DNA of 64,000 nt from Rikenellaceae bacterium (GTDB lineage Bacteria > Bacteroidota > Bacteroidia > Bacteroidales > Rikenellaceae): NCBI GenBank assembly GCA_015059925.1, contig SUZL01000005.1, positions 27,891 through 91,890 of the forward strand. The letters are read 5' to 3'. The notes beneath the pieces are model-generated. The model had not been told where the DNA came from and made no database searches. It saw nothing but the letters and a program-made list of their open reading frames with translations. How positions within the stretch are numbered: position 1 is the stretch's first letter; every line of letters starts with the position of its first letter. Below are positions 1-64,000 of this stretch, piece by piece. The translations under genes and the position numbers were made by a program.

Positions 1-1520
1 TCAAGGTAGCGGACATCGACCATACCCAGACTCTGGTCGGCCACGATCTTCAGCTGCACCTTATATTTCCACATCCAACGGCGGCGCAGCGACCACAGAC
101 CACTGCACAGGAACGATGCCACATAGGGGCTGACGTGCAGCGTGATATGCTTCACGCCTCGATCCGCCGCGAGGAACTGTATCTGGTTCTCGATCTTGCG
201 ATCCAGCAACACCGTAGGCTCGATACGGCCCGTGCCGTTACACGTCGGGCAGACATCCGTTACATCCTGCACCGCTACGGGGCGCACACGCTGGCGCGTG
301 ATCTGCATAAGGCCGAACTTCGTGAGCGGCAGGATCGTATGCTTGGCCTTGTCCGAGGCCATCAGCTTCTTCATCTCCTCGTACAGCGTCTGACGGTTTT
401 GCGCCTTGTGCAGGTCGATGAAGTCGATTATCACGATACCGCCCAAGTCGCGCAGACGTAGCTGTCGTGCGATCTCGGCTGCGGCGGCCAGATTGACCAT
501 CATAGCCGTCTCCTCTTGGTTCTCCTCGGCGCGGGTGCGGTTACCCGAATTCACGTCGATAACGTTCATCGCCTCGGTGTGCTCGATGATCAGGTAGGCT
601 CCGCGCTTGAGCGAAACATACTTGGCAAAGAGCGACTTGATCTGTTTCGATATATCGAAGTTGTCGAAGATGGGCACCGTACCTCGGTACAGCTTAACGA
701 TCTTCTCCAACTGGGGGTCGATTATTTTGATATAGTTTTTAATCTCACGATACATCGCCTCGTCATCGACCGTAATTTGCGAGAAGGTCGAGTTGAGCGA
801 ATCGCGGATTATGGTATTGGCTCTACCCATCTCGCTCATCAGCAGAGCGGGAGCCTGATTTTTGCGAATGTTGCCCACAGCCTTGTTCCAACGCTCGATG
901 AGCGAAAGAATATCTTGCTCGATGTCGGCATCCTGTGCCTCGGCAGCTGCTGTGCGTATGATAACGCCGAAATTTTTGGGAAGTACCTCTGCGGCAATAC
1001 GACGCAGACGTTTTTTAGTCTCATTCGAACGAATCTTCTGCGAGATTGAGATTTTGTTGCTGAATGGCACCAGCACCACGTTGCGGCCCGCGAGCGAGAG
1101 GTCGGCTGTCAGGCGCGGTCCTTTGGTCGAGATGGCCTCCTTGGCCACCTGCACCATCACCGTCTGGCCCGGCTCGAGATAGGTGGCCAGCTTGCCCGAC
1201 TTCTCGATGTCGGGTTCGAGCTTCATCGTCTCCACCTTTATTCCTCGGCGACCCGGTTGGCGGCTATCGACGAGTCTCTGCAACGAGCGGAATTGACTTC
1301 CCAAATCGAGATAGTGGATGAAGGCATCCTTCTCGTGTCCGATATTGACGAAGGCGGCATTCAGTCCCGGCATAATCTTACGCACCTTACCCAAGTAGAT
1401 GTCGCCCACGGCAAATCCCGTCTGGCTCTGCTCCTTGTTCAGCTCGACCAGCACCTTGTCCTCGCACAGGGCAATTGTGATCTCGGCTGGGGTTACGTTT
1501 ATTACTAACTCTCGATTCAT
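1..1520 (-). CDS. rng: Rne/Rng family ribonuclease (RNase G-like), 3' end runs off the window
   Basis: Hand translation from ATG at 1520: MNRELVINVT..., S1-domain GDIYLGKVRKIMPGLNAAFV, catalytic-domain IDVNSG and IIDFID motifs. Not in the ORF track because the stop lies outside the window. Confidence 0.93.
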   Translation of the reverse strand, partial: MNRELVINVTPAEITIALCEDKVLVELNKEQSQTGFAVGDIYLGKVRKIMPGLNAAFVNIGHEKDAFIHYLDLGSQFRSLQRLVDSRQPGRRGIKVETMKLEPDIEKSGKLATYLEPGQTVMVQVAKEAISTKGPRLTADLSLAGRNVVLVPFSNKISISQKIRSNETKKRLRRIAAEVLPKNFGVIIRTAAAEAQDADIEQDILSLIERWNKAVGNIRKNQAPALLMSEMGRANTIIRDSLNSTFSQITVDDEAMYREIKNYIKIIDPQLEKIVKLYRGTVPIFDNFDISKQIKSLFAKYVSLKRGAYLIIEHTEAMNVIDVNSGNRTRAEENQEETAMMVNLAAAAEIARQLRLRDLGGIVIIDFIDLHKAQNRQTLYEEMKKLMASDKAKHTILPLTKFGLMQITRQRVRPVAVQDVTDVCPTCNGTGRIEPTVLLDRKIENQIQFLAADRGVKHITLHVSPYVASFLCSGLWSLRRRWMWKYKVQLKIVADQSLGMVDVRYL

Positions 1521-1545
1521 TGTAAATACTTATATAAAAATAGGT

Positions 1546-1583
1546 AAAGGTAAAGGGCGTTAGACAAAATACCCTTTACCTTT
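1546..1583 (-). terminator. Terminator-like stem-loop between the bS22-like gene and rng
   Basis: 12-bp perfect inverted repeat AAAGGTAAAGGG/CCCTTTACCTTT, followed on the minus strand by ACCTATTTTT. Confidence 0.55.
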
Positions 1584-1627
1584 CATTCTTACCTACTTGC
1601 TAACGCAGTTTTGAAAAACCGTCCGAA

Positions 1628-1717
1628 TTACTTCTTCTTATGACGATTCTTACGAAGACGCTTCTTACGCTTGTGCGTAGCCATCTTATGACGCTTGTGC
1701 TTCTTTCCGTTTGGCAT
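1628..1717 (-). CDS. 29-aa basic protein, AURKAIP1/COX24-like (ribosomal protein bS22-type)
   Basis: Hand translation MPNGKKHKRHKMATHKRKKRLRKNRHKKK*. Starts 24 bp after the HU stop and matches the remembered Bacteroidota bS22 pattern. Confidence 0.85.
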   Translation of the reverse strand: MPNGKKHKRHKMATHKRKKRLRKNRHKKK

Positions 1718-1741
1718 TGTTGTAATATTTTAATTGGTTAA

Positions 1742-2014
1742 TTATTTCACCTTAGCTACGAAGCTCTTTGCAGGCTTGAAAGCGGGAATGTTGTGCTCGG
1801 GAATAGTGATGGTGGTGTTCTTCGAAATGTTACGAGCAACCTTGGTAGCGCGCTTCTTGATGATGAACGAACCAAAACCACGAAGATAAACATTGTTATT
1901 CTCGATAAGAGAATTGCGAACATTCTCCATAAAAGCCTCTACGATAGTCTGCACCAAAACCTTCTCGGCACCAGTACTCTTGGCAATTTCATTAACGATA
2001 TCAGCCTTAGTCAT
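1742..2014 (-). CDS. HU/IHF family DNA-binding protein
   Basis: MTKADIV N-terminus, VYLRGFGSF, ARNISKN and PAFKP motifs; 90 aa. Confidence 0.95.
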   Translation of the reverse strand: MTKADIVNEIAKSTGAEKVLVQTIVEAFMENVRNSLIENNNVYLRGFGSFIIKKRATKVARNISKNTTITIPEHNIPAFKPAKSFVAKVK

Positions 2015-2060
2015 AGTAATTATTTATTTATTATTTAACATTTAATTTGCTTTGGGTTTG

Positions 2061-2091
2061 CAAATGTACTACATTTTTAATGATTAACAAA
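2061..2091 (-). promoter_or_regulatory. Bacteroidota sigma-A promoter for the HU operon
   Basis: Minus strand reads TTTG-N19-TACATTTG, matching the -33/-7 consensus TTTG-N19-21-TAnnTTTG. Confidence 0.75.
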
Positions 2092-2169
2092 CTAAAAGTG
2101 AGTTTTTTTTCATAAATCCCACTCAACGATCGTATTGCGGGCGCAAAACGTCAAATTAGTTCTTCCTCG

Positions 2170-2589
2170 CTACGGTATTTGGTTAAATGCCATAGCCAAA
2201 CCCTCGACCGCCTTGTCCAGTCCGCCCTGAATTTTCGAGCCGATCATCATCTTCATCATCGTGTTGAGCTCGGCGTGCAGCACCATACGGATTCGCGTAT
2301 CCGCCGTATCTACGGGCTGCATCTGTATCCAGAACGAGAAGTCCACGGGCACACCATTCTCCTCGTCGGCTGCAATCTTGATGTGTCTGTTCTCCTCGCG
2401 CTCCACGATGCGCAGCGCCACCTTGAAACCCTTAACCTTGAACGAACAGGTATCCTCCGTTGCCGTCCACTCCTCGACCTTGTCCTGAAGTGCGGGGGTG
2501 AGCATATCGAAACGGCTGATGAAGGGAAAGATTCGCTCGGCGGGTTTCAGAATCTGCTGTTGCTTGGATGTATATTTTTCCAGTCCCAT
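2170..2589 (-). CDS. SRPBCC/START-like domain protein
   Basis: 139 aa with helix-grip-like pattern and C-terminal helix MMKMMIGSKIQGGLDK, typical of Bacteroidota SRPBCC proteins. Confidence 0.65.
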   Translation of the reverse strand: MGLEKYTSKQQQILKPAERIFPFISRFDMLTPALQDKVEEWTATEDTCSFKVKGFKVALRIVEREENRHIKIAADEENGVPVDFSFWIQMQPVDTADTRIRMVLHAELNTMMKMMIGSKIQGGLDKAVEGLAMAFNQIP

Positions 2590-2601
2590 AATCTATATTT
2601 T

Positions 2602-4590
2602 TTACTTTCCGGCCTTGTAAGCCTCTACGCCACTCTGCAAAAAGTCGATAAATCCCTGCACGTCGAGGTCGTATCCGCGCGGCGTCACCATCGGCACACC
2701 CTCGTTGCCCTGCAAGACGTAGTAGGGCTGTGCATTCACGCCGTAGGTCTTCAGCGCATAGTACGAATTGATCTTACCCAGCGTCTTGAGCACCTTGCCT
2801 GCATCGGTCGTAACCCAATCGGCCTCGTCCACCTTGAGTTTGTCGTCGGCATAGAGCGCCACGATAACATACTCGTTGCGCAGAATATCCAACACTCTGG
2901 GATCCGACCACACGCGCGCCTCCATCTCGCGGCAATTCACGCAGCCGTGACCCGTAAAGTCGATAAAGAGCGGCTTACCCACCTGCTTTGCGTACGCCTC
3001 AGCCTCCTCCAGATCGAAGAATCCATCCAGATTGTGCGGCAACTCCAGCACATCGCCATACTTAACGCCCGACGTTGGAGTCGAAGTCTCGGTCGCCACC
3101 GCCGAGCCCGAACCCATCACGAAATCCTGCGTCTGAATCGGGGGCAGATATCCCGAGAGAGCCTTCAGCGGAGCGCCCCACATACCGGGCAACATATATA
3201 CCACGAACGAGAACGACACAATCGCTAGCACCAGACGAGTTACCGAGAGGTAAGGCATATCGCTGTCGTGCTTGAATTTGATCTTGCCAATCAGGTACAA
3301 TCCCAGCAGCGAGAAGATCGCAATCCACAGAGCCAAATACACCTCGCGGTCGAGCAATCCCCAGTGGTAGGTCTGGTCGGCCACGCTGAGGAACTTCAAA
3401 CCGAGTGCCAGCTCCACAAAGCCCAGAACAACCTTCACCGAGTTGAGCCAACCACCACTCTTGGGCAGCTGCTTAAGCCACGACGGGAACAGCGCAAATA
3501 GCGTGAAGGGCAGCGCAAAGACCACCGAGAAGGCCAGCATCGTCAAAATCGGAGTCCACACCTCACCCGAGGTCGATTGGATCAGAGCCGAGCCGATGAT
3601 CGGGCCCGTGCAAGAGAACGACACCAACACCAGCGTCAGCGCCATAAAGAAGATACCCACGAGGCCACCCTTATCGGCCTTCGCGTCGCTATTATTCACC
3701 AGTTTCTCGGGCAACACGATCTCGAAAGCGCCGAAGAACGACGCAGCAAAGACCATAAACACCACAAAGAAGAGGATATTCGGCAACCAGTGTGTCGATA
3801 ACCAGTTGAAGATGTCGGCCGTCACGGCATCGCCACCCACCAGCCACGTCAGCAGGATAATCACCGCAATGGGCACGGTATAGAGCACCACGATAAACAG
3901 ACCATACATCAACGCGCGGAAGCGACCGCGAGCGGCGCTACCCGAGCCCTTGAGGAAGAACGACACGGTCATCGGAATCATCGGGAATACGCAGGGCGTA
4001 AGCAGCGCGATAAGCGCCCAACCGATTGCGCTGAGAATAAAGCTCCATATCGAGCCACCCTTCGTTACAGCGTTAGCATCGGCCACGCTCTGCTCAATAT
4101 CCACCCCGGCCGCCGTAGTGGGATTACCAACCTTGATCGAAAAATCCTTATCGCCATTCACGCACTGGTCGCTGCAAGCCTGCCACTCCACCGAGCACTG
4201 CACCATAGCACCCTCGGGGGCTTTCACCCGCTGCGAGAATACCACTTCGCCCTCATAATGGCCAATCTCCATCTCGAAGATCTCGTCCATCTGGCGTACC
4301 GACTCGCGGTTGGCCTCAACCTCTCCTACCAGCTCATACCCTACGATGGGATCGAACGTAAACGTAGTAGCCAACGGGCCACCCTCGTACGGGCCGAGGT
4401 CGTAGAGGTGCCATCCCTGCTCGACCGTAGCCTTAAAGTCAATGCGATACTCACCATCGCCCACCTGCTCAACCGATGTTGACCACGAAACTGGGTCGAA
4501 AAGCTGCATCTGCGCCGATGCCGACTGCAGGGCCAGCATTGCGACGAGCATCAAAATCAAACTCTTAATCTTATTCATAGTTTTCTTCAC
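2602..4590 (-). CDS. dsbD: Thiol:disulfide interchange protein DsbD (Ig-like + CcdA transmembrane + thioredoxin)
   Basis: Signal peptide, CSDQC in the N-terminal domain, TPCVFP and SCTGP in the TM domain, CVNC thioredoxin motif. Confidence 0.9.
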   Translation of the reverse strand: MKKTMNKIKSLILMLVAMLALQSASAQMQLFDPVSWSTSVEQVGDGEYRIDFKATVEQGWHLYDLGPYEGGPLATTFTFDPIVGYELVGEVEANRESVRQMDEIFEMEIGHYEGEVVFSQRVKAPEGAMVQCSVEWQACSDQCVNGDKDFSIKVGNPTTAAGVDIEQSVADANAVTKGGSIWSFILSAIGWALIALLTPCVFPMIPMTVSFFLKGSGSAARGRFRALMYGLFIVVLYTVPIAVIILLTWLVGGDAVTADIFNWLSTHWLPNILFFVVFMVFAASFFGAFEIVLPEKLVNNSDAKADKGGLVGIFFMALTLVLVSFSCTGPIIGSALIQSTSGEVWTPILTMLAFSVVFALPFTLFALFPSWLKQLPKSGGWLNSVKVVLGFVELALGLKFLSVADQTYHWGLLDREVYLALWIAIFSLLGLYLIGKIKFKHDSDMPYLSVTRLVLAIVSFSFVVYMLPGMWGAPLKALSGYLPPIQTQDFVMGSGSAVATETSTPTSGVKYGDVLELPHNLDGFFDLEEAEAYAKQVGKPLFIDFTGHGCVNCREMEARVWSDPRVLDILRNEYVIVALYADDKLKVDEADWVTTDAGKVLKTLGKINSYYALKTYGVNAQPYYVLQGNEGVPMVTPRGYDLDVQGFIDFLQSGVEAYKAGK

Positions 4591-4623
4591 TCAATTATCC
4601 ACTTTAGATATTTACGCAAGGGG

Positions 4624-4655
4624 CAAAAATAAACAAAAAAACAGATTCCTGCAAA
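4624..4655 (-). promoter_or_regulatory. Sigma-A promoter for dsbD
   Basis: Minus strand TTTG-N20-TATTTTTG; overlaps the tsaE terminator hairpin. Confidence 0.55.
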
Positions 4656-4669
4656 TAAGAATCTGTTTT
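4638..4669 (-). terminator. Intrinsic terminator after tsaE
   Basis: 11-bp stem AAAACAGATTC/GAATCTGTTTT with a T-run on the minus strand. Confidence 0.65.
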
Positions 4670-4683
4670 ATAGCTTTTTTCGC

Positions 4684-5097
4684 CTACTCTATCTCAAATA
4701 TTCGCTTCTGGTCGTCGCCTACGGTGATTCTCACCTGCATAGCATCATCGGGCAGCAACCCCTCCACCATCTCGGGCCACTCGACAAAGCACAACTCGCC
4801 CGAGTAGAAGTACTCCTCGTAACCGAGGTCGAACACCTCCTCCACGCGGTTGATGCGATAGAAGTCGAAGTGGTATATCGTCCCCTCGCGTCCCTCATAT
4901 TGGTTCACCAGCGCAAACGTCGGGCTCGTTACCGTATCCTCCGCCCCGAGCTTTGCGGCAATGCGACTCACGAGCGTAGTCTTTCCCGCGCCCATACCGC
5001 CACGCAGCAACACCACGCGACGCTCGCCCAACGCCGAGAGTATCTCTTCGGCCACACGCTCCAATTCCGAGAGCGAGTCAATCTCTATTTTTTTCAT
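4684..5097 (-). CDS. tsaE: tRNA threonylcarbamoyladenosine biosynthesis ATPase TsaE (YjeE)
   Basis: GGMGAGKTT Walker A, VTSPTF, HFDFYR and VEWPE motifs. Confidence 0.96.
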   Translation of the reverse strand: MKKIEIDSLSELERVAEEILSALGERRVVLLRGGMGAGKTTLVSRIAAKLGAEDTVTSPTFALVNQYEGREGTIYHFDFYRINRVEEVFDLGYEEYFYSGELCFVEWPEMVEGLLPDDAMQVRITVGDDQKRIFEIE

Positions 5098-5099
5098 AA

Positions 5100-6659
5100 T
5101 CAGTTTCCTTTGGGTTTTAGTACAATGTACGGCACAAGCATCTCCTCCATCGATATTCCGCCGTGCTGGAATGTATTTCTATAGTAGCGTATAAACTTGT
5201 TTGCGTCGTTGTTATAGACCAAAAAGTCGGAGTTGTAGGCGAAGATATAGCTCGACGAGAGGTTGATCCTCGGCAGCTGAATATCCTCCGGTCGCGTTAC
5301 CTCATACACCTCGCGGGGGTTGTATAGCAGGTTGCGGCCCGTCTTGTATCGCAGGTTGGGCGAGGTCTCACGATCGCCCGTAACCTTCACGGGGTTATCC
5401 ACGCGGATCGTTCCGTGATCCGACGTAATGATTACCGTATGCCCCTGCTCCGAGAGCATCTTCAACATCTCATACAGGTCCGAATGTTCAAACCACGAGC
5501 GCGTAAGCGAGCGGAACGACGCCTCATCCTCGGTAAGCTCTCGGATGATGTCGGTCTCGGTTCGGGCGTGCGAGAGGATGTCGAGGAAGTTGTAGATGAT
5601 AACCGAGAAGTCGGCATCATACACGCGACGGATGTTGTCAATGAGTTTTCGTCCCGCCTCGGGGCGCACCAGCTTATCGAACGTCCAGCGGTAATCCTTG
5701 CCCGCCATCTTGAGCTGTCGTGCGAGAAAATCCTCCTCATACTGATTCTTGCCCCCCTCCTCGTTGTCGTTTAACCACTTGTCGGGCATCATCTTGTCGA
5801 TAGCCAGCGGCATCAGGCCCGCAAAAATCGCATTTCGTGCATACTGCGTCGCCGTGGGCAGTATAGCGCAGTAGAAATCATCCACATCCACGTCGTAATA
5901 GCCGCGCAGCAGCGAACTTATGGCACGCCACTGATCGTAACGGAAATTATCAATCAGCAACAACGTGGTCTTCGTATTCTCATCCACAACGGGCAGAATC
6001 TTCTTGCGCATCAGCGTGTGCGACATAATGGGAATCTCGCTGTCATCGACCCGCTTGTTGATCCAATTATAGTAGTTGCGACGCACAAACTTGCAGAACT
6101 CCTGATTCGCCTCGCTCTTCTGATATACCAGAATCTCCTTCACACTCTGATCCATCGACCCCGCAAGCTCAATCTCCCAATTGGTAATCTTGCGATACAG
6201 CGCACACCACGCCTCAAACGACGATGCGCCCTGACACATCGCCGAGATGCGCCCGAACTCGGCACGGTAGTCGGCCGTTGTCTGCTCGGTTACGAGCTGC
6301 TGCGAGTGGACATTCTTCTTTATCGAGAGCAGCACCTGATTGGGATTCACGGGCTTGATGATGTAGTCGGCGATCTTCGAGCCGACGGCCTTATCCATAA
6401 TGTTCTCCTCCTCGCTCTTCGTAACCATAATGACGGGTGTCGTCGGGCGCTGCTCCTTGATCAGAGGCAGCGTCTCCAGTCCCGTCATTCCGGGCATCAT
6501 CTCGTCGAGGATTATAAGGTCATACGCCGTTGCACGCGCCATATCTATGGCGTCGTAACCATTGTTGCAGGTATCCACCGCATACCCCTTCCCCTGAAGG
6601 AACAGAACGTGAGGTTTCAAGAGCTCCACCTCGTCATCTACCCATAATATCTTTACCAT
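5100..6659 (-). CDS. porX: PorX-type response regulator (REC + PglZ/alkaline-phosphatase domain)
   Basis: N-terminal REC (VDDE, ILDEMMPG), C-terminal PglZ motifs LLIDNFRYDQW, LPTATQYARNAIF, TSDHG, FQHGG; adjacent to tsaE. Confidence 0.88.
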   Translation of the reverse strand: MVKILWVDDEVELLKPHVLFLQGKGYAVDTCNNGYDAIDMARATAYDLIILDEMMPGMTGLETLPLIKEQRPTTPVIMVTKSEEENIMDKAVGSKIADYIIKPVNPNQVLLSIKKNVHSQQLVTEQTTADYRAEFGRISAMCQGASSFEAWCALYRKITNWEIELAGSMDQSVKEILVYQKSEANQEFCKFVRRNYYNWINKRVDDSEIPIMSHTLMRKKILPVVDENTKTTLLLIDNFRYDQWRAISSLLRGYYDVDVDDFYCAILPTATQYARNAIFAGLMPLAIDKMMPDKWLNDNEEGGKNQYEEDFLARQLKMAGKDYRWTFDKLVRPEAGRKLIDNIRRVYDADFSVIIYNFLDILSHARTETDIIRELTEDEASFRSLTRSWFEHSDLYEMLKMLSEQGHTVIITSDHGTIRVDNPVKVTGDRETSPNLRYKTGRNLLYNPREVYEVTRPEDIQLPRINLSSSYIFAYNSDFLVYNNDANKFIRYYRNTFQHGGISMEEMLVPYIVLKPKGN

Positions 6660-6706
6660 AGTGTTTCGTTTTTTAACTCCAATCGGGCCTTGCCTGCCGC
6701 AGGCCT

Positions 6707-7366
6707 TTATACCGAGAACGCCGAAAATACCTTTTTAATTGTCGGGAACGAGTTTTTTATTTGCTCCTCGATGCAGTCGGGAGCCACCCACTCGGCCCTT
6801 ACGATTCCCTCCTCGCGCTGTGGCGTGAGCTGTCGGCTAAGCGCCCTCATAACATACCACGCCGTCAGTTTCAACTCCCACTCACCATATATATTATACG
6901 CGTGAAGTGTCGCAGCGAGCAATCGCCCCACCTCGGCAACCTTCACTCCCGTCTCCTCCTCGGCCTCGCGCGCGGCACACTCCTCGAAACTCTCTCCCTG
7001 CTCGCGGTGCCCTTTGGGCAGATCCCAGCGACCGTTGCGGCTGATCATCACCACCTCGCCTCGATCGCTCTCCACCACACCGCCTGCGGCCTCCACCCAC
7101 TTCATCTGGCGGGCAAATGCCTCGAACGCAGCCAGAGGCTCCGGGCTTAAAATCTCAACCGAGTTGTAAGTTTCTAAAAAAGTGATTACCTTCGCTCTTG
7201 CAAGCGGCCCTTCGGCCTCGGCCGATACGACATAATACCCCTCGCGGGGCTCTGCCGCGAAGAGCAGCTCTCTCTCGGCAAACCATACGCGAATCGAGCC
7301 ATCCGCCTCGATGGGGATGCCTACATTATGCTCGCTGTGGGTATAGTAATTGGCTTTTGAGTGCAT
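6707..7366 (-). CDS. NUDIX hydrolase
   Basis: Nudix box GHREQGESFEECAAREAEEETG preceded by WDLPKG. Start codon uncertain. Confidence 0.88.
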   Translation of the reverse strand: MHSKANYYTHSEHNVGIPIEADGSIRVWFAERELLFAAEPREGYYVVSAEAEGPLARAKVITFLETYNSVEILSPEPLAAFEAFARQMKWVEAAGGVVESDRGEVVMISRNGRWDLPKGHREQGESFEECAAREAEEETGVKVAEVGRLLAATLHAYNIYGEWELKLTAWYVMRALSRQLTPQREEGIVRAEWVAPDCIEEQIKNSFPTIKKVFSAFSV

Positions 7367-7425
7367 TGCTTGGCAATTTGATTAAGCAAAAATAGTGAAT
7401 TGATGTTAAACCTCGAATAGAATCT

Positions 7426-9549
7426 ATGAAAAAATTAACCTTTATTATGGCTATTACAGCATTGGCGCTCTCATCGTGCGCTCCCAAGGAGTCGAGTGCG
7501 CCGCTTTCGATCGACAACCAACTCTCGGCAGAGGAGATCTCTTTAGCCCGCTTCACCCCCGAGGTGATGTGGAAGATGAGCCGTCTGGGCTCGGCTACCC
7601 TCTCGCCCGATGGCAAGAGTGCGCTCTACACCCTCACCCGCTACAATATGGCCGAGAATCGCGGCCTGACGCAGATCTACCTGCGCGATATGGCCTCGGG
7701 CGCGGAGACCGCTTTGACGGACAATCAGTCCAACAACTCCGATGCACAGTGGAGTGCCGACGGCAAAACCATCTACTTCACCTCATCGCGTAGCGGCTCG
7801 ACGCAGCTCTGGCAGATGGCCGCCGACGGATCGTCGCCCAAGCAGATTACCGCCATCGAGGGTGGCATCGAGGGTTACGGCGTAGCTCCCTCGGGCGACA
7901 AGCTCTTCTACATCAAGAAGGTGCAGGCCGCCGACATCAAATCTTCGGACGTTCACAAGGATATGGACAAGTCGCAGGCCCGCATCTACGACGATTTGAT
8001 GGTGCGCCACTGGAACTATTGGGACGAAGGCCAGTATAGCCACATCTTCGTGGCCGACATCGAGGGCGGCAGCGTAAAGAACGACAAGGACATCCTCGGT
8101 GCCGATGCCGCTTGGGATGCTCCGCTGGCACCCTACTTCGACGTAGCGGAGATCGCGTGGAGCAACGACGGCAAGCGTCTGGCCTACACCTGCAAGCCCC
8201 TGACGGGCGTGGAGTACGCCATCTCGACCGACTCTGACATCTTCATCTACGATACGGAGGATGGCTCAACGCTCAACATCAACAAGATCAAGACCGCAGC
8301 CGGAATGCGCATTATGGAGTTCGTCGGCTACGACCGCTACCCCGTATGGTCGCCCGACGACAGCCAGCTGGCTTTCTGCTCGATGGCAACCCCCGGCTAT
8401 GAGTCGGACAAGGATCGCCTCTTCGTCTTCGACTTTGCCACGCAGCAGATGAAGGATCTCACTCCCGACTTCGACCACAGCGCCTCGAACGTGATCTGGA
8501 AGGACAACTCGACCCTCTACTTCCTCTCGGCCATCGAGGGTACGCAGCAGGTGTGCAAGGTGGGCGTGAATGATGCAAAGGTCGATGTGATCACTTCGGG
8601 CGACCACGACATCGCCACGATGAGCATCGCTGGCGACGAGTGCCTCGCAACGCTTATGACCATCAGCCGCGACAAGGAGATGTACAGCGTAAACCTCGCC
8701 GACGGCTCACTTAAGCAGCTCTCAAATATCAATGCCCACGTCTACGACAACGTAAAGATGGGCCAAGTCGAGAAGCGCTGGATCAAGACCACCGACGGCA
8801 AGGAGATGCTCACTTGGGTTATCCTGCCGCCCGACTTCGACCCCACGAAGAAGTACCCCACCCTGCTCTACTGCGAGGGCGGCCCTCAGAGCGTCGTATC
8901 GCAGGGCTGGAGCTACCGCTGGAACTTCCAGCTTATGGCCGCTCAGGGCTACGTCGTCGTAGCTCCCAACCGCCGTGGCTGCCCCTCATTCGGCTCGGAG
9001 TGGCGTGAGCAGATTTCGGGCGACTACGCAGGCCAGAACATTCAGGACTACTTGGCCGCCATCGACACGGTTGCTAAGGAGCCTTGGTGCGACACCGACC
9101 ATCTTGGCTGCGTGGGTGCATCCTACGGTGGCTACTCGGTTTACTACCTCGCGGGCAACCACGACGGCCGCTTCAAGGCCTTCATCTCGCACTGCGGCAT
9201 CTTCAACTTCGAGTCGATGTATGGCGAGACCGAGGAGCTCTTCTTCATCAACCACGACTACGGTGGCAACTATTGGGATAAGTCAAACGCTGTGGCTCAG
9301 CGCTCATACGCCTCATCACCCCACAAGTTCGTCGATCGCTGGGACACCCCCATTATGATCATCACGGGCGAGTACGACTTCCGCATCCCCTACACCCAGT
9401 CATTGCAGGCCTTCACCGCCGCCCGCCTCAAGGGCCTCGACTCGCGCCTCGTTGAGTTCGAGAACGAGGGCCATCAGGTCTTCAAACCCCAGAACTCAAT
9501 TGTCTGGAACCGCGAATTCTTCGGCTGGCTTGACAAGTACCTGAAATAA
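7426..9549 (+). CDS. S9 family peptidase (DPP5-like), lipoprotein
   Basis: Lipobox LSSC, beta-propeller repeats, GGPQ, nucleophile GASYGG, GEYDFR and NEGH catalytic motifs. Confidence 0.92.
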   Translation: MKKLTFIMAITALALSSCAPKESSAPLSIDNQLSAEEISLARFTPEVMWKMSRLGSATLSPDGKSALYTLTRYNMAENRGLTQIYLRDMASGAETALTDNQSNNSDAQWSADGKTIYFTSSRSGSTQLWQMAADGSSPKQITAIEGGIEGYGVAPSGDKLFYIKKVQAADIKSSDVHKDMDKSQARIYDDLMVRHWNYWDEGQYSHIFVADIEGGSVKNDKDILGADAAWDAPLAPYFDVAEIAWSNDGKRLAYTCKPLTGVEYAISTDSDIFIYDTEDGSTLNINKIKTAAGMRIMEFVGYDRYPVWSPDDSQLAFCSMATPGYESDKDRLFVFDFATQQMKDLTPDFDHSASNVIWKDNSTLYFLSAIEGTQQVCKVGVNDAKVDVITSGDHDIATMSIAGDECLATLMTISRDKEMYSVNLADGSLKQLSNINAHVYDNVKMGQVEKRWIKTTDGKEMLTWVILPPDFDPTKKYPTLLYCEGGPQSVVSQGWSYRWNFQLMAAQGYVVVAPNRRGCPSFGSEWREQISGDYAGQNIQDYLAAIDTVAKEPWCDTDHLGCVGASYGGYSVYYLAGNHDGRFKAFISHCGIFNFESMYGETEELFFINHDYGGNYWDKSNAVAQRSYASSPHKFVDRWDTPIMIITGEYDFRIPYTQSLQAFTAARLKGLDSRLVEFENEGHQVFKPQNSIVWNREFFGWLDKYLK

Positions 9550-9556
9550 CATTTAC

Positions 9557-9600
9557 GAGTAATAAAAAAGGGCATCGTGAGATGCCCTTTTTTATTACTC
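9557..9600. terminator. Bidirectional intrinsic terminator
   Basis: 20-bp perfect inverted repeat GAGTAATAAAAAAGGGCATC-GTGA-GATGCCCTTTTTTATTACTC between convergent genes. Confidence 0.92.
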
Positions 9601-11196
9601 ATATATCAGTTCAAAATCATCCAACCACAACACACTCTGCGTACTACCCGTAAAGTAATCTCCGTAGCGTGAAGCCGAACATACAATTATAATATGCGTC
9701 GGCACGCGGTTCGTAGCTCGGTAATCAAGCGGGATGGTGAACTCGGTCCAGTTATCAATGCTCTTTGTCAGCGGCATCTCGCCATAGGCAATCACCGCCT
9801 CACTGTTAATATCAAACGCAGTCTCCTCAATTCGACGCGTAGCAATCTCTACTGGGCTCTCATCCGTTCCGCCATACGTCGCCGCATCCCAATCTCCCAG
9901 AGCGATGTATATCATTCCAATATCCGAGTCGCCCTCCTTGATCTCCATTCCCGGCGGCTGCGTGGTAATGCGATCAATCGCGCCACAATTATACTTCAAC
10001 CAACCCTTCAGGGCCGTAGGACGTGCCGTAAACGGACGGCCGAAATTAACAATACCGTGCGTACCGTCATTCTTAACATACGAGCCGACAAATAGGTTTC
10101 CGGCAGCGAACTTACCGATACCGAATACGCTCGCGAACTTCGATGACAACCGCGCCGAGAGCTCTCCCGACGAGCCGGGCCGCACGTCAGCCACTCCCTC
10201 TGTCAGAGTCTCATTCACGATGCTTGCACCAACATTTCCCGTACCCCAGTAGGGATCACCGCCATCGGCATAGGGATATACAATGTTGTTCTTCTTGCAC
10301 CAGAGCTCAAAGCCTCCATTCTCGAGCGGCAACGCTCTCTCAGTGGTAAGCTCCACCACAGCCGACAGATCCTCGTTCGAGTAAGCAACAAACTCATAAC
10401 TCGTCAGCTCCTCCAACCCCGAGACCTTCGTCTTGAAAGTTCCGCCCGAAATCGTTGGCTTGGGGGCATCAATCCACTCCTCGCTTCCGCTCTTGCGGTA
10501 ACGGAATCCTACATCAGCACCCTCCTTGGCCTCTCCATATAACCACGCCACATTAGCCCACGCATCGGCCTGCGTAATCATCACAGAAACCTCCGTCTCC
10601 AGCACATAAATCTGCCAGCGCTCCAAATCGCCACCCAGCGCAGGATAACGCAGATAGACATATCTCACCGAACGGAAATCCGTCAACTCCTCCATCGACG
10701 GAGTCATCGTCGTAACCTCCTTGGGACCAAGCTTCATCGACGTAACGCGGATGTTGGTCAAGTCCGTTCCTTTGGGAACGTATGCCCTGACGGTGCGATT
10801 GTTTTCGTCAATCTCCGACTGTCCCACCTGCCCCGCCACCGAGAAATATCGCTCAATGGGCTGCTCTGCCTTGATGGTCCAAATATAATCCTGATACAAC
10901 GACAGCGTAACCTCAATCGGCGAACGCATATCGAACACGCCCGTGAGCTCCATCGATGCCATCGCGCCCTCGGTCAGCTCAACCTCCGTGATCTCCACCT
11001 CCGATATATCAGTCTGCTCGTCGAGCGTAAGCATCACCTCTCTCCTCTGCGCGTCAATTGCCGCACGAAACCCTTCGCCACGCAGGCTCAGAATCTCCAA
11101 CTCCTCGACGGGATAGGGGATTGTGTTCTCAATACAACCCGTAAGACACACCGCCCCCATCACCATCCACGCTATACGTTTAATCAAGTTCATCAT
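9595..11196 (-). CDS. PCMD domain-containing lipoprotein (Ig-like and FN3-like N-terminal domains)
   Basis: Lipobox LTGC; C-terminal PCMD motifs AAGNLFVG, FGRPFTARPTAL, SASRYGDYFTG, LWLDDFEL. Confidence 0.75.
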   Translation of the reverse strand: MMNLIKRIAWMVMGAVCLTGCIENTIPYPVEELEILSLRGEGFRAAIDAQRREVMLTLDEQTDISEVEITEVELTEGAMASMELTGVFDMRSPIEVTLSLYQDYIWTIKAEQPIERYFSVAGQVGQSEIDENNRTVRAYVPKGTDLTNIRVTSMKLGPKEVTTMTPSMEELTDFRSVRYVYLRYPALGGDLERWQIYVLETEVSVMITQADAWANVAWLYGEAKEGADVGFRYRKSGSEEWIDAPKPTISGGTFKTKVSGLEELTSYEFVAYSNEDLSAVVELTTERALPLENGGFELWCKKNNIVYPYADGGDPYWGTGNVGASIVNETLTEGVADVRPGSSGELSARLSSKFASVFGIGKFAAGNLFVGSYVKNDGTHGIVNFGRPFTARPTALKGWLKYNCGAIDRITTQPPGMEIKEGDSDIGMIYIALGDWDAATYGGTDESPVEIATRRIEETAFDINSEAVIAYGEMPLTKSIDNWTEFTIPLDYRATNRVPTHIIIVCSASRYGDYFTGSTQSVLWLDDFELIYE

Positions 11197-11203
11197 CTAC
11201 TTT

Positions 11204-13612
11204 TTAGTAAACCCACTGGAAGTCATCAATATACATCACATTTTTAGAGCATCCGCACATATAATCACCATATGCGCTACAAGCTGCTGATATTACAATA
11301 CTATATTTCGCTGGTTCCTTCGATGGATCCGATGGGTTAGAGGGGTTAGTAACTTTATCATAAAACTCAAATGGGATATCCACCGTCACCATTGAATCTC
11401 CATCCGTTGACTTATCTATCAACAATGAAGCATAACCAATAATTGCGCCACTTCCTGCAAGTGATGTTATTGCGGTCGGCTCAAAGCATCCCGTTGGAGC
11501 AGATGTTCCCGATGTAACACCTGGGCGTGCCGACCAATCTACTATCAAGGCGTAAATACGAGCAACATCCTGATCACCTTCCTTCAATGGAAAATTTCCC
11601 GTTTCATCCTTATACAACGCGATATCCGCTTTTCCAACTGTTGCGTGATATTTTACACGCAACGCAGTCGGGCGAGCCTGCCAAGTATAAGGTTGGCCAA
11701 ATCCTACCGTACCAGCCATACCATTCATCGTAAATGTTCCAGTGAATAAGTTTCCTGACGCCAATACTCCAGCCATTGCAGAAGAAGATGTTAGTACAGC
11801 CGCCTTACTTCCCCCATTTCCATCCTTAGAGCCTTGTGTACACAAGTTTGTTTTGGCCCAATTATTTCCACTACCCCAGAATGACGCATTACTATTATTC
11901 TGCCCCCAGCACGATAGTGAAGAACTTTCAAAATCTGCATACGGAATCGGCTGTTCCACTGTTGTTGTAAATGTTCCACTCGGTCCATAGTCCGAACCAT
12001 CAACTACCAACTGATACTCATAAGTACCGTTAGCAAAAATACTCTTATCCGAGTCTGGTGTATAGATTGTCTTACTATTAACATTGGTACCTTCACTCCA
12101 CGCTGCAACAGATGTTCCACCGTAAACATTACCCGTAGTATTTGAAAGACCAACCGTTACCCAATCGCCATAGCTGCCAGTGCCTTTCACTTTACGGAAC
12201 TTTACTGCTACATTTGTTGCCGTCTGGGTTACTACAGCATTAAATTTAGCTGTATTGAGCCACAAATCTATATCAGTAGGCTTCGTCAATCCCTGATTCA
12301 AGAAAGTAGTTCTAAACTTTCCAACCTCTGTCATACCATCGTAAGCCGAGAGTCTAAAATCCTGCTCTCCTCCGGCAAGTGTAGCAAAAAACGCAGGCTT
12401 TACTTCAACATTAAACTCCTTACCTTCATTTCCAATAGGAGTGACTGTAATCATATTTGATCCTTCAGACACATAATTACCCTTATCCCACAACTTCTCC
12501 TCATTCAATCCAAAACCATCAATCTTATTAATCGATGTTACATTAAATGATATATCAGAAGTGCCTACAACATAAACATTATCATTATCTTCATCCTCAA
12601 TCCAAGTATTTCCGTCTAACGGGATAATCTCAGGCTCAGGCTTAAATGTAATTTGCTCATCAAACGTCTCTACCGTCTCATCCACTTCCACATCAATCGT
12701 AATACTACCATCAGGCAACTGCGAGTATCTAAACTGCAATGCATAAGCCTTACCGGGCTCAACCACAATCTGACCAGCGCGATCAAACTTAGTTACCACA
12801 CCCCCTGGAGCTGTTGTGCCTTCATTCGAATCTGCCGAGTTCGATCCCTCCGTTGAGCCCCCCTCTGCTGCAGTCGCAGGCTGATCCTCCGCAGGTGCAA
12901 CGTGCTCACCTGTGATCACCCAAGAGATTGTCCTGACACCCTTAGGCATAAGGAAATAAGCAGAATCCTTTCCCACATACGAGGCTGTGCTACCACTTAC
13001 TGCCGTTCCGAAATCCAGACGATCCACTCCTGTTGAAGCTGCATAGGCTGTATCAAAATCCGTCTTTTTCTTATCTTTAACTTCGGTTGGGTTATTACCC
13101 AATTGCATTGCAGCAAGACTAATTCCCACATTACGCAGGTATTGATTCTCACCCTCATCTTCATCAAGGACAACACCCACTTGCACGTGCTGAGGATTGC
13201 ACTCAACCTCTGCCATAACAGAACCTCCAGCAGCGACCGCTACGCCTTTTTCACCGATATAATAGATCTTTTCACGATAATCTTCAACATCCGAACCTTT
13301 GAACTTTGTTGTATGGTCCTTATCACGAGCCTCAACCTTGAATGTATAATCTCCCGCAACCAACGCAATTTTCTCGGGGATCACATCGTCCTCTGTGTAA
13401 ATTCTAACAAGACGATTATCCTCATCGTAGATTCTCACACGCAACTCCTCGGGTGTAAAATCATCACCCACACGCGTATGCTCTTTTGTCGAGATACTAA
13501 GGCTCACGCTACCCATACCCTCTTCTGTTGAGATCTGGTCGAGTCCCTCTTGGCAGGCCGCAACAATCAGTGCCATAGCCGCCAACAATATATATTTTAA
13601 TATCGTTTTCAT
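11204..13612 (-). CDS. DUF4493-like + PCMD domain lipoprotein
   Basis: Lipobox VAAC, TR motif, LVAGDYTFKV and VEC..QHVQVGV DUF4493-like segments; C-terminal SGNLFTG, FGQPY..ARPTAL, YGDYMCG, MYIDDF. Confidence 0.7.
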   Translation of the reverse strand: MKTILKYILLAAMALIVAACQEGLDQISTEEGMGSVSLSISTKEHTRVGDDFTPEELRVRIYDEDNRLVRIYTEDDVIPEKIALVAGDYTFKVEARDKDHTTKFKGSDVEDYREKIYYIGEKGVAVAAGGSVMAEVECNPQHVQVGVVLDEDEGENQYLRNVGISLAAMQLGNNPTEVKDKKKTDFDTAYAASTGVDRLDFGTAVSGSTASYVGKDSAYFLMPKGVRTISWVITGEHVAPAEDQPATAAEGGSTEGSNSADSNEGTTAPGGVVTKFDRAGQIVVEPGKAYALQFRYSQLPDGSITIDVEVDETVETFDEQITFKPEPEIIPLDGNTWIEDEDNDNVYVVGTSDISFNVTSINKIDGFGLNEEKLWDKGNYVSEGSNMITVTPIGNEGKEFNVEVKPAFFATLAGGEQDFRLSAYDGMTEVGKFRTTFLNQGLTKPTDIDLWLNTAKFNAVVTQTATNVAVKFRKVKGTGSYGDWVTVGLSNTTGNVYGGTSVAAWSEGTNVNSKTIYTPDSDKSIFANGTYEYQLVVDGSDYGPSGTFTTTVEQPIPYADFESSSLSCWGQNNSNASFWGSGNNWAKTNLCTQGSKDGNGGSKAAVLTSSSAMAGVLASGNLFTGTFTMNGMAGTVGFGQPYTWQARPTALRVKYHATVGKADIALYKDETGNFPLKEGDQDVARIYALIVDWSARPGVTSGTSAPTGCFEPTAITSLAGSGAIIGYASLLIDKSTDGDSMVTVDIPFEFYDKVTNPSNPSDPSKEPAKYSIVISAACSAYGDYMCGCSKNVMYIDDFQWVY

Positions 13613-13616
13613 AGTA

Positions 13617-15821
13617 TTATTTATTACTCGACTTTATAAGTTTTAATTCTTTAGTCGTTTCTCCATTGTTATCTCCGACTGTCAATATAAATATTGCACT
13701 TTCCTCAGACTCTAAAAGCTTAGATAGCATTGGCATAAAAGTGGTAATCGAGAACTCCGCCTCCATCTCTCCTTCCCAAGATGTTCTGCCATTGGGCAAG
13801 AATCCCAGTCCTTGCAAACCAGCACTCATATTACCTGGAGTAATTAAATCAATATGTGATCCAAGACCAACCCTAGCCAACTCTTCTTCCGACAACTTTT
13901 CACTTACAATATCAATTTCAAATTTAGTAAAGCCGCCCTTTGCTGTAGATATAGCCAAGATTGTACATTTAAGATCTTCTGTCAGCTCTTGTTCTTCATC
14001 AATATTATGCTCCAGCCACTTAATCGTCGGCGGATTATCATTATACTCCACATCTCCCGATCCTGAACCGCCGCTACCGGCTGAGCCAATGTTACATCCC
14101 GTCAAGCCACCGCTCTTAATCACCAAGTCAGTGTACTTCATTCTGTCCTCAGAATCCTTCGTCCAGACCTTAATATTATGTGTTCCGGGATAAGAATTCT
14201 GCAAAGCAGTCATTCCGTGATCGCTTAACTTAACCACAATATTAGGCGCTGTAGTCGCAGGATTCTCAACCACAAAATAACTCACTTCCGTGTCTGCATC
14301 AGCAAGCGTCGATACTCCTGAATAGAATGTAACTCGTCCTTCCGTATAGCCCGCCTTTTCCAATGCTGCCATAAGATCGCTATTATCTGACGATATCACA
14401 GCATACACCTCCTTGATAGTGGTATTATTAGAGGGCGTTACCGTCATCTGCAAGTTAGCATTCCACTTACCCATTTGAGTGTCATAGCCATCCTTGGCTA
14501 TCACAGCCTCATCGTCATCCACGGGAATATTAAACTGTACACTCGGAGCCGACGGGTCAATATCAGGCACTTCCTCCTCTTGATAGGTGTTTGTGCTAAA
14601 GAACAACTTCTGCACATCAACATCAATCGTCTCGTCAAATACATAACTATCGATCGTCACCTCAAACTGTACATCTCCCTCCGTATTATGGTCGATATCG
14701 ATCGAGATGCGACGCCACTGCGCAGCCTTCACTCCTTTAATCTCACGCTCCATCGAAACGTAAGTAAGATTTTTGTAGTAACTACTATTATTTCCATTTG
14801 TAGCCAAATCCGTTATTGCGGCCTGCAAATTATCAATCGAAACATTCAGATAGACGCCCTCCATCTTAAAGACCATCGTGTTTCCGCTTCCATCATTTGC
14901 TCCCGCGTGATCCTTGAAATAGACGAACGGGCCGCCCGAAATAGTTGTAACGGCACTCTCTCCGGTTCCTGTAGTAGTCTCTACACCGTGATTTGAACTA
15001 TATGGGAAAACGTACGAATATGTCTCATTCTCTTCAGGCTCATCAGGCTCAATCGTTACAGTTGTCTGCAAGCCAGGAGCTTCTTCAGTATCTTCTGCTT
15101 TTGCCTTGACATCAAGAGAATTTGTTTCATCAAACCACTCCAACATATCCGCCGACATCTCAACCGTCACAAGCGTCTGCGCCAACTTACAAGTAATCTC
15201 CACAGGAGTCGAAGTGGCATTACCCTCCAAATCCTCGGCCGACACTACCGTAACAGTATTAAATCCCATATAATATGCAGGAGTCGTCTGATTCGTATCA
15301 GTATTCTCATCCTCAGCTATCACATTGGGGATATTTGCACCCTTAGTCGCATCCTTATACGCCCACACGGTGTACTCTCCCGGCGGAAGCACAATACCCT
15401 TAAGCTTAAGTTTTGATCCATTAATCAACGTAACCTCGGTACCTTCTCCTGTATTCAATGCTGTAACATCAGCATAGGTCATTCCCGTACCCTGCGTATC
15501 TCCATTAATATCCACAACCTCGCCATCAGCATCGAACACTTCGATCCAATAGTTATTGAGATTCTCCTCTACTCCATTCGGATTAGGCACTCGATATTCA
15601 TTACCATTCTCACCATCCGTGCGTGTCGCCGAATTCGAGCCTCTGTCCAGATGCTCGTTATCGGTATTCACCGTCAGCGACTCAATCACCAACGAGCCCC
15701 ATTGTCCACTCTGATTTGTAGGCTTCTTCGGCTCGTCCAACTCGTCAAGACTGCACGACACGAGCGTCAGCACCGCTACCGCGGGCAGCAATCTTTCGAT
15801 GTAACGTCTAAATCTTTTCAT
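13617..15821 (-). CDS. DUF4493-like lipoprotein with C-terminal extension
   Basis: Lipobox LVSC, TR motif, LPPGEYTVWAY, PAYYMG, ITCKLAQTLVTV; C-terminal GFTKFEIDI..LGFL..FSITTFMPML module. Confidence 0.65.
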   Translation of the reverse strand: MKRFRRYIERLLPAVAVLTLVSCSLDELDEPKKPTNQSGQWGSLVIESLTVNTDNEHLDRGSNSATRTDGENGNEYRVPNPNGVEENLNNYWIEVFDADGEVVDINGDTQGTGMTYADVTALNTGEGTEVTLINGSKLKLKGIVLPPGEYTVWAYKDATKGANIPNVIAEDENTDTNQTTPAYYMGFNTVTVVSAEDLEGNATSTPVEITCKLAQTLVTVEMSADMLEWFDETNSLDVKAKAEDTEEAPGLQTTVTIEPDEPEENETYSYVFPYSSNHGVETTTGTGESAVTTISGGPFVYFKDHAGANDGSGNTMVFKMEGVYLNVSIDNLQAAITDLATNGNNSSYYKNLTYVSMEREIKGVKAAQWRRISIDIDHNTEGDVQFEVTIDSYVFDETIDVDVQKLFFSTNTYQEEEVPDIDPSAPSVQFNIPVDDDEAVIAKDGYDTQMGKWNANLQMTVTPSNNTTIKEVYAVISSDNSDLMAALEKAGYTEGRVTFYSGVSTLADADTEVSYFVVENPATTAPNIVVKLSDHGMTALQNSYPGTHNIKVWTKDSEDRMKYTDLVIKSGGLTGCNIGSAGSGGSGSGDVEYNDNPPTIKWLEHNIDEEQELTEDLKCTILAISTAKGGFTKFEIDIVSEKLSEEELARVGLGSHIDLITPGNMSAGLQGLGFLPNGRTSWEGEMEAEFSITTFMPMLSKLLESEESAIFILTVGDNNGETTKELKLIKSSNK

Positions 15822-15855
15822 ATCTTTATGTTTTTATTCTCTCGTTAATTTTCGA

Positions 15856-17112
15856 TTACGCTGCGGACTGATCTCCCGAGCCAGTTCCTGCTCCCGAGCC
15901 AGTTCCTGAACCAGTTCCAGTTCCCGAGCCCTCAGAGCCACTGCCGCTCTGCGAGCCGCTTTGCGTATTATCTTCCTCAGTCTCCTCGGGGCGCAGCTCA
16001 ATGATTTTAACCTCTGCCTCACCATAGTCATTATATGTAATGGTCAGACCAGCGCTTCCGGCAGTCTTATGTCCCACGCGCAGTGTATACATCGTACCTG
16101 CCGCCAAATCAATTGCTTTACCAGCGTCATCCACAGGCTTAATCTCAGCGGGCTCTCCGTCAGGCTTTCCATTCTGGGTGAAATACACCTTCACGCCATT
16201 CTGCTTTTTCGCCCATCCGCTCAACTCCAGCACCGTCGTAAACTCACTCTGCTGCGTCTCAACCAATCCATTGCTCTTTCCACCGTCGATTTTGATCGGC
16301 TCGCTCACATTGAAGAAATAGAGCTTATCCGCATCCGAATTCCACGCGATGACCTCATTCGTATCCACAGGTGTCGTTGCTGTTCCTCCAGCTACCGTGC
16401 TCGTTGTGCTCTTCGTGGGATTGAACTTAAACTCCCCATCGGCCGTATGAATCACCAACTCCAACTCGGTGTAGTAATCCATCAGCGCCTGCGTCGTCTG
16501 CAACTTAAAGCAGCTGTTCATCAACTTCATCTCGGCCGCAACCTCAATTGTCTCGAGCGCCTTCACTTGGAACTCATCGTTCTCTGCCGTCTCATACACA
16601 AAGTACGGATTATTCACCGCCTCCGCAATCTTGCCAGCCTTCATCTCGGGGCGGCTCTCGATGCGTGCTTGGTAGTAACCGCGCTGCAACTCGATGTTCT
16701 CATAATCCGTCATCGGATCCCAGCCTCTGGCGTAAGGTGTCTCCGACAAGTTGTCCTTGTCATCCCCCTCTTTGGTTGATGGATCGTCATACGTTCCCCA
16801 TATTCGCAGAGCAAGTTTGCTCTTGTCAATCTCGGTTGTTGGATTACCGTTCGCATCCTTCGTGTAGAGCAGATTCGTAATAAAATCGGGAAGTTTCGCC
16901 TTCCCCTCGGGCACCTGCTCTCCATCGGTTGTCTCGCCCGCACGGGTGATCTCCTCGTTTACGACCCCATCGACCTCGCACTCAAACGCGATTCGTCCCG
17001 GGTCGCTCGTCACGCGCTCAGGAACAAGCTGATCCTCAAAATTGCAGGCAGTCATAGCCATAGCCACCCCCCACAACGCGAGCGCACGAATTGATAATTG
17101 TTTAATTTTCAT
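15856..17112 (-). CDS. DUF4493-like pilin-type lipoprotein with Gly/Ser/Thr tail
   Basis: Lipobox MTAC, TRA motif, LQRGYYQA, NPYF, MKLMNSCFKL; low-complexity C-terminus. Confidence 0.6.
   Translation of the reverse strand: MKIKQLSIRALALWGVAMAMTACNFEDQLVPERVTSDPGRIAFECEVDGVVNEEITRAGETTDGEQVPEGKAKLPDFITNLLYTKDANGNPTTEIDKSKLALRIWGTYDDPSTKEGDDKDNLSETPYARGWDPMTDYENIELQRGYYQARIESRPEMKAGKIAEAVNNPYFVYETAENDEFQVKALETIEVAAEMKLMNSCFKLQTTQALMDYYTELELVIHTADGEFKFNPTKSTTSTVAGGTATTPVDTNEVIAWNSDADKLYFFNVSEPIKIDGGKSNGLVETQQSEFTTVLELSGWAKKQNGVKVYFTQNGKPDGEPAEIKPVDDAGKAIDLAAGTMYTLRVGHKTAGSAGLTITYNDYGEAEVKIIELRPEETEEDNTQSGSQSGSGSEGSGTGTGSGTGSGAGTGSGDQSAA
15872..15960 (-). repeat. Degenerate 6/18-bp tandem repeat encoding (GSGT/GSGA)n
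   Basis: CCCGAGCCAGTTCCTG occurs twice, with further variants; encodes SGSQSGSGSEGSGTGTGSGTGSGAGTGSG. Confidence 0.8.
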
Positions 17113-17134
17113 TTGGTTTGCTATTTTGTTTAAT

Positions 17135-19174
17135 TTAATTTGCTATTGAAACTTTGATATTATCGAGATAAAGCCAAGCGTCACTATTACCCACGGTTCT
17201 TCCATGAGAATAAACATCCCACGCTAGACGATACGTATTATTAGGACAATTCTTAATAATATACGAAGTATATTGGCTAATATCATCATAACTACCACCT
17301 ACTATAGTTATGCCAGAAGTAATAGGATTGCTCAATGTAGTATTTCCATCAGGACTCTGAAGAGCTCCTCCTGTTTTCTTACCTCCTATAACACCTGAAG
17401 TACTATGATATCCCCAAGCAGCATAATGCGTATGTTTAGTGTCGTCATTTGCAAATGCCCAATTAAAAGAAACCATAACATTCACTGCGGATGAAATATT
17501 TTGAATTTTAGGAGAATCTAGTCTGCCTGCATAACGAGCAGTTCCCAATATTCCAGCCGCCTCTGTTCTAATATCAACTCGAATAGCTTTGCCTGCAGAT
17601 GCACCACATCTAGCGCCAGTCCACCCAGGAAGACCAGCGATAGATTCTAAGGAAGTGCCTGATACATCCGTAGAAAACGTGTCCCCATTAACATTATCGT
17701 TATAAGAAAATCCTTTGACATTACTAAAATCCTCATAAAACAAATATGGCACTACCATTTTTGCCTGATTCATTTTAGAAATCTGTAGAGGAGTATCCAA
17801 TACTTTAATTGTTGTGTCTTCAAACTTTGTATCAGTAGTTGACAACGGAATTGTACGATTTTGTATTGATGCGTGAGCTGATATATATGATATCCCTAAT
17901 GATGATGGATTACCTATTACTGTAACAGTAAACGTCTGAGGGCTATTATTATCTGGTGTAAGCGAAATAGAATTCGCAGATACTATATCAGTAGTAAATG
18001 GTTTTATAAATGTATAACCATCAGCAGAAAGTATAATATTAGATAGCTGCTCACCCAAGTTATTTTTTTCAACTATAAACTTCAAGCCAGCACCTTCTCC
18101 GTAAGGTGAAGAAGGAATTGTCAAATCCACAGGTGTAATTCGACCTGCAAAGAGAGTTTTATTAATTGATGCTGATTTAATTTCTGCCGCGGGAAGGCCT
18201 GCCGAATCATACACTTGGAACGAAATTTCTCCATTGAGTACTTCGGGCTTTATATGCACCCACACATATCGGCCATTCGCATTCAAGAGATTCTCGTCTG
18301 GCAAATCGATAGTAACCTTATTGCTTTGGCCACTCCACACGACCTCCCCGGTCTTAACATTAACCTTCGCCGTTCCGCCGACAACCGCCTGCGGGAACGT
18401 TATCTCCAGTCGTTTCACATCGCGTCCCAAAAGATTTCTTCTCTCGGGCACACGGATTCGCATCATATGGAGCAGGTGCTTCATTCTCAACTCGGGCTGA
18501 CGCCACACCTCAATACTTCCGCTACCATCGCGCTCGACAAGTGCCGCACCCGACACCTCGCCCCACATAATATCGTACGCAGGGTTGTACTCCCCGCTCT
18601 GATTAGCCGACAAAGTGTAAGTAACCTCTGTGCCATTGAGCGTAATTCCACTGACCGCGCTCTCTACCCCCTGCTTATTTCGGCTCTTGGGAGAGGGATA
18701 GATAGCGTAATAAGTGTAGTCATAATCGCGATCCATCGTATTGGCCACCGTCGCTGTGAAATCCGCCGAATGATAGTCGTGATTAAAATGCGCCAACGAG
18801 AAAACCGTCTGCGCAAAAGTCCATTCCTGCGGACTAACAGCTGGCTCAGCCCACACCATAATCTGATCGGCAACTTCTTTTCCCTCCTTCTCATCATAAT
18901 AACAAGACCAAAAGATAGGTTGTTCGGTGTCTGTGGCAGGCCCCAATTCGGTACGCGTTGAATTATCCGCTGCAGGCGCAAGCTCCGCTCCGACCTCGAT
19001 CACATCATCCACATTCTCCATCGCGCGCGTAGCACCACCCTGCGAAGCACGAATCACAAGCTCAACAGGCTGCTGCACGGCACTCTCGCCCTCACTCTTC
19101 TCGAGGCTACACCCCATAAGGAAGATTGACGCAAAAATCAAAAGTATGTAATTTCTTATATGCACTTTTTTCAC
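17135..19174 (-). CDS. Fimbrillin (Mfa/Fim-like) family lipoprotein with variable C-terminal domain
   Basis: Lipobox LMGC, TRA/TRT motifs, YYAIYP, Q.G.YNP.YDIMWG and MKHLLHMMRI typical of fimbrillin-like proteins; ends WLYLDNIKVSIAN. Confidence 0.7.
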   Translation of the reverse strand: MKKVHIRNYILLIFASIFLMGCSLEKSEGESAVQQPVELVIRASQGGATRAMENVDDVIEVGAELAPAADNSTRTELGPATDTEQPIFWSCYYDEKEGKEVADQIMVWAEPAVSPQEWTFAQTVFSLAHFNHDYHSADFTATVANTMDRDYDYTYYAIYPSPKSRNKQGVESAVSGITLNGTEVTYTLSANQSGEYNPAYDIMWGEVSGAALVERDGSGSIEVWRQPELRMKHLLHMMRIRVPERRNLLGRDVKRLEITFPQAVVGGTAKVNVKTGEVVWSGQSNKVTIDLPDENLLNANGRYVWVHIKPEVLNGEISFQVYDSAGLPAAEIKSASINKTLFAGRITPVDLTIPSSPYGEGAGLKFIVEKNNLGEQLSNIILSADGYTFIKPFTTDIVSANSISLTPDNNSPQTFTVTVIGNPSSLGISYISAHASIQNRTIPLSTTDTKFEDTTIKVLDTPLQISKMNQAKMVVPYLFYEDFSNVKGFSYNDNVNGDTFSTDVSGTSLESIAGLPGWTGARCGASAGKAIRVDIRTEAAGILGTARYAGRLDSPKIQNISSAVNVMVSFNWAFANDDTKHTHYAAWGYHSTSGVIGGKKTGGALQSPDGNTTLSNPITSGITIVGGSYDDISQYTSYIIKNCPNNTYRLAWDVYSHGRTVGNSDAWLYLDNIKVSIAN

Positions 19175-19194
19175 AAATGAACATTATTGGTACG

Positions 19195-19223
19195 CAAAAA
19201 TAAAAACATTGATTTATCGCAAA
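19195..19223 (-). promoter_or_regulatory. Putative sigma-A promoter for the lipoprotein operon
   Basis: Minus strand TTTG-N17-TATTTTTG, about 20 bp upstream of the ATG at 19174; spacer is short. Confidence 0.5.
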
Positions 19224-19373
19224 AAATAATTTCAACCAACGCGTTTTATTTAATAATGAAACGACGTTTCCACCTCGCTAACTTCTTAAAAGATGGGCAA
19301 CTGCGTTACTTACTATTCATTATGAAATTATATGCGTTCATTGAAATTTAATCTTCGTGTGCGAGTTTTTATA

Positions 19374-19381
19374 TATATTTG
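19374..19381 (+). promoter_or_regulatory. -7 element for the beta-barrel pair
   Basis: TATATTTG 22 bp upstream of ATG 19404. Confidence 0.55.
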
Positions 19382-19403
19382 CGACACTGAATTTTGGACG
19401 ATA

Positions 19404-20210
19404 ATGATTTTTTGCAAAAAAAATATCTGTTTTCTTTTCATCGCATTGCTGTGTATGATCTCGTCGCAGGCCGTCGGACAGGAGCTCGTGAGCCAACCCG
19501 ATTCCCTCTCCCGCCCTCTCACCCGCGCCGAGAAGATCAGCCGCCGAGGTGTTACGAATATGACGAACCGATTCGTCGCCAAGGGCTCGTGGATTATGGG
19601 AGCCAACCTCGCCTACTCGACACACGTCAATGAGAACTACTCTTTGGCCCTGATCGAGGGCATCAACTCCGAAGGATATACCTTTCGCGGAAGTCCGATG
19701 ATTGCCTATGCCATCCGCGACAATATGGCTCTCGGTCTGCGTGGCACGTACTCACGTTCTAATCTGACGGTCGATAGCGCCAATCTGAAATTTGGCGACG
19801 ACGAGACCGGCACCGAGATCACCGTCAACGACTATAAGACCGTACGCCACACCTACTCCGTAGCGGCCATCTGGCGTCAATACATCCCGCTGGGCCGCAG
19901 CAAACGCTTTGCCATCTTCAACGAGATTTCGCTCGGCGCAGGAGGCACAGAGTCAATTTTCGCGGCCGACCAGCCAATCAAGGGTACATATGAGGAGGGC
20001 TACACCGTCTCACTCGGTATCTCGCCCGGATTGATGGCCTTCGCCACCAACGACGTTGCCATCGAAGTGAATGTGGGCGTTATGGGAATTAATTTTACAG
20101 ACGTAAAGCAGGTTCACAACCAGGTTCAAACGGGCAAACAACGCTCGAGTAATATGGCCTTTAAGGTCAATCTGCTCTCAATCGGTGTTGGAGTATCCTT
20201 TTATTTGTAG
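19404..20210 (+). CDS. Outer-membrane beta-barrel protein (paralog 1)
   Basis: Signal peptide from ATG 19404 (MIFCKKNICFLFIALL..SQA), alternating beta-strands, C-terminal GVSFYL beta-signal. Confidence 0.7.
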   Translation: MIFCKKNICFLFIALLCMISSQAVGQELVSQPDSLSRPLTRAEKISRRGVTNMTNRFVAKGSWIMGANLAYSTHVNENYSLALIEGINSEGYTFRGSPMIAYAIRDNMALGLRGTYSRSNLTVDSANLKFGDDETGTEITVNDYKTVRHTYSVAAIWRQYIPLGRSKRFAIFNEISLGAGGTESIFAADQPIKGTYEEGYTVSLGISPGLMAFATNDVAIEVNVGVMGINFTDVKQVHNQVQTGKQRSSNMAFKVNLLSIGVGVSFYL

Positions 20211-20215
20211 AGAAG

Positions 20216-21010
20216 ATGATGCAACGAAGTATAATATTAAGTCTACTGGTTATATTCCTGTGCTGCACAGGGGCTTACTCTCAGCAAGCCACGTCGGGAC
20301 ACAAGGCTCGACGCATCGATCGTGGCATCAACACAGGCATCCCGTTCGGCTACAAGGGTGAGGTCATTATGGGTACTACGGCCTCTTACGGCACCCTTAC
20401 CAGCGAGGACTCAAACATTCTGGTCTATCTTGACAATATCAATATCGACGGCACGATAACCACCGTAAAACCCTTCATCGGCTACTTCTACCGCGACAAT
20501 CGTTGCATCGGAGTCCGCTTTGGCTATCAGTACATTGATGGCGATTTGGGGAATCTTGATCTCGACTTGGGCGAGCAGAACGATATTTCGATGAGTGTCG
20601 AGGGTTTGCAGCTTATCAACAATAGTATGTCAGCTTCTATTTTCCATCGCTCATACGTCTCACTCGACAACAAAGGCCGCTTTGGTCTATTTGCCGAGAT
20701 CGAGGCTTCGGCACAGATGGGCAAGGGCGAGTTTCTGAACAGCTCGGGCGAAGTTCCCAAATACACCAAGAGCGAGAATATGAAGTTCGAGCTTGGCTTC
20801 AACCCCGGCGTTGCAGTCTATATCTTTCCGTCGGTGTGTGCCACCGTATCGATCGGACTGGGCGGTGTTAAGTACGCCTCTATTACGCAATACGATGAGC
20901 TGAACAACAAGGTCGGCTCACGCGAGGCATCGAAGATGCAGTTCCGTCTGAATGTCGCCGACATCAACTTCGGAATGGTTATCCACCTTTGGAGCAAGAA
21001 GAAAAAATAA
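20216..21010 (+). CDS. Outer-membrane beta-barrel protein (paralog 2)
   Basis: Signal peptide, amphipathic strands; segments align by eye with paralog 1 (PFIGYFYRDN vs PMIAYAIRDN; LGFNPG vs LGISPG). Confidence 0.7.
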   Translation: MMQRSIILSLLVIFLCCTGAYSQQATSGHKARRIDRGINTGIPFGYKGEVIMGTTASYGTLTSEDSNILVYLDNINIDGTITTVKPFIGYFYRDNRCIGVRFGYQYIDGDLGNLDLDLGEQNDISMSVEGLQLINNSMSASIFHRSYVSLDNKGRFGLFAEIEASAQMGKGEFLNSSGEVPKYTKSENMKFELGFNPGVAVYIFPSVCATVSIGLGGVKYASITQYDELNNKVGSREASKMQFRLNVADINFGMVIHLWSKKKK

Positions 21011-21035
21011 TGTAAGATCGAATAAAAGTTAAACG

Positions 21036-21072
21036 CGAACGAGGGTGCCCAACGTCTGGGCACCCTCGTTCG
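21036..21072. terminator. Strong hairpin between convergent units
   Basis: 16-bp perfect stem CGAACGAGGGTGCCCA-ACGTC-TGGGCACCCTCGTTCG; U-tracts are weak. Confidence 0.7.
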
Positions 21073-21113
21073 TTAAGGCCTTTGCACCTAAGCCGCGGCG
21101 ACAAAGCCACCTG

Positions 21114-21563
21114 CTACAAAGCCACCTTGAAGATACACTTCTTAACGTGGCCCTCGCCCAGCATCGGGGCGTGTCCATCCTCGGGGAAGAGGATCGAGAA
21201 CTGTCCCTCGCCGACCGAGTAGAAGCACTGCGGAATATCGGTAAAGAGCTGAATATCCTTCTGCTCGTCGAACTCAGTCTCCGCCGTCAGGCAATCCTTC
21301 TTCTCGCTCCAGCCGAAGACCTCGTTCGGACCGCTGAGCAGCAGCTGAATGTCGATATACTTGCGGTGCAACTCCAGACGTGCTGCGCTAACCTCGCGCA
21401 GGTCCAACTCCTGCACCATAACGTAGATATTGTCGCCATCGATGTCGTGACGACCACAGGGCAGCGATGCCACATCGTTGTTATCGATAAAATCGAACAC
21501 CGCCTGAAAACGCGGATGAAGCGCCGCGTACTGCGCTTTGTTTTTAAGTGAATCGAGAATCAT
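21114..21563 (-). CDS. YhcH/YjgK/YiaL (NanQ-like) family protein
   Basis: LELHRKYIDIQ and FSILFPEDGHAP motifs. Confidence 0.9.
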   Translation of the reverse strand: MILDSLKNKAQYAALHPRFQAVFDFIDNNDVASLPCGRHDIDGDNIYVMVQELDLREVSAARLELHRKYIDIQLLLSGPNEVFGWSEKKDCLTAETEFDEQKDIQLFTDIPQCFYSVGEGQFSILFPEDGHAPMLGEGHVKKCIFKVAL

Positions 21564-21574
21564 AACTATTTGGG

Positions 21575-22885
21575 TTAATTGGTTTTACGATTAAATTTCA
21601 ATCTCACGAACACAGGGTAGTGATCCGAGTATTTCACCCCTCGCTCTACCTCCTCGACGCCCTCCTGCAGCTCCATTGCCTCGCGCAACTGCTCTTCGGT
21701 TGGGGCCTCCATTCGGTTGCCGTACCTTCGCACCAGCACCGTATCGGCATTCTCGCCTCGGCCCTTTACCGCCTGCTCCAACGTCCACGAATCGACAACT
21801 TCGTACGACAACGGTTCAAACTCCTCGGTGGCAAAGACATAGTCGATTCGGAGCATATCGAAGAATCCGCGATATGTATTCGAGTAGCCTCGTCCCACCT
21901 CTCGGAACGCATCACTGAGTCCTCGTGCCACACGGCGATAGGTGTACGACACGGGCGTATCGTTAAAATCACCGCACACGATTGTCGGATACTGCGACTG
22001 CTCGATCATCGCCTTGAGCGTATCGGCCTGCTCGGCTCGCACCTTGTTATTCTCGGCCAGACGGTTAATCATATTGCGCACGCGCGACAGACTATCATCA
22101 TCTAAATAGTCGTGATTCTCAATAAACAGACTCTCGTCGCGGCGAATTGCCGTCGTGTGGAGGTGCGAATTGAAGATCCTTATCGTGTCGTCCTTGAGCT
22201 TATTCTTAATCACCACATCGGCCCACACGAAGTTTATCAGCGTATCCACCCTGCCGGCCCTAACTATCGGATAACGGCTGTATATCGCGGGGCTCAGATT
22301 CACCCTCGACAGCGATCGCGGCATCGGGTACAGCGGCTCAAACAGCGAGTCGGCAATATCGCTGAAACCCATCTCCTGCAAGCAGAGAATATCGGGGTTA
22401 AGCTCCTTAATCACCTTTGCCACCGAGTCGATACAGCGTTCGCCATCGTCGTCGATGAAGCTACGCACGTTGTACGTCAGCACCTTCATCGCACTTCGAT
22501 CGTACTGCTTTCTGAGGTTGGGCTCGGTATAAACTCGTCGCAGCTCAACCTTGTAAAATAGCGATAGCTGAAACACTCCGCTGAGTGCCACCAACATCAT
22601 CGGCACGGCCACCCACAGTCGCCAACGCAGAAACCAATATAGCGTCAGCAACGTCTGTGCGATATATACAAACGGAGCTATCAACCCCAACGTCGAGAGC
22701 TCGTTATACTCGCGCGGGTCCAGTCGCGGCACGATGAGCGTAAGGATAAAGAGCGTCGCAACGCCTATCGTTACCACACCCATCACCACGTCGATCAGAT
22801 TTCCGATCGCCGAACGCTTGCGTCGTGTGCGACGCGACGAGGAGTATGTTTTTCCGTAGTAATCAGCCATAACGCCCCCGAGCAA
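21575..22885 (-). CDS. Endonuclease/exonuclease/phosphatase family protein with N-terminal TM segments
   Basis: TYNV, LCLQE, GDFND, RIDY and SDHYPV motifs. Start may be GTG/ATG near 22870. Confidence 0.88.
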   Translation of the reverse strand: MLGGVMADYYGKTYSSSRRTRRKRSAIGNLIDVVMGVVTIGVATLFILTLIVPRLDPREYNELSTLGLIAPFVYIAQTLLTLYWFLRWRLWVAVPMMLVALSGVFQLSLFYKVELRRVYTEPNLRKQYDRSAMKVLTYNVRSFIDDDGERCIDSVAKVIKELNPDILCLQEMGFSDIADSLFEPLYPMPRSLSRVNLSPAIYSRYPIVRAGRVDTLINFVWADVVIKNKLKDDTIRIFNSHLHTTAIRRDESLFIENHDYLDDDSLSRVRNMINRLAENNKVRAEQADTLKAMIEQSQYPTIVCGDFNDTPVSYTYRRVARGLSDAFREVGRGYSNTYRGFFDMLRIDYVFATEEFEPLSYEVVDSWTLEQAVKGRGENADTVLVRRYGNRMEAPTEEQLREAMELQEGVEEVERGVKYSDHYPVFVRLKFNRKTN

Positions 22886-22891
22886 CCCGTT

Positions 22892-23599
22892 TTAGAAGAA
22901 TATCTTGCGCTGCTTGCGCCACCACAGGAGCAGTCCCAAGCCCCACAGCATACCACCCAGATGGGCAAAATGCGCCACACCCGACTGATAACCCGACAGG
23001 CCGAAGAATAGCTCCAGCAAACCATAAATCAACACAAACCACTTGGCCTTAAGCGCAATGGGCGGGAAGATCAGCATAATGACGTTGTTGGGATGCAACA
23101 CACCAAAAGCCAGCAGCAACCCGAACACCGCACCCGAAGCACCCACCGTCGGGGTGTATAGGTACTGCATCGCTGCCTGCAGACCGCCGGCGGCCAATGC
23201 GTGCTGATACTCGGCATATCCCACACCCATCTGCAGCAGGGCGGCACCCACGCCGCATACCATATAGTATGTAAAGAATCGCTGCGATCCAAGCTCATAC
23301 TCCAACTGTCGTCCAAACATCCACAGCGCAAACATATTGAAGAACAGATGCGACACTCCGCCGTGCAGGAACATATATGTAAAGAGCTGATAGCTATGGA
23401 ACATCGGGCTCTCCACGTTAAACAGCGCAAAGCGCGTCAGCAGCTCGTCGCCAATGGGCAGGAGCGTTGTTGCCAACAGCGCCACGCAGTTGGCTATGAT
23501 AAGATTCTTCACCACTGGCGGGGTGATATTCTGTCTGTATGCGTACATATTTCTCGTTTTTCTGCGCCTCGCCACATAAGGATTTGATGCCCATCGCAT
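22892..23599 (-). CDS. Rhomboid family intramembrane serine protease
   Basis: HLFFNM, catalytic GASG and AHLGG motifs. True start probably MYAYRQ at about 23548. Confidence 0.93.
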   Translation of the reverse strand: MRWASNPYVARRRKTRNMYAYRQNITPPVVKNLIIANCVALLATTLLPIGDELLTRFALFNVESPMFHSYQLFTYMFLHGGVSHLFFNMFALWMFGRQLEYELGSQRFFTYYMVCGVGAALLQMGVGYAEYQHALAAGGLQAAMQYLYTPTVGASGAVFGLLLAFGVLHPNNVIMLIFPPIALKAKWFVLIYGLLELFFGLSGYQSGVAHFAHLGGMLWGLGLLLWWRKQRKIFF

Positions 23600-23629
23600 C
23601 GCCTCCCCTGCAGCGGCCGACGCCCTATG

Positions 23630-25714
23630 TTAATTCAATTTTGCTTTAAGTTCCTCTATCGTAAGCTCCGCCATAATAGCCTTGCCCGATGGCGAGTATG
23701 AGTAGTTCTCCGCCGCCGACAATCGCCCGAGCAGCTCCTCGGCCTCCCTTACCGATAGTTGTCGCGCGAGCTGACGCGAAGCCCTTACAGCCATCATCCG
23801 AGCCATATCCTCGCGCATACGCTCCCGCGCATCGCCACTCGCCTCCACCTCGCGCAACAGGTCGTAGAGCAGCGTATCCGCCCCCTCGCCCACGATGCTC
23901 GAGGGAATGCCGCACAGCTCCACCTCGCAATCCTCCTTTAGATGAATATCGAAGCCCAACGCCGCAAACTCCACTTCGTGCTCTCTGAGCAGCGCATAAT
24001 CCTCCACCGAGAGCAACAATCGCTCGGGGAAGAGCAGTTGCTGCGACGGGGCCGCACCCACGCCCAGCATCGACATATACTCATCATACAGTAGTCGCTC
24101 CTTCGCTCTGCGCAGATCGACAATCATCGTGCGCCCTGCCGCCATCGCTATGGCATATCCCCCTTTGAGCGGCATCACGGCCGAGAACTCCAACTGCTCT
24201 GCCTGCTCGATTCGTTGTTGCACAGCCGAGGGGATAAACTCTATCGAGCTCTCGCCCTCCACCTCACCGAACGCCGACATATCGATCACCTCAAATCCCG
24301 ACGAGGCGATCTCACGATACCCCTCCATCGGCTCCGCCTGCGCCTTAGGCTTCGGCACAAACTCCTCCATCTGAATCTCGGCAAGTCCTGCCGAGGGAAT
24401 CTCTCTGAGTGCAAAATCTCCCATCGAGGCCATATCCGACCACGCCACATCGCGCAGTCGATCCACCGTCTCGCCCTTTGCCGAGGTTCGCTTCGCAGAT
24501 GCCTTCTTCTCTTTTGGCATCTGCAGCCCCATCAGCTGTATAGGATCATCAAACGCAGTCTCTATATCCAACTCCGATGCCGACGCATCTATATAATTAT
24601 CGCTAAACGGATTATACCCCTCGATCGTCGTACTTCGCGGCTCGCTATACATCACATTTGCGGGATCGCCCATAACGGGAATATCTATCGCCACACTATT
24701 CTCGAAATCCATCATCGAGACGTTTCCACTCTTTGCCAACGTGCTACGCACCGCTGCTGAGATTATCTGACACACCTCCTCCGCATCGGCAAAACGCACC
24801 TCGGTCTTATGCGGCGAGACGTTCACATCCACCCTCTCGGGCTCGATGGTTAGGTATAGGAAGTACGATGGCGAATCCTTCTCTGGTATGAGCTTCTCGT
24901 AAGCCTTCATTATCGAGCGATAGATCTGCGGCGAGCGGAAGTATCGTCCATTTACAAAGAGATACTGCTCGGCATTCTTCTGCTTGGCAGCCGCAGGTCG
25001 TCCCACATAACCCTGCACCTTCACGATCGTGGTATCGACATCCACCTCCAGCAGATTTGTCTTGATATGCCGTCCCACAATACCTATGATTCGCTCCTGC
25101 AGCGAACTTGCCGCAAGCGTTATGATGGGCATATCGTTCGACATCAGTTCGCACCTCACCGCCGGATTGCACAGCGCCACCTGACGAAAGACCTTCTTTA
25201 TCTCGGTTACCATCTTCGAGCGGTCGCTGTTGAACTTACGGCGTGCGGGGGCCGTATAGAAGAGGTTACGCACCATAAACTGCGAACCTACGGGACACAT
25301 CGTCGGGCGCTGCGAGACGAACTCTCCGCCATTCACTATGGTCTCCGTTCCCACCTCATCCTCGGCTCTGCGCGTACGCAACTCGACCTGCGCCACTGCC
25401 GCAATCGAGGCCAGCGCCTCACCGCGAAAGCCGAAGGTCTGCAGACGATACACGTCGTCGAAGTTGCGTATCTTGCTCGTGGCGTGGCGGTCGAAGGCCA
25501 TACGCGCATCGAGCGGCGACATACCGCAACCGTTATCTATAATCTGTATCAGCTCCAACCCCGCATTACGGAAATTCACGGTCAAGGAGGTCGCTCCGGC
25601 GTCGATCGAATTCTCCATCATCTCCTTTATGGCCGATGCAGGATTATCCACCACCTCGCCGGCCGCAATCTGATTGGCCACGATTTCGGGTAAAAGATGT
25701 ATCTTATTCTCCAT
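23630..25714 (-). CDS. mutL: DNA mismatch repair protein MutL
   Basis: NQIAAGEVV, DNGCGM, RHATSKI, GFRGEALASI; C-terminal dimerisation domain. Confidence 0.96.
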   Translation of the reverse strand: MENKIHLLPEIVANQIAAGEVVDNPASAIKEMMENSIDAGATSLTVNFRNAGLELIQIIDNGCGMSPLDARMAFDRHATSKIRNFDDVYRLQTFGFRGEALASIAAVAQVELRTRRAEDEVGTETIVNGGEFVSQRPTMCPVGSQFMVRNLFYTAPARRKFNSDRSKMVTEIKKVFRQVALCNPAVRCELMSNDMPIITLAASSLQERIIGIVGRHIKTNLLEVDVDTTIVKVQGYVGRPAAAKQKNAEQYLFVNGRYFRSPQIYRSIMKAYEKLIPEKDSPSYFLYLTIEPERVDVNVSPHKTEVRFADAEEVCQIISAAVRSTLAKSGNVSMMDFENSVAIDIPVMGDPANVMYSEPRSTTIEGYNPFSDNYIDASASELDIETAFDDPIQLMGLQMPKEKKASAKRTSAKGETVDRLRDVAWSDMASMGDFALREIPSAGLAEIQMEEFVPKPKAQAEPMEGYREIASSGFEVIDMSAFGEVEGESSIEFIPSAVQQRIEQAEQLEFSAVMPLKGGYAIAMAAGRTMIVDLRRAKERLLYDEYMSMLGVGAAPSQQLLFPERLLLSVEDYALLREHEVEFAALGFDIHLKEDCEVELCGIPSSIVGEGADTLLYDLLREVEASGDARERMREDMARMMAVRASRQLARQLSVREAEELLGRLSAAENYSYSPSGKAIMAELTIEELKAKLN

Positions 25715-25740
25715 TTGGGGTTAGTTCTGATTTGTCGGCT

Positions 25741-26202
25741 TTACTCCAACTCAATATCCTTGATCTCCAGCTCGTCGCCCTCCTCGTAGTCGTTGGGCAC
25801 GATCACGATCGGAGCATAGGGGTTAAACTCCTCTATCTCCAGCTGCTGTTGAGCCTGCTCGCGCAAGGCCTTATCCGTTGTGGCCATCTCGAAGATCGCT
25901 CCCAGACGCGGAACAATCATATAGATGAACAGAGCGATGAGCACCAAACCCACACCCATCGTCCACATCTTCGTACGCTTATCCGCACGATGCTCCTGCT
26001 GCTCCTGCGCACGACGCATCTCTCGCGCCTCGCGCTTGGCCTTGATGTATTTTCCGGGCGTGTACTCCTCCTCATTCTGGTCCATTCGCTCGCCACGAAG
26101 CTCCGCACGACGCTGCTCACGAGCCTCCTTCGCGGGGTCGTAGTATCGCGGGATGTAATTGAATTTGTTAGCGTGGCGCTTGTGTGGTGAGAAAAATCCC
26201 AT
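25741..26202 (-). CDS. Conserved Bacteroidota hypothetical membrane protein
   Basis: KFNYIPRYYDP motif plus one TM helix; host-like codon usage; upstream of mutL. Confidence 0.7.
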   Translation of the reverse strand: MGFFSPHKRHANKFNYIPRYYDPAKEAREQRRAELRGERMDQNEEEYTPGKYIKAKREAREMRRAQEQQEHRADKRTKMWTMGVGLVLIALFIYMIVPRLGAIFEMATTDKALREQAQQQLEIEEFNPYAPIVIVPNDYEEGDELEIKDIELE

Positions 26203-26224
26203 AGTACTGCGGTTTTAATGTGTT

Positions 26225-27376
26225 TTATCTAAAAAAGTTCTTCATTCTCTCGAAGATGTTCTGGTTATCGACGCTCTCGGCAGCCTTGAAGTGGGGCTGC
26301 TCGGCGAGCTTCTCCACCAACTTACGCTCCTCGGAGGTGAGCGACGATGGGATGGTAATATCCACCACGATAAGTATATCGCCTCGCCCGTAACCATTCA
26401 CATCGGGCAAACCCTTGCCTCTCAGGCGCAGCACCTTACCCGCGTGCGTACCCCCTGCAATCTTGATCTTGGCCTTGCCGTCGATCGTGGGCACCTCCAC
26501 CTCGCCACCGAGTATGCAGGTCGTGATCGGCAGATTCAGGTTGTGAATCAAATCATTGCCATCGCGCACCAACTCGGGGTTGTGCTCCTCGTCAATCATT
26601 ACAAGCAGATCGCCATTCACGCCGCCGTGACGTGCCGCATTACCCTTGCCCTGCACCGTTACGGCCATACCCTCGCCAACGCCTGCGGGAATCTTGATCT
26701 CCACAACCTCATCGCCGCGAACCACGCCCTCACCCGAGCACTTGTCGCACTTGGCCGTGATGACCTTACCCTCGCCACCGCAAGTGGGGCATACGCCCTG
26801 CGTCTGCATACGGCCAAAGAATGTATTCTCCACTCTGACCACCGTACCCGTACCGTTACAGGTCGAGCAGGTCGCATACGACGACGAATCCTTGGCACCC
26901 GTGCCGCCGCACTTGTCGCAGGCGATGGTCTTGTTGATCTTCAGCTTCTTGGTCGTGCCGTTGGCAATCTCTGCGAGCGTGAGCTTCACCTTGATGCGAA
27001 TATCCGAGCCGCGACTTACTCTGCGGCCACCACCGCGCGAGGAGAAACCTCCGAAGTGTCCTCCGAAGATGTCGCCAAACTGCGAGAATATATCCTCCAT
27101 CGAGAATCCTCCGCCGAAGCCACCACCGAAGCCGCCACCCGCAGCGCCGCTCATACCCGCGTGTCCGAACTGATCGTAGCGCGCACGCTTCTCCTGATTC
27201 GACAGCACGTCGTAAGCCTCGGCCGCCTCCTTGAACTTCTCCTCGGCCTCCTTGTCGCCGGGGTTCTTGTCGGGGTGGTACTTGATGGCGGCCTTGCGAT
27301 AGGCCTTCTTTATCTCATCGGCATTGGCGTTACGCTCAACGCCTAACACCTCATAATAATCCCTTTTCTCTGACAT
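26225..27376 (-). CDS. dnaJ: Chaperone DnaJ
   Basis: J-domain HPD, G/F-rich region, four CxxCxGxG repeats. Confidence 0.98.
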
Positions 27377-27396
27377 CGTAATCTGAATTTTGTGCG

Positions 27397-28026
27397 TTAC
27401 TCGCCCACTACAACCTTGGCATAACGCAAAACCTTGTCGCCCAGCATATAACCTCGCTGCACGACATCTATAATCTTACCCTTGCGCTCCTCGCCCGCAG
27501 CAAAACGTGCCACAGCCTCGTGGAAGTCGGGGTCGAACTCCTTGTCCATAGCCTCGATCTCCACGACACTCTTCTGGCGCAGAGCCTCCTCAAACTTCTG
27601 CAACACCAGACGCTCGCCCTCGCGCAGTGCCGCAATATCCTCACTCTTTTCCGAGGCCGCCACCGCACGGTGCATATCGTCCAGCACCGAGAGCATCGAC
27701 TTAATCACATCCGCGCCACCGCTTGCCACCAGATCCATCTTCTCGCGCAACGTACGCTTACGATAGTTATCAAACTCGGCCTGCAGGCGCATATATTTAT
27801 CTCTCCAAACTGCTATAATCTCCTCTGGCGAAGGCTCTCTCTGCTCCGCTGACTCGCCACCCTCGGCCTCTGTCATTGTGTCAGCCTCCGACTGCTCATC
27901 CTCTGCCATATTGGCACACGGCTCTCCCTCACACGAGGGATAACCATCCGAGGGATTGAAGCCCTCCTCCTCTTTAACATCCTGATCCTTAATCTTCTCG
28001 TCTGTCATATCTATATGTTTTATCAT
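27397..28026 (-). CDS. grpE: Nucleotide exchange factor GrpE
   Basis: [36 protein letters not shown]. Start could be 28008 (MTDEK). Confidence 0.96.
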
Positions 28027-28064
28027 TATTTTCTACTCTATTGGCGCAAATTGTATGCCCAAAG

Positions 28065-28781
28065 CTATCCTATAATAAATATGGTCGGCCGTTTGGCAAT
28101 CTCGGGCACTCCCACCTGTCGCCACTGCCCCACGCTGCGTGTTACGATCAGCTCCTCGGGCGATGTAATGTCGCACGCAACGGTCAAGCGGGTCTCCGTC
28201 GCGCAGACCTGCAACATCTGCTCCATCAGCTTTACGTTGCGATACGGAGCCTCGATGAAGATCTGCGACTGTCGCTCCTGATGCGCCCTTCGCTCCAGCG
28301 CCTTGAGCGCCTTGGCCCGCTCGGGCGGCTTTACGGGCAGATACCCGTTGAAGGCGAAGGATTGACCATTGAGTCCCGACGCCATCATCGCCAGCAGTAT
28401 CGACGAGGGCCCCACGAGCGGCACCACGCGAATCCCCTTCCGATGGCAAGCCTCCACCACCAGCGCTCCGGGATCGGCCACACCCGGCACTCCCGCCTCC
28501 GATATCACTCCCGCCGAACGTCCCGCCAGCAGCGGCTTGATCATAGCCTCTACGGCTGCACCTGCCGTTGTATGCTCATTAAGCTCAACAAACTCCAACT
28601 CGTCAATCTTGCGCGCGATGTGCGCCTTTGAGAGGAATCGGCGAGCCGAGCGGACATTCTCCACGATGAAGTAGTCGAGCGCATCTATCACCCGACGGTT
28701 TGCTTCCGGCACAACGTCATACACCTCGGTAGAGTCCGAAATCGGACACGGAATCATATATAATATACCCTTCTCGGCCAT
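28065..28781 (-). CDS. Tetrapyrrole-methylase family SAM-dependent methyltransferase (RsmI-like)
   Basis: SEAGVPGVADPG, PLVGPSSI and FIEAPYRN motifs. Confidence 0.85.
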   Translation of the reverse strand: MAEKGILYMIPCPISDSTEVYDVVPEANRRVIDALDYFIVENVRSARRFLSKAHIARKIDELEFVELNEHTTAGAAVEAMIKPLLAGRSAGVISEAGVPGVADPGALVVEACHRKGIRVVPLVGPSSILLAMMASGLNGQSFAFNGYLPVKPPERAKALKALERRAHQERQSQIFIEAPYRNVKLMEQMLQVCATETRLTVACDITSPEELIVTRSVGQWRQVGVPEIAKRPTIFIIG

Positions 28782-31129
28782 TATTCTCTAACGTAAACTC
28801 GTTTAACTCGCGCCGAGATCGAGGTCATAATCTCATACGAGATCGTCCCCAGCACTTCGGCCATATCTTCCAGCGTGTTGCCCTTCGCAGCGGAGAAGAT
28901 CGTAACCTCATCTCCCTCCTTCACGCCCTCGACATCCGTAACGTCTATCATACAGCTATCCATACAGATACGCCCCACCGTCGCGGCCTTCTCGCCCGCC
29001 ACCAGCACCGACCATCGACCGCCGCCGAGGTGCCGATCCAGTCCATCGGCATACCCAATCGGAATCGTCGCCACCACGCTATCGCGCTTAAGACGCTCGC
29101 TACGGCCATAACCTATTGCCTCACCCTTCGAGCGATGGCGCAACTGCACGATTCGTGTCTTGAGCGTCGCCACAGGCTGCAGCTCCTCATTGTGGCAATA
29201 TCCGTAGCCGTACAGACCAAGTCCCAAACGACACATATCAAAGGCCGCCTCGGGGAATCGCTCTATCGCCGCCGAGTTTGCCGTATGACGCAACACCTCG
29301 TACGGCAGCGCCTCGGCAATCTGACTGCTCACCCTGTCGAACAGCGCGATCTGCTCACGCGTAAAATCGTCCTGCGAGGGGTCATCAGCGCACGACAGGT
29401 GCGAGAATATCGAAGCCACGCGCACGGCCCTACATCCCTTCACCCGCTCAATGAGCTCCTCCGCCTCCTCGGCCACAAAACCAAGGCGGTGCATACCTGT
29501 ATCGAGCTTTATATGAATCGGATAGCCCTGCTTGCCATAGCGCTCGACGCTACGCACAAAATCCTCCAGCGAGTGAAAACTATATATCTCCGGCTCAAGC
29601 GAATAAGCCACCATCTGATCAAAACTTCCTGCATCGGCATTCAGCACCACGATGGGCATCTTCACACCCTTCTCCCTCAGCGCCACGCCCTCGTCGGCAA
29701 ATGCCACCGCGAGATAGCTCACGCCCAAGTGCTGCATCAGCTGCGCCACCTCCACGTCGCCCGTTCCATAGCTGTGGGCCTTGACCATCGCCACCAGACG
29801 GTGATTCATCTTCAGGAACGACCTGAAATGTCCGACGTTGTGCGTCATCGCATCGAGATTCACCTCCAACACGGTCGTGTGGCTACGACGTTCCAGCGAG
29901 TGGCATACCCGCTCGAAGTGCGAGCGACGATTACCCTTGAGCAATATCGTCCGCCCCGCCAAATCCACACTCCCTATCGCCTGCATCAGCTGCTCGGTCG
30001 ATGCAAAGAAGCGGCTTTCAGCCTTAAACCTATCCGCATAGCGCGAGATTCGCTCCCCCACGCCTATCATCAAATCCACCCCTGCGTGCTCAACCATCGC
30101 CGCCACACGGGTGTATAACTCCTCGTCGCTCATTCCACTCTGCAGGATGTCCGACACCACCGCCACGCTCTTCTGACCGAGCGCCACGCTACGCAACGTG
30201 TCGAGCGCCAAAGCCAACGAGTTTATATCCGAATTGTACGAATCGTTGATTATCGTCGAGCCGTCAATGCCCTCCTTGACCTCCAGTCGCATCGCCACAT
30301 CGGGCTGCTCCAACCGCGTCTGCTCATAGCCAAGCTCGCGACAGAGCGTCTTTACGATCTGACCATTTATATGTTGCACCTCGCCACACGTCTGTGCCTC
30401 ATACTCCGTTCGGGCCGCATCCACGCTCTCGATGCCCATCTGCTCGACCTTGCGCGCCAGCTCCTCGTATGCCGAGTGGTATATTATCTTACGCGCCGAG
30501 CGGGCCAGCAGCAGCTTCTGCTCAATCTTCTGCTCGAGGCTCTCGAAGTTGGCCTGATGCGCATCGCCTATCGACGTTACAACCACCACATCAGGACGTA
30601 TCATCTGCTCCAGACGCTCCATCTCGCCCCGCTCTGATATTCCCGCCTCGATGAGCGCCACCTGCTCGTCGCCCTCGATCATCAGCAGCGACAGCGCCAC
30701 GCCTATCTGCGAGTTGTAACTCATCGGCGAGGCTATCAGCTTCACCTCGGTCGGCAGCGACCGCGCCGTCCACTCCTTCACCACCGTCTTACCGTTCGAG
30801 CCTGTTATGCCGACCACAACACCCTCAAAACGAGCCCTATGCTCGGCCGCCATACGCTGCAACGCCTCGATGGCATTCTCCACCACCACGCATCCTGCAT
30901 CCGCCGCCAACGTCACCTCGTGCTCCGTCATAAAGGCCCTCACACCGGCACGATACATATCGACAATGTAGCTGTGCGAGTCGTGATTCTCACCCCGCAT
31001 AGCCACAAACATCGCCCGCTGCCCAAAGGCCTGACGACGCGAGTCGGTAACAATCTCACCCACCTCACAATCCACTCCGCGCAGCTCGCCGCCACACATA
31101 CGGGCTATCTCCGAAAGACGGTATCTCAT
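28781..31129 (-). CDS. alr: Bifunctional MurF/alanine racemase
   Basis: GITGSNGKT and INDSYN (Mur ligase); AMVKAHSYG (PLP lysine), HIKLDTGMHRLG, GRICMD, SYE (Alr). Confidence 0.95.
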   Translation of the reverse strand: MRYRLSEIARMCGGELRGVDCEVGEIVTDSRRQAFGQRAMFVAMRGENHDSHSYIVDMYRAGVRAFMTEHEVTLAADAGCVVVENAIEALQRMAAEHRARFEGVVVGITGSNGKTVVKEWTARSLPTEVKLIASPMSYNSQIGVALSLLMIEGDEQVALIEAGISERGEMERLEQMIRPDVVVVTSIGDAHQANFESLEQKIEQKLLLARSARKIIYHSAYEELARKVEQMGIESVDAARTEYEAQTCGEVQHINGQIVKTLCRELGYEQTRLEQPDVAMRLEVKEGIDGSTIINDSYNSDINSLALALDTLRSVALGQKSVAVVSDILQSGMSDEELYTRVAAMVEHAGVDLMIGVGERISRYADRFKAESRFFASTEQLMQAIGSVDLAGRTILLKGNRRSHFERVCHSLERRSHTTVLEVNLDAMTHNVGHFRSFLKMNHRLVAMVKAHSYGTGDVEVAQLMQHLGVSYLAVAFADEGVALREKGVKMPIVVLNADAGSFDQMVAYSLEPEIYSFHSLEDFVRSVERYGKQGYPIHIKLDTGMHRLGFVAEEAEELIERVKGCRAVRVASIFSHLSCADDPSQDDFTREQIALFDRVSSQIAEALPYEVLRHTANSAAIERFPEAAFDMCRLGLGLYGYGYCHNEELQPVATLKTRIVQLRHRSKGEAIGYGRSERLKRDSVVATIPIGYADGLDRHLGGGRWSVLVAGEKAATVGRICMDSCMIDVTDVEGVKEGDEVTIFSAAKGNTLEDMAEVLGTISYEIMTSISARVKRVYVRE

Positions 31130-31132
31130 CTG

Positions 31133-33634
31133 TTATAAACTATTATCAAATCTCACAACGGTTATTCCCGCACCGCCTCGATCGGCGTGCTCGTCGGCCA
31201 CCGAGGCCACCTGCGGGATCGTTCTTAGGTAACGGCGAATCTCCTCCTTCAGAGCTCCCGTACCCTTGCCGTGCAGGATGGTAACTCCACCCACGCCCAC
31301 CATCAGCGCATCATCGACCAAGTCCTGCACCACCTCCAGCGCCTCCACAGCGCGCATACCGCGCACATCGACGCTATCGCGGAAGTTCAGCTTGCGCGAC
31401 GATATATCCACCGAGAGCACCGTTCGCGGCTGCACGGGCTTCACGGCCTTCTTGTACTCGGCGTTCGACACTACGGTGAGCTTATCCTTCTCGACCATCG
31501 TCAGTATCTGCCCGAATGCAACCTGCACCTTGCGTCCCTTGATGCTCTGCACCACGCCCGGCACCTCCTGTCCCGTGATGCGCACCTTCGCACCCACCTC
31601 GATCGGCTTGGGCGCAGGGGCCGCAACTGCCGCCTCATCCTGCTCCGCCTTCTGGCCGCGACGCTTCTTATCCTCGTCGCGTCGAGCCTTGCGGCGCATC
31701 AGTCGCTCCATCTCGCGCTCCACCTTCTCGCTGTCAAAGGCCGAATCGATGCTATCCACCGCCGCCTTGAAGTCATCCAACTCCTTACGCGCCAGACGTG
31801 TAAGCTCCTTCTCGGCCTGCGCCTCCTTGATCGTGCGTATCGTGTTCTCGATCTGACGATTAGCCTCCGCCACAAGCTCCTTAGCCTCGGCCTTGGCCTT
31901 CTGCAAAATCTCCTTGCGCTCCTCCTTGATGCGCGAGAGCTGCTCGGCATAACTCGTCTCCAGCTCCTCAACCTTACGATCCGTCAGACGTATGCGATCG
32001 CGCTTCTGCGACCAGTAACGCCTATCACGCGCAATCTCGCGCAGCTGACGTTCCAGATTGATATGGTCGCTACCCGCCTTGTCGCTCGCCGTGCGGATTA
32101 TATTCTCCGGCAGACCGATCTTGCGGGCTATCTCAATGGCAAACGAGCTTCCGGGCTTACCCTGCTCCAACTTAAAGAGCGGGCGGATGTTCTGCACATC
32201 GAACATCATCGCGCCGTTGGCAATGCCTTCCGTTCCCGTTGCATAATATTTAATGTTCGAGTAGTGCGTCGTAATCACGCCGTAGCAACCCCGCTCGAGC
32301 AGTCGCTCCAGAATCGCCTCGGCTATGGCACCACCAATCACAGGCTCCGTACCCGATCCGAACTCGTCTATCAAGACCAACGTACGATCCGATGCCGCCT
32401 GCAACATCGACTTCATATTCAGAAGGTGCGACGAATATGTCGAAAGATCGTTATCCATCGACTGCTCGTCGCCAATATCTATGCAGATGCTCTTGAATAC
32501 GGGCAGCTCACTCATCTGCGATGCCGTTACAGGGAATCCGCACTGGAACATATACTGCACCATACCCGTGGTCTTCAGACACACCGACTTTCCACCAGCA
32601 TTGGGGCCCGAGATCACCAGAATATGCTTCTCTCTGTCGAGCTGCATATCGAGCTTCACCAGCTCCTTCTTCTCGCGTCGCAGCGTCTGCGCCAACATCG
32701 GGTGAAACGCATCACGCAGCACCAACCTGTCATCGAGCGACACTACGGGCATACCCGCCCCATTCTCAATCGCCCAACGCGCCTTGGCCCTCACAGCATC
32801 CATCTCGGCCAGATATGCGCTCGCATCGGCAATCGGCTCGCGGTCAGGACGCAGCTCCTCGGTAAATTCGGTCAGCAGACGCACAATCTCCCTGCGCTCG
32901 GCATACTCCAACTCTTTGAGTTGGTTATTCAGCTCGACCACCTCCACAGGCTCGACGTAGAACGTCTTACCCGTCGCCGATTCGTCGTGAATAAATCCGC
33001 TCAACTTACGTTTATTTCCGGCCGATACGGGGATTACGGCCCTACCGTCGCGTATTGAGATCATCGCATCGGCATCGACGATTCCAGCCCTCTTGGCATT
33101 ATTCAGCACCTGATGCAGTCGCTTCGACACCTGCCCCTCGTGTTCGCGTATCGAGCGGCGTATTGCCACCAACTCGGGCGAAGCGCCATCGCGTATCTGC
33201 CCCTCGTCGTCGATAAGCTGGTTTATGCGGCGTATCACATCGGGGAATATGCAGACGCTCTCACAACGCCTCCTCAGGCGCGGATACTGATCCTTCGAGC
33301 GGCTCGACACAAACCCCACCATATTACCTACGGCCGTCAGCGCCTGACGCAATACGGCCACCTCCTCGGTCGAGAGGAACGCCCCCTCCACGCCAATCTT
33401 CGCTATCACGGCCTCCATATCGGGGTACTCGTCGCGTGGTGCGTCGGGGTCGAGCATCAGCAGCGTGCGCATCTCATCTGCAGTCTGCTGTCGTCGCTCG
33501 ATCTCCTCGCGCGAGGTAGAAAAACCCTCCCCCGCGATAATCTCGCGCGCAGCCTGCATCGAACACATCGCCACCACCTGCTCACGCAGTCGGTCAAATC
33601 CTATCTTCTGTTCAAAATTTGCTGGATAAATCAT
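31133..33634 (-). CDS. mutS2: MutS2 family protein with C-terminal Smr domain
   Basis: SGPNAGGKS, STYSSH, DEFGSGTEP, TTHY, HGKGTG. Confidence 0.95.
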   Translation of the reverse strand: MIYPANFEQKIGFDRLREQVVAMCSMQAAREIIAGEGFSTSREEIERRQQTADEMRTLLMLDPDAPRDEYPDMEAVIAKIGVEGAFLSTEEVAVLRQALTAVGNMVGFVSSRSKDQYPRLRRRCESVCIFPDVIRRINQLIDDEGQIRDGASPELVAIRRSIREHEGQVSKRLHQVLNNAKRAGIVDADAMISIRDGRAVIPVSAGNKRKLSGFIHDESATGKTFYVEPVEVVELNNQLKELEYAERREIVRLLTEFTEELRPDREPIADASAYLAEMDAVRAKARWAIENGAGMPVVSLDDRLVLRDAFHPMLAQTLRREKKELVKLDMQLDREKHILVISGPNAGGKSVCLKTTGMVQYMFQCGFPVTASQMSELPVFKSICIDIGDEQSMDNDLSTYSSHLLNMKSMLQAASDRTLVLIDEFGSGTEPVIGGAIAEAILERLLERGCYGVITTHYSNIKYYATGTEGIANGAMMFDVQNIRPLFKLEQGKPGSSFAIEIARKIGLPENIIRTASDKAGSDHINLERQLREIARDRRYWSQKRDRIRLTDRKVEELETSYAEQLSRIKEERKEILQKAKAEAKELVAEANRQIENTIRTIKEAQAEKELTRLARKELDDFKAAVDSIDSAFDSEKVEREMERLMRRKARRDEDKKRRGQKAEQDEAAVAAPAPKPIEVGAKVRITGQEVPGVVQSIKGRKVQVAFGQILTMVEKDKLTVVSNAEYKKAVKPVQPRTVLSVDISSRKLNFRDSVDVRGMRAVEALEVVQDLVDDALMVGVGGVTILHGKGTGALKEEIRRYLRTIPQVASVADEHADRGGAGITVVRFDNSL

Positions 33635-33643
33635 CTTGAGCGA

Positions 33644-34675
33644 CTATTGACCTTTCTCCATCTCTTTAAGTTGCTGTTCGTGCTGCTTCTCGGCCAACTC
33701 ATCTGCTCGCTTTATCGCCTTCTTCTCGGCCTTTGCCTTTGCCTTCTCGACCTTCTTTATGGGGTTAGCGCCGAAAACCGAGATATTGATATAACGGTGA
33801 GGATTCTCCTTCAAATCCTCCAACAACGTCGAGAGGTTGTTGCTTGCCGCCGAGAGGTTGTCATACAGCGCCGCATCGCCCAGAAGCTTACCCACGCTAC
33901 CATTCTCATCCTTTGCCGCAGCGAGCAGCTCATTCAGATTATTGACCACGCCATCCAGTTCGGCCACGATTTCCGTCTTTGCCAAATCCTCCGAGAGCTT
34001 GTGCATATTATCGATTATGCCACCCACCTCGTCGGCGTTGTCGCCCAGACTCTGCGAGAATCGGCTCAGCGAAGCGAGCGCCTGCTCCAGATGCTCACGC
34101 TCGTTCTTAAGCATCGTATTGACGTTTCCCGTCAGGCCATCCATATTGGCCATTATCGAGGTCAGACTCGCCGTATTAGCCTCAATCAGAGTATTCACAC
34201 CCTCCAACGTCTTGCTCAAGCCATCCACCACGGCCGAGATCTTCTCATTGATAAAATCTATCTCCGTTGTAGCCATCTCCATAATATCCGTTCCCGAGGC
34301 CGCCTCTACCGTACCGCGCCTCTCGACATACTCCGTCGCATCGCCGAGCACGATCTCAATGGCCTTGCCGCCCATAATTCCGTCAGAGTAGATACGCGCC
34401 TTTGAATCTACGGGGATCTTGTATCGCTTATCGACCGTAAACTCCACCTCAACACCCTTGGCGCTCTCATCGAGCGTAACCTTGGCCACAGCACCAACGG
34501 CCACGCCGCTGATTGTAACGTGCGAAGCGGGCTGAATACCGCCCACCTGAGTGTAGTAGGCATAATAAGTGTTGCTGGAGCTAAAGACATCCGCCCCCTT
34601 CAGATAGCGTATCACGCCCCATCCGACGAGCAACACGACAATTGCAAAAATTCCAACTTTTACTTCTTTTTTCAT
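33644..34675 (-). CDS. MlaD/MCE family protein
   Basis: N-terminal TM helix, MCE domain (VTISGVAVGAV, IPVDSKARI, GGKAIEI), helical C-terminus. Confidence 0.9.
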   Translation of the reverse strand: MKKEVKVGIFAIVVLLVGWGVIRYLKGADVFSSSNTYYAYYTQVGGIQPASHVTISGVAVGAVAKVTLDESAKGVEVEFTVDKRYKIPVDSKARIYSDGIMGGKAIEIVLGDATEYVERRGTVEAASGTDIMEMATTEIDFINEKISAVVDGLSKTLEGVNTLIEANTASLTSIMANMDGLTGNVNTMLKNEREHLEQALASLSRFSQSLGDNADEVGGIIDNMHKLSEDLAKTEIVAELDGVVNNLNELLAAAKDENGSVGKLLGDAALYDNLSAASNNLSTLLEDLKENPHRYINISVFGANPIKKVEKAKAKAEKKAIKRADELAEKQHEQQLKEMEKGQ

Positions 34676-34697
34676 ATCATTTGTTTTTATTTCTTAC

Positions 34698-35900
34698 TTA
34701 TCTAACGATGCGCCCATCCTTAAAGTGTACCACAAACGCATCCTTAAAGGTGCGTCTTATGGTCGAAAGGTTACGTTGCGCCTCCTCGCGGCTCTCATAC
34801 TCGCCGTAGCAGTATTTGTACTTCAGCACGCCACTGCCCTCATAGCACTCCACCTTACCGCGATAACTCTTGAACTGCGAATCATTTCCGCTCACTCGCT
34901 TATCCGACGCCAGCAGCTGAATGGCATAGCCCTCCGCGCTCTTCGCCGCCTGCTCCTTTACGGTCTCTTTTGCCGTCGCCTTCGCAGCTACGCCCTCCGC
35001 CTTCTTTGCGTCCGCCTTCTTCGGCTGCTCCGAGGCAGATTCCGCCTTCTTCGGCTCCTCCTTTGCCACCGTCTGCTCCTCGGCCTTCGACTCCACGATT
35101 ACGGTCTCCACGCCCGCCATACGGTTGATATGGCCGACATACTCCTTCACCGCGTCGCACAACATACGGGCATAAGCCGCCTGCCCCTTCTCCGAGCTCA
35201 TATACGCCAACTCCGCCTTATTGGTCATAAAGCCCAACTCGGTCAATACACTCGGCATATCCGTAGCGTACAACACCTTGAGCAACTGACGCTTGACGGG
35301 ACGCACCGTGCGCCCGCCCTTCTGGTAGTGCGACTGCATTATTCGCGCCATCATCTCGCTATACTCGCCGTATGTAAACTGCAGATTCTGGATGTAAGCC
35401 CTCACCATCGCCGCCGTATTCTCATCCGACATATCGATCAACTCCTCCTTATTGTTGTCATAAAGGGCACTCTCGTTGTATCGCGTCTCCTTCTCGCTCT
35501 CGCCCATAATCAGCGTCTCGGCACCCCTTACGGTTGTCGTTCGCGCCGCATTGGCGTGGATCGAGATGAAGAAGTCGCCCTCGGCCTTGTTCGCAATGTT
35601 TGCTCGCGCCGTAAGATCCTCATTCAGAGTCTTTCCCAACGCCGTATCGGTCTTTCGCGTATAGACCACCTTTATGGTCGGCAGCTCCTTCTCGATCAGC
35701 GCTCCGAGCTTCAGCGCAACGGCCAGATTTATATCCTTCTCCTTCACTCCGCCATACACCGCACCAGGAAAAGCCTTTCCACCGTGACCGGCATCGATGA
35801 CAATAACTCGCACCCCCGCTCCGTTATCTTGAGCGAGCAGCGGAGTGGTGCCGAGCGCCACACCAAAAAGCAAAAGCAAACAGAAGAGTATATGTTTCAT
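34698..35900 (-). CDS. N-acetylmuramoyl-L-alanine amidase (Amidase_3 + SPOR-like)
   Basis: IDAGHGG, EKDINL, FISIHANA and SVLTELGF motifs. Confidence 0.93.
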   Translation of the reverse strand: MKHILFCLLLLFGVALGTTPLLAQDNGAGVRVIVIDAGHGGKAFPGAVYGGVKEKDINLAVALKLGALIEKELPTIKVVYTRKTDTALGKTLNEDLTARANIANKAEGDFFISIHANAARTTTVRGAETLIMGESEKETRYNESALYDNNKEELIDMSDENTAAMVRAYIQNLQFTYGEYSEMMARIMQSHYQKGGRTVRPVKRQLLKVLYATDMPSVLTELGFMTNKAELAYMSSEKGQAAYARMLCDAVKEYVGHINRMAGVETVIVESKAEEQTVAKEEPKKAESASEQPKKADAKKAEGVAAKATAKETVKEQAAKSAEGYAIQLLASDKRVSGNDSQFKSYRGKVECYEGSGVLKYKYCYGEYESREEAQRNLSTIRRTFKDAFVVHFKDGRIVR

Positions 35901-35943
35901 ATAAAATCTGCCAAAAAATTAGCGGTAATAGATAAAAAAACGC

Positions 35944-36025
35944 TATATTTGTCGGTTAAAACACCTTTCCCGCGCGAGAGGAAAAGCTCCCATCGGGCGG
36001 TTTTGCCGACTTGTCGGCAAAGGTA
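35944..36025. promoter_or_regulatory. Face-to-face divergent promoters for lptD and amidase-mce
   Basis: TATATTTG (+) at 35944-35951; TACCTTTG (-) at 36018-36025. Confidence 0.55.
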
Positions 36026-36043
36026 CAAAAAATTATTGACATT

Positions 36044-38839
36044 TTGGGTAAATTAAGAGTTAAATATCTCCTTTCGGTAGCTGTTGTGTTGCTTCTTGTG
36101 CAGTTCGTCTTCGGATTGCCCTCCACGCAGCGCGTTCTCACCCCCCAGCGTCCCGCCATCGAGCAGGATACGCTGTCGCGCGACAGCGTACGTCGTGCGC
36201 GCCAACGTCGTGAGGCCGCAGGCGCAGCGCAGCGTGGCGCAGCACCCGACTCGACCACGCGCACCGATCTGGCCGACACCATCGCCCGCATTGCAGGCAT
36301 CGAGCGCGACTCGCTCGACGCTCTGGGCGACACGCTCGTCCAGCGTCGCCGCGCAGGAGCAGGTCTCGACCGTATGATCAAGGGCCACGCCACCGACTCG
36401 CTCTACTACGATATGCGCAAGAAGATGGTCTATATCTACGAGCAGGGCGATGTGAGCTACGACAATATGAATCTGAAGGCCGACTACATCAACATCGACC
36501 TCGACACCAAGAACATCTTCGCCTACGGTAAGGCCGACACCCTCGAAGGCGAAGCCACCACTACGCGCCCGCTGTTCACTCAGGGCTCGACCTCGCTCAA
36601 TATGGACACCATCACCTACAACATCGACAGCCAGCGCGCCAAGATCAAGGGTATCGCCACGCAGCAGGGTGACGGATGGCTCGTAGGCCAGAACGTGAAG
36701 CGTATGGAGGACAACTCGATCCACATCGCCGATGGTATGTACACCACCTGCGACGAGACCGACCACCCCCACTTCTACTACTATATGTCCAAGGCGAAGG
36801 TCATCCCGGGCGACAAGGGCAAGGTGATTATGGGCGGCGGCCACCTCGTCATCGAGGATGTCGATATTCCGTTCCTCGGTCTTCCCGAGGGCTTCTTCCC
36901 CTTGAGCAGCGGTCCCAAGTCGGGTATCCTGATGCCGACCTACGGCGAGGAGGCTCGACGCGGATTCTTTATGCGCGGTCTGGGTTACTACTTCACCCTG
37001 AGCGACTATATGGATCTCACGCTCACGGGCGGCTTCTACACGCTCGGCTCGTGGGAGGCGCAGGCCATCTCGCGCTACGTTAAGCGATACAAGTATTCGG
37101 GCAACCTGAATTTCGACTACGCCAGCATCCGCTCGGGCGACAAGGGCGACCCCGACTTTGTCAAGCAGAACACCTTCCGTCTGCAGTGGACCCACTCGCA
37201 AGACCCGAAGGCCAACCCCGGTTCGACCTTCTCGGCCTCGGTGAACCTTTCATCGAGCGGTTACAGCCGCTACTCGGCCACCAATCTCGACGATATGCTT
37301 GCCACGCAGACCAACTCTTCGATCTCCTACTCGAAGAATTGGGCCGGCACACCCTTCTCGTTCTCGATGAATATGGCCGTTTCGCAGAACTCGCAGACGC
37401 AGGCCATCTCGGTTACCTTGCCCACGATCTCGTTCAACGTCTCGAAGTTCAACCCCCTAAAGCGCAAGGTGCGCATCGGCAAGGAGCGCTGGTACGAGAA
37501 GATCTCGATGAGCTACTCGGCCAAGATGACCAACTCTGTTCAGGCCAAGGAGAGCGACATCTTCTCATCCGAAACGCTGAAGAATATGCGCAACGGTATC
37601 CAGCACACGATCCCCGTTCAGGCGCAGTTCAACCTCTTCAACTTCATCAACGTCACCCCCAACATCAACTACACCGAGCGTTGGTACTTCCGTCGTGATC
37701 GCCAGCAGTGGAACCCCGAGACCAACGCAGTCGATAAGCTCGACCCCGAGTACGGCTTCTACCGCCTCTACAACTACAACGCGGGCATCTCGCTCTCGAC
37801 CATCCTCTACGGTCAGTGGCAGGTGCGCGAGAAGTATAAGGATTTCAAGTTGCAGGCCTTGCGCCACACCATCACCCCCTCGATCTCGATGAGCTACGCC
37901 CCCGACTTCAGCAATCAGAAGTACGGCTACTACGAGACCATCCAGAACAACGACTCGGGTGGCACGATGACCTACTCGCCCTACTCTAACAACGCCTACG
38001 GCATCCCCTCATCGGGCCAGAGCGCATCGCTCACGTTCAACATCTCGCAGAGTCTGGAGGCCAAGGTACTGAGCAAGCGCGACTCTACGGGTGTGCGCAA
38101 GATCAAACTCATCGACGATTTGTCGATCAGCGGATCGTATAACTTCCTCGCCGACTCGATGAAGCTCTCGAACATATCGCTCTCGCTGCGTTCTACCATC
38201 TCGCAGAAGTTCGGCATCCAGCTTCGCGCCACACTCGACCCCTACGAGGTAACCCCCGAGGGCCGACGCATCAACAAGCTCACTTGGGCACGCGGTAATC
38301 TGGGCCGTATCGTCAATACGGGCTGGAGCTTCGGCTATACGTTCCAGTCGCGCGAGTCGTCGCAGCCGGCCATCAACGACATCAACAGCATCCCGCCCGA
38401 GTACACCAATCCCTTCTACGACCCCTACGGCACGATGGATCCCAACCTCAGGCGACAGTATATGGCCAAGGCCTACTACGACTTCTCGCTGCCGTGGAAC
38501 TTCGGATTCAACTACAACATCAACTATAGCCTTGCCTATGTGAACAACGGCACGACGGGATATAAACGCAACATCACGCAAACCATCGGCTTCAACGGAA
38601 GCCTAACCTTCTCGAAGAAGATGGCGGCCACCATCAGCGGCGGATATGACATATCGCAACGCAAGCTGACCACCTCGTCGATCAGCATCACGCGCGATCT
38701 GCACTGTTGGCAGATGTCCTTCTCGTGGATTCCCTTCGGACACTACAAGAGCTGGAGCTTCCACATCGGTGTGAAGGCCGCTTCGCTGCAGGATCTGAAA
38801 TACGACAAGAGCCAGTCGATGTACGATAACTTCTACTAA
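36044..38839 (+). CDS. lptD: Putative LPS assembly protein LptD (Bacteroidota type)
   Basis: Beta-jellyroll N-terminus (YTTCD), GGFYTLGSW, QWTHSQD, RDLHCWQM. No ATG in frame near the start, so likely TTG start at 36044 (alternative 36011). Confidence 0.85.
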   Translation: MGKLRVKYLLSVAVVLLLVQFVFGLPSTQRVLTPQRPAIEQDTLSRDSVRRARQRREAAGAAQRGAAPDSTTRTDLADTIARIAGIERDSLDALGDTLVQRRRAGAGLDRMIKGHATDSLYYDMRKKMVYIYEQGDVSYDNMNLKADYINIDLDTKNIFAYGKADTLEGEATTTRPLFTQGSTSLNMDTITYNIDSQRAKIKGIATQQGDGWLVGQNVKRMEDNSIHIADGMYTTCDETDHPHFYYYMSKAKVIPGDKGKVIMGGGHLVIEDVDIPFLGLPEGFFPLSSGPKSGILMPTYGEEARRGFFMRGLGYYFTLSDYMDLTLTGGFYTLGSWEAQAISRYVKRYKYSGNLNFDYASIRSGDKGDPDFVKQNTFRLQWTHSQDPKANPGSTFSASVNLSSSGYSRYSATNLDDMLATQTNSSISYSKNWAGTPFSFSMNMAVSQNSQTQAISVTLPTISFNVSKFNPLKRKVRIGKERWYEKISMSYSAKMTNSVQAKESDIFSSETLKNMRNGIQHTIPVQAQFNLFNFINVTPNINYTERWYFRRDRQQWNPETNAVDKLDPEYGFYRLYNYNAGISLSTILYGQWQVREKYKDFKLQALRHTITPSISMSYAPDFSNQKYGYYETIQNNDSGGTMTYSPYSNNAYGIPSSGQSASLTFNISQSLEAKVLSKRDSTGVRKIKLIDDLSISGSYNFLADSMKLSNISLSLRSTISQKFGIQLRATLDPYEVTPEGRRINKLTWARGNLGRIVNTGWSFGYTFQSRESSQPAINDINSIPPEYTNPFYDPYGTMDPNLRRQYMAKAYYDFSLPWNFGFNYNINYSLAYVNNGTTGYKRNITQTIGFNGSLTFSKKMAATISGGYDISQRKLTTSSISITRDLHCWQMSFSWIPFGHYKSWSFHIGVKAASLQDLKYDKSQSMYDNFY

Positions 38840-38850
38840 ACCCTATAACG

Positions 38851-39741
38851 ATGAAACGACTTCTCTCTCTGGCTATGACCATAGCTATGCTATTTGTTGT
38901 GGCCATCCCCGCATCGGCCAAGAAGTATGGCCAGACGCTGCGCATTTTGGCCATCGGCAACTCCTTCTCGGACGACGGTATGGAGCACCTGCCCGCCCTG
39001 CTGAAGAATCTGGGCGTGGAGGATGTCGAGCTGGCACGCCTCTTCGTCGGCGGTTGCACACTCGAGCGCCATATGAAGTTCTACAATGCCGAGGAGAGCG
39101 CCTACGAGTTCTACCACTCCGAGGCTGGCCGAAACGAGTGGGTTAAGGCCGAGGAGAAATACTCAATCCAGCAGGCTCTCGCTATGGGTGAGTGGGACAT
39201 AATCACTATGCAGCAGGCCTCGGGCGTATCTGGCCTCTACGAGAGCTACGTTCCGTATCTTGAGCAGCTTATCGCCACCGTTCGCAAGGCGCAGCCTCAA
39301 GCCGAGCTCGTCTGGCATATGACGTGGGCCTACTCTACTGACAGCACCCACGGCGAGTACCCCAACTACGACCGCGACCAGCAGAAGATGTATCGCGCCA
39401 TCACCGAGTGCGTACACAATCTGAAGAGAGATTATAAATCTATCAAAGCCATCATCCCTTCGGGAACGGCTATCCAGTCGCTGCGCGAGTCGGCGATCAA
39501 CAACTCCCCCAAGGATTTCACACGCGACGGCTACCATATGGATCTCGGCGCGGGCCGCTACGCATTGGCTTGCACTTGGTACGAGAAGCTGATCCGCCCC
39601 TATACCCACCGCTCGATGATGGGCAACACGCTGCGCCTCGATCTGGGCGACGTGAAGGTCGATGACCAGACAGCACCATACCTGCAAAAGGCTGCGCGTC
39701 AGGCTGTAAAACATCCGTTCAAGGTCCGAGCCGTAAAATAA
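38851..39741 (+). CDS. DUF4886 / SGNH-like secreted protein
   Basis: Signal peptide, IGNSFS, QQASG, WAY and DGYH motifs. Confidence 0.8.
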   Translation: MKRLLSLAMTIAMLFVVAIPASAKKYGQTLRILAIGNSFSDDGMEHLPALLKNLGVEDVELARLFVGGCTLERHMKFYNAEESAYEFYHSEAGRNEWVKAEEKYSIQQALAMGEWDIITMQQASGVSGLYESYVPYLEQLIATVRKAQPQAELVWHMTWAYSTDSTHGEYPNYDRDQQKMYRAITECVHNLKRDYKSIKAIIPSGTAIQSLRESAINNSPKDFTRDGYHMDLGAGRYALACTWYEKLIRPYTHRSMMGNTLRLDLGDVKVDDQTAPYLQKAARQAVKHPFKVRAVK

Positions 39742-39765
39742 ACCCTACACCTATATATAATAGCA

Positions 39766-41643
39766 ATGGCCAGCTTCCTACAAGTCGAGAACATCAGCAA
39801 GTCGTACGGCGACAAAACACTCTTTCGCAACATCTCGTTCAACATCAACGAGGGCGACAAGATAGCCCTTATTGCCCCCAACGGCACGGGCAAGAGTTCG
39901 CTGCTGAAGATTCTCGCGGGCGTTGATTCGTCGGATCGCGGTGGCGAGATTAAGTTTATGAAGGACATCAAGGTCGCCTTCCTCGACCAGATCATCGACT
40001 TCAATCCGCAGAACACCCTCTTCGACGAGGTCTATTCGCGTCTGGGCTCCACCTACAACGTCATCCGCTCCTACGAGCAGGCCATCGCCTCGGGCGACGA
40101 GAAGCGAATCGAACGCGCAATGGCAGCGATGGATGCCGCCGATGGCTGGAGCGTCGAGCAGCGCATCAAGCAGGTGCTCACGTCGATGAAGCTCACGCGT
40201 CTGGATCAGCCTATGGGCGAGCTGTCGGGTGGCGAGGCCAAGCGTGCCGCCATAGCACTTATGTTGTTGCAGCAGGCCGACTTTCTGGTGATGGACGAGC
40301 CCACCAACCACCTCGATATCGACGTTATCGAGTACTTGGAGAGCTACCTCCAGAAGTCGCGTTGCACGCTGCTGATGGTTACGCACGACCGCTACTTTCT
40401 GGACAACGTCTGCAACACCATCTTCGAATTGGATCGCGGCGAGCTATTCACCTATCGCGGCAACTACGCCGAATTTTTGGAGAAGCGCGAGGAGCGCTAC
40501 ACAAATATGCAGGCCAACATCGACAAGGCCCGCAACCTCCTGCGTCGTGAATTGGAGTGGATTCGCGCCACTCCGCAGGCCCGCACGGGCAAGGCGCGTT
40601 ACCGCGTCAATGCCTTCTACGATCTAAAGGATCGCGCCTCGGTGTCGCTTGCGCGCAAGGATCTCACGATTGACGTTGCTACGTCGCGCCTTGGCGGAAA
40701 GATTATCGACTGCTACGACCTCTCTTTGAGTTTTGGCGAGCGCGTGATGCTCGACGGTTTCTCGTATAAGTTCTCGCGCTACGAACGTGTCGGCATCGTA
40801 GGAAAGAATGGCGTAGGCAAGAGCACATTCCTTAACCTTATGACAGGCAATCTATTAGCCGACTCAGGCCGAATCGAGCGCGGCGAGACGCTCCGCATCG
40901 GTTACTACCGCCAGAGCGGCATCAACTTCAAGCCGGGCCAGACCGTGCTGGAGATCGTGCAGGATATTGCCGAGACGGTCGAGGCGGCCGACGGACACAG
41001 CGTATCGGCCACCACGTTCCTCAACCGATTCCTCTTCCCGAACGAGTCGCTCAACAAGCGCGTGGAGATATTGAGCGGTGGCGAGCAGCGACGTCTCTAC
41101 CTGCTGACTGTTCTGATGCGCAACCCCAACTTCCTGATTCTCGACGAGCCGACGAACGACCTTGACATCCTGACACTCAACGTCTTGGAGGAGTATCTCC
41201 AGTCGTTCAAGGGGTGCCTTTTGATCGTCTCGCACGACCGCTATTTCCTCGACAAGACCGTCGATCACCTCTTCATCTTCCGCGAGGGCGGTCGCGTGAA
41301 GGATTTTGTGGGACAGTATAGCGAGTACCGCGAATACATCCGCGAGCAGGAGGCCGAGGAAGCCCGCCAAGCCAAGATCGCAGCCGAGAAGGCGCAAAAG
41401 TCGAAGCCTCAAGCAGTTACAACCCCATCACGTCGCAAGCTATCGTACAAGGAGCAGCGCGAGCTGGAGCAGTTGGAACAAGAAATCCCGCAGCTTGAGC
41501 AGGAGCGTAAGTCGCTGGAAGAGAGCCTCTCGTCGGGTACGCTCACGCACGAGGAGCTGACGGCAGCAGCCGCACGAATTGGCGAGTTGATCGATATGAT
41601 TGGCGAGAAGGAGATGCGCTGGCTGGAGCTTAGCGAGATATGA
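39766..41643 (+). CDS. ABC-F family ATPase (Uup-like)
   Basis: Two ABC domains (NGTGKS/LSGGE/DEPTN; NGVGKS/LSGGE/DEPTN) and C-terminal coiled coil KLSYKEQRE. Confidence 0.93.
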   Translation: MASFLQVENISKSYGDKTLFRNISFNINEGDKIALIAPNGTGKSSLLKILAGVDSSDRGGEIKFMKDIKVAFLDQIIDFNPQNTLFDEVYSRLGSTYNVIRSYEQAIASGDEKRIERAMAAMDAADGWSVEQRIKQVLTSMKLTRLDQPMGELSGGEAKRAAIALMLLQQADFLVMDEPTNHLDIDVIEYLESYLQKSRCTLLMVTHDRYFLDNVCNTIFELDRGELFTYRGNYAEFLEKREERYTNMQANIDKARNLLRRELEWIRATPQARTGKARYRVNAFYDLKDRASVSLARKDLTIDVATSRLGGKIIDCYDLSLSFGERVMLDGFSYKFSRYERVGIVGKNGVGKSTFLNLMTGNLLADSGRIERGETLRIGYYRQSGINFKPGQTVLEIVQDIAETVEAADGHSVSATTFLNRFLFPNESLNKRVEILSGGEQRRLYLLTVLMRNPNFLILDEPTNDLDILTLNVLEEYLQSFKGCLLIVSHDRYFLDKTVDHLFIFREGGRVKDFVGQYSEYREYIREQEAEEARQAKIAAEKAQKSKPQAVTTPSRRKLSYKEQRELEQLEQEIPQLEQERKSLEESLSSGTLTHEELTAAAARIGELIDMIGEKEMRWLELSEI

Positions 41644-41659
41644 TAAACGATTGATTACT

Positions 41660-42649
41660 ATGCAGTTCCGCACCAGAATAGAGATAAAACCTTTCGAGCA
41701 GAAGATCGACCATAGCAGTCGCATCCTCTCGCTCGGATCGTGCTTTGCAACGAGCGTTGCCGAGCGTCTGAAGCGTGCGAAATTCGACGTAACCGCCTCA
41801 CCCACAGGCATTCTCTTCAATCCCGAATCGATAGCGGCGGCAATCGAGCGATTCGATGCCGTAAGTCGTTCAGACAGAGGAAGTTTGCCATCGGCCGAGG
41901 ATTTATGCTACGGCAATGGGCGATACTTCTCTTTCGACTTCCACTCCGACTTCTCGCATTCGGATGCAAATCAAGCACTTACGCAGATGCGCGAGGCCGT
42001 AGAGGCGGGCGCAAAGGCTGTGACAGAAGCTGACACAATCATAATCACATTTGGTACGGCGTTCGTCTATCGCCTCAGGCAAAATGGCGAGGTGGTGGCC
42101 AACTGCCACAAGCAGCCGCAGGCCTATTTTGTGAAAGAGATGTTGAGCGTGGAGGAGATCGCAGCGCGATATAAGGCATTGATCAACGGCATATTAGCCG
42201 ACAAACAAATAATTTTCACGCTCAGCCCTGTACGCCACTTGGGCGATGGGCTGGAGCAAAATTCGCTCAGCAAATCGACGGCGAGAGTGGCTATTGATTC
42301 AATTGTCAGAAGTTGTCACAACGCACACTACTTTCCATCGTATGAGATCCTCGTGGATGAGTTGCGCGACTACCGTTTCTATGCCGACGATATGGCCCAT
42401 CCCGCGAGGGTGGCGATCGACTACATCTGGCAACGCTTCGGCGAGGCGGCGTTCGGTATCGAGACTCGCACGCTAAACGAAAAAATAGAAAAGATAATCC
42501 GCGCAGCCGAGCATCGACCATTCAACGGCCAAAGCGAGGAGCATCGGAATTTCTGCCGCAGGATGATGGCCGAGATCGAGGCACTCGAGAGGCAGCATCC
42601 GCAGCTTAAGTTCGAGCAGGAAAAAGCCACTTTTGGCACATATTTGTAA
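41660..42649 (+). CDS. GSCFA domain-containing protein
   Basis: LGSCFA motif, NPESI, TLSPVRH, YFPSYE, DELRDYRFY; start MQFRT at 41660. Confidence 0.9.
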   Translation: MQFRTRIEIKPFEQKIDHSSRILSLGSCFATSVAERLKRAKFDVTASPTGILFNPESIAAAIERFDAVSRSDRGSLPSAEDLCYGNGRYFSFDFHSDFSHSDANQALTQMREAVEAGAKAVTEADTIIITFGTAFVYRLRQNGEVVANCHKQPQAYFVKEMLSVEEIAARYKALINGILADKQIIFTLSPVRHLGDGLEQNSLSKSTARVAIDSIVRSCHNAHYFPSYEILVDELRDYRFYADDMAHPARVAIDYIWQRFGEAAFGIETRTLNEKIEKIIRAAEHRPFNGQSEEHRNFCRRMMAEIEALERQHPQLKFEQEKATFGTYL

Positions 42650-42676
42650 ATTAATTCGTATTTTTACCGCACAATA

Positions 42677-44320
42677 TTGAGAATTATGACTCGCACTACT
42701 AAATACATAACCCTAACTCTCGCTCTGCTAACGCTTTGCGCCATCGCCGCCTCGGCCCAGACAAAGCCGCGACTGATGGTAAACATCGTCGTCAGCTCGA
42801 TGCGTGCCGACGATCTGGAGCGTTACGCCGAGAACTTCACAAACAACGGATTTAGACGTCTTGCGACGGGCGGACACAATTTCACCAGCGCCTCGATAGA
42901 CTATATGCAGACCACAACACCCGCGTCCTTATCGACAATCGCAACGGGCGCTATGCCCTCGACGCACGGCGTGGTGGCGGATCGCTGGTATGACCACGTT
43001 TCCAACAAGTTAGTGGTGCTGATCGATGACCAGAAGGAGCAGAGCGTCAATTACAGTGGCGGCTCGGGCTCATACTCGCCCCGAAACCTGGTGGCAGAGA
43101 CGCTATCGGATGCGCTGGCGCGTCAGAGCGCCGAGAGCCACATCGCAACAATCGCCACCGAGCCCCTATCGGCTATCGTGACGGCCGGCCACGCGGGTGA
43201 GGTCTATTGGATGGAGACGTTGCAGACGGCGTGGACAACATCGTCGTACTACACCAAGGAGCTGCCGAAGTGGATTGCCGACTACAACCGCTCGGAGCTT
43301 AACGCAGCACACATCATCAAGCGCTGGACACCGCTGCTGCAGTACGACAACTACCGCAACACGCAGGTGTCGGTGATCGAGGGTTTGCAGAGCCGCAAGA
43401 ATAAGCGAATAGAGTTGATTCAGGCATCGGAGTCGGCTACGCGCAGCAGTATCGACCCGCACGATCCATACGAGCAGATGTGCTTCACACCAGCAGGCAA
43501 CAGCGCCGTATTGGCATTTGCCAAGCAGGTGATCACGCGCAACGAGATGGGACAGGACGAGGTGCCCGATATGCTCAACATCGTACTCGATGCGCCGCGA
43601 ATGATCAGCGGTCGTTTCGGGCCCGAGTCGGTAGAATATGAGGATATGTTGTATCGTTTGGACCGCGATTTGGAGGATTTCATCACATTCCTGATGGCGC
43701 AGGTGGTGGACCCCTCGCAGGTGGTCATCACGCTCACGTCGGATCACGGCACAAGCCCCTCGTTCAACTCGCCCGGGCGCGAGCACGAGCGGTTCAATGT
43801 GCGTCAGGCCGAGGTGATAATCAACGCCTTCATCGGTGCGCAGCACGGCAACGGAGAGTGGGTGCTGGGGTATGTCGATCGTGGCATATACCTCAACCAC
43901 AATCTAATATACGAGAAAAATCTCTCGCTGGCGGAGATGCAGTACGACGTGGCGACCTTCGTGATGCAGTTGCGTGGCGTATCGCACGCCATATCGTCCG
44001 AGGCGATGCGAAACAGCTACTTCGGTAGCGGATACGGACGCAAGATACAGAATGGATTTTATCCCCGTCGCTCGGGCGATGTGATCGTCAATCTGATGCC
44101 CGACTGGATTGAGGAGAGCGATGAGGTGCGCTCGGCATCGGGATCGATGTATCGCTACGACACGCAGGTGCCGCTGTTGATCTATGGCGGTGGAGTGAAG
44201 GCCGCAGAGCGCGGTGAGCAGGTCGATTTGACCTCGCTCGCAACAACACAGGCGCAGATGCTCGGCATCGTAAGCCCATCGGCAGCCGAAGGGGAGGAGT
44301 TAATGCTAATTTACGAATAA
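42677..44320 (+). CDS. Alkaline phosphatase superfamily (PafA-like) protein with degenerate active site
   Basis: Fold motifs GFRRL, ATGAMPSTHG, TSDHG, RSGDV are kept but several metal ligands are lost. Start probably 42686. Confidence 0.8.
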   Translation: MRIMTRTTKYITLTLALLTLCAIAASAQTKPRLMVNIVVSSMRADDLERYAENFTNNGFRRLATGGHNFTSASIDYMQTTTPASLSTIATGAMPSTHGVVADRWYDHVSNKLVVLIDDQKEQSVNYSGGSGSYSPRNLVAETLSDALARQSAESHIATIATEPLSAIVTAGHAGEVYWMETLQTAWTTSSYYTKELPKWIADYNRSELNAAHIIKRWTPLLQYDNYRNTQVSVIEGLQSRKNKRIELIQASESATRSSIDPHDPYEQMCFTPAGNSAVLAFAKQVITRNEMGQDEVPDMLNIVLDAPRMISGRFGPESVEYEDMLYRLDRDLEDFITFLMAQVVDPSQVVITLTSDHGTSPSFNSPGREHERFNVRQAEVIINAFIGAQHGNGEWVLGYVDRGIYLNHNLIYEKNLSLAEMQYDVATFVMQLRGVSHAISSEAMRNSYFGSGYGRKIQNGFYPRRSGDVIVNLMPDWIEESDEVRSASGSMYRYDTQVPLLIYGGGVKAAERGEQVDLTSLATTQAQMLGIVSPSAAEGEELMLIYE

Positions 44321-44323
44321 GAT

Positions 44324-44740
44324 ATGAAAGATCAGATTCAGGAGCAGATAATCGAGGAGTTTGCCATATTTGACGAGTGGCTGGACAAGTACGACTATCT
44401 GATCGAACTCAGCGACACGCTGCCCGCAATCGAGGCCGAGCATCGAACAGACGCCTACGCCATAAAGGGTTGTCAGTCGCGTGTGTGGGTGGATGCACGA
44501 CTGGAGGAGGGTAAGGTTTATTACTCGGCCGACAGCGATGCAATCATCACGAAGGGTATCATCGCACTGCTCGTCAGGGTGATGAACGGCCGCACGCCGC
44601 AGGAGATCGTCGAGATGGAGCCATACTTCATCGACGCAATCGGATTGGGCGAAAACCTATCGCCCACGCGAAGCAACGGACTTGTGGCGATGATCAAACA
44701 GATGAAAATGTACGCACTGGCATTTGCCAGCAAAGCATAA
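44324..44740 (+). CDS. sufE: Cysteine desulfuration protein SufE
   Basis: IKGCQSRVW, DSDAIITKG and LSPTRSNG motifs. Confidence 0.95.
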   Translation: MKDQIQEQIIEEFAIFDEWLDKYDYLIELSDTLPAIEAEHRTDAYAIKGCQSRVWVDARLEEGKVYYSADSDAIITKGIIALLVRVMNGRTPQEIVEMEPYFIDAIGLGENLSPTRSNGLVAMIKQMKMYALAFASKA

Positions 44741-44744
44741 TGAG

Positions 44745-45068
44745 ATGATGACACCGGAAGAGATTTTGAGAGTGGAGCACGATATTGTGCTCACGCTTAA
44801 GAATATATACGATCCCGAGATTCCCGTAAACATCTACGATCTGGGGCTTATCTACGAGATCGACTTCGACCCCGAGGGGGTGGCTAATATCCGTATGACG
44901 CTGACGGCACCCAACTGCCCGATGGCCGACATACTCGTTGACGACATCAACACGCAGGTGAAGAAGATCGCAGGTGTGGAGTCGGTCAATATAATCCTTA
45001 CATTCGAGCCGCCTTGGGACAAGAGTATGATGAGCGAGGAGGCTCTACTGGAGCTTAACCTTCTGTAA
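44745..45068 (+). CDS. DUF59 / SufT-like Fe-S cluster assembly factor
   Basis: DPEIPVNIYDLGLIY, TLTAPNCP, PPWDKSMMS. Start at ATG about 44742-44748 rather than 44724. Confidence 0.9.
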   Translation: MMTPEEILRVEHDIVLTLKNIYDPEIPVNIYDLGLIYEIDFDPEGVANIRMTLTAPNCPMADILVDDINTQVKKIAGVESVNIILTFEPPWDKSMMSEEALLELNLL

Positions 45069-45072
45069 GAGA

Positions 45073-46050
45073 ATGGATCAGAGCAATCATTCAGAACAAA
45101 GAAAACGTACCCTAAATAGGCTGCAGGCCGGAGCCTCGTACTTCGGCTGCGGGGGTTATTTGGCTTCGCTCGAGCGGTTGCAACGATTGCAGATATACAA
45201 CACATTAGGTTTCGAGCGACTCGAGCGCAAGAACCGCGACATAATGGAGCTATACGCCGAAAGTGGCGAGAATTGGCCACAGACGTTCTATATGATGCTC
45301 CTGCGCACGATGGGCGGCGTGGATAACAAGGAGGCTTTTCTGGAGCTGGCCAGAGCCGTTCCGTATGCTGCCATCCTGCGCGAGAAACAGTCGCCGCAAA
45401 ACATTGAGGCTATGCTCATTGGGGCATCGGGACTATTGGATTTATACCCGCACGATGAGTACATCTTAAACCTCAAACGCAACTTCGAGTATCTCGCGGC
45501 AAAGTACTCCATCGTACAGATGGAGGCGCAGGCGTGGCGACTCAAAAAGATCTATCCCAACAACCATCCCATACTGCGACTTTCGCAGATAACAACATTC
45601 CTTGCGCACACGACCGACATAATGGACAGGATGTTGATGTGCTCCTCGGCCGAGGATGTGCATCGGCTCTTCTCGTCGGAGACGCAACCCTACTGGCTGA
45701 CGCACTACACGCCCGCCTCGGAGTCGCGCACGGTGGCAAAGCGCATCGGGCAGACGAAGAGTGATCTTTTAGCAATAAACCTCGTGGTACAGATTATGTT
45801 CGCTTACAGCGCATACGTCGGTAGCGAGAAGTTGCGCTCGCGCGCCCTGTCGCTACTGGAGGATCTGCCCGCCGAGAAGAACTCGATCATAGCGCAATGG
45901 AACAGCTACGGGCCACTGGCTCGCACGGCCTTCGACAGTCAGGCGCTGCTGCAACTCTCGTTCGAATATTGCCGCGACAGGCGTTGCGAGGAGTGCATCG
46001 TGGGGCGAAGAATACTCCGCAGGGTCAAAGATATGGAAGGCGAGGAGTAA
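45073..46050 (+). CDS. DUF2851 family protein (N-terminally short)
   Basis: NWPQTFY, EAMLIGASGLL, PNNHPILRL, INLVV, SQALLQL and C-terminal C..RRCEEC. Confidence 0.75.
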   Translation: MDQSNHSEQRKRTLNRLQAGASYFGCGGYLASLERLQRLQIYNTLGFERLERKNRDIMELYAESGENWPQTFYMMLLRTMGGVDNKEAFLELARAVPYAAILREKQSPQNIEAMLIGASGLLDLYPHDEYILNLKRNFEYLAAKYSIVQMEAQAWRLKKIYPNNHPILRLSQITTFLAHTTDIMDRMLMCSSAEDVHRLFSSETQPYWLTHYTPASESRTVAKRIGQTKSDLLAINLVVQIMFAYSAYVGSEKLRSRALSLLEDLPAEKNSIIAQWNSYGPLARTAFDSQALLQLSFEYCRDRRCEECIVGRRILRRVKDMEGEE

Positions 46051-46053
46051 TAT

Positions 46054-46084
46054 TTTGCTATTTCGCAATAAATCACTATATTTG
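46054..46084 (+). promoter_or_regulatory. Sigma-A promoter for secA
   Basis: TTTG-N19-TATATTTG, a perfect consensus. Confidence 0.78.
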
Positions 46085-46123
46085 TGGATTGATTTAGCCA
46101 AACGAAAATAAAAATACAACGAT

Positions 46124-49417
<3,294 letters not shown>

Positions 49418-49441
49418 TTCAGGGCTTTAAGAGACAGAATT

Positions 49442-50632
49442 ATGAAACGTATCCTGATTCGATGTGCTATGATCGTGTGTGCCACGCTCTGCGTTTGCGG
49501 CATACAGGCACAGCAGAAAAAGCAGAAATACGATGTAGCGGCGTTCCTATACCCCGCCTATGCCTCAGACGATGTGCGTCTGCGCCCCTTCTGGCCGATG
49601 GGAATAGGCGAATGGGAGACGGTGATGACGATGCAGCAGCGTAACCCCGGACACTACTGGGATCGAAAACCTCTGTGGGGATACATAAACGAGGCCGACC
49701 CGAAGGTTATGGAGATGGAGATCGAGCAGGCGACAAAGCACGGCGTGAATGTATTCATCTTCGACTGGTATTGGTACGACGGCCGCCCATTTATGGAGAC
49801 TACGCTGAACAACGGTTTTCTCAAGGCCGAGAATGTCGAGAAGATGCAGTTCTACTTGATGTGGGCAAATCACGATGTGCTCAATCTGTGGGATACGCGC
49901 CTTGCACGATTCAACGAGGATAACGTCATCTGGCAGGGAAAGGTGGATCGCGAGGAGTTTGAGAAGATATGCCGCCGCAACATCGAGAAGTATTTCAAGC
50001 ATCCGCAGTACTACAAGATTGACGGTAAACCCGTATTTATGATTTACGACCTGCCCAACCTGATCAACGGTCTGGGTGGTGTAGAGCAGACGGCCGAGGC
50101 GCTGGAGTGGTTCCGCCGCGAGGTGCGCAAGGCGGGATTTCCAGATCTGGAACTTCAGTTTGCGATGTGGTCGATAAATCTGAATTACAGCGGCTTGGAC
50201 GCCTCGAAGAGCGACAATCCGCAGGATGATTTCATCCGTAAGTTGGGATTTGATTCTTCGACACACTATCAGTTTGTGCACTTCACCGATGTGAATCGCG
50301 AATACGCCGACATTGCGAAGGATGCAGAGGCCGAGTGGGAGAGAATCGAGAAGGAGTACTCGTTCAAATACTACCCCCACGTCAGTGTCGGATGGGACAA
50401 TAGCCCGCGTACGGTGCATAGCGCAGTGGTGAAGAACAACACGCCCGAGGCATTTGCCGAGGCGCTGCGTCGAGCCAAAGCCTATGTGGACAAGCACGCC
50501 GAGCTTCAGCCTCTGATTACGATCAACAGCTGGAACGAGTGGACCGAGACGAGTTATCTGCAGCCGTGCAACATATATGGATATGGGTATCTGGAGGCTG
50601 TGAAGAGGGTGTTTATTGACGAAGTAGAGTAA
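49442..50632 (+). CDS. Secreted glycoside hydrolase, GH99-like/WbsX family
   Basis: Signal peptide, PLWGY, FIFDWYWY, MWANH, GWDNSPR, NSWNEWTE. Confidence 0.8.
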   Translation: MKRILIRCAMIVCATLCVCGIQAQQKKQKYDVAAFLYPAYASDDVRLRPFWPMGIGEWETVMTMQQRNPGHYWDRKPLWGYINEADPKVMEMEIEQATKHGVNVFIFDWYWYDGRPFMETTLNNGFLKAENVEKMQFYLMWANHDVLNLWDTRLARFNEDNVIWQGKVDREEFEKICRRNIEKYFKHPQYYKIDGKPVFMIYDLPNLINGLGGVEQTAEALEWFRREVRKAGFPDLELQFAMWSINLNYSGLDASKSDNPQDDFIRKLGFDSSTHYQFVHFTDVNREYADIAKDAEAEWERIEKEYSFKYYPHVSVGWDNSPRTVHSAVVKNNTPEAFAEALRRAKAYVDKHAELQPLITINSWNEWTETSYLQPCNIYGYGYLEAVKRVFIDEVE

Positions 50633-50638
50633 ATTACA

Positions 50639-51073
50639 ATGGGATATCAGGAGGAAAAACAGCACCAATTGGATATGCGTTACCTGCGTATGGCGCGCAT
50701 CTGGGCCGAGAACTCGTACTGCGTACGCCGTCAGGTGGGGGCGCTCATCGTAAAGGATAAGATGATTATCTCGGACGGATACAACGGTACGCCATCGGGA
50801 TTTGAGAACATCTGCGAGGATGAGGTAACGGGCAAGACAAAGCCCTACGTTCTGCACGCCGAGGCAAACGCCATCACGAAGGTGGCAAAGAGCGCCAACA
50901 ACTGCGACGGATCGACGCTATATATCACGGCGGCACCCTGCATCGAGTGCTCGAAGCTGATCATTCAAGCGGGTATCAAGCGCGTGGTTTACTGCGACGA
51001 CTACCGCTCGGAGGATGGATTGAAGCTCCTGCAGAGGGTTGGAATTGAGTGCGTGAAGTGCGAGATAGAGTAG
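50639..51073 (+). CDS. dCMP deaminase family protein
   Basis: GYNGTP, HAEANAI and PCIEC zinc motifs. Confidence 0.93.
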   Translation: MGYQEEKQHQLDMRYLRMARIWAENSYCVRRQVGALIVKDKMIISDGYNGTPSGFENICEDEVTGKTKPYVLHAEANAITKVAKSANNCDGSTLYITAAPCIECSKLIIQAGIKRVVYCDDYRSEDGLKLLQRVGIECVKCEIE

Positions 51074-51122
51074 GCCCTTGCGTGTGATATGGAGGAGTGT
51101 ATGGAAGACATATATAGATAAG

Positions 51123-51149
51123 AAAGGCTACCCGATGGGTAGCCTTTTT
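51123..51149. terminator. Bidirectional intrinsic terminator
   Basis: AAAGGCTACCC-GAT-GGGTAGCCTTT between convergent genes. Confidence 0.85.
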
Positions 51150-51152
51150 AAT

Positions 51153-51617
51153 TTAATTATTGCGGAGGCCTGAATAGTGAATATGCACCAGCTTCCAGCC
51201 ACCCTTCTCCTTGCGGAAAATCTGCGTCTCGCGGCCGCGTGAGGTGCGCTCCTGACCGTTGTTGTTCACCGAGTCGAAGGTCCAAGTGAACTCGGCCCAC
51301 GCCGACTTGCCCTCGATGACGATCGTAAGCTCATCCTTGCGAAGGTTGCGCTTCGAGAATCCGTTCTTGAAGCTCGTTACGAGCTTGTCGCGCACCTCCT
51401 CATAACCCTGAAAACGGCCTTGAGGGCCGATGAATGAGGCTACGGGGTCGTGTGTCCAGATCTTGCCAACGAGTTCCAAATCGCCATCGTTGATAGTCTT
51501 GATGTAAGAATCGACAATCTGCTCGACAGCTTTGCGATCGGCATCCTTGCCGCCACGAGCCCAAGCACCAGTCGAGATGGTCAGCAGAGCGACCATCAAA
51601 AATAGAATCCTTTTCAT
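51153..51617 (-). CDS. NTF2-like (DUF4440/SnoaL-like) secreted protein
   Basis: Signal peptide from MKRILF (ATG 51617), ends GGWKLVHIHYS; TACCTTTG promoter box at 51641-51648. Confidence 0.8.
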   Translation of the reverse strand: MKRILFLMVALLTISTGAWARGGKDADRKAVEQIVDSYIKTINDGDLELVGKIWTHDPVASFIGPQGRFQGYEEVRDKLVTSFKNGFSKRNLRKDELTIVIEGKSAWAEFTWTFDSVNNNGQERTSRGRETQIFRKEKGGWKLVHIHYSGLRNN

Positions 51618-51736
51618 ACCTATATATATTAGTTTGAGAGCAAAGGTAGCTCGGCGGTGGGGAAAAATCAAGACGGCACAAAAAGGTAAGTAAGTTACAT
51701 TTTGGTAACGATTGCTCGGAGTCAGCGCGATAGCAC

Positions 51737-51766
51737 AAAAAAAGTGTCCAAAATAATTTGGACACT
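51737..51766 (-). terminator. Intrinsic terminator downstream of ssb
   Basis: 10-bp stem AGTGTCCAAA/TTTGGACACT with T-runs on both sides. Confidence 0.75.
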
Positions 51767-51856
51767 CACTTTTTTCATTATTAGACAGGCTCCTTAATTT
51801 TGAATCATTAGCTCTTTGCATCATTACTGTTTTTTGCACTCCCCCCCCTCCTTAGG

Positions 51857-52381
51857 TTAGAACGGCAGATCGTCGGGATCATCCTGCGGGGCAGGGATTG
51901 ACTGCGGCTGCGCGGGTTGCTGATAGCTCGGCTGGCCGTACGAAGGAGCGGCGGCGGGCTGCTGATAGGGCTGAGAGTAGCCGCCCTGCTGTGCGGGCTG
52001 CTGGTAGGGCTGCGATGCGCCTTGCATACCTCCCTGCGCTGACTGATTATCGGAGCGGCGGCCGAGGAGCTTCATATCGTCGGCAAGGACCTCCGTAGAG
52101 TAGCGCTTGATGTTATCCTTATCGGTCCACTCGCGCGTGCGCAGACGGCCCTCGATATAGAGCTGGCTACCCTTGCGGACATAGCGGTCGGCAACATCGG
52201 CCAGACCACGCCACAGAGTGACGGTGTGCCACTCGGTCAGGTCGGTCGATTCGTTGGTCTGTCGGTTATAGATACGCTCGGTGGTGGCCAGGCGCACGCG
52301 GGCAACCTTAACGCCCGACTCGGTGGTACGAATCTCGGGGTCAACGCCCACGTTTCCTACCAGAATTACTTTGTTGATCAT
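51857..52381 (-). CDS. ssb: Single-stranded DNA-binding protein
   Basis: MINKVILVGNVG, TEWH, YIEGRLRTR, Q/P-rich linker, DDLPF tip. Confidence 0.98.
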   Translation of the reverse strand: MINKVILVGNVGVDPEIRTTESGVKVARVRLATTERIYNRQTNESTDLTEWHTVTLWRGLADVADRYVRKGSQLYIEGRLRTREWTDKDNIKRYSTEVLADDMKLLGRRSDNQSAQGGMQGASQPYQQPAQQGGYSQPYQQPAAAPSYGQPSYQQPAQPQSIPAPQDDPDDLPF

Positions 52382-52399
52382 ATTTTTTACGTTTAACTT

Positions 52400-53452
52400 T
52401 TACACATTAGGATCGAGGTGCACCTTGCCCTCGAGATCGCTCTTCAGCGTGCCGAGGAAGTCGGGGTCGGAGCCCTCGAGGAACTCAACCTTCAGTGGCT
52501 GGAAGAACAGTCGCTCGCGCATAACGTCGGGAACACGCTTCGATCGGCGCAGCTTGACAGAGTCCTTCTCGGTTGTAAGAATCATCGCCTTCGGGTGCTT
52601 CTCAAGCAGAGCCACGATACGCTCGATGTCGGCAACGGAATAGACGTGGTGGTCGGGGAAGGTGAGGTTGGCAACGACCTTATAACTCTTCTTAACGCCC
52701 GACACAAAGGCTCGCGGATTGCCGATACCCGACATCACGATAACCTCGGCGCCAGCCTCAAGCACGTTCTGCGTGGGGAAGAGTGCAACGGCGTGGGTGG
52801 GTACGACGCGAGTAAAGTAGATCTTCTGATATGCTATCCTGTGCAGGTTCTTGCGCCAGATGCGCTGGTCGAGCGGCTGCATATCGACAGGACACTTCGT
52901 AACGATGAAGTAGTGGGCACGATCGAGCGACGAGACCTTATCGCGCAGCGTTCCGGCAGGGAGGAAATCGTCCTCATAGTAGGGGCGCGTAGAGTCGATA
53001 ATGACGACATTGATGCGGGCATTGACGTGGCGGTGCTGGAAGCCGTCGTCCATAACGATGAGATTGACCTCGGGATGGTCGCGCATAATGCGGTGGATAG
53101 CATCAGCGCGCTTCTCGCACACGACAACCAAAGCATCAGGGAATTTGAGTTTGATCTGCAACGGCTCATCGCCAACATCGCGGTAGGAAGATGAGGTCTT
53201 GACCTCCAGATAGCCCTTCGTGCGGCGGCCATAGCCACGCGAGAGCAGGGCCACGTTGTAGTGATCCTTCATATAGCCGAGGATCATCTCGGCCGTAGGG
53301 GTTTTGCCCGTGCCGCCGACAGTGATGTTGCCGACGCAGATAATGGGGATCGAGAAGCTCTCGCTCTTAAGAAGACCGCAATTGAACATCCAATGGCGAA
53401 GGGTGATCGCCATTCGATAGGGATAGGATAAAAGTTTCATTAGAAAACCCAT
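52400..53452 (-). CDS. lpxK: Tetraacyldisaccharide 4'-kinase
   Basis: VGGTGKTP, LSRGYGR, GDEP, DDGFQH, TTEKD. Confidence 0.96.
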   Translation of the reverse strand: MGFLMKLLSYPYRMAITLRHWMFNCGLLKSESFSIPIICVGNITVGGTGKTPTAEMILGYMKDHYNVALLSRGYGRRTKGYLEVKTSSSYRDVGDEPLQIKLKFPDALVVVCEKRADAIHRIMRDHPEVNLIVMDDGFQHRHVNARINVVIIDSTRPYYEDDFLPAGTLRDKVSSLDRAHYFIVTKCPVDMQPLDQRIWRKNLHRIAYQKIYFTRVVPTHAVALFPTQNVLEAGAEVIVMSGIGNPRAFVSGVKKSYKVVANLTFPDHHVYSVADIERIVALLEKHPKAMILTTEKDSVKLRRSKRVPDVMRERLFFQPLKVEFLEGSDPDFLGTLKSDLEGKVHLDPNV

Positions 53453-53525
53453 ACTCGTCGTGCAGTCTTAAAAGTTGTCAGCCAAAAAGGCGCAAGTGCT
53501 TACAATCAATATTATACAATGCGCC

Positions 53526-53636
53526 CAAAGATAACAATTTATTCGCAATAAAACAATCAAAAGAACGTTTTTTACCTATATAGCGGTGCTTTTGAGCGCA
53601 AAACGCAAATAAAGTCCGATATTTTTTATATTTTTG
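53526..53636. promoter_or_regulatory. Divergent -7 elements for lpxK and the M23 operon
   Basis: TATCTTTG (-) at 53526-53533; TATTTTTG (+) at 53629-53636. Confidence 0.5.
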
Positions 53637-53643
53637 TGGTATT

Positions 53644-54954
53644 ATGAGATATTATATTTACGCATTACTGATACTTCTTTCGCTTTCGGCAACTGCCTGC
53701 CGAGAAGGCGACTCGACTGAGGCCGCAGCCGTAGAGGCGGAGGAGGAGCAACATACGATGCTATATGGCATTATAGCAGATGATTACACAACCGAGTCGG
53801 GAACAATTGCTCAGGGCGAGACGCTGGGCAAGATACTTGCGCGATATGGCGTGTCGGCAGCGACGGTCGATCGGCTGGACAAGGCGGCAAAAGATGTATT
53901 CCCGCTAAGGCAGATTCGTGCCGGAAGGCCATACACGGCCCTGCTGGCGCAGGATTCGACGGGGCGGAGGCTCGACTACTTCGTATATGAGAAGGATGTG
54001 GTGGAGTATGTGGTCTTCGGATTTCAGAACGACAGCATCACCATCACGCAGGGACAGAAGGATGTAACGATTCGCCGACAGATGCGATCGTCGGTCATAG
54101 AATCGTCGCTTTGGGGTGCGATTATGCGCGACAGCCTACCCTATGCGTTGGCGGCCGAGATGGAGGAGATATATCAGTGGACCGTGGATTTCTTCGGGAT
54201 TCAGAAGGGCGACCGATTTACGGTTATCTACGACGAGAAGATGATCGATACGACGCACGTCGGCATAGGCCAGATATGGGGTGCGAAGTTCATCCACGCC
54301 GACAAGGAGGTGTATGCAATTCCCTTCAAGCAGGGCGACAAGATACAATACTGGGAGGCAAACGGTGCGTCGCTACGCAAGCAGCTGCTCAAGGCTCCGC
54401 TTAAGTTCACGCGCATCAGCTCGCGTTTCTCGCGCTCGCGCCTGCACCCCGTACATCGCGTCTATCGTCCCCACCTCGGAGTCGATTATGCAGCTCCGTC
54501 GGGTACGCCCGTACACGCTGTGGCTGATGGTGTAGTGTCGTTCAAGGGCTGGAGTGGCGGTGGCGGTAATACGCTACGCATCAAGCACGCAGGAAATCTG
54601 GAGACGGGTTATCTGCATCTGCGCGGATTTGCGAAGGGAATCAACAAGGGTACGCGCGTGAAGCAGGGCGATCTAATTGGTTATGTGGGTAGTACGGGAA
54701 CATCGACAGGCCCGCATCTGGACTACCGAATCTGGAAAAATGGTGTGAACATCGACCCGCTGAAGGTGCCGCAGGAGCCTGCCGAACCGATTGCCGAGAA
54801 GAACAAGGCGGCATTCGAGTCGGTGCGCGACCGCATCATAGCGGAGCTGAACGGACAGGCCTCGCCCGAGATGATAATAACAGAGCTCTCGCAGCTGGAA
54901 ATTCGCAGCGACTCGACGGCCGCGGCAGAGCCAAGCGTAGCGGATAAAAAGTAA
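53644..54954 (+). CDS. M23 family metallopeptidase (MepM/Csd-like), probable lipoprotein
   Basis: HLGVDY (HxxxD), YLHL, STGPHLDY (HxH); N-terminal ATAC lipobox-like motif. Confidence 0.92.
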   Translation: MRYYIYALLILLSLSATACREGDSTEAAAVEAEEEQHTMLYGIIADDYTTESGTIAQGETLGKILARYGVSAATVDRLDKAAKDVFPLRQIRAGRPYTALLAQDSTGRRLDYFVYEKDVVEYVVFGFQNDSITITQGQKDVTIRRQMRSSVIESSLWGAIMRDSLPYALAAEMEEIYQWTVDFFGIQKGDRFTVIYDEKMIDTTHVGIGQIWGAKFIHADKEVYAIPFKQGDKIQYWEANGASLRKQLLKAPLKFTRISSRFSRSRLHPVHRVYRPHLGVDYAAPSGTPVHAVADGVVSFKGWSGGGGNTLRIKHAGNLETGYLHLRGFAKGINKGTRVKQGDLIGYVGSTGTSTGPHLDYRIWKNGVNIDPLKVPQEPAEPIAEKNKAAFESVRDRIIAELNGQASPEMIITELSQLEIRSDSTAAAEPSVADKK

Positions 54955-54958
54955 CGAT

Positions 54959-55378
54959 ATGATGGTGGATCAGCGCATCGAGAAGTTCATCTCGAAACAT
55001 CACGTTCTGACGCTCGCAACCTCAACGAAGGCGGGCGAGCCATACTGTTGCAACTGCTTTTTTGCCTTCGACGCCGAGACAGCGGCCTTCATCTTCACAT
55101 CGAGCGAGGGGACTCACCACGCGCAGATGATGATGCAGAACGATCGCGTGGCAGCGAGCGTAGTGCTCGAAACGCGAACCGTAGGCAAGGTGCAAGGATT
55201 ACAGGTTACAGGGCAGGTCAAGCGCGCCATCGAGGGCGACAAGATGCGATATATCAAGGCTTTTCCTTATGCTGCGGTGGCCGATTTGGAGCTGTGGCGG
55301 CTGGAGGCCGATTTTATGAAATTAACGGATAATACTCTCGGATTCGGGAAGAAACTAATATGGCAGAGATCGGAGTAA
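54959..55378 (+). CDS. Pyridoxamine 5'-phosphate oxidase-like (YhbP/UPF0306) protein
   Basis: HHVLTLAT, PYCCNCFF, IQGLQ-like and KLTDNTLGFGKK motifs. Confidence 0.75.
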   Translation: MMVDQRIEKFISKHHVLTLATSTKAGEPYCCNCFFAFDAETAAFIFTSSEGTHHAQMMMQNDRVAASVVLETRTVGKVQGLQVTGQVKRAIEGDKMRYIKAFPYAAVADLELWRLEADFMKLTDNTLGFGKKLIWQRSE

Positions 55379-56040
55379 TAATCGTCGCGGGCGGAGCGGG
55401 CCGTCGTATGGGCGGAGCGTTGCCCAAGCAGTTTATGATGCTCGAGCAGCAGCCCATTCTCGCGCGCTCGATAAACCGCATACACGAGGCACTGCCGAAG
55501 GCGGAGATCGTGGTGGTGCTGCCAGCCGAGCACGTCGAGCTATGGCGCAATATGGCGGCACGATTTGAGGTTGCGGAGCACAAGATTGCAGTCGGAGGCA
55601 AGGAGCGTTTTCACTCGGTAAAGAACGGTTTGGCGGCCCTGAGTGAGGGGGTGCGCACGATTGCCGTACACGATGCGGTGCGTCCGCTGGCCTCGAAGAA
55701 ACTGATCATTCGCCTTGTATTGGCAACCGAGAAGCACGATGCGGTGATACCCGTTGTGGCACCCGCCGATTCGTACCGCTCGGTGGAGGGCGAGGATTCG
55801 AGGATCATTGACCGCACGAGGCTGCGTATGGTGCAGACCCCGCAACTCTTCCGCGCGGAAGCACTGCGCAAGGCCTATGAGCAGGAGTATGCGGAGAGTT
55901 TTACAGACGATGCGTCGGTGGTGGAGGCTGCGGGATACAAGGTTGCGCTCGAGGAGGGCGAACGAGAGAATTTCAAGATAACTACGCCGCTGGATCTCAC
56001 TCTGGCGCGTGCGATAATAACAGCAGAGGGTGAAATATAG
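55360..56040 (+). CDS. ispD: 2-C-methyl-D-erythritol 4-phosphate cytidylyltransferase
   Basis: AGGAGRRM, PKQF, HDAVRP, VQTPQ, FTDDASV, NFKITT. Confidence 0.96.
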   Translation: MAEIGVIIVAGGAGRRMGGALPKQFMMLEQQPILARSINRIHEALPKAEIVVVLPAEHVELWRNMAARFEVAEHKIAVGGKERFHSVKNGLAALSEGVRTIAVHDAVRPLASKKLIIRLVLATEKHDAVIPVVAPADSYRSVEGEDSRIIDRTRLRMVQTPQLFRAEALRKAYEQEYAESFTDDASVVEAAGYKVALEEGERENFKITTPLDLTLARAIITAEGEI

Positions 56041-56548
56041 TTTCAAATACCACTTCGATCGCCGCACGATATGGCTGACGGCGCTCACGCTCACGCTCTT
56101 TGCGGCGTGTGCCGTGCTGCTGTATGCGTTATACAAGGGCGGATTCTTCTCGGCGTGGTTTGTGTCGTTCGTGATGGCGATCTCGGCGCTGATGGTGCTC
56201 TCAATCCCAAGACGTATCGTGCTGATTGACCACAAGTTGGAGATACAATGCGTGTTCGACATCACGGAGATTGACGTGCGCGAGATAGTGCGCATCAGAA
56301 AGGTGAGCAACCGCCGACTGAAGCGCAGCATAATGCTTTTTGGAAGTTCGGGATTCTTCGGTTACTATGGTAAATTTTTCGATCTGAGGACATTCGAGAC
56401 AATCACGCTGTATGCCTCGGAGTGGAATAATTTTGTGGAGATTACGGACATCTACGACAACCGCACATACGTTTCGTGCCGCGAGGCCGACGAGCTGATC
56501 GAGAGCGTGCTGCTGGCCAAGGCCAATGCGCCCGAAGAGGAGGAGTAG
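56030..56548 (+). CDS. Bacterial PH domain-containing membrane protein
   Basis: Two N-terminal TM helices, then FGSSGFFGYYGKF motif. Confidence 0.7.
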   Translation: MKYSFKYHFDRRTIWLTALTLTLFAACAVLLYALYKGGFFSAWFVSFVMAISALMVLSIPRRIVLIDHKLEIQCVFDITEIDVREIVRIRKVSNRRLKRSIMLFGSSGFFGYYGKFFDLRTFETITLYASEWNNFVEITDIYDNRTYVSCREADELIESVLLAKANAPEEEE

Positions 56549-56551
56549 GGA

Positions 56552-57061
56552 ATGGAGATAAGATACACAACCGACCGTTTGTCAGTTCGTTGCGTGGAGT
56601 ATGACTTCGTGCAAACGGCTTTTGGAGAGATGCTGACGGCGTGGTGCTGCGAGCGGGAGAGGGAGTTGTGCTTTGCGACGTTCACGACATATTTGGGGCG
56701 CGAGGCGGCATTTGCGGAGCTAAGGGCGCTGTTTGCGTCGGCCACGATGAAAAAGATAGATTCTAAAGAGGATATAATCACTACCCCACCACAACGAATT
56801 TTGCTCGCGGGAACGCAGTTTCGGCTCGATGTATGGCGGGCACTGCTCTCGATCGAGCGGGGTCGGACCACGACATACGCGGCGTTGGCGGCCATAGCGG
56901 GCCACCCCACAGCCGTCAGGGCCGTAGCTACGAGCGTAGGACGAAATCCGATAAGTGTGATTGTGCCGTGCCACCGAATCGTGCCCGCCGCAGGAGGCAT
57001 AGGCAACTACCATTCGGGAGCGGAGATAAAGCGCCGTCTATTGGAGTGGGAGGCAAGATAG
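56552..57061 (+). CDS. ogt: Methylated-DNA--protein-cysteine methyltransferase
   Basis: FRLDVW, RAVA..VGRNP, active-site PCHR. Confidence 0.92.
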   Translation: MEIRYTTDRLSVRCVEYDFVQTAFGEMLTAWCCERERELCFATFTTYLGREAAFAELRALFASATMKKIDSKEDIITTPPQRILLAGTQFRLDVWRALLSIERGRTTTYAALAAIAGHPTAVRAVATSVGRNPISVIVPCHRIVPAAGGIGNYHSGAEIKRRLLEWEAR

Positions 57062-57062
57062 G

Positions 57063-57845
57063 CTATCCGAGAGCAACATCCAAGAGCATCATCAGAGCAA
57101 AGCCAAAGGCGACACCGATGGTGGCCACGTTGGAGTGGCGGCCGCTTTGCGATTCGGGGATAAGCTCCTCAACCACAACATAAATCATAGCACCAGCAGC
57201 ATAGGCCAGAAGGAATGGAAGGATAGGTTGCAACCAATCGATAAGAAGGATTGTAATTAGGCCCGCCAGAGGCTCCACCACGCCCGAGCCAACACCATAG
57301 GCGAAGGCTTTGCGGCGGCTGCGGAGGCTCTCCTTAAGCGGCATCGAGACGATAGCGCCCTCGGGGAAGTTCTGGATGGCGATACCGATCGAGAGGGCTA
57401 ACGCTGCGGCCATAGTGATGTCGCCCGCACCCGTCATTGCGCCCGCCAAGACAACGCCGACGGCCATACCCTCGGGGATGTTGTGTAGCGTAACGGCCAT
57501 AAAGAGCATCGACGAGCGGCCCATATTAGACCGAAGACCCTCGGGCTCGGCGGAGTCGAGGTGCTGGTGAGGAACGAGCGTATCGAATATAAGCAGCGAG
57601 AACATTCCGCAGAGGAATCCCGCCACAGCAGGCAGCCACTCGATGCCGCCACTCTCGGCAGTCATATCAATAGAGGGGATCAGGAGCGACCACACCGAGG
57701 CGGCCATCATAACGCCCGAAGCAAAGCCCAAAAGCAGTTTCTGCACCCACGAGGGCATCTCGCCGCGAAGCAGAAAGACCATCGCGGCACCGAGCGTTGT
57801 GCCCAAGAAGGGGAGCAGAAGACCGTATGCTACTTCGATATTCAT
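57063..57845 (-). CDS. ZIP family (ZupT/GufA) metal transporter
   Basis: GFASGVM, HQH loop, TLHNIPEG, IQNFPEG, VEELIPE. Confidence 0.92.
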   Translation of the reverse strand: MNIEVAYGLLLPFLGTTLGAAMVFLLRGEMPSWVQKLLLGFASGVMMAASVWSLLIPSIDMTAESGGIEWLPAVAGFLCGMFSLLIFDTLVPHQHLDSAEPEGLRSNMGRSSMLFMAVTLHNIPEGMAVGVVLAGAMTGAGDITMAAALALSIGIAIQNFPEGAIVSMPLKESLRSRRKAFAYGVGSGVVEPLAGLITILLIDWLQPILPFLLAYAAGAMIYVVVEELIPESQSGRHSNVATIGVAFGFALMMLLDVALG

Positions 57846-57848
57846 TAA

Positions 57849-58436
57849 CTATTTAAGTTGTTCGAGGTAATCAATAAATAGACCAAAGTCGGAGTGCGAA
57901 TCGACAAACTCGTCGTACGAGTGTTCGGTATCGCCCTGCTCGGGAACGTCCGAGACCATCTTCACGACCACAACGGGCAGATCGAAGAGCTCGGCAGCCT
58001 GACAAACGGCCGTAGATTCCATATCGAACAGCGCCGACTTTACGCCATAGCGCTCCTTGATCTGCGCGATAATCTCACCATCTACAAACGAATCGCCCGT
58101 CCACACCACAGCATCGTCGTGGCCCAGCAGGGGGTAAGGCTCGGTGAGCTCGGGAACGAAATCGCCCGGGATGCGGCAGTCGTGATAGCGTGCTACGCGC
58201 GGAGCGACGATATCGCCACGCTCGCGGCCGATGGTAGAGGCGGCATAGCCCACGATAGCTACGCGATCGATTTCGCCATCGGCGCGGTTGATGGCCAGCG
58301 CCGTGTTTGCCGCAGCGAGGGCCTTGCCCACGCCCGTACGAACAACAGAGTAGCTATTTTGCAGGGTGCGGCCCTCGAGAGCCTGCGTGATGTTGCTGTA
58401 TTCGCGCTCGGTGGGGGCTACGATAAGGTATTTCAT
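57849..58436 (-). CDS. mtnN: 5'-methylthioadenosine/S-adenosylhomocysteine nucleosidase (Pfs)
   Basis: TGVGKALAA, TGDSF, DMESTAV, KMVSD; adjacent to luxS. Confidence 0.75.
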   Translation of the reverse strand: MKYLIVAPTEREYSNITQALEGRTLQNSYSVVRTGVGKALAAANTALAINRADGEIDRVAIVGYAASTIGRERGDIVAPRVARYHDCRIPGDFVPELTEPYPLLGHDDAVVWTGDSFVDGEIIAQIKERYGVKSALFDMESTAVCQAAELFDLPVVVVKMVSDVPEQGDTEHSYDEFVDSHSDFGLFIDYLEQLK

Positions 58437-58439
58437 AGG

Positions 58440-58964
58440 CTACACGTTATAGATTGATGCGATGCCGGCCTCGGCAGCCTCCTCGGGAGTATAGAGCGCG
58501 CGCATATACTGCGCCATAGCCGAATTGGTTGAGGCGATTGAGTAGAGGCCCGGGTTGCCACACTGCACCTCGGTAAGGCCGACGATGTCCTCCTTCGACT
58601 TAAGGGGGAAGACGTTCTTATAGACCTCGGCAAGTGCGCGACGGATATCCTCGGCCTCGACGTTATTCATCGTAGAGAGGTAAAAACCTGTCTTGCAGCC
58701 CATCGGGCAGAACGAAACGATGCTCTTGCCGATGACGGGATCGAGGCGCAAGTGGTAGGCCATAAGGTGCTCGATGGTGTGTACCTCTCCCGAGCCGAGC
58801 GGCGAGTGATCCATCGGGGCGCGGAAGCGCATATCCCACGAGTGAACGGCAAGCTCGTCGTTGATGGTATAAACTGAACGCAAATAGAGGCCCTCCTTGA
58901 GGGTGAGGTGATCGACATCGAATGACGATACTACTGATTTCTTGGTTTCCATATCTAAAGTCAA
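58440..58964 (-). CDS. luxS: S-ribosylhomocysteine lyase LuxS (divergent)
   Basis: SFDVDH, HTIEH (HxxEH), PMGCKTGFY, CGN. Start may be 58952. Confidence 0.88.
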   Translation of the reverse strand: MTLDMETKKSVVSSFDVDHLTLKEGLYLRSVYTINDELAVHSWDMRFRAPMDHSPLGSGEVHTIEHLMAYHLRLDPVIGKSIVSFCPMGCKTGFYLSTMNNVEAEDIRRALAEVYKNVFPLKSKEDIVGLTEVQCGNPGLYSIASTNSAMAQYMRALYTPEEAAEAGIASIYNV

Positions 58965-59507
58965 TTATTTCTTTTCGGGTGATTTACGGTCGAAGAAGGG
59001 GCTCTTCGACGAGACGCTCATCGGGATGGCGAAGATCAGATCCACGTCGGGCATAATGCCGCAGCGACGCGCTGCCCAACCTGCCGAGAACAAGACACGC
59101 GAATCGAGGCGTACGTCGGCAATCTTCGAGCAGGCCGAGCCGATGGCAATGCCTACATCGACGCCATTCATAACGCAGGGAACGTTCGCGGGTTTGGCCT
59201 CGCACGTTGCAAAGCCGCAGTAGCCGCAATTAAGGGCGCACGCCTGCGAGGGCTCGCGCGTGCCGATGAGAATGAGTGCCTGCGCCTGAAGGATGTTGTC
59301 GGCATCGCGCAGGAGGAACTTCAGGCCCGACTCGGCGCTAATCTGGCGCATTGCATCGCTCAGGCGAACAATGTCATCATCGGTGAGCATCACTATCTCC
59401 ACCAGATCGCGGCCCTTGGCCTTCGGAGCGGTACGGGCGGCCGCCATAACAGCCTCCGCCAACGACTTAACCACTTCGGGGCGGATGTCTCTTTCGTTGT
59501 AAATCAT
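58965..59507 (-). CDS. DUF2148 ferredoxin/nitroreductase-like protein
   Basis: AARTAPKAKG, CALNCGYCGFATC, DVGIAIGSA, SKSPFFDR. Confidence 0.8.
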   Translation of the reverse strand: MIYNERDIRPEVVKSLAEAVMAAARTAPKAKGRDLVEIVMLTDDDIVRLSDAMRQISAESGLKFLLRDADNILQAQALILIGTREPSQACALNCGYCGFATCEAKPANVPCVMNGVDVGIAIGSACSKIADVRLDSRVLFSAGWAARRCGIMPDVDLIFAIPMSVSSKSPFFDRKSPEKK

Positions 59508-59641
59508 AACATAGCAGTTTTATCGGGGATAAAATTACAATTTTTTTGAACTTTTCACAATACCCGTACCCTTTTTTCGTGCGGAGGCGAGGTCGGCTTG
59601 TTTTTTGCTCTGCGTTGCATAAATGTTAAATATATCGCGAT

Positions 59642-60613
59642 ATGGACAAAATTACAATCTATCAATTCACCGATCCCGTCTGCGTATGGTGCTGGGGTAA
59701 TGAGCCCGTGATGAGGGCTATAGACTACCTCTACGGCAACAACGTCGGCATAGAGTTCATAATGGGAGGGCTGGTGGAGGAGATCTCGACACTCTACGAT
59801 CTGCAAGGGCCAAAGAGCGCGGTAATCGAGCGCGCCAATAAGATTATGGCCGAGAATTGGCTCAAAGCTTCCGAGCGGCACGGGATGCCCGTCAGGGTGG
59901 ATCGGATGGCGTTATTCAGTGAGCGCTACCCCTCATCGTTTCCGCAGAACATAGCATACGAAGCGTCACGGCGCATCGATCCCGAGAAGGCGAAGGTGCT
60001 GCTTAGGCGCATACGCGAGGCAACGTTCACCGAGCAGAGGCGCACATCGCAGATGGATGTGCTCATCGAGTTGGCCGTAGAGTGCGGGCTGGATGCGGCG
60101 GAGTTCATCGACGAATACACCGCAGGCGGAGCGCAGAGCGACTTTATGCAGTCGCGGATGCGATGTCGGCGCAACGGGGTTACGGGGTTTCCGTCATATA
60201 TGATTCGCAACGAGAATACGAAAATCACGCTCGGCGGCTACCAGAACCTATCGACCTTCCACACCACCATCGCCCGCCTCTCGCAGGGGCGCATAAAGCC
60301 GCGTCGCGTAGGGCCGTCGTTGGCGTCGATTACGGAGTTTATCAAGCGCTACGGGACGGTCTATCCCGTTGAGATTGAGGTGGCATTTGCGCTGGATCGC
60401 AACAAGACCGATTTGATGATCGCGGAGCTGGTGCGCTCGGGAAAGATTGCTGCAGCGACGATTGGCAACGGTCAGCGACTCTCGTTCGTCGGCAGGCGCG
60501 AGGGCGTGCGGCAGGTGCGCAGGCAACGCTCAGCGCAGCAGGTGGAGGGCAAGCCTCAACCGATGGCGGAGAAGAGCGGACAACGGACCAAGAGGGAGAA
60601 AATCGGAAGTTAG
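59642..60613 (+). CDS. DsbA-like thioredoxin-fold protein with C-terminal winged-helix-like domain (YjbH/SpxH-like)
   Basis: FTDPVCVWCW, GVTGFPS; no signal peptide; extra C-terminal domain. Confidence 0.75.
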   Translation: MDKITIYQFTDPVCVWCWGNEPVMRAIDYLYGNNVGIEFIMGGLVEEISTLYDLQGPKSAVIERANKIMAENWLKASERHGMPVRVDRMALFSERYPSSFPQNIAYEASRRIDPEKAKVLLRRIREATFTEQRRTSQMDVLIELAVECGLDAAEFIDEYTAGGAQSDFMQSRMRCRRNGVTGFPSYMIRNENTKITLGGYQNLSTFHTTIARLSQGRIKPRRVGPSLASITEFIKRYGTVYPVEIEVAFALDRNKTDLMIAELVRSGKIAAATIGNGQRLSFVGRREGVRQVRRQRSAQQVEGKPQPMAEKSGQRTKREKIGS

Positions 60614-60659
60614 GTCGTAGCCTACGGCCTAACAAAAACGCATATCGATGCAAAATTGT

Positions 60660-60689
60660 AAGCCGCCTACGTTATGGGGTGGCTTTTTT
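60660..60689 (+). terminator. Intrinsic terminator after the DsbA-like gene
   Basis: AAGCCGCC..GGTGGCTT stem followed by a T-run. Confidence 0.7.
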
Positions 60690-60831
60690 AGGGTATATAA
60701 TATGGTATGGCTTACACTTTGTTATTCATAAATATGCAGCAACATTCATTACAACAGCGATATAAATCAGCCATTTAGACAGTTCAACAGGAATTACGGA
60801 GTGATTTATATGCAGAAAAGTATGGAATTTT

Positions 60832-60863
60832 CTTGTTTTTAATAATTTTTACTATTATTTTTG
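60832..60863 (+). promoter_or_regulatory. Sigma-A promoter of the ilv leader
   Basis: CTTG-N20-TATTTTTG, 22 bp upstream of the leader ATG. Confidence 0.65.
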
Positions 60864-60885
60864 CAACATAAACGAAAAGAACTTT

Positions 60886-60942
60886 ATGTACGCTGGTTTG
60901 TATATTCTGATTAACCTAATCCTCGTGGTCTTGCGCAGATAA
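60886..60942 (+). CDS. ilv operon leader peptide (18 aa)
   Basis: Hand translation MYAGLYILINLILVVLRR*; 10 of 18 residues are Ile/Leu/Val. Confidence 0.85.
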   Translation: MYAGLYILINLILVVLRR

Positions 60943-61016
60943 CGGGAGAAAGGTTGTATGTATATACTTATACCATTGATATACGAGCCTTTCTCCTATC
61001 GGAGAGAGGCTTTTTT
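60921..61016 (+). promoter_or_regulatory. Transcription attenuator (antiterminator/terminator) of ilvD-ilvB
   Basis: GGAGAAAGG (60945-60953) is complementary to CCTTTCTCC (60988-60996), which is also the 5' arm of the terminator AGCCTTTCTCC-TATC-GGAGAGAGGCT-TTTTT. Confidence 0.85.
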
Positions 61017-61036
61017 AACTACTAAAACAGAGTAGA

Positions 61037-62857
61037 ATGAAACATCAGTTACGAAGTGCCATCACGACCGTAGGCCGCCGAATGGCAGGAGCCAGAAGCC
61101 TGTGGAGGGCTAACGGAATGAAAAAAGAGCAGATGGGACAGCCCGTGATCGGAATCGCCAATTCGTTCACGCAGATGGTGCCCGGACACGTTCATCTGCA
61201 CCAGATAGGACAATACGTCAAGAGCCTGATCGAGGCCGAAGGTTGCTTTGCCGCAGAGTTCAACACCATAGCAATCGACGACGGAATCGCAATGGGCCAC
61301 GACGGTATGTTGTACTCGCTGCCCTCGCGCGATATTATCGCCGACTCGGTGGAGTATATGGCAAACGCACACAAGGTCGATGCGCTGGTCTGCATCAGCA
61401 ACTGCGACAAGATTACGCCGGGAATGTTGATGGCAGCGATGCGACTGAACATTCCCACCGTATTTGTATCGGGAGGTCCGATGGAGGCGGGATTGTTCCG
61501 CGGACGCGGGGCCGACCTGATTGATGCAATGGTGTTGAGTGCTGACGACAAGTGTACGGACGAGGAGGCTGACGAGATTGAGGCTTCGGCTTGTCCGGGA
61601 TGCGGATCGTGCTCGGGAATGTTTACGGCAAACTCGATGAACTGTCTGAATGAGGCTATCGGCTTGGCACTGCCCGGCAACGGCACGATCGTGGCGACAC
61701 ACCGAAATCGCAAGGCACTCTTCGAGAAGGCGGCGAAGCTGATTGTCGAGAATGCACGCCGATACTACTTCGAGGGAGATGAGTCGGTGCTACCGCGCTC
61801 GATCGCTACGAAGGCGGCATTTGAGAATGCAATGTCGCTCGATATTGCGATGGGAGGCTCGACAAATACGGTGCTGCACCTGCTGGCGGTAGCACACGAG
61901 GCGGGAGTGGATTTCACGATGGCCGATATTGACCGCCTCTCGCGCAAGATTCCCGTGCTGTGCAAGGTTGCGCCCAACGGACACTACCACGTTCAGGATG
62001 TGAACCGCGCAGGCGGTATTATGGGAATTATGGGCGAATTGGCGAAGAATGGTCTTATCGACACTACGGCGAAGCGTGTGGATTTCTCTTCGCTCGAGGA
62101 GGCACTTGACAAATACTATTACGGATCGGAGAATTTCTCGCAGGAGGCTCGCAAGATATATCTGAGTGCCCCCGCAAACCGTTACAGCCGCGAGATGGCG
62201 TCGCAGGAGTGCTACTACGAGGCGATGGACGAGGATCACGCATCGGGTTGCATACGCGATATGGAGAACGCATACTTCCGCGACGGAGGTCTGGCCGTGC
62301 TGACGGGAAACATCGCACGCAAGGGTTGCATCGTAAAGACGGCCGGCGTAGCCGAGGAGCTGATGCAGTTCAGCGGTCGGGCGAAGGTGTTTGAGTCGCA
62401 GGAGCAGGCGATGAACGGCATACTCGGCGGCGAGGTGGAGGCTGGCGATGTGGTGGTGATTCGCTACGAGGGCCCGAAGGGTGGCCCGGGTATGCAGGAG
62501 ATGCTCTACCCCACTTCGTACCTCAAGTCGAAGCATTTGGACAAGGCGTGTGCGCTGATTACCGACGGCCGCTTCTCGGGCGGAACATCGGGTCTGTCGA
62601 TTGGGCACGTCTCGCCTGAGGCTGCTTCGGGTGGCGAGATTGGTATCATAAGAAATGGAGATTGGATTGATATTGACATTGCGGCCCGTTCGATCAATCT
62701 GCGCATTACGGAGAAGGAGATGGCAGAGCGTATGGCCGCGTGGAGCGTTCGCAAGCCCGTAGGCCGCGATCGCGTGGTGCCGCAGTCGCTCAGGGCATAT
62801 TCGCTGCTGGTGTCGTCGGCCGATCAGGGTGCCGTAAGAATCGTTCCCGAGGAGTAA
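61037..62857 (+). CDS. ilvD: Dihydroxy-acid dehydratase
   Basis: [51 protein letters not shown]. Confidence 0.98.
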
Positions 62858-62883
62858 AAATTAAGAAACTACAACCTAACGAT

Positions 62884-64000
62884 ATGGCTTTTTCAGGTTT
62901 TTCAGATAATACCCCCGTTACCCCTAAAAAGGATTTGCCCTGCATCAGCGGCTCGGAGGCGGTGATCCGCTCATTTATGGCCGAGGGTGTGGAGACAATT
63001 TTCGGATATCCGGGCGGAGCGATAATACCCGTCTATGATGCGTTATACGACTATCGTGATCGGCTGAACCACATATTGGTTCGCCACGAGCAGTGCGCCA
63101 TTCACGCTGCGCAGGGTTATGCCCGCGCCACGGGACGTACGGGAGTCTGCATCGTAACATCGGGCCCGGGTGCGACGAACACCGTGACGGGATTGGCCGA
63201 TGCGATGCTCGACTCGACACCCATCGTGCTCATAAGCGGACAGGTGGCATCATCGACACTCGGAACGGATGCCTTTCAGGAGATCAACTTCATCGAGATC
63301 ACAAACTCGGTAACGAAGTGGAATTGTCAAGTAAAGCGCGCCGAGGATATTCCGGAGGCTATTGCCCGCGCATTCTACATCGCTTCGTCGGGCCGTCCGG
63401 GCCCCGTAGTGGTCGATATTACGAAGGATGCGCAGAACGGATTGGTGGATTTCGAGTATAAGCCGATGAAGTTTATCCGCAGCTATCAGCCCTACGCCGA
63501 GATTGACAACGACCAGATATTGGAGGCGGCACGCCTCGTAAACCTCTCGCGCAAGCCGATGGCGCTCATCGGACAGGGCGTGATCTTGGGCGGTGCGGAG
63601 CAGGAGCTGAAAGAGTTTCTCGAAAAGAGCGGAATACCCGCAGCTTCGACTCTGCTCGGATTGTCGGCACTGCCGACCGACCATCCGCAGTATGTGGGAA
63701 TGCTCGGTATGCACGGCAACTACGCCCCCAACATCAAGAACCGCGACTGCGATCTGCTCATCGCCATAGGAATGCGTTTCGACGACCGCGTAACGGGCGA
63801 TCCCTCGAAGTTCGGTATCAACGCCAAGATTATACATATGGAGATTGATCCTGCCGAGGTGAATAAACTGGTCTATGCCGATGTGGCTGTGGTGGGCGAT
63901 GTGAAGCAGACGCTGCCACTGCTGACCGAGAAGATAGCGAAAAACGATCACTCGGCGTGGATCGACGAGTTCCGCGTATGCGCCAACATCGAGCGCGAGG
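62884..64000 (+). CDS. ilvB: Acetolactate synthase large subunit (3' end outside the window)
   Basis: Hand translation MAFSGF..GSEAVIRS..IFGYPGGAIIPVYD..VRHEQ..TSGPGATN..GMLGMHG..GMRFDDRVTG. Confidence 0.96.
   Translation, partial: MAFSGFSDNTPVTPKKDLPCISGSEAVIRSFMAEGVETIFGYPGGAIIPVYDALYDYRDRLNHILVRHEQCAIHAAQGYARATGRTGVCIVTSGPGATNTVTGLADAMLDSTPIVLISGQVASSTLGTDAFQEINFIEITNSVTKWNCQVKRAEDIPEAIARAFYIASSGRPGPVVVDITKDAQNGLVDFEYKPMKFIRSYQPYAEIDNDQILEAARLVNLSRKPMALIGQGVILGGAEQELKEFLEKSGIPAASTLLGLSALPTDHPQYVGMLGMHGNYAPNIKNRDCDLLIAIGMRFDDRVTGDPSKFGINAKIIHMEIDPAEVNKLVYADVAVVGDVKQTLPLLTEKIAKNDHSAWIDEFRVCANIERE

Follow-up and report, generated by a model that had tools for sequence, protein, structure and literature searches.

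The window, a stretch of 64,000 nucleotides from an Alistipes (Rikenellaceae) of the ruminant gut, carries a set of genes for surface lipoproteins, designated A to E, and beside them two genes, O1 and O2, for small secreted proteins (Table 1). An earlier note on this DNA had grouped the five lipoprotein genes; that membership held, but the conserved locus comprises seven genes, O1 and O2 having been missed. O1 gave weak matches to BBP2, DUF3575 and OMP_myx_plus, which are outer-membrane beta-barrel families, and it is on these weak matches that both proteins are described here as barrel-like; none of the 756 relatives of O1 carried a name. The pair was linked to the module in most of 57 loci, in two gene orders, and O2 adjoined O1 in all cases. 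No SusC/SusD genes, no recognisable stalk pilin and no Mfa2/FimB anchor pilin were present in the locus.

Table 1. Genes, candidate sites and the variable segment, in window coordinates
Feature	Position	Strand	Description
Gene A	17135..19174	(-)	679-aa lipoprotein
A predicted first strand (beta1, 'anchor strand'), VELVIRASQ, residues 37-45	19040..19066	(-)	DSSP strand in model
A T49-R50	19025..19030	(-)	site named in the earlier note; starts disordered loop; in subfamily-specific insertion
A T73-R74	18953..18958	(-)	family-wide [TS]-[RK]-[TS] site; end of disordered loop
Gene B	15856..17112	(-)	418-aa DUF4493 lipoprotein
B T56-R57	16942..16947	(-)	after strand GRIAFECEV, residues 39-47 (16972-16998)
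Gene C	13617..15821	(-)	734-aa DUF4493 lipoprotein
C T66-R67	15621..15626	(-)	after strand GSLVIESLTV, residues 42-51 (15669-15698)
Gene D	11204..13612	(-)	802-aa lipoprotein, DUF4493 + Ig-like + PCMD
D T46-R47	13472..13477	(-)	low-confidence loop 43-55 after strand MGSVSLSIST, residues 33-42 (13487-13516)
Gene E	9595..11196	(-)	533-aa lipoprotein, SGBP-like Ig domains + PCMD
Gene O1	19332..20210, probable start 19404	(+)	small secreted protein, weak beta-barrel family matches
Gene O2	20216..21010	(+)	paralogue-like second small secreted barrel-like protein
Cassette A-D + promoter region	11308..19495	(.)	hypervariable, low GC

Genes A to D belong to an uncharacterised, highly variable cassette of ~8 kb with a GC content of 45%, versus 54-55%. 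When the region was compared by blastn with L053, both flanks aligned at 87-89% identity and there was no match between them. The protein identities were 34% for A, 31% for B, 35% for C and 38% for D, against 95% for E, 88% for O1, 95% for O2 and 90% for S9. The A-D cassette is swapped between closely related genomes, and the split into conserved and variable genes fits a layout of a base plus exposed subunits.

The strand and Thr-Arg site of A to D

Processed type V pilins are recognised by a lipobox Cys, an alternating-hydrophobic strand and a conserved Arg or Lys in a flexible loop (PMC13655056, PMC5789003), the beta1-beta2 loop being long and beta1 carrying three or four hydrophobic side chains (PMC5789003). 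In sequence and models, the precursors of A to D are lipoproteins in which acidic residues follow the Cys, and these are succeeded by an alternating hydrophobic first strand and a flexible loop with a conserved Thr-Arg. The earlier note had reported a Cys, a hydrophobic strand and Thr-Arg at R50, R57, R67 and R47 of A to D, respectively, and translation confirmed every residue and coordinate, placing the Cys at position 22 in A, 23 in B and C, 20 in D and 21 in E. The bare presence of the pair is nevertheless weak evidence and not beyond chance, because 47% of unrelated lipobox-like ORFs (a control set of lipoprotein-like ORFs from 57 related loci, six-frame ORFs included) have [ST][RK] 13-52 residues after the Cys.

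The real signal is the positional conservation of the motif, which is strong, and not its presence. Among 104 diverse, non-redundant DUF4493 N-termini (the family of B, C and D), the T46 column contained T in 78 and S in 17, and the R47 column R in 79 and K in 12; as 8 of the 13 apparent exceptions simply had the pair moved by a few columns, 99/104 carry [ST/P/A][RK] directly after the strand, against a background rate for the motif of 1.4% per position. The orthologues of B (TRA in 10/10) and of C (TR in ~11/11) aligned to this same column, and in D the pair did not vary among 27 orthologues with identities as low as 30%.

In A a basic site was kept family-wide but at a different residue. The R50 column was occupied in 40 of 68 sequences (R in 34) and absent from the other 28; it lies in an insertion of ~25 residues, most of which is carried by 34 sequences and which looks like a duplicated strand+TR unit. 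R74, by contrast, was basic in 68/68 (R62/K6), with T55/S12 at T73 and T62/S6 at T75, and T73-R74 directly precedes a conserved 'W..D.I.VWA' core, making this and not R50 the universal site of the A family. In the model of A, the first strand displays V37, L39, I41 and A43 as an alternating hydrophobic pattern, and residues 47-73 form a disordered loop.

The same module was found in Parabacteroides distasonis (O1 homologue, E = 8e-50) with Lys in place of Arg, all five DUF4493 proteins of that locus having T-K-A. As P. distasonis pilins have Lys at the cleavage position (PMC5789003), the basic residue at the site tracks the species, in parallel with its true pilins.

Predicted folds of A to D

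Protein A itself had no Pfam match, and 10 of its 68 relatives matched PF13149 (Mfa_like_1; best E = 6e-14). In its AF2 model (pLDDT 81, pTM 0.72) the N-terminal half is like a fimbrillin (type V pilin), the middle domain is Ig-like, and the C-terminal domain is a jelly-roll (CBM/cleaved-adhesin-like) akin to 2xom and 3m1h. The top Foldseek matches were 3ufi and 3t2l (TM-score normalised to target 0.50-0.52, probability 1), followed by 4h40 and 3pay. This domain order is a tip-pilin-like architecture; tip pilins typically have C-terminal ligand-binding domains (PMC12632263). The best matches of the A model thus come from the Bacteroides/Parabacteroides fimbrillin-like 'putative cell adhesion' structures (3ufi, 3t2l, 4h40/BF2867, 3up6 BovFim2C, 3pay, 3gf8, 4qdg), of which 3pay, 3gf8, 4qdg and 3up6 have been named as Bacteroides type V pilins (PMC5789003). 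Unlike these, A has two further domains and the apparently duplicated strand+TR unit.

The same structures, with which the locus has a gut Bacteroidales origin in common, also ranked high in the matches of the D model. D, for which there were Pfam matches, comprises DUF4493 (~32-323), Ig-like (~350-550) and PCMD jelly-roll (567-799) regions, and its AF2 model has a pLDDT of 73, falling below 50 at residues 46-50 of the loop. Foldseek ranked PCMD structures ahead of the type V pilins 3up6, 4h40, 5cag, 3ufi, 3gf8, 4qdg and 3pay (E = 1e-6 to 6e-5), and listed generic two-Ig-domain proteins as well; these matches were given without an aligned range and model confidence was moderate. The match of D to pilin structures is less sharp than that of A. 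The fimbrillin-like likeness of D comes from this model and has no sequence support: hhalign found no profile-level homology between DUF4493 and pilins beyond the first 49 residues, and a DUF4493 profile run against the PDB hit PCMD entries and no pilin.

B and C matched PF14900 (E = 8.6e-11 and 7.5e-14, respectively). C has extra Ig-like domains at its C-terminus, where conservation was seen among orthologues. B consists of the pilin-like unit only, with a conserved C-terminal hairpin (LTITYNDYGEAEVKIIELRPE) that is followed here by a Gly/Ser/Thr-rich tail; its orthologues (259-305 aa) end directly after '..ELNP(D/E)'. A Cys was present in the first strand of B in 9/12 sequences and a second conserved Cys in 10/12. 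C-terminal donor strands were found in none of A, C and D.

Positional conservation, the strand and disordered-loop models and the Foldseek pilin matches together support the pilin-type 'strand then TR' propeptide that had been proposed for A to D, with the site of A moved to R74, and from sequence and models we infer that A to D are cleaved at the Arg.

Protein E

E matched PCMD (E = 1.2e-42) and, in the PDB, 3hbz at its C-terminus and 8a9y_T at its N-terminus. Its two N-terminal domains (residues 12-175) are homologous to BT1761 (PDB 8a9y chain T, E = 1.3e-8), a surface glycan-binding protein that docks to SusC in the levan utilisome of Bacteroides thetaiotaomicron. Like D, it shares a C-terminal PCMD jelly-roll, with a putative carbohydrate pocket, with BT2081 (3hbz) and BT3745 (4het) (PMC2954218), and the last strand of this jelly-roll, at the end of the protein, is integral. 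Unlike the levan utilisome, the locus is without SusC/SusD, and O1 and O2 (~250 aa) are far smaller than SusC.

Conserved motifs of E were C-I-x-N-D-I-P-Y-P and R52 (RR at 11041-11046), the R52 column holding R in 37/41 orthologues, preceded by T or S in 18/41. The statement that the fifth protein lacks TR is therefore true of this allele and not of the E family. E is a conserved partner and, as judged by sequence homology, not a pilin.

Interpretation of the locus

We consider it slightly more probable than not (about 55%) that this Alistipes (Rikenellaceae) locus encodes a surface adhesin module resembling a type V pilus, with seven conserved genes: the fimbrillin-like tip-type A, the DUF4493 proteins B, C and D, the PCMD lipoprotein E and the barrel-like O1 and O2. 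The Mfa/Fim type V pili of Porphyromonas gingivalis (Mfa1-5, FimA-E) likewise have lipoprotein precursors with an alternating-hydrophobic beta1 'anchor strand', and their flexible beta1-beta2 loop holds a conserved Arg 25-50 residues downstream of the Cys (Mfa1 R49, Mfa3 R43, Mfa4 R54, FimA R46; PMC13655056, PMC5789003). Their operons also comprise about five genes, including tip-type subunits, with the protease gene outside. Here, as the earlier note had rightly stated, no Arg-specific (fragipain/doripain-type, clostripain-like) protease gene lies within the window. Use of gingipains is not known in Alistipes. The present locus also differs in having neither a FimA/Mfa1-type stalk nor an Mfa2/FimB anchor, in that three of its four subunits are DUF4493 proteins with no detectable pilin-family sequence relation beyond the propeptide, and in its obligatory partners, namely a PCMD lipoprotein and the two genes for barrel-like proteins.

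In a pilus-like module A to D would be exported to the surface and then cut after the Arg by an Arg/Lys-specific surface protease encoded elsewhere, which would free the lipidated first strand and open a groove. Arg/Lys surface cleavage by a clostripain-like enzyme occurs in gut Bacteroidales, and this class both matures type V pilins and releases many lipoproteins (review PMC12632263); fragipain/doripain-type processing resembles the proposed cut in being Arg-directed and in acting on surface lipoproteins close to their lipidated N-terminus. With binding domains (jelly-roll/CBM-like, Ig-like, PCMD) at their C-termini, A, C and D would behave like tip pilins, accepting a strand and unable to donate one, and only the short B, with its conserved two-strand hairpin, could plausibly serve as strand donor or as adaptor. 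With neither stalk pilin nor Mfa2/FimB anchor, the expected product would be a short hetero-oligomeric adhesin complex, not a long fimbria, possibly kept at the cell by E and/or the O1/O2 barrels; A to D would be its exposed, fast-diversifying parts and E, O1 and O2 its conserved base.

Several observations run counter to a pilus-like reading. Most Alistipes loci lack B, a canonical stalk or anchor is absent, and A, C and D are without donor strands. In E, too, an Arg is conserved about as far from the Cys, and DUF4493 shares no profile homology with pilins past its first 49 residues.

It is unlikely, though worth weighing, that the conserved Arg is instead a release site at which a clostripain-like protease frees soluble glycan-binding or adhesive A to D into the medium or onto vesicles, with no strand exchange or oligomer. 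Fragipain-type proteases are reported to cut many surface lipoproteins of Bacteroides and set them free (PMC12632263), the C-terminal domains resemble carbohydrate-binding modules (Pfam, Foldseek; PMC2954218), and the missing donor strands, stalk and anchor pilin would be accounted for. However, the strand before the Arg is conserved as well, and in the models it forms an integral edge strand of a pilin-like sandwich; its loss would leave an open groove of the kind that is refilled in known systems, and the strict linkage of A to D with E, O1 and O2 suggests a cell-bound complex.

A further, improbable explanation is that no cleavage takes place: the Thr-Arg would be a structural element (such as a salt bridge or a cation-pi contact) locking the first strand of the DUF4493/fimbrillin N-terminus, and all five proteins would stay lipid-anchored and surround the O1/O2 barrels in a glycan-binding assembly like a utilisome. 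E, which resembles the levan utilisome SGBP and has its own conserved Arg ahead of a strand, would suit such an assembly, as would the PCMD and CBM-like domains that point to glycan binding (PMC2954218), and the cysteines of B could keep the strand attached, as in Mfa2 (PMC5789003). Against this, the Arg loops are disordered in the models and indel-rich in the alignments, which is atypical for a structural contact; the Arg is swapped only for Lys, as expected of a protease site, and the Lys of P. distasonis parallels its true pilins (PMC5789003); and the locus is without SusC/SusD genes.

The canonical type V pilus of the earlier note, in which four subunits are processed and polymerised and E is the uncleaved, permanently lipid-anchored Mfa2/FimB-like partner, is very unlikely: E of this window does lack TR and is far more conserved than A to D, as a base component might be, but its BT1761-like N-terminus and PCMD end leave no pilin fold by sequence homology and no anchor-type donor hairpin with the conserved Trp (PMC5789003), it has a conserved Arg of its own with [ST]R in 18/41 orthologues, and, no stalk or anchor pilin being recognisable in the cassette, a role for E as pilus anchor is not supported.

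At identities of at least 90%, metatranscriptome contigs gave partial coverage of B, C, D, E and O2.

Conservation of the strand and the Thr-Arg motif

Every residue that the earlier note had named in the five co-directional lipoprotein genes A to E was reproduced by translation (table below). A is a fimbrillin-like protein, B, C and D belong to the DUF4493 family (PF14900; 42.5, 52.5 and 63.0 bits against a gathering cutoff of 27), and both D and E score above the gathering cutoff for PCMD (PF13201; 89 and 147 bits), a domain with relatives of known structure (3hbz, 4het, 4jrl and 3s30). The lipobox Cys of A to D was invariant in the alignments and is presumably lipidated.

Positions of the genes and sequence features discussed in the text
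Feature	Position	Strand	Remarks
Gene A	17135–19174	−	Cys22; strand VELVIRASQ (37–45); T49-R50
Gene B	15856–17112	−	Cys23; strand GRIAFECEV; T56-R57
Gene C	13617–15821	−	Cys23; strand GSLVIESLTV; T66-R67
Gene D	11204–13612	−	Cys20; strand MGSVSLSIST; T46-R47
Gene E	9595–11196	−	Cys21; no Thr-Arg
O1	19332/19404–20210	+	Small secreted protein; weak matches to outer-membrane barrel families
O2	20216–21010	+	Small secreted protein adjoining O1; weak matches to outer-membrane barrel families
S9 peptidase lipoprotein	7426–9549	+	Prolyl-oligopeptidase family; PD40 propeller
E R51-R52	11041–11046		Arg 31 residues behind Cys, before conserved strand TVTLxLDE; aligned with a Lys of BT1761
A N-terminus	18947–19174		Constant in close relatives
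A residues 37–74	18953–19066		Two apparent strand-plus-Thr-Arg units
B Cys45	16978–16980		Inside the first strand
B Cys201	16510–16512
B tail	15856–15990		Low-complexity, Gly/Ser/Thr-rich, behind the hairpin
D N-terminus	13283–13612		Constant in close relatives
Cassette (A to D and promoter region)	11308–19495		GC 45% (54–55% in flanks)
Inverted repeat	19228–19260 and 19316–19348		33 nt, imperfect

A basic residue preceded by Thr or Ser is in itself a common feature: in 47% of the unrelated lipoprotein-like ORFs of the 57 related loci, used as a control, [ST][RK] followed a lipobox-like Cys at a distance of 13–52 residues, as it did in 60% of the orthologues of E. The case was therefore built on the conservation of alignment columns and not on the presence of the motif. 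With residues 1–330 of D as the query, 114 relatives were found among 1.84 billion representative proteins, and the DUF4493 alignment held 104 non-redundant N-termini, B, C and D included. The lipobox Cys and G34 were invariant, the strand had the consensus G-x-[LV]-x-[LFM]-x-[IV], and the column of T46 was occupied by Thr in 78 sequences and Ser in 17, that of R47 by Arg in 79 and Lys in 12, and the next by Ala in 59, Ser in 21 and Thr in 11. As the pair was merely displaced by a few columns in 8 of the 13 apparent exceptions, the motif is present in 99 of the 104 members, against a background of 1.4% per position; the median distance from the Cys to its basic residue is 26 residues. Thr-Arg was invariant in 27 orthologues of D, and was found in 10/10 orthologues of B and about 11/11 of C. 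The expectation that the pair would be conserved across homologues was thus borne out for B, C and D. The five remaining members (P0174, P0182, P0192, P0195 and P0211) have the strand with no basic residue behind it, and are possibly uncleavable, anchor-like variants of DUF4493.

The pattern resembles that of the type V pilins (the FimA/Mfa superfamily), surface lipoproteins in which an Arg-specific protease cleaves the flexible loop between strands beta1 and beta2 (at R49 in Mfa1, R43 in Mfa3, R54 in Mfa4 and R46 in FimA), after which the lipidated beta1 departs and the groove is refilled by donor strands from the C-terminus of the following subunit; the anchor pilin has no cleavage site and remains lipidated (PMC13655056, PMC5789003). 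The beta1 'anchor strand' is recognised by three to four alternating hydrophobic side chains (PMC5789003). Like these pilins, A to D combine a Bacteroidia-only distribution, an SPII signal with a lipobox Cys, an alternating-hydrophobic first strand and a conserved Arg or Lys in the loop, the placement of strand and loop having been modelled for A and D. The pilins of Parabacteroides distasonis carry Lys at the cleavage position (PMC5789003), and all five DUF4493 proteins of the locus found in that species have T-K-A in place of T-R-A; this agreement of DUF4493 with true pilins at the species level provides the best indirect evidence that both are served by one protease. The motif is a real feature of these proteins, and the proposal of a pilin-type propeptide in four lipoproteins is well supported by conservation, by the predicted structures and by the species pattern of Arg and Lys, with the correction that in A the conserved site is R74.

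In the family of A, a second site, T73-R74-T75, is the conserved one: all 68 relatives have a basic residue in the R74 column (Arg in 62, Lys in 6), which lies immediately before the conserved core 'W..D.I.VWA'. The T49-R50 pair proposed earlier is present, but sits in an insertion of about 25 residues; its column is occupied in 40 of the 68 relatives, 34 of these 40 having Arg, and most of the insertion is found in 34. In A, VELVIRASQGGATRA and VIEVGAELAPAADNSTRT resemble two copies of a strand-plus-Thr-Arg unit, and we infer a tandem duplication, present in about half of the family, that gives two candidate cleavage sites. The AF2 model of A (pLDDT 81, pTM 0.72) places a strand at 37–45 and a disordered segment at 47–73; R50 lies where this segment begins and R74 where it ends. 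A cut at either residue would free the lipidated strand.

Our preferred reading is that the locus encodes a short type V-like adhesin complex, to which we give a probability of roughly 0.55; cleavage, assembly and the roles of E and of the two linked genes O1 and O2 are what we infer from the patterns described here. The pilin cut in gut Bacteroides is ascribed to a surface clostripain-type enzyme, which also frees many other lipoproteins (PMC12632263). Simple shedding of A to D would be in keeping with this wider activity, but less so with the conservation of the first strand, modelled as part of a pilin-like sandwich, and we consider it unlikely.

Fold of the module proteins and the place of E

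Protein A has no Pfam match of its own, although 10 of its 68 relatives match Mfa_like_1 (PF13149). The best PDB matches to its model were the Bacteroides proteins 3ufi and 3t2l (E = 7e-8 and 6e-7, probability 1, target-normalised TM-score 0.50–0.52), followed by 4h40 and 3pay, and its C-terminal domain resembles CBM61 and the cleaved-adhesin domains of Kgp. The model of D (pLDDT 73) has a strand at 33–42 and a loop at 43–55, behind which two sandwich-sized strand blocks extend to about residue 330, with Ig-like domains and PCMD after them; the Arg-bearing loops of both models fall below pLDDT 50 (at 46–50 in D). In a Foldseek search with D, PCMD structures led, followed by 3up6, 4h40, 5cag, 3ufi, 3gf8, 4qdg and 3pay (E = 1e-6 to 6e-5, probability 1.0), which include putative anchor pilins (3pay, 3gf8, 4qdg) and a tip pilin (3up6; PMC5789003). 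The target-normalised TM-scores of D to pilins were 0.3–0.4, with no aligned range reported, and generic Ig-domain proteins also scored, so that the modelled evidence for a pilin fold is weaker for D than for A.

Searches of PDB sequences with A, B, C or D gave no meaningful matches, a diverse DUF4493 plus PCMD profile found PCMD entries and no pilin in the PDB, and a Pfam search with B to D returned DUF4493 (and PCMD in D) and no pilin family (PF06321, PF08842, PF13149 and similar). An hhalign comparison of the DUF4493 domain with the pilin domain of the A family matched residues 1–49 only, i.e. the signal peptide, strand and Thr-Arg (probability 88%), and deep homology between the two families can consequently not be claimed.

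A, C and D have extra C-terminal domains, as tip-type pilins do, and end in a jelly-roll ('..YLDNIKVSIAN'), an Ig-like domain and PCMD, respectively. Among A to D, only B, a unit of pilin size (259–305 aa in other species), has a conserved two-strand C-terminal hairpin, '..LTI.Y.D...E..IELNP(D/E)'; no conserved Trp was seen about 10 residues before the C-terminus. Since B is missing from most Alistipes loci and, unlike FimA/Mfa1 pili, the locus has no such stalk subunit, a long fimbria is unlikely. Two Cys residues of B, Cys45 and Cys201, are present in 9/12 and 10/12 orthologues, and could by analogy with the anchor Mfa2 form a disulfide that tethers the first strand. The tail of B is absent in most orthologues, and is much longer and rich in D-T-T in one related locus (L003); these repeats are reminiscent of O-glycosylation sites of Bacteroidetes.

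Protein E had been proposed as an uncleaved, permanently lipid-anchored partner. Residues 12–175 are homologous to the N-terminal domains of BT1761 (8a9y_T, E = 1.3e-8) and residues 296–531 form a PCMD jelly-roll related to BT2081 (3hbz), for which a putative carbohydrate pocket has been described (PMC2954218). Unlike the Mfa2/FimB anchors, E thus lacks the two-domain pilin fold; the two antiparallel C-terminal strands and near-end Trp of anchors were not found, and its end, '...SVLWLDDFELIYE', aligns with the last core strand of the PCMD structure 3hbz. By its sequence relationships, E is neither a pilin nor an anchor of the Mfa2/FimB type. It may well remain lipidated, and C-I-x-N-D-I-P-Y-P directly behind its Cys is almost invariant among orthologues. 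The earlier contrast, in which the fifth lipoprotein lacks Thr-Arg, holds for E of the window but is not robust across its family, in which R52 is Arg in 37 of 41 orthologues and is preceded by Thr or Ser in 18 of the 41. The alignment around R52 is gap-free, whereas the loops of A to D are rich in insertions and deletions.

BT1761 is a surface glycan-binding protein of the levan utilisome, and an uncleaved utilisome-like assembly would be compatible with this analogy for E but less so with the placement of the conserved Arg or Lys in flexible loops; we regard such an assembly as quite improbable. A canonical pilus with E as its anchor would suit the lack of Thr-Arg in E of the window, but with no pilin fold in E and no stalk subunit it is very improbable.

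Linked genes and the hypervariable cassette

Related loci were found by a genome scan with an alignment of D as the query; a scan with C alone found nothing. Fifty-five belong to Alistipes or Rikenellaceae and one more to Odoribacter, and the closest relatives are Alistipes metagenome-assembled genomes; bovine, goat and sheep gut metagenomes contain the sequence. Gut metatranscriptome contigs of at least 90% identity span parts of E, D, C, B and O2, which suggests that the module genes are transcribed, allowing for possible DNA carry-over in such contigs.

Besides the five genes of the earlier note, the locus includes O1 and O2, which were found together with the module in most of the 57 loci. 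Two gene orders occur: that of the window, with O2 and O1 divergent from A-B-C-D-E, and A-C-D-O1-O2-E on one strand, which most Alistipes species have, A. putredinis DSM 17216 among them. O1 has no above-threshold Pfam match, no PDB match and 756 relatives, none of them named, and 'barrel' is for this reason a weak call. A related locus in P. distasonis (L058, 7812–18580) contains five DUF4493 genes, a homologue of O1/O2 (E = 8e-50), an orthologue of E (35% identity) and a DUF3575 barrel; a divergent AraC-type regulator is also present.

The maturation protease had been said to lie elsewhere, and indeed no C11 or C25 enzyme was found in the 64-kb window, the other genes of which are housekeeping; its peptidases are the S9 lipoprotein, an M23 peptidase and a rhomboid. 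Whichever of the two gene orders is present, the S9 gene adjoins the module; this fits a fixed neighbour beside which the module was inverted better than it fits a functional link. As a serine peptidase of the prolyl-oligopeptidase family, and not an Arg-specific endopeptidase, S9 is unlikely to be the maturation protease.

Comparison with a closely related locus (L053) revealed a variable region. In blastn, the flanks (7002–11308 and 19495–21600) were 87–89% identical, with no alignment between them; protein identities were 34, 31, 35 and 38% for A to D, but 95, 88, 95 and 90% for E, O1, O2 and S9. Replacement of the cassette while E, O1 and O2 were kept marks A to D as diversifying, presumably exposed proteins, and the other three as the conserved parts.

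It is conceivable, though on present evidence improbable, that the DUF4493/PCMD/O1-O2 module represents a distinct, stalk-less type V-like branch, in which hypervariable, Arg/Lys-processed adhesins would dock by strand exchange on a conserved platform of the O1/O2 barrels and E. No helper proteins are known for type V systems (PMC5789003); if such a branch exists, O1, O2 and E would give type V-like systems their first candidate membrane proteins with a helper or anchor role, and gut Bacteroidales would vary their surface by swapping cassettes. The DUF4493 family of Bacteroidales surface proteins is sizeable and unstudied, with no mention found in a full-text literature search, and a pilin propeptide with species-specific Arg or Lys would extend the logic of protease-primed strand exchange to proteins that automated annotation labels no further than 'domain of unknown function'. 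The linkage of O1/O2 and of E and the exchange of all four motif-bearing genes between almost identical genomes provide testable handles on how gut commensals build and vary an adhesive surface, and may help to explain how type V-like assemblies are retained in the outer membrane.

One breakpoint of the cassette falls within the final ~100 nt of D, the other in the 5' part of O1. In close relatives, the N-terminal part of A and D, made up of signal peptide and propeptide and reaching residue ~110 in D, is 82–99% identical and the remainder 38–65%; for example, P0048 shares 93% identity with residues 1–76 of A and 38% thereafter. Such mosaics suggest that recombination has occurred directly behind a constant N-terminal module in both proteins. 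The AT-rich intergenic region between A and O1 contains an imperfect inverted repeat, its arms 82% complementary and 55 nt apart, and a TATTTTTG element, which we take to be of the Bacteroides -7 promoter type, precedes the start of A by about 30 nt.

Follow-up and report, generated by a model that had tools for sequence, protein, structure and literature searches.

Where does replication start in a chromosome whose strand composition switches, with the polarity of an origin, among tightly packed genes? Bacterial origins are seen as discrete, DnaA-box-rich intergenic elements, the position of which changes only by rearrangement. We analyzed a 64,000-nucleotide stretch of a Rikenellaceae chromosome (the window), in which a reading made from the sequence only had located a GC-skew inversion of origin polarity at 41600-43000, proposing a non-canonical, dnaA-unlinked oriC or else an inversion or an assembly junction. 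Including the extension of the window into contigs of the same species, the chromosome span read was ~73 kb.

The GC-skew inversion was confirmed, and it is both strong and sharp. Counted over all sites, GC skew is below zero in 1-39 kb (mean -0.17) and above zero from 43 kb onward (mean +0.08), and the cumulative minimum within the window falls at 41,281. At four-fold degenerate codon sites the skew of the + strand passes from about -0.29 to about +0.22 across the switch; taken gene by gene, it is -0.2 to -0.4 in nearly all left-arm genes and +0.07 to +0.47 in right-arm genes on either coding strand, that is, skew follows the arm and not the gene's own orientation, and the + strand turns from C-rich to G-rich, the origin type of polarity. 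A two-arm model with a coding-strand term (rL -0.30, rR +0.22, t -0.05) gave a chi-square drop of 300, and the likelihood ratio of the step was 161, compared with a maximum of 47 among 500 block permutations; both the step and its independence of the coding strand are thus direct observations. Plain GC3 skew shows a seemingly gradual change across the site because of two-fold purine-ending codons. The step was positioned at 40,947-43,066 (95% posterior, G/C four-fold sites), at 41,061-41,544 under a four-base model, and at 40.9-43.1 kb when relatives were used as a site-matched baseline; this placement overlaps the 41600-43000 of the sequence-only reading. The sequence-only reading is likewise borne out in the inversion and its polarity, in a left side that is C-rich and a right side that is G-rich whichever strand codes, and in a GSCFA gene that is about neutral (four-fold skew -0.08 +/- 0.11).

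The left arm (1..40946) has a C-rich, lagging-strand type + strand and carries ~74% of its genes on the - strand, the genes of this arm all being housekeeping (RNase G, HU, DsbD, MutL, DnaJ, GrpE, Alr-MurF, MutS2, MlaD, amidase, LptD, DUF4886 and most of ABC-F); same-species contigs extend it to -4.9 kb. The + strand of the right arm (43067..64000) is G- and A-rich, of leading-strand type, and holds ~68% of the genes, which include SufE, FeS_assembly_P, DUF2851, SecA, WbsX, dCMP deaminase, SSB, LpxK, M23 peptidase, IspD, LuxS and IlvD; this arm extends to 67.8 kb in same-species contigs. In all, the asymmetry covers at least 46 kb on the left side and at least 25 kb on the right side. Genes point outward on both arms (~70%), which fits origin polarity, and to that extent the reported shift of gene orientation stands; the flip itself, however, is at 35.9 kb and not at the skew switch. 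It falls in the divergent promoter gap of 185 bp that separates amidase from LptD (35901..36085), the sizeable non-coding stretch nearest to the switch, and from there a co-oriented gene run, LptD to dCMP deaminase, spans the switch with its transcription direction unchanged.

The switch interval itself (40947..43066), which we read as the putative point of fork divergence, contains the 3' end of an ABC-F gene, a GSCFA gene and the 5' end of a phosphodiesterase gene. The ABC-F ATPase gene (39766..41643, + strand; Pfam ABC_tran x2, ABC_tran_Xtn and ABC_tran_CTD) has its 3' third inside the interval and, taken as a whole, behaves as a left-arm gene (four-fold skew -0.26). It is followed, after a gap of 16 bp (41644..41659) that is similarly short in relatives lacking the switch, by the intact GSCFA-family gene (41660..42649, + strand; full-length match to Pfam GSCFA, E = 3e-82), in which the substitution spectrum is already of right-arm type. 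The next gap, of 36 bp (42650..42685), is the AT-richest spot of the interval and carries, ahead of the phosphodiesterase gene, a conserved promoter-like sequence whose pattern recurs in relatives that lack the switch. The first clearly right-arm gene (four-fold skew +0.10) encodes a member of the Type I phosphodiesterase / nucleotide pyrophosphatase family (42686..44320, + strand; Pfam Phosphodiest).

None of the usual origin features was found at this place. The gene dnaA is absent from the window and there are no perfect DnaA boxes in its 64 kb; no DnaA-box cluster (TTATCCACA-like) occurs at the switch, the interval (2.2 kb) having one site with 1 mismatch and two with 2 mismatches, a density equal to background. 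The sole 3-box cluster in the window (16,127-16,369) is intragenic and lies 25 kb away from the switch, and the 185-bp gap between amidase and LptD is devoid of DnaA boxes. Within the interval we detected no iteron-like repeats, no long AT-rich element (AT peaks at 77% in 40 bp and at 69% in 100 bp), no intergenic stretch above 36 bp and no non-coding region of ~200-1000 bp with an AT-rich unwinding element; there are no tRNA genes, repeats or Rfam matches at the switch, and no plasmid-type rep genes or mobile-element genes near it, all genes being housekeeping. Since the flanking gaps measure only 16 and 36 bp, the switch lacks room for an oriC. The search agrees with what had been noted from the letters, namely no dnaA, no TTATCCACA cluster, and only short AT-rich gaps in place of a long DUE. 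Being unlinked to dnaA is not in itself non-canonical, as oriC is commonly far from dnaA in Bacteroidetes (PMC4755523); the unusual traits are the lack of room for an oriC, the lack of DnaA boxes, and a switch confined to the species of the window and its sister species.

The sister species (L001; 91% nucleotide identity to the window) is collinear and presents the same step, keeping the full skew amplitude after ~26% four-fold divergence, and this divergence is alike on both arms. Four-fold substitutions between window and L001 were polarised with outgroups that match the base shared by the two at only ~50% of four-fold sites (near saturation); on this basis, the per-site loss from the right-arm + strand was ~3.6 times faster for C than for G, while on the left arm G was lost ~2 times as fast as C. 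Under strict polarisation, G gains and losses on the right arm were 41:9, where pure decay, with the outgroup states taken into account, would give ~0.27:1; G is still being gained there and C is still being lost. The unpolarised C/T : A/G ratio also changes across the site, with an OR of 2.27 (p = 0.003) for + genes and of 2.95 (p = 0.035) for - genes, and the spectrum flips between ABC-F (C/T 24, A/G 16) and GSCFA (C/T 6, A/G 16). This opposite substitution pressure on the arms is directly observed, and it indicates that the two arms have been under opposite mutation pressure since the sister species split; a present-day divergence of replication direction is what these spectra suggest.

The order amidase|LptD-DUF4886-ABCF-GSCFA-PDE-...-LpxK is kept in more than 30 Alistipes species and, in relatives sampled further, reaches as far as the ilv/leu genes. 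Relatives with identical gene order showed no composition switch up to +30 kb; a step forced at GSCFA amounted to -0.018 +/- 0.008 across 49 other lineages, ~28 of them with the same ABC-F-GSCFA order, and the step in substitution spectrum was absent as well (OR 0.65-1.28 in 11 of 12 species pairs). Relatives that lack the switch have gaps of the same appearance on either side of GSCFA, both arms rank the nearest relatives in the same order, and coding-strand composition differs from that of the relatives' orthologues. Among the lineages compared, therefore, the switch is confined to the window species and its sister species, in which this state appears to be derived. As the relatives have no step in either composition or spectrum, an origin here needs a relocation without inserted DNA, or a very weak asymmetry in the relatives.

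Several other explanations must be weighed. The earlier suggestions of an assembly junction or an inversion invited scrutiny of the reads across 41.6-43 kb and of synteny in relatives, and both were rejected. The stretch 40.5-46.5 kb is tiled by unitigs of three runs, the depth of which is even (over 64 kb a coverage slope of ~1-3% would be expected, less than the noise of unitig depth), with identical unitigs covering 40,509-42,392 and 42,366-45,046 at the same depth in the three runs; the locus recurs in at least 15 contigs that come from different samples, and the same arrangement is seen, by coordinates only, on a 778,711-bp same-species contig (JAZLND010000001.1, GSCFA at 588,023-589,012). 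The step is also present in contig L081, identical in sequence to the window and the sole same-species contig tested for it. A chimera of two related genomes, fused at a conserved gene, might be suspected in a window derived from a metagenome assembly, all the more at ABC-F, a conserved gene whose internal repeat gives branch "joints" in unitig graphs; given these unitigs and collinear contigs from independent assemblies, the same step in a separate species and the similar divergence from it on both arms, such a chimera is scarcely credible. An inversion or other rearrangement breakpoint fails as well: relatives are collinear across the switch, where there is no synteny break and no repeat or mobile element, the arms have opposite present-day substitution spectra, and an inversion cannot produce a coding-strand composition unlike that of the relatives' orthologues. 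For a replication terminus (dif region) the polarity is opposite and the genes diverge, and a genomic island border is excluded by a G+C of 0.54-0.57 on both sides and by the housekeeping content. The switch could also be a relic, with one arm imported from an oppositely replicated lineage, or an old rearrangement restored, and both arms now replicated in the same direction. The absent oriC element and the relatives having the same gene order without a switch would fit; decay, however, should cost the right arm G, which it gains, the sister species is still at full amplitude, and neither the shared nearest relatives nor the divergent coding-strand composition agree with this idea, which we judge extremely improbable.

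A boundary of strand-asymmetric mutation not due to replication, for instance a domain-scale transcription or repair effect, might be invoked as no origin element was found, a fact that we do not count as positive support. It is very unlikely in view of the co-oriented run that crosses the switch, of genes on both strands tracking the arm, and of the length of the asymmetry on the two sides. Somewhat less remote, although still quite unlikely, is a canonical origin nearby, for example in the 185-bp amidase/LptD gap, with the boundary displaced by a recent recombination of LptD to ABC-F with a C-rich relative. Orientation does diverge at 35.9 kb, the relatives' LptD to ABC-F genes have four-fold skews of -0.1 to -0.3, and a recombination-like tract nearly identical to L001 at 44.8-45.8 kb tells that such exchange does occur at the locus. 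Yet since the split from L001 the C/T : A/G counts of LptD, DUF4886 and ABC-F are 72:41 versus 55:71 in the phosphodiesterase to SecA genes (p = 0.003), and per-site G and C loss rates differ too, so that at present LptD to ABC-F are subject to the pressure of the left arm; a close relative resembling a donor was not found for these three genes, and the gap has no boxes. As the switch point itself this gap is excluded, because the three genes stay at -0.28 (660 G/C four-fold sites) compared with +0.12 to +0.17 in same-strand right-arm genes. Finally, the forks may truly diverge here but at a secondary initiation site, an additional lineage-specific one or a fused-replicon origin, with a terminus-type switch and another origin elsewhere. 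A switch restricted to two species in a conserved gene block, a right arm documented no further than +26 kb, and its departure from compositional equilibrium, suggestive of a rather recent change, speak in favor; the lack of plasmid-type rep genes, iterons and mobile-element genes among housekeeping genes, and an amplitude that is full and similar on both arms, make this unlikely.

On balance we think it probable that a working chromosomal replication origin lies at ~41-43 kb, where the forks of the Alistipes chromosome would part. Leftward of the switch the - strand would be leading and rightward the + strand, and replication-linked mutation bias would keep the leading strand G-rich, and here A-rich too; the asymmetry would be caused by replication direction, with initiation inside the ~2-kb interval. 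The claim of a non-canonical, dnaA-unlinked oriC thus holds in part: an origin survives the tests run, while lack of linkage to dnaA is normal and the oriC element was not found. With an origin-type switch but no recognisable origin sequence, the site where replication starts is probably of an unrecognised type; the initiating element would sit inside the ABC-F, GSCFA or phosphodiesterase gene or in the DNA between them, and would contain few consensus DnaA boxes. Either the origin would have moved into a conserved gene block without rearranging it, or the relatives would carry almost no replication-linked asymmetry. A recent relocation or a cryptic origin independent of classical DnaA boxes, starting within or between ordinary genes without a DnaA-box cluster or classical unwinding element and leaving local gene order unchanged, is a doubtful, tentative proposal.

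Cases of DnaA-independent or box-poor initiation have weak or irregular skew, reduced genomes or mutant backgrounds; among them are oriK and constitutive stable DNA replication in rnhA mutants of E. coli, and some cyanobacteria. Blattabacterium is a Bacteroidota endosymbiont without dnaA (PMC2768785). By analogy, these may be precedents for initiation without a recognisable DnaA-box cluster, although the skew of the window is strong and clean and belongs to a free-living gut bacterium. With the Bacteroidota oriC predicted far from dnaA (DoriC/Ori-Finder) the window shares a GC-skew transition of origin polarity, no dnaA nearby and outward-pointing housekeeping genes; those origins, however, are discrete, non-coding and provided with several E. 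coli-type DnaA boxes, whereas the interval is filled with genes. The oriC of Prevotella intermedia OMA14 is far from dnaA and is a discrete non-coding region of 476 bp (PMC4755523), and that of Cytophaga hutchinsonii was confirmed by oriC plasmids, according to the passage of PMC3531139 that cites it. Switches made by intra-replichore inversions also show an abrupt change of skew sign and of dominant orientation, as at the window; one found in another Alistipes (L055; step -0.30/+0.24) looks like such a case, lying where synteny breaks and where tRNA genes and MITE-like repeats occur. The window switch differs in having no synteny break, repeats or tRNA, and in arms that appear to be under opposite mutation pressure today.

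An origin-type strand switch has thus been pinned to ~2 kb of back-to-back genes without the usual origin features, in two sister species and not in many relatives of identical gene order. If whole-genome skew disagrees, the locus would serve as a caution that very strong statistics for a local origin-like switch need not make it the origin. If initiation really takes place here, origins could shift their position with no rearrangement, finders that rely on boxes would overlook origins of this type in gut Bacteroidota, and growth-rate estimates from metagenome coverage that assume a dnaA- or box-based origin would have the wrong anchor point.

The window comes from the chromosome of an uncultured Alistipes species (Rikenellaceae, Bacteroidota) recovered from animal faecal metagenomes; in the faecal runs X1-X6 this species reaches 35-45x. 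Its nearest species-representative genome is a yak-gut MAG, whose locus L001 (JAZRQX010000013.1) is 91.4% identical to the window at the DNA level and collinear across 31.6-54 kb, with a GSCFA protein 93% identical to ours; the identical GSCFA protein is present on 15 assembled contigs. The 778,711-bp NCBI contig JAZLND010000001.1 (assembly GCA_054273995.1) belongs to another strain of this species, at 97.8% nucleotide identity; it is collinear with the window, position x here corresponding to x + 546,364 there, and has GSCFA at 588,023-589,012. About 73 kb of genome was read in all, and GSCFA-based and IlvD-based scans for complete Alistipes genomes, meant to show where the locus lies with respect to dnaA, matched within Alistipes draft MAG contigs only. 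The annotated genes are housekeeping throughout, with some gene-content polymorphism: a WbsX-like glycosyltransferase gene (49,469-50,632) is missing in L001 and in several same-species contigs, and a SnoaL-like gene (51,153-51,617) in the 779-kb strain contig. Upstream of ilvD there is a 423-bp AT-rich non-coding region (60,614-61,036) in which a long hairpin precedes a T-run (about 60,930-61,010); it had zero Rfam matches, and its sequence suggests an ilv-leu operon leader or attenuator.

Over all sites, GC skew is below zero from 1 to 39 kb and above zero from 43 kb onward, the cumulative minimum within the window falling at 41,281. Four-fold degenerate sites were chosen so that mutation bias could be told apart from coding constraints; at these sites the plus-strand skew is mostly -0.2 to -0.4 in genes of the left arm and +0.07 to +0.47 in genes of the right arm, on both coding strands in each case. 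A regression with a single coding-strand term (t = -0.05) gave rL = -0.30 and rR = +0.22 for the two arms, and the step had a likelihood ratio of 161, the maximum among 500 block permutations being 47; the skew inversion of origin polarity that the sequence-only reading had noticed by hand counts is thus borne out. The step was positioned at 40,947-43,066 (95%), at 41,061-41,544 when all four bases were used, and at 40.9-43.1 kb with relatives as a site-matched baseline, and both arms extend in same-species contigs, to -4.9 kb and +67.8 kb. Plain GC3 skew showed a gradual 5-kb transition and an apparent switch in several relatives; both are artefacts of two-fold purine-ending codons together with the coding-strand effect, and both are gone at four-fold sites.

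The leading strand is enriched in A as well as in G, a purine-type asymmetry of the kind known in Firmicutes. Between 43,100 and 63,000 the four-fold A:T frequencies are 0.19:0.13 in plus-strand genes and 0.22:0.09 in minus-strand genes, the G-rich strand being A-rich too, whereas in the left arm (2,000-41,400) the A/T asymmetry is much weaker. The most negative skew in the window belongs to a run of 4-5 minus-strand genes at 9,595-19,174, which codes for large DUF4493 / PCMD-domain proteins at a G+C of 0.43-0.45 vs 0.55 elsewhere and, judging from these sequence properties, may be an acquired surface-protein cluster.

The two arms are under opposite mutation pressures. About 26% of four-fold sites differ between the window and L001, and we polarised these differences using 20 more distant relatives. 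On the plus strand the right arm is gaining G and losing C: under strict polarisation its plus-strand genes showed 41 G gained against 9 lost and 52 C lost against 25 gained, while the left arm was near balance. Averaged over both gene orientations, C loss per site is about 3.6 times G loss on the plus strand of the right arm, and in the left arm G loss is about 2 times C loss. Unpolarised C/T:A/G differences also change between left and right, from 72:41 to 55:71 in plus-strand genes (p = 0.003) and from 26:66 to 6:45 in minus-strand genes (p = 0.035); gene by gene, the ABC-F gene (39,766-41,643, plus strand) is of the left type (24:16) and GSCFA (41,660-42,649, plus strand) already of the right type (6:16). 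A fading relic of a former asymmetry predicts, from the outgroup states at invariant G sites, G gains to losses of about 0.27:1, and was rejected given the 4.6:1 seen. The same substitutions reject an origin displaced to the 185-bp gap between the amidase and LptD genes (35,901-36,085), where gene orientation flips, because the genes from LptD to ABC-F are now under left-arm pressure. The nearest relatives are identical for genes of both arms, which gives no sign that one arm was imported.

One tract departs from the general level of divergence: at 44,800-45,800, FeS_assembly_P and the 5' portion of DUF2851 match L001 at 97.5-99.5% identity vs about 91% elsewhere, with a four-fold divergence of 0.09-0.11 vs 0.23-0.38. 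An embedded conserved element was rejected, because conservation of DUF2851 among other species is only 73-79% and the step interval does not include the tract; from the sequence comparison, recent recombination between the two species is likelier.

The sequence-only reading had offered an inversion or an assembly junction as alternatives to an origin, and neither survived. Unitigs of three independent runs cover 40.5-46.5 kb in identical, overlapping pieces of even depth, and a second species and many independent contigs have the same arrangement, contradicting a chimera. Several runs have joints in their unitig graphs that bypass about 913 bp of ABC-F (40,319-41,233); these correspond to the gene's two homologous ATPase domains or to sequence shared with other species, and not to a deletion here. 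As for an inversion breakpoint, order and orientation are identical in more than 30 Alistipes species: amidase (minus strand), then LptD-DUF4886-ABC-F-GSCFA-phosphodiesterase-SufE-FeS_assembly_P-DUF2851-SecA...SSB-LpxK; in relatives sampled that far it extends rightward by 30 kb, up to the ilv/leu genes. L002, L005 and L010 are examples of loci with this gene order. In these species GSCFA sits between gaps just as short, and the window carries no insertion. Moreover, the coding-strand composition of the window genes is unlike that of their orthologues, a difference that only substitutions, and not strand flipping, can produce. An island border is rejected by uniform G+C and gene content, and a terminus by the origin-type polarity and gene orientation.

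Relatives other than the sister species do not share the switch. When a step was imposed at GSCFA, 49 other lineages gave a mean of -0.018 +/- 0.008, ilvD-centred loci of relatives showed no switch out to +30 kb, and the substitution spectrum across GSCFA was unchanged in 11 of 12 species pairs (OR 0.65-1.28), the pair L006/L008 alone hinting at a change (OR 2.0, p = 0.07). It follows that the switch is a derived state of the window's species and its sister, or else that the relatives are nearly without replication-linked asymmetry. Their apparent uniform skew term of about -0.1 was not relied on, since gene-specific codon bias may account for part of it. In relatives (loci L149-L155) C-ending codons are very strongly preferred in ilvC, its four-fold G/C skew being -0.5 to -0.8 there vs -0.03 in the window's species; in short loci, such gene-specific codon bias can mimic a uniform replication skew.

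A step of equal strength is present in L055, a locus of a distant Alistipes MAG. It lies 0.9-2.5 kb upstream of the GSCFA gene there, at a point where synteny breaks and where two tRNA genes and MITE-like repeats are found. A 1.68-kb non-coding stretch of this locus (7,447-9,123) holds tRNA-Arg, tRNA-Leu, gene remnants and tandem TGTGAAT heptads, which reappear inverted 11 kb away (19,880-20,600). An independent GSCFA-adjacent switch was rejected for L055: its TGTGAATTG repeats are found again elsewhere in the locus, and on its left flank it lacks synteny with its own relatives. By its sequence organisation the L055 step is probably an inversion breakpoint mediated by the MITE-like repeats, and we consequently claim no general link between origin and GSCFA.

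The absence of clear DnaA boxes, also remarked on in the sequence-only reading, was confirmed: the window contains no perfect box, and a scan allowing 0-2 mismatches found zero clusters at the switch and no origin-like cluster anywhere in the window. Its only three-site cluster of box-like matches (16,127-16,369, one mismatch each) is inside a minus-strand gene, on the C-rich strand, at a distance of 25 kb from the switch, and base composition probably produced it by chance; the left arm has a surplus of one-mismatch matches because the C-rich motif falls on the C-rich strand. The same scan of 80 related loci gave no origin-like cluster, and a single small three-box cluster in one locus (L024). 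At the switch, searches for repeats or iterons and for Rfam families and tRNA genes found none, the last two having zero matches across the window, and AT content peaks at 77% over 40 bp. Non-coding DNA in the step interval amounts to 16 bp (41,644-41,659) and 36 bp (42,650-42,685, up to the phosphodiesterase gene), the latter a promoter-like sequence kept in relatives. Described Bacteroidetes origins, in contrast, occupy discrete non-coding regions that carry several E. coli-type boxes, and they commonly lie far away from dnaA (PMC4755523; PMC3531139); no described Alistipes origin was found in the literature.

The composition step and the opposite pressures on its arms are direct observations, from which we infer that replication is the cause and where exactly initiation takes place, at about 41-43 kb. 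The likeliest reading, held with modest confidence, is fork divergence within this interval and hence a functioning origin of the chromosome. Lower in probability stand a secondary or non-global origin, an origin displaced to a nearby site, an asymmetry boundary of non-replicative cause, a relic and a chimera. The proposal of a non-canonical, dnaA-unlinked oriC is supported in part; a lack of linkage to dnaA is ordinary for the phylum. What is not ordinary is that a tightly mapped switch has no recognisable oriC and no initiating element in the sequence, and that it is restricted to a lineage within a conserved gene block.

Follow-up and report, generated by a model that had tools for sequence, protein, structure and literature searches.

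Organization of the region upstream of ilvD

The window, that is the whole 64-kb (64,000-nucleotide) stretch of Rikenellaceae DNA analysed here, ends in the genes ilvD and ilvB, both of which had been named in the original prediction and are recovered with the respective protein family models (Table 1). In the closest relative the operon has the order ilvD-ilvB-ilvN-ilvC, and the nearest IlvD proteins among GTDB contigs (one genome per species) are those of Alistipes MAGs, with 91% amino-acid identity. DNA runs containing the window sequence are labelled as feces or gut metagenomes, bovine and sheep gut among them. The gene upstream of the region of interest (59642-60613) appears, by eye, to have its own hairpin and T-run at 60660-60689, and the leader described below hence seems to start an independent transcription unit.

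Table 1. Features of the predicted attenuator and the adjoining genes, in window coordinates
Feature	Position	Strand	Description	Basis
-7 promoter box	60856..60863	+	Bacteroidetes-type box TATTTTTG (TAnnTTTG)	direct reading of the sequence
Leader ORF	60886..60942	+	18 codons and TAA, encoding MYAGLYILINLILVVLRR	ATG at 60886, TAA at 60940-60942
Control codons	60898..60933	+	10 Ile/Leu/Val codons among 12 (L5 to L16)	reading of the sequence
Segment 1	60912..60931	+	leader-coding RNA; weak pairing with segment 2 (60937-60955) in naked RNA	MFE pairs
Segment 2	60944..60961	+	antiterminator 5' arm, GGGAGAAAGGUUGUAUGU	pairs with segment 3; covariation
Segment 3	60979..60997	+	arm common to both hairpins	pairs with segment 2, or with segment 4 via 60985-60996
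Segment 4 and T-run	61001..61016	+	terminator 3' arm (61001-61012), T-run (61011-61016)	terminator scan; covariation
ilvD	61037..62857	+	dihydroxy-acid dehydratase; first gene under the predicted control	NF009103, 1007 bits
ilvB	62884..64000	+	acetolactate synthase large subunit; extends past the window end	TIGR00118

The promoter that had been proposed ahead of ilvD is borne out by a -7 box of the form typical of the phylum, from which transcription would start at about 60869-60872, leaving a 5' untranslated region (UTR) of approximately 15 nt. Of 38 related loci, 31 have a TAnnTTTG box in the 70 nt preceding the leader AUG, the background expectation being 0.01 per 70 nt; counting against it, seven close Alistipes relatives are without such a box within 70 nt of the leader. 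The 5' UTR in the window is A-rich and has no Shine-Dalgarno sequence. Across the related elements described below, the 20 nt preceding the leader AUGs are 46% A and Shine-Dalgarno-like cores were seen in just 2 of 43. Bacteroidetes initiate translation without Shine-Dalgarno sequences (PMC6847099), and these A-rich leader 5' regions, poor in Shine-Dalgarno cores, fit such an initiation mode; the T in place of A at position -3 of the window AUG counts against the predicted attenuator.

The leader ORF was recovered as originally described, with 18 codons of which 10 of the 17 following the initial Met specify isoleucine, leucine or valine (ILV; 3 Ile, 5 Leu including CTA, 2 Val). Four different Leu codons are used, the rare CTA being one of them. 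The control codons are followed by two Arg codons and the UAA. Segment 2 begins at 60944; the last ILV codon lies 13 nt ahead of it, and the stop codon ends 1 nt before it. The two strands of the window hold 552 short ATG ORFs, of which only 2 reach a density of 10 ILV residues in 12, namely the leader itself and one site inside a 679-aa ORF. The latter short ORF, at 17286 on the minus strand, was rejected as an attenuator because it lies inside that longer ORF and lacks the three-segment motif.

Two mutually exclusive hairpins precede ilvD

The antiterminator that had been proposed is found at the same positions, with its arms reading GGAGAAAGGTTGTAT at 60945-60959 and ATACGAGCCTTTCTCC at 60981-60996. 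It is followed by a terminator with a 12-bp stem (6 GC pairs) spanning 60985-61012, a 4-nt loop and a T6 run at 61011-61016, which ends 20 nt before the ilvD ATG, as had been claimed. In a consensus scan this was the sole terminator-like site in 60400-61300, and the three-segment motif formed by the two hairpins occurs once in the entire window. The folding energy of 60870-61036 is -49.9 kcal/mol (z = -4.6), a value that none of 200 shuffles equalled, and in the minimum free energy (MFE) structure of this region the leader ORF pairs with 60937-60983 while the terminator is formed. When the two states proposed originally were folded individually, both helices formed, the antiterminator (60944-60961 with 60979-60997) at -21.7 kcal/mol and the terminator at -20.2 kcal/mol. 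The two share the stretch 60985-60996 and are therefore mutually exclusive.

Counting against a simple equilibrium switch, the terminator state remains the thermodynamic minimum even when segment 2 is free (-23.7 versus -21.7 kcal/mol). Read-through must therefore be kinetic, that is, it would depend on segment 3 being captured by segment 2 as the RNA is made. In the classical attenuators, such as that of the E. coli trp operon, read-through is likewise kinetic.

The three-segment element is widespread in Bacteroidales

For comparison we used a set of 80 loci, each covering 320-330 nt upstream of ilvD. This yielded 43 elements, from 41 genome loci and the window, which were anchored on three complementary cores and represent at least six families of Bacteroidales, including Rikenellaceae, Odoribacteraceae, Bacteroidaceae, Tannerellaceae, Muribaculaceae and others. 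Several groups of this order possess a short ORF rich in ILV codons some 150-190 nt ahead of ilvD, which confirms that the leader has the orthologs one would look for. Its form is M..SLYIIISLILVVLRR in Alistipes, ..NVINLLLVV.. in a second Alistipes group and MNLHTSINLAVLHIIRVVVVASRA in Bacteroides and Mediterranea, and ILV-rich leaders were also encountered in Odoribacter, Tannerellaceae, Muribaculaceae, Paludibacteraceae and several unnamed Bacteroidales. Among the 80 loci upstream of ilvD, they were absent from those outside Bacteroidota and from most of those of Prevotellaceae.

In all 43 elements segment 2 is rich in purines, (G)GAGAAAGG, and lies at the stop codon of the leader or overlaps it; segment 3 is rich in pyrimidines, GCCUUUCUC, and segment 4 has the form GAGAAAGGC. 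Within Alistipes, the sequence is almost invariant from the 3' half of the leader to the end of segment 2, as it is in the two arms of the terminator; variation falls in the region of the promoter, in the loop joining segments 2 and 3, and in the spacer ahead of ilvD. In the 80 genome loci the three-segment pattern was observed only upstream of ilvD, with one or two copies per locus. A scan of metagenome contigs with the exact pattern returned 80 further loci, and in 72 of the 72 usable matches an IlvD coding sequence lies downstream, in most of them 20-60 nt from the motif. The remaining eight comprise four that are cut too short to judge and four (L088, L111, L121 and L133) without ilvD, which are unrelated arrays of purine/pyrimidine repeats with no leader and were set aside as chance matches.

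A U-run of 5-8 U follows segment 4 in most copies; three Muribaculaceae copies and one other (L019) are without a clear one, suggesting that intrinsic termination may not be the output everywhere. These copies, which keep all three segments, are what one would expect if translation of the leader acted not by intrinsic termination but by way of Rho-dependent polarity, mRNA stability or the translation of ilvD. We regard such an output as improbable, given that the window and most other copies show a canonical GC-rich stem followed by the U-run, and that the hairpin ends 20 nt short of the ilvD AUG, leaving it uncovered.

Both helices are supported by compensatory changes

If the two hairpins are genuine alternatives, a change in segment 3 should be accompanied by changes in both of its partners, and we noted precisely such a pattern: lineages with an altered segment 3 alter segments 2 and 4 alike. 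In Alistipes, a CUCC in segment 3 is matched by GGAG in segments 2 and 4; in Bacteroides, CUCAC is matched by GUGAG in both, with the UGA of the segment 2 copy serving as the leader stop codon; and in Muribaculaceae, CCUCCC is matched by GGGAGG in both. The elements L066 and L068 have CCAUUCUC in segment 3, facing GAGAGUGG in segment 2 and GAGGAUGG in segment 4, and L071 and L075 carry further compensating variants, such as GAGGAUGG, GAGGGUGG and AGAGUGG.

Across the 43 elements, 89.3% of the cells in helix 2:3 are paired, with changes on both sides in 7 of its 12 pairs (35 cells), as against 48-62% paired when the helix is slid to other registers. For helix 3:4 the corresponding values are 92.5% and 9 of 13 pairs (44 cells). 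None of 500 shuffles matched either helix in the number of cells paired, the number of doubly changed cells or the covariation score; two measures that count pairs or pair types in helix 2:3 were matched by 12 and 19 of the 500 shuffles, respectively. It should be noted that segment 2 was placed in this alignment through the complementarity of a 7-nt core, which biases those seven pairs toward pairing. The flanking pairs of helix 2:3 were not used for anchoring, and they too vary in concert, as in columns 5/37, which are GC in 19 sequences and UA in 15. One sequence (L041) was put one column off by MAFFT, and its pairs were mostly counted as unpaired, which works against the claim. Furthermore, RNAalifold, applied to an unanchored MAFFT alignment cut before segment 4, recovered helix 2:3 with compensation in 5 of 9 pairs. 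Judged from these alignments, both alternative helices show compensatory changes, some of which extend across all three segments.

The leaders are enriched in Ile, Leu and Val codons

An ATG ORF of 16-29 codons is present in all 43 elements, and its stop codon invariably begins at -10 to +24 nt relative to the point where segment 2 starts. In Alistipes the stop codon ends 1 nt ahead of segment 2, and in Bacteroides it falls inside that segment. In the last 15 codons of the 43 leaders, ILV codons make up 385 of 645 in frame (60%), as against 115 and 94 of 645 (18% and 15%) in the two other frames. The enrichment, whose conservation had been proposed as a test of the original prediction, is thus specific to the reading frame. 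In 70 further copies from metagenomes the equivalent values are 51% in frame versus 18% and 14%. All three amino acids are represented in 42 of the 43 leaders.

These peptides are hydrophobic and of a length like that of small membrane peptides, which raises the possibility that the ORF encodes a functional hydrophobic micro-protein, or has arisen by chance, and that the hairpins are an ordinary 5' UTR and terminator unrelated to amino-acid sensing. Consistent with a micro-protein, one of four related leader peptides is present in a collection of 15 billion proteins, under the name 'hypothetical protein'; when six related leaders, each 22-29 aa long, were compared with NCBIfam, none had a match even with E-values as high as 10 allowed (the 18-aa peptide of the window being below the length limit). 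However, the composition of the leaders is telling: ILV accounts for 52% of the residues, whereas F, M, W, A, G and C together contribute 11%, and the polar residues N, S, H and T, at 24%, break up the hydrophobic run. This specificity for ILV, with its polar interruptions, argues for control codons and not for a membrane peptide. Moreover, between families the peptide sequence drifts, while the richness in ILV, the frame and the position of the stop codon relative to segment 2 are retained. Given also that the element occurs only upstream of ilvD and that its two mutually exclusive helices covary, we consider a micro-protein or a chance ORF very improbable.

A second alternative is that a trans-acting factor or ligand, such as a T-box-like bound tRNA, a riboswitch ligand or a protein of the PyrR/TRAP type, chooses between the hairpins, with the ORF being incidental. 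The purine-rich segments 2 and 4 are indeed unusually conserved in sequence across the order, and the best match in a permissive Rfam scan of 60800-61100 was to the PyrR binding site. This match scores 23 bits (E = 0.38), the gathering score being 54, and is of chance level like all others in the scan. The Rfam 15 covariance models gave no match at the gathering score in the whole window, and membership of a known family was accordingly rejected for all curated families of this release, among them the Leu, Thr, His, Trp and Phe leaders, Bacteroid-trp, T-box and PyrR, none of which reaches that score. Neither the length (13-40 nt) nor the sequence of the loop separating segments 2 and 3 is constant, which leaves it without a conserved pocket or specifier, and a trans factor would leave the frame-specific ILV enrichment and the fixed position of the stop codon unexplained. 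Control of this kind thus seems to us just as remote as a micro-protein.

A model for attenuation by the leader peptide

The original reading of the locus as an attenuator is supported by the comparison of sequences, through the orthologous leaders, the covarying helices, the frame-specific ILV enrichment, the position of the stop codon and the promoter. We consider it very likely that the element is a ribosome-mediated (leader-peptide) transcription attenuator, which senses charged tRNA-Ile, tRNA-Leu and tRNA-Val together and controls the ilvD-ilvB-ilvN-ilvC operon of Alistipes (Rikenellaceae).

The following course of events is inferred from the anatomy of the element. Transcription, driven by the TAnnTTTG promoter, would begin some 15 nt before the leader AUG, and a ribosome would load at the A-rich 5' end that lacks a Shine-Dalgarno sequence and translate the 18-codon leader in step with the RNA polymerase. 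With all three amino acids in plentiful supply, the ribosome would get to the Arg-Arg-UAA end of the leader. A ribosome positioned at a stop codon should cover about 12-15 nt downstream, a footprint size that is assumed here, and would thereby occupy the first 8-12 nt of segment 2, or most of its core. With segment 2 masked in this manner, segment 3 would be free for segment 4; the GC-rich hairpin with its U-run would form, and the polymerase would terminate 20 nt before ilvD. If any one of the three amino acids ran short, the ribosome would instead stall within codons 5-16 and leave segment 2 exposed, which could then capture segment 3 as soon as it is made; in this kinetic competition between the hairpins no terminator would form and the polymerase would enter ilvD. 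The placement of the stop codon fits masking of segment 2 by a terminating ribosome and its release by a stalled one, under the assumed footprint size.

RNA data bear on the continuity of the transcript. For the species of the window there are assembled Logan contigs from RNA at a low depth of 3-9, which yielded no 5' or 3' ends. One of them spans the upstream intergenic region, and some span the leader to ilvD; the latter are compatible with read-through RNA, and also with contaminating DNA. In a Bacteroides relative (L102), a 6.3-kb metatranscriptome contig joins the leader and ilvD at a depth of 27, versus 2 upstream, and contigs from isolate RNA cover ilvD and not the leader. The metatranscriptome contig weakly suggests co-transcription of the leader and ilvD.

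Three segments or four

The original prediction also included a hairpin between segments 1 and 2, which was described as weak. It is indeed present in the MFE structure of the window, and across the family the segment 1-2 duplex is energetically no better than its shuffles (mean z of -0.08, with 1 of 43 elements below -2), so that the 1:2 hairpin appears to be without clear conservation. This pairing matters for the mechanism. In a classical four-segment attenuator, as in E. coli trp and ilvGMEDA, the 1:2 hairpin is both a pause site and an anti-antiterminator, and an untranslated leader super-attenuates. Such an arrangement would be in keeping with the pairing of the whole leader ORF with 60937-60983 in the window, with a family-wide pairing probability of segment 2 with upstream RNA that modestly exceeds that of shuffles (mean of 0.75 versus about 0.6), and with the near invariance of the block CTCGTGGTCTTGCGCAGATAACGGGAG in Alistipes. 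This invariance is, however, explained equally by the coding function and by segment 2 itself, and both the sequence and the register of the partner of segment 2 differ among lineages, in addition to the lack of any energetic advantage of the duplex. We therefore regard the four-segment scheme as rather unlikely for this family. The weak 1:2 pairing without clear conservation favors a three-segment variant of the attenuator, in which the ribosome itself would mask the antiterminator, and in such a variant an untranslated leader would be expected to read through rather than to super-attenuate.

Relationship to known attenuators

Leader-peptide attenuators with mixed Ile, Leu and Val codons are well known from the enterobacterial ilvGMEDA (ilvL), ilvBN (ivbL) and leu (leuL) operons. 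The likeness of the window to the logic of ilvGMEDA, which had been pointed out in the original prediction, holds on comparison with the textbook systems: both show multivalent sensing of ILV and a mutually exclusive antiterminator and intrinsic terminator before the first gene. There is no relationship between them in sequence or at the level of Rfam families. The differences extend to the length of the leader (18 codons in the window versus about 32 in the enterobacterial systems), the absence of a Shine-Dalgarno sequence in the window, the stop codon, which unlike in the enterobacterial ilv and leu leaders abuts the antiterminator, and the 1:2 pause hairpin, which unlike theirs is not clearly conserved in the Bacteroidales family. 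The gene order ilvD-B-N-C is also different from that of the enterobacterial operons. Outside Proteobacteria, a leader-peptide attenuator with three hairpins is described for ilvBNC of Corynebacterium glutamicum, with the set of hairpins being debated; it differs from the window in belonging to another phylum, in its Shine-Dalgarno-dependent translation and in its unrelated sequence (PMC11857589).

Within the phylum, Weinberg et al. (2010) predicted the Bacteroid-trp motif (RF01692) in Bacteroidetes by comparative genomics (PMC2864571). This too is a leader-type cis element of an amino-acid biosynthesis operon, but it has Trp codons, lies upstream of the trp operon and is a different RNA, with no match in the window. 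Short ORFs 'reminiscent of leader peptides' were noted in long 5' UTRs of B. thetaiotaomicron by Ryan et al. (2020) (PMC7366714), and Guerin et al. (2021) predicted leader-peptide attenuation at the ilvE, trpE, pheA and hisG operons of Flavobacterium psychrophilum, where the ilvE prediction is backed by a transcriptome map (PMC9723704, Table S7, SI D9).

The F. psychrophilum ilvE leader resembles that of the window in phylum and pathway, in being short and Ile-rich and in lacking a Shine-Dalgarno sequence. Its setting differs, with ilvE rather than ilvD as the first gene and three tandem units, of which the paper lists only the first leader, of 25 aa and mainly Ile. Folding of the Table S7 sequence placed the leader stop codon of units 2 and 3, a UGA, inside segment 2. 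The leaders of these two units (MTTNTIIIISIIIRSFE) contain Ile and neither Leu nor Val, whereas the Bacteroidales leaders carry all three. In the terminator, AAGCCUUUCUCA...UGAGAAAGGCUU and then a U-run, the arms are those seen in the Bacteroides copies, which suggests that the element family is probably phylum-wide. A more encompassing proposal would unite Bacteroidia and Flavobacteriia in a single, sequence-conserved family of ILV attenuators that operates as a three-segment switch, with the terminating ribosome as the anti-antiterminator, no need for a 1:2 hairpin and read-through of untranslated RNA. We put this forward tentatively, rating it at somewhat under even chances.

Our literature search found no paper on a Bacteroidales ilvD leader, and the supplements of the B. 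thetaiotaomicron transcriptome paper contain no ilvD entry. The sense of novelty in the original prediction was nevertheless overstated, because Bacteroid-trp and the ilvE, trp, phe and his leaders of F. psychrophilum had been predicted earlier. The element is real, represents a known kind of regulator previously predicted in this phylum, and is unannotated in the databases that we searched. Bacteroidetes/Chlorobi are, moreover, said to have been named by Vitreschak et al. in 2004 among the taxa with candidate attenuators.

Implications for branched-chain amino acid control in Bacteroidales

These findings leave the understanding of attenuation itself unchanged. What is noteworthy is the conservation of the three-segment sequence across the order, and probably the phylum, together with the embedding of the stop codon in the antiterminator and a 1:2 hairpin whose conservation is without clear evidence. 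Little has been mapped out of how gut Bacteroidales control the synthesis of branched-chain amino acids, and an element that is so easily recognised could provide a rule for annotating the ilvD-B-N-C operon throughout the order. It may also serve as a compact ILV-responsive part for Bacteroides genetics. Furthermore, it offers a probe of transcription-translation coupling without Shine-Dalgarno sequences, being a test case of how ribosomes that initiate independently of such sequences load on a 5' UTR of about 15 nt fast enough to couple with RNA polymerase. If the three-segment switch proposed for Bacteroidia and Flavobacteriia is true, the element would be a natural in vivo reporter of Shine-Dalgarno-independent initiation and of transcription-translation coupling in Bacteroidota.

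Tandem attenuator units

The Ile/Leu/Val (ILV) attenuator can occur as more than one unit. Upstream of ilvD in an uncultured Odoribacter MAG (L010) we noted two in tandem, with the leaders MKNLSLHLSNILLVVLCHGIEKGV and MNLQNLHMIVIGMLLVVLLRQ, each unit having its own leader, antiterminator (segments 2 and 3) and terminator (segments 3 and 4). The 5' region of F. psychrophilum ilvE (sequence from PMC9723704, Table S7) was found to hold three tandem attenuator units within the published 437-nt leader, of which only the first leader peptide (25 aa) is listed in that paper. Units 2 and 3 encode the peptide MTTNTIIIISIIIRSFE, and their terminator arms are common to the Bacteroides copies of the ilvD attenuator family.

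Coordinates of the features discussed
Feature	Location	Strand	Sequence
Preceding 323-aa ORF	window:59642-60613		
Hairpin + T6	window:60660-60689	+	AAGCCGCC..(10-nt loop)..GGTGGCTT
Leu-Val-Val (or Val-Val-Val) codons near leader end	window:60922-60930		(C/G)TCGTGGT(C/G) in most families
Tandem ILV attenuators, uncultured Odoribacter MAG	L010:2650-3000		MKNLSLHLSNILLVVLCHGIEKGV; MNLQNLHMIVIGMLLVVLLRQ
Leader ORF crossing segment 2, Odoribacter laneus YIT 12061	L015:2820-2970		MTNLSLHLINILMLVVLCHDVRKVYLME
Unrelated tandem array, metagenome contig Ga0209172_10001474	L111:1700-1950	both	GGGGAGAAAGG / CCCCTTTCTCC

Divergent ilvD upstream regions

Three complementary segments are retained 70-130 nt 5' of ilvD in three Muribaculaceae loci (L033, L038 and L062, with the segments GGGAGG / CCUCCC / GGGAGG) and in an Alistipes MAG (L019), and at all four the hairpin is followed by no U-run. 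These loci either have an atypical terminator or have an output other than intrinsic termination.

No ILV leader was found 5' of ilvD in L064 and L070 (Prevotellaceae/Bacteroidaceae MAGs) or in L052, L054 and L056. The first two share a distinct conserved 5' region about 110 nt from ilvD, TTTTAC(A/T)CCTTT(T/C)CCAT...GGGAGAGGCATT...GTGTAAAAAGATT, and the other three share GAATATATATACAGAAAA(T/G)(T/A)TTGAAT immediately 5' of the ATG. Both conserved regions may represent other regulatory leaders. A metagenome locus (L111) that matched our search pattern on both strands was rejected as unrelated to ilv; it is a tandem array of ~120-nt repeats, rich in GGGGAGAAAGG / CCCCTTTCTCC, in a context that looks cyanobacterial.

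Upstream boundary and promoter

The hairpin lying 47 nt 3' of the stop codon of the preceding ORF in the window was missed by the terminator scan because its loop exceeds 8 nt. Together with its T-run it is likely a terminator, and as such would insulate the ilv leader against transcription from upstream. In close Alistipes relatives (L002 and L004-L009), with a leader and hairpins almost identical to those of the window, no Bacteroidetes-type -7 box (TAnnTTTG) was found within 70 nt 5' of the leader ATG; their promoter must lie further upstream or be of a different type.

Leader ORF and ribosome position

The motif (C/G)TCGTGGT(C/G) recurs at the matching position in most related loci. Its conservation at the nucleotide level exceeds what coding for Ile, Leu or Val needs. 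The O. laneus leader terminates 24 nt inside segment 2, so its antiterminator would be masked by the translating ribosome as well as by the terminating one.
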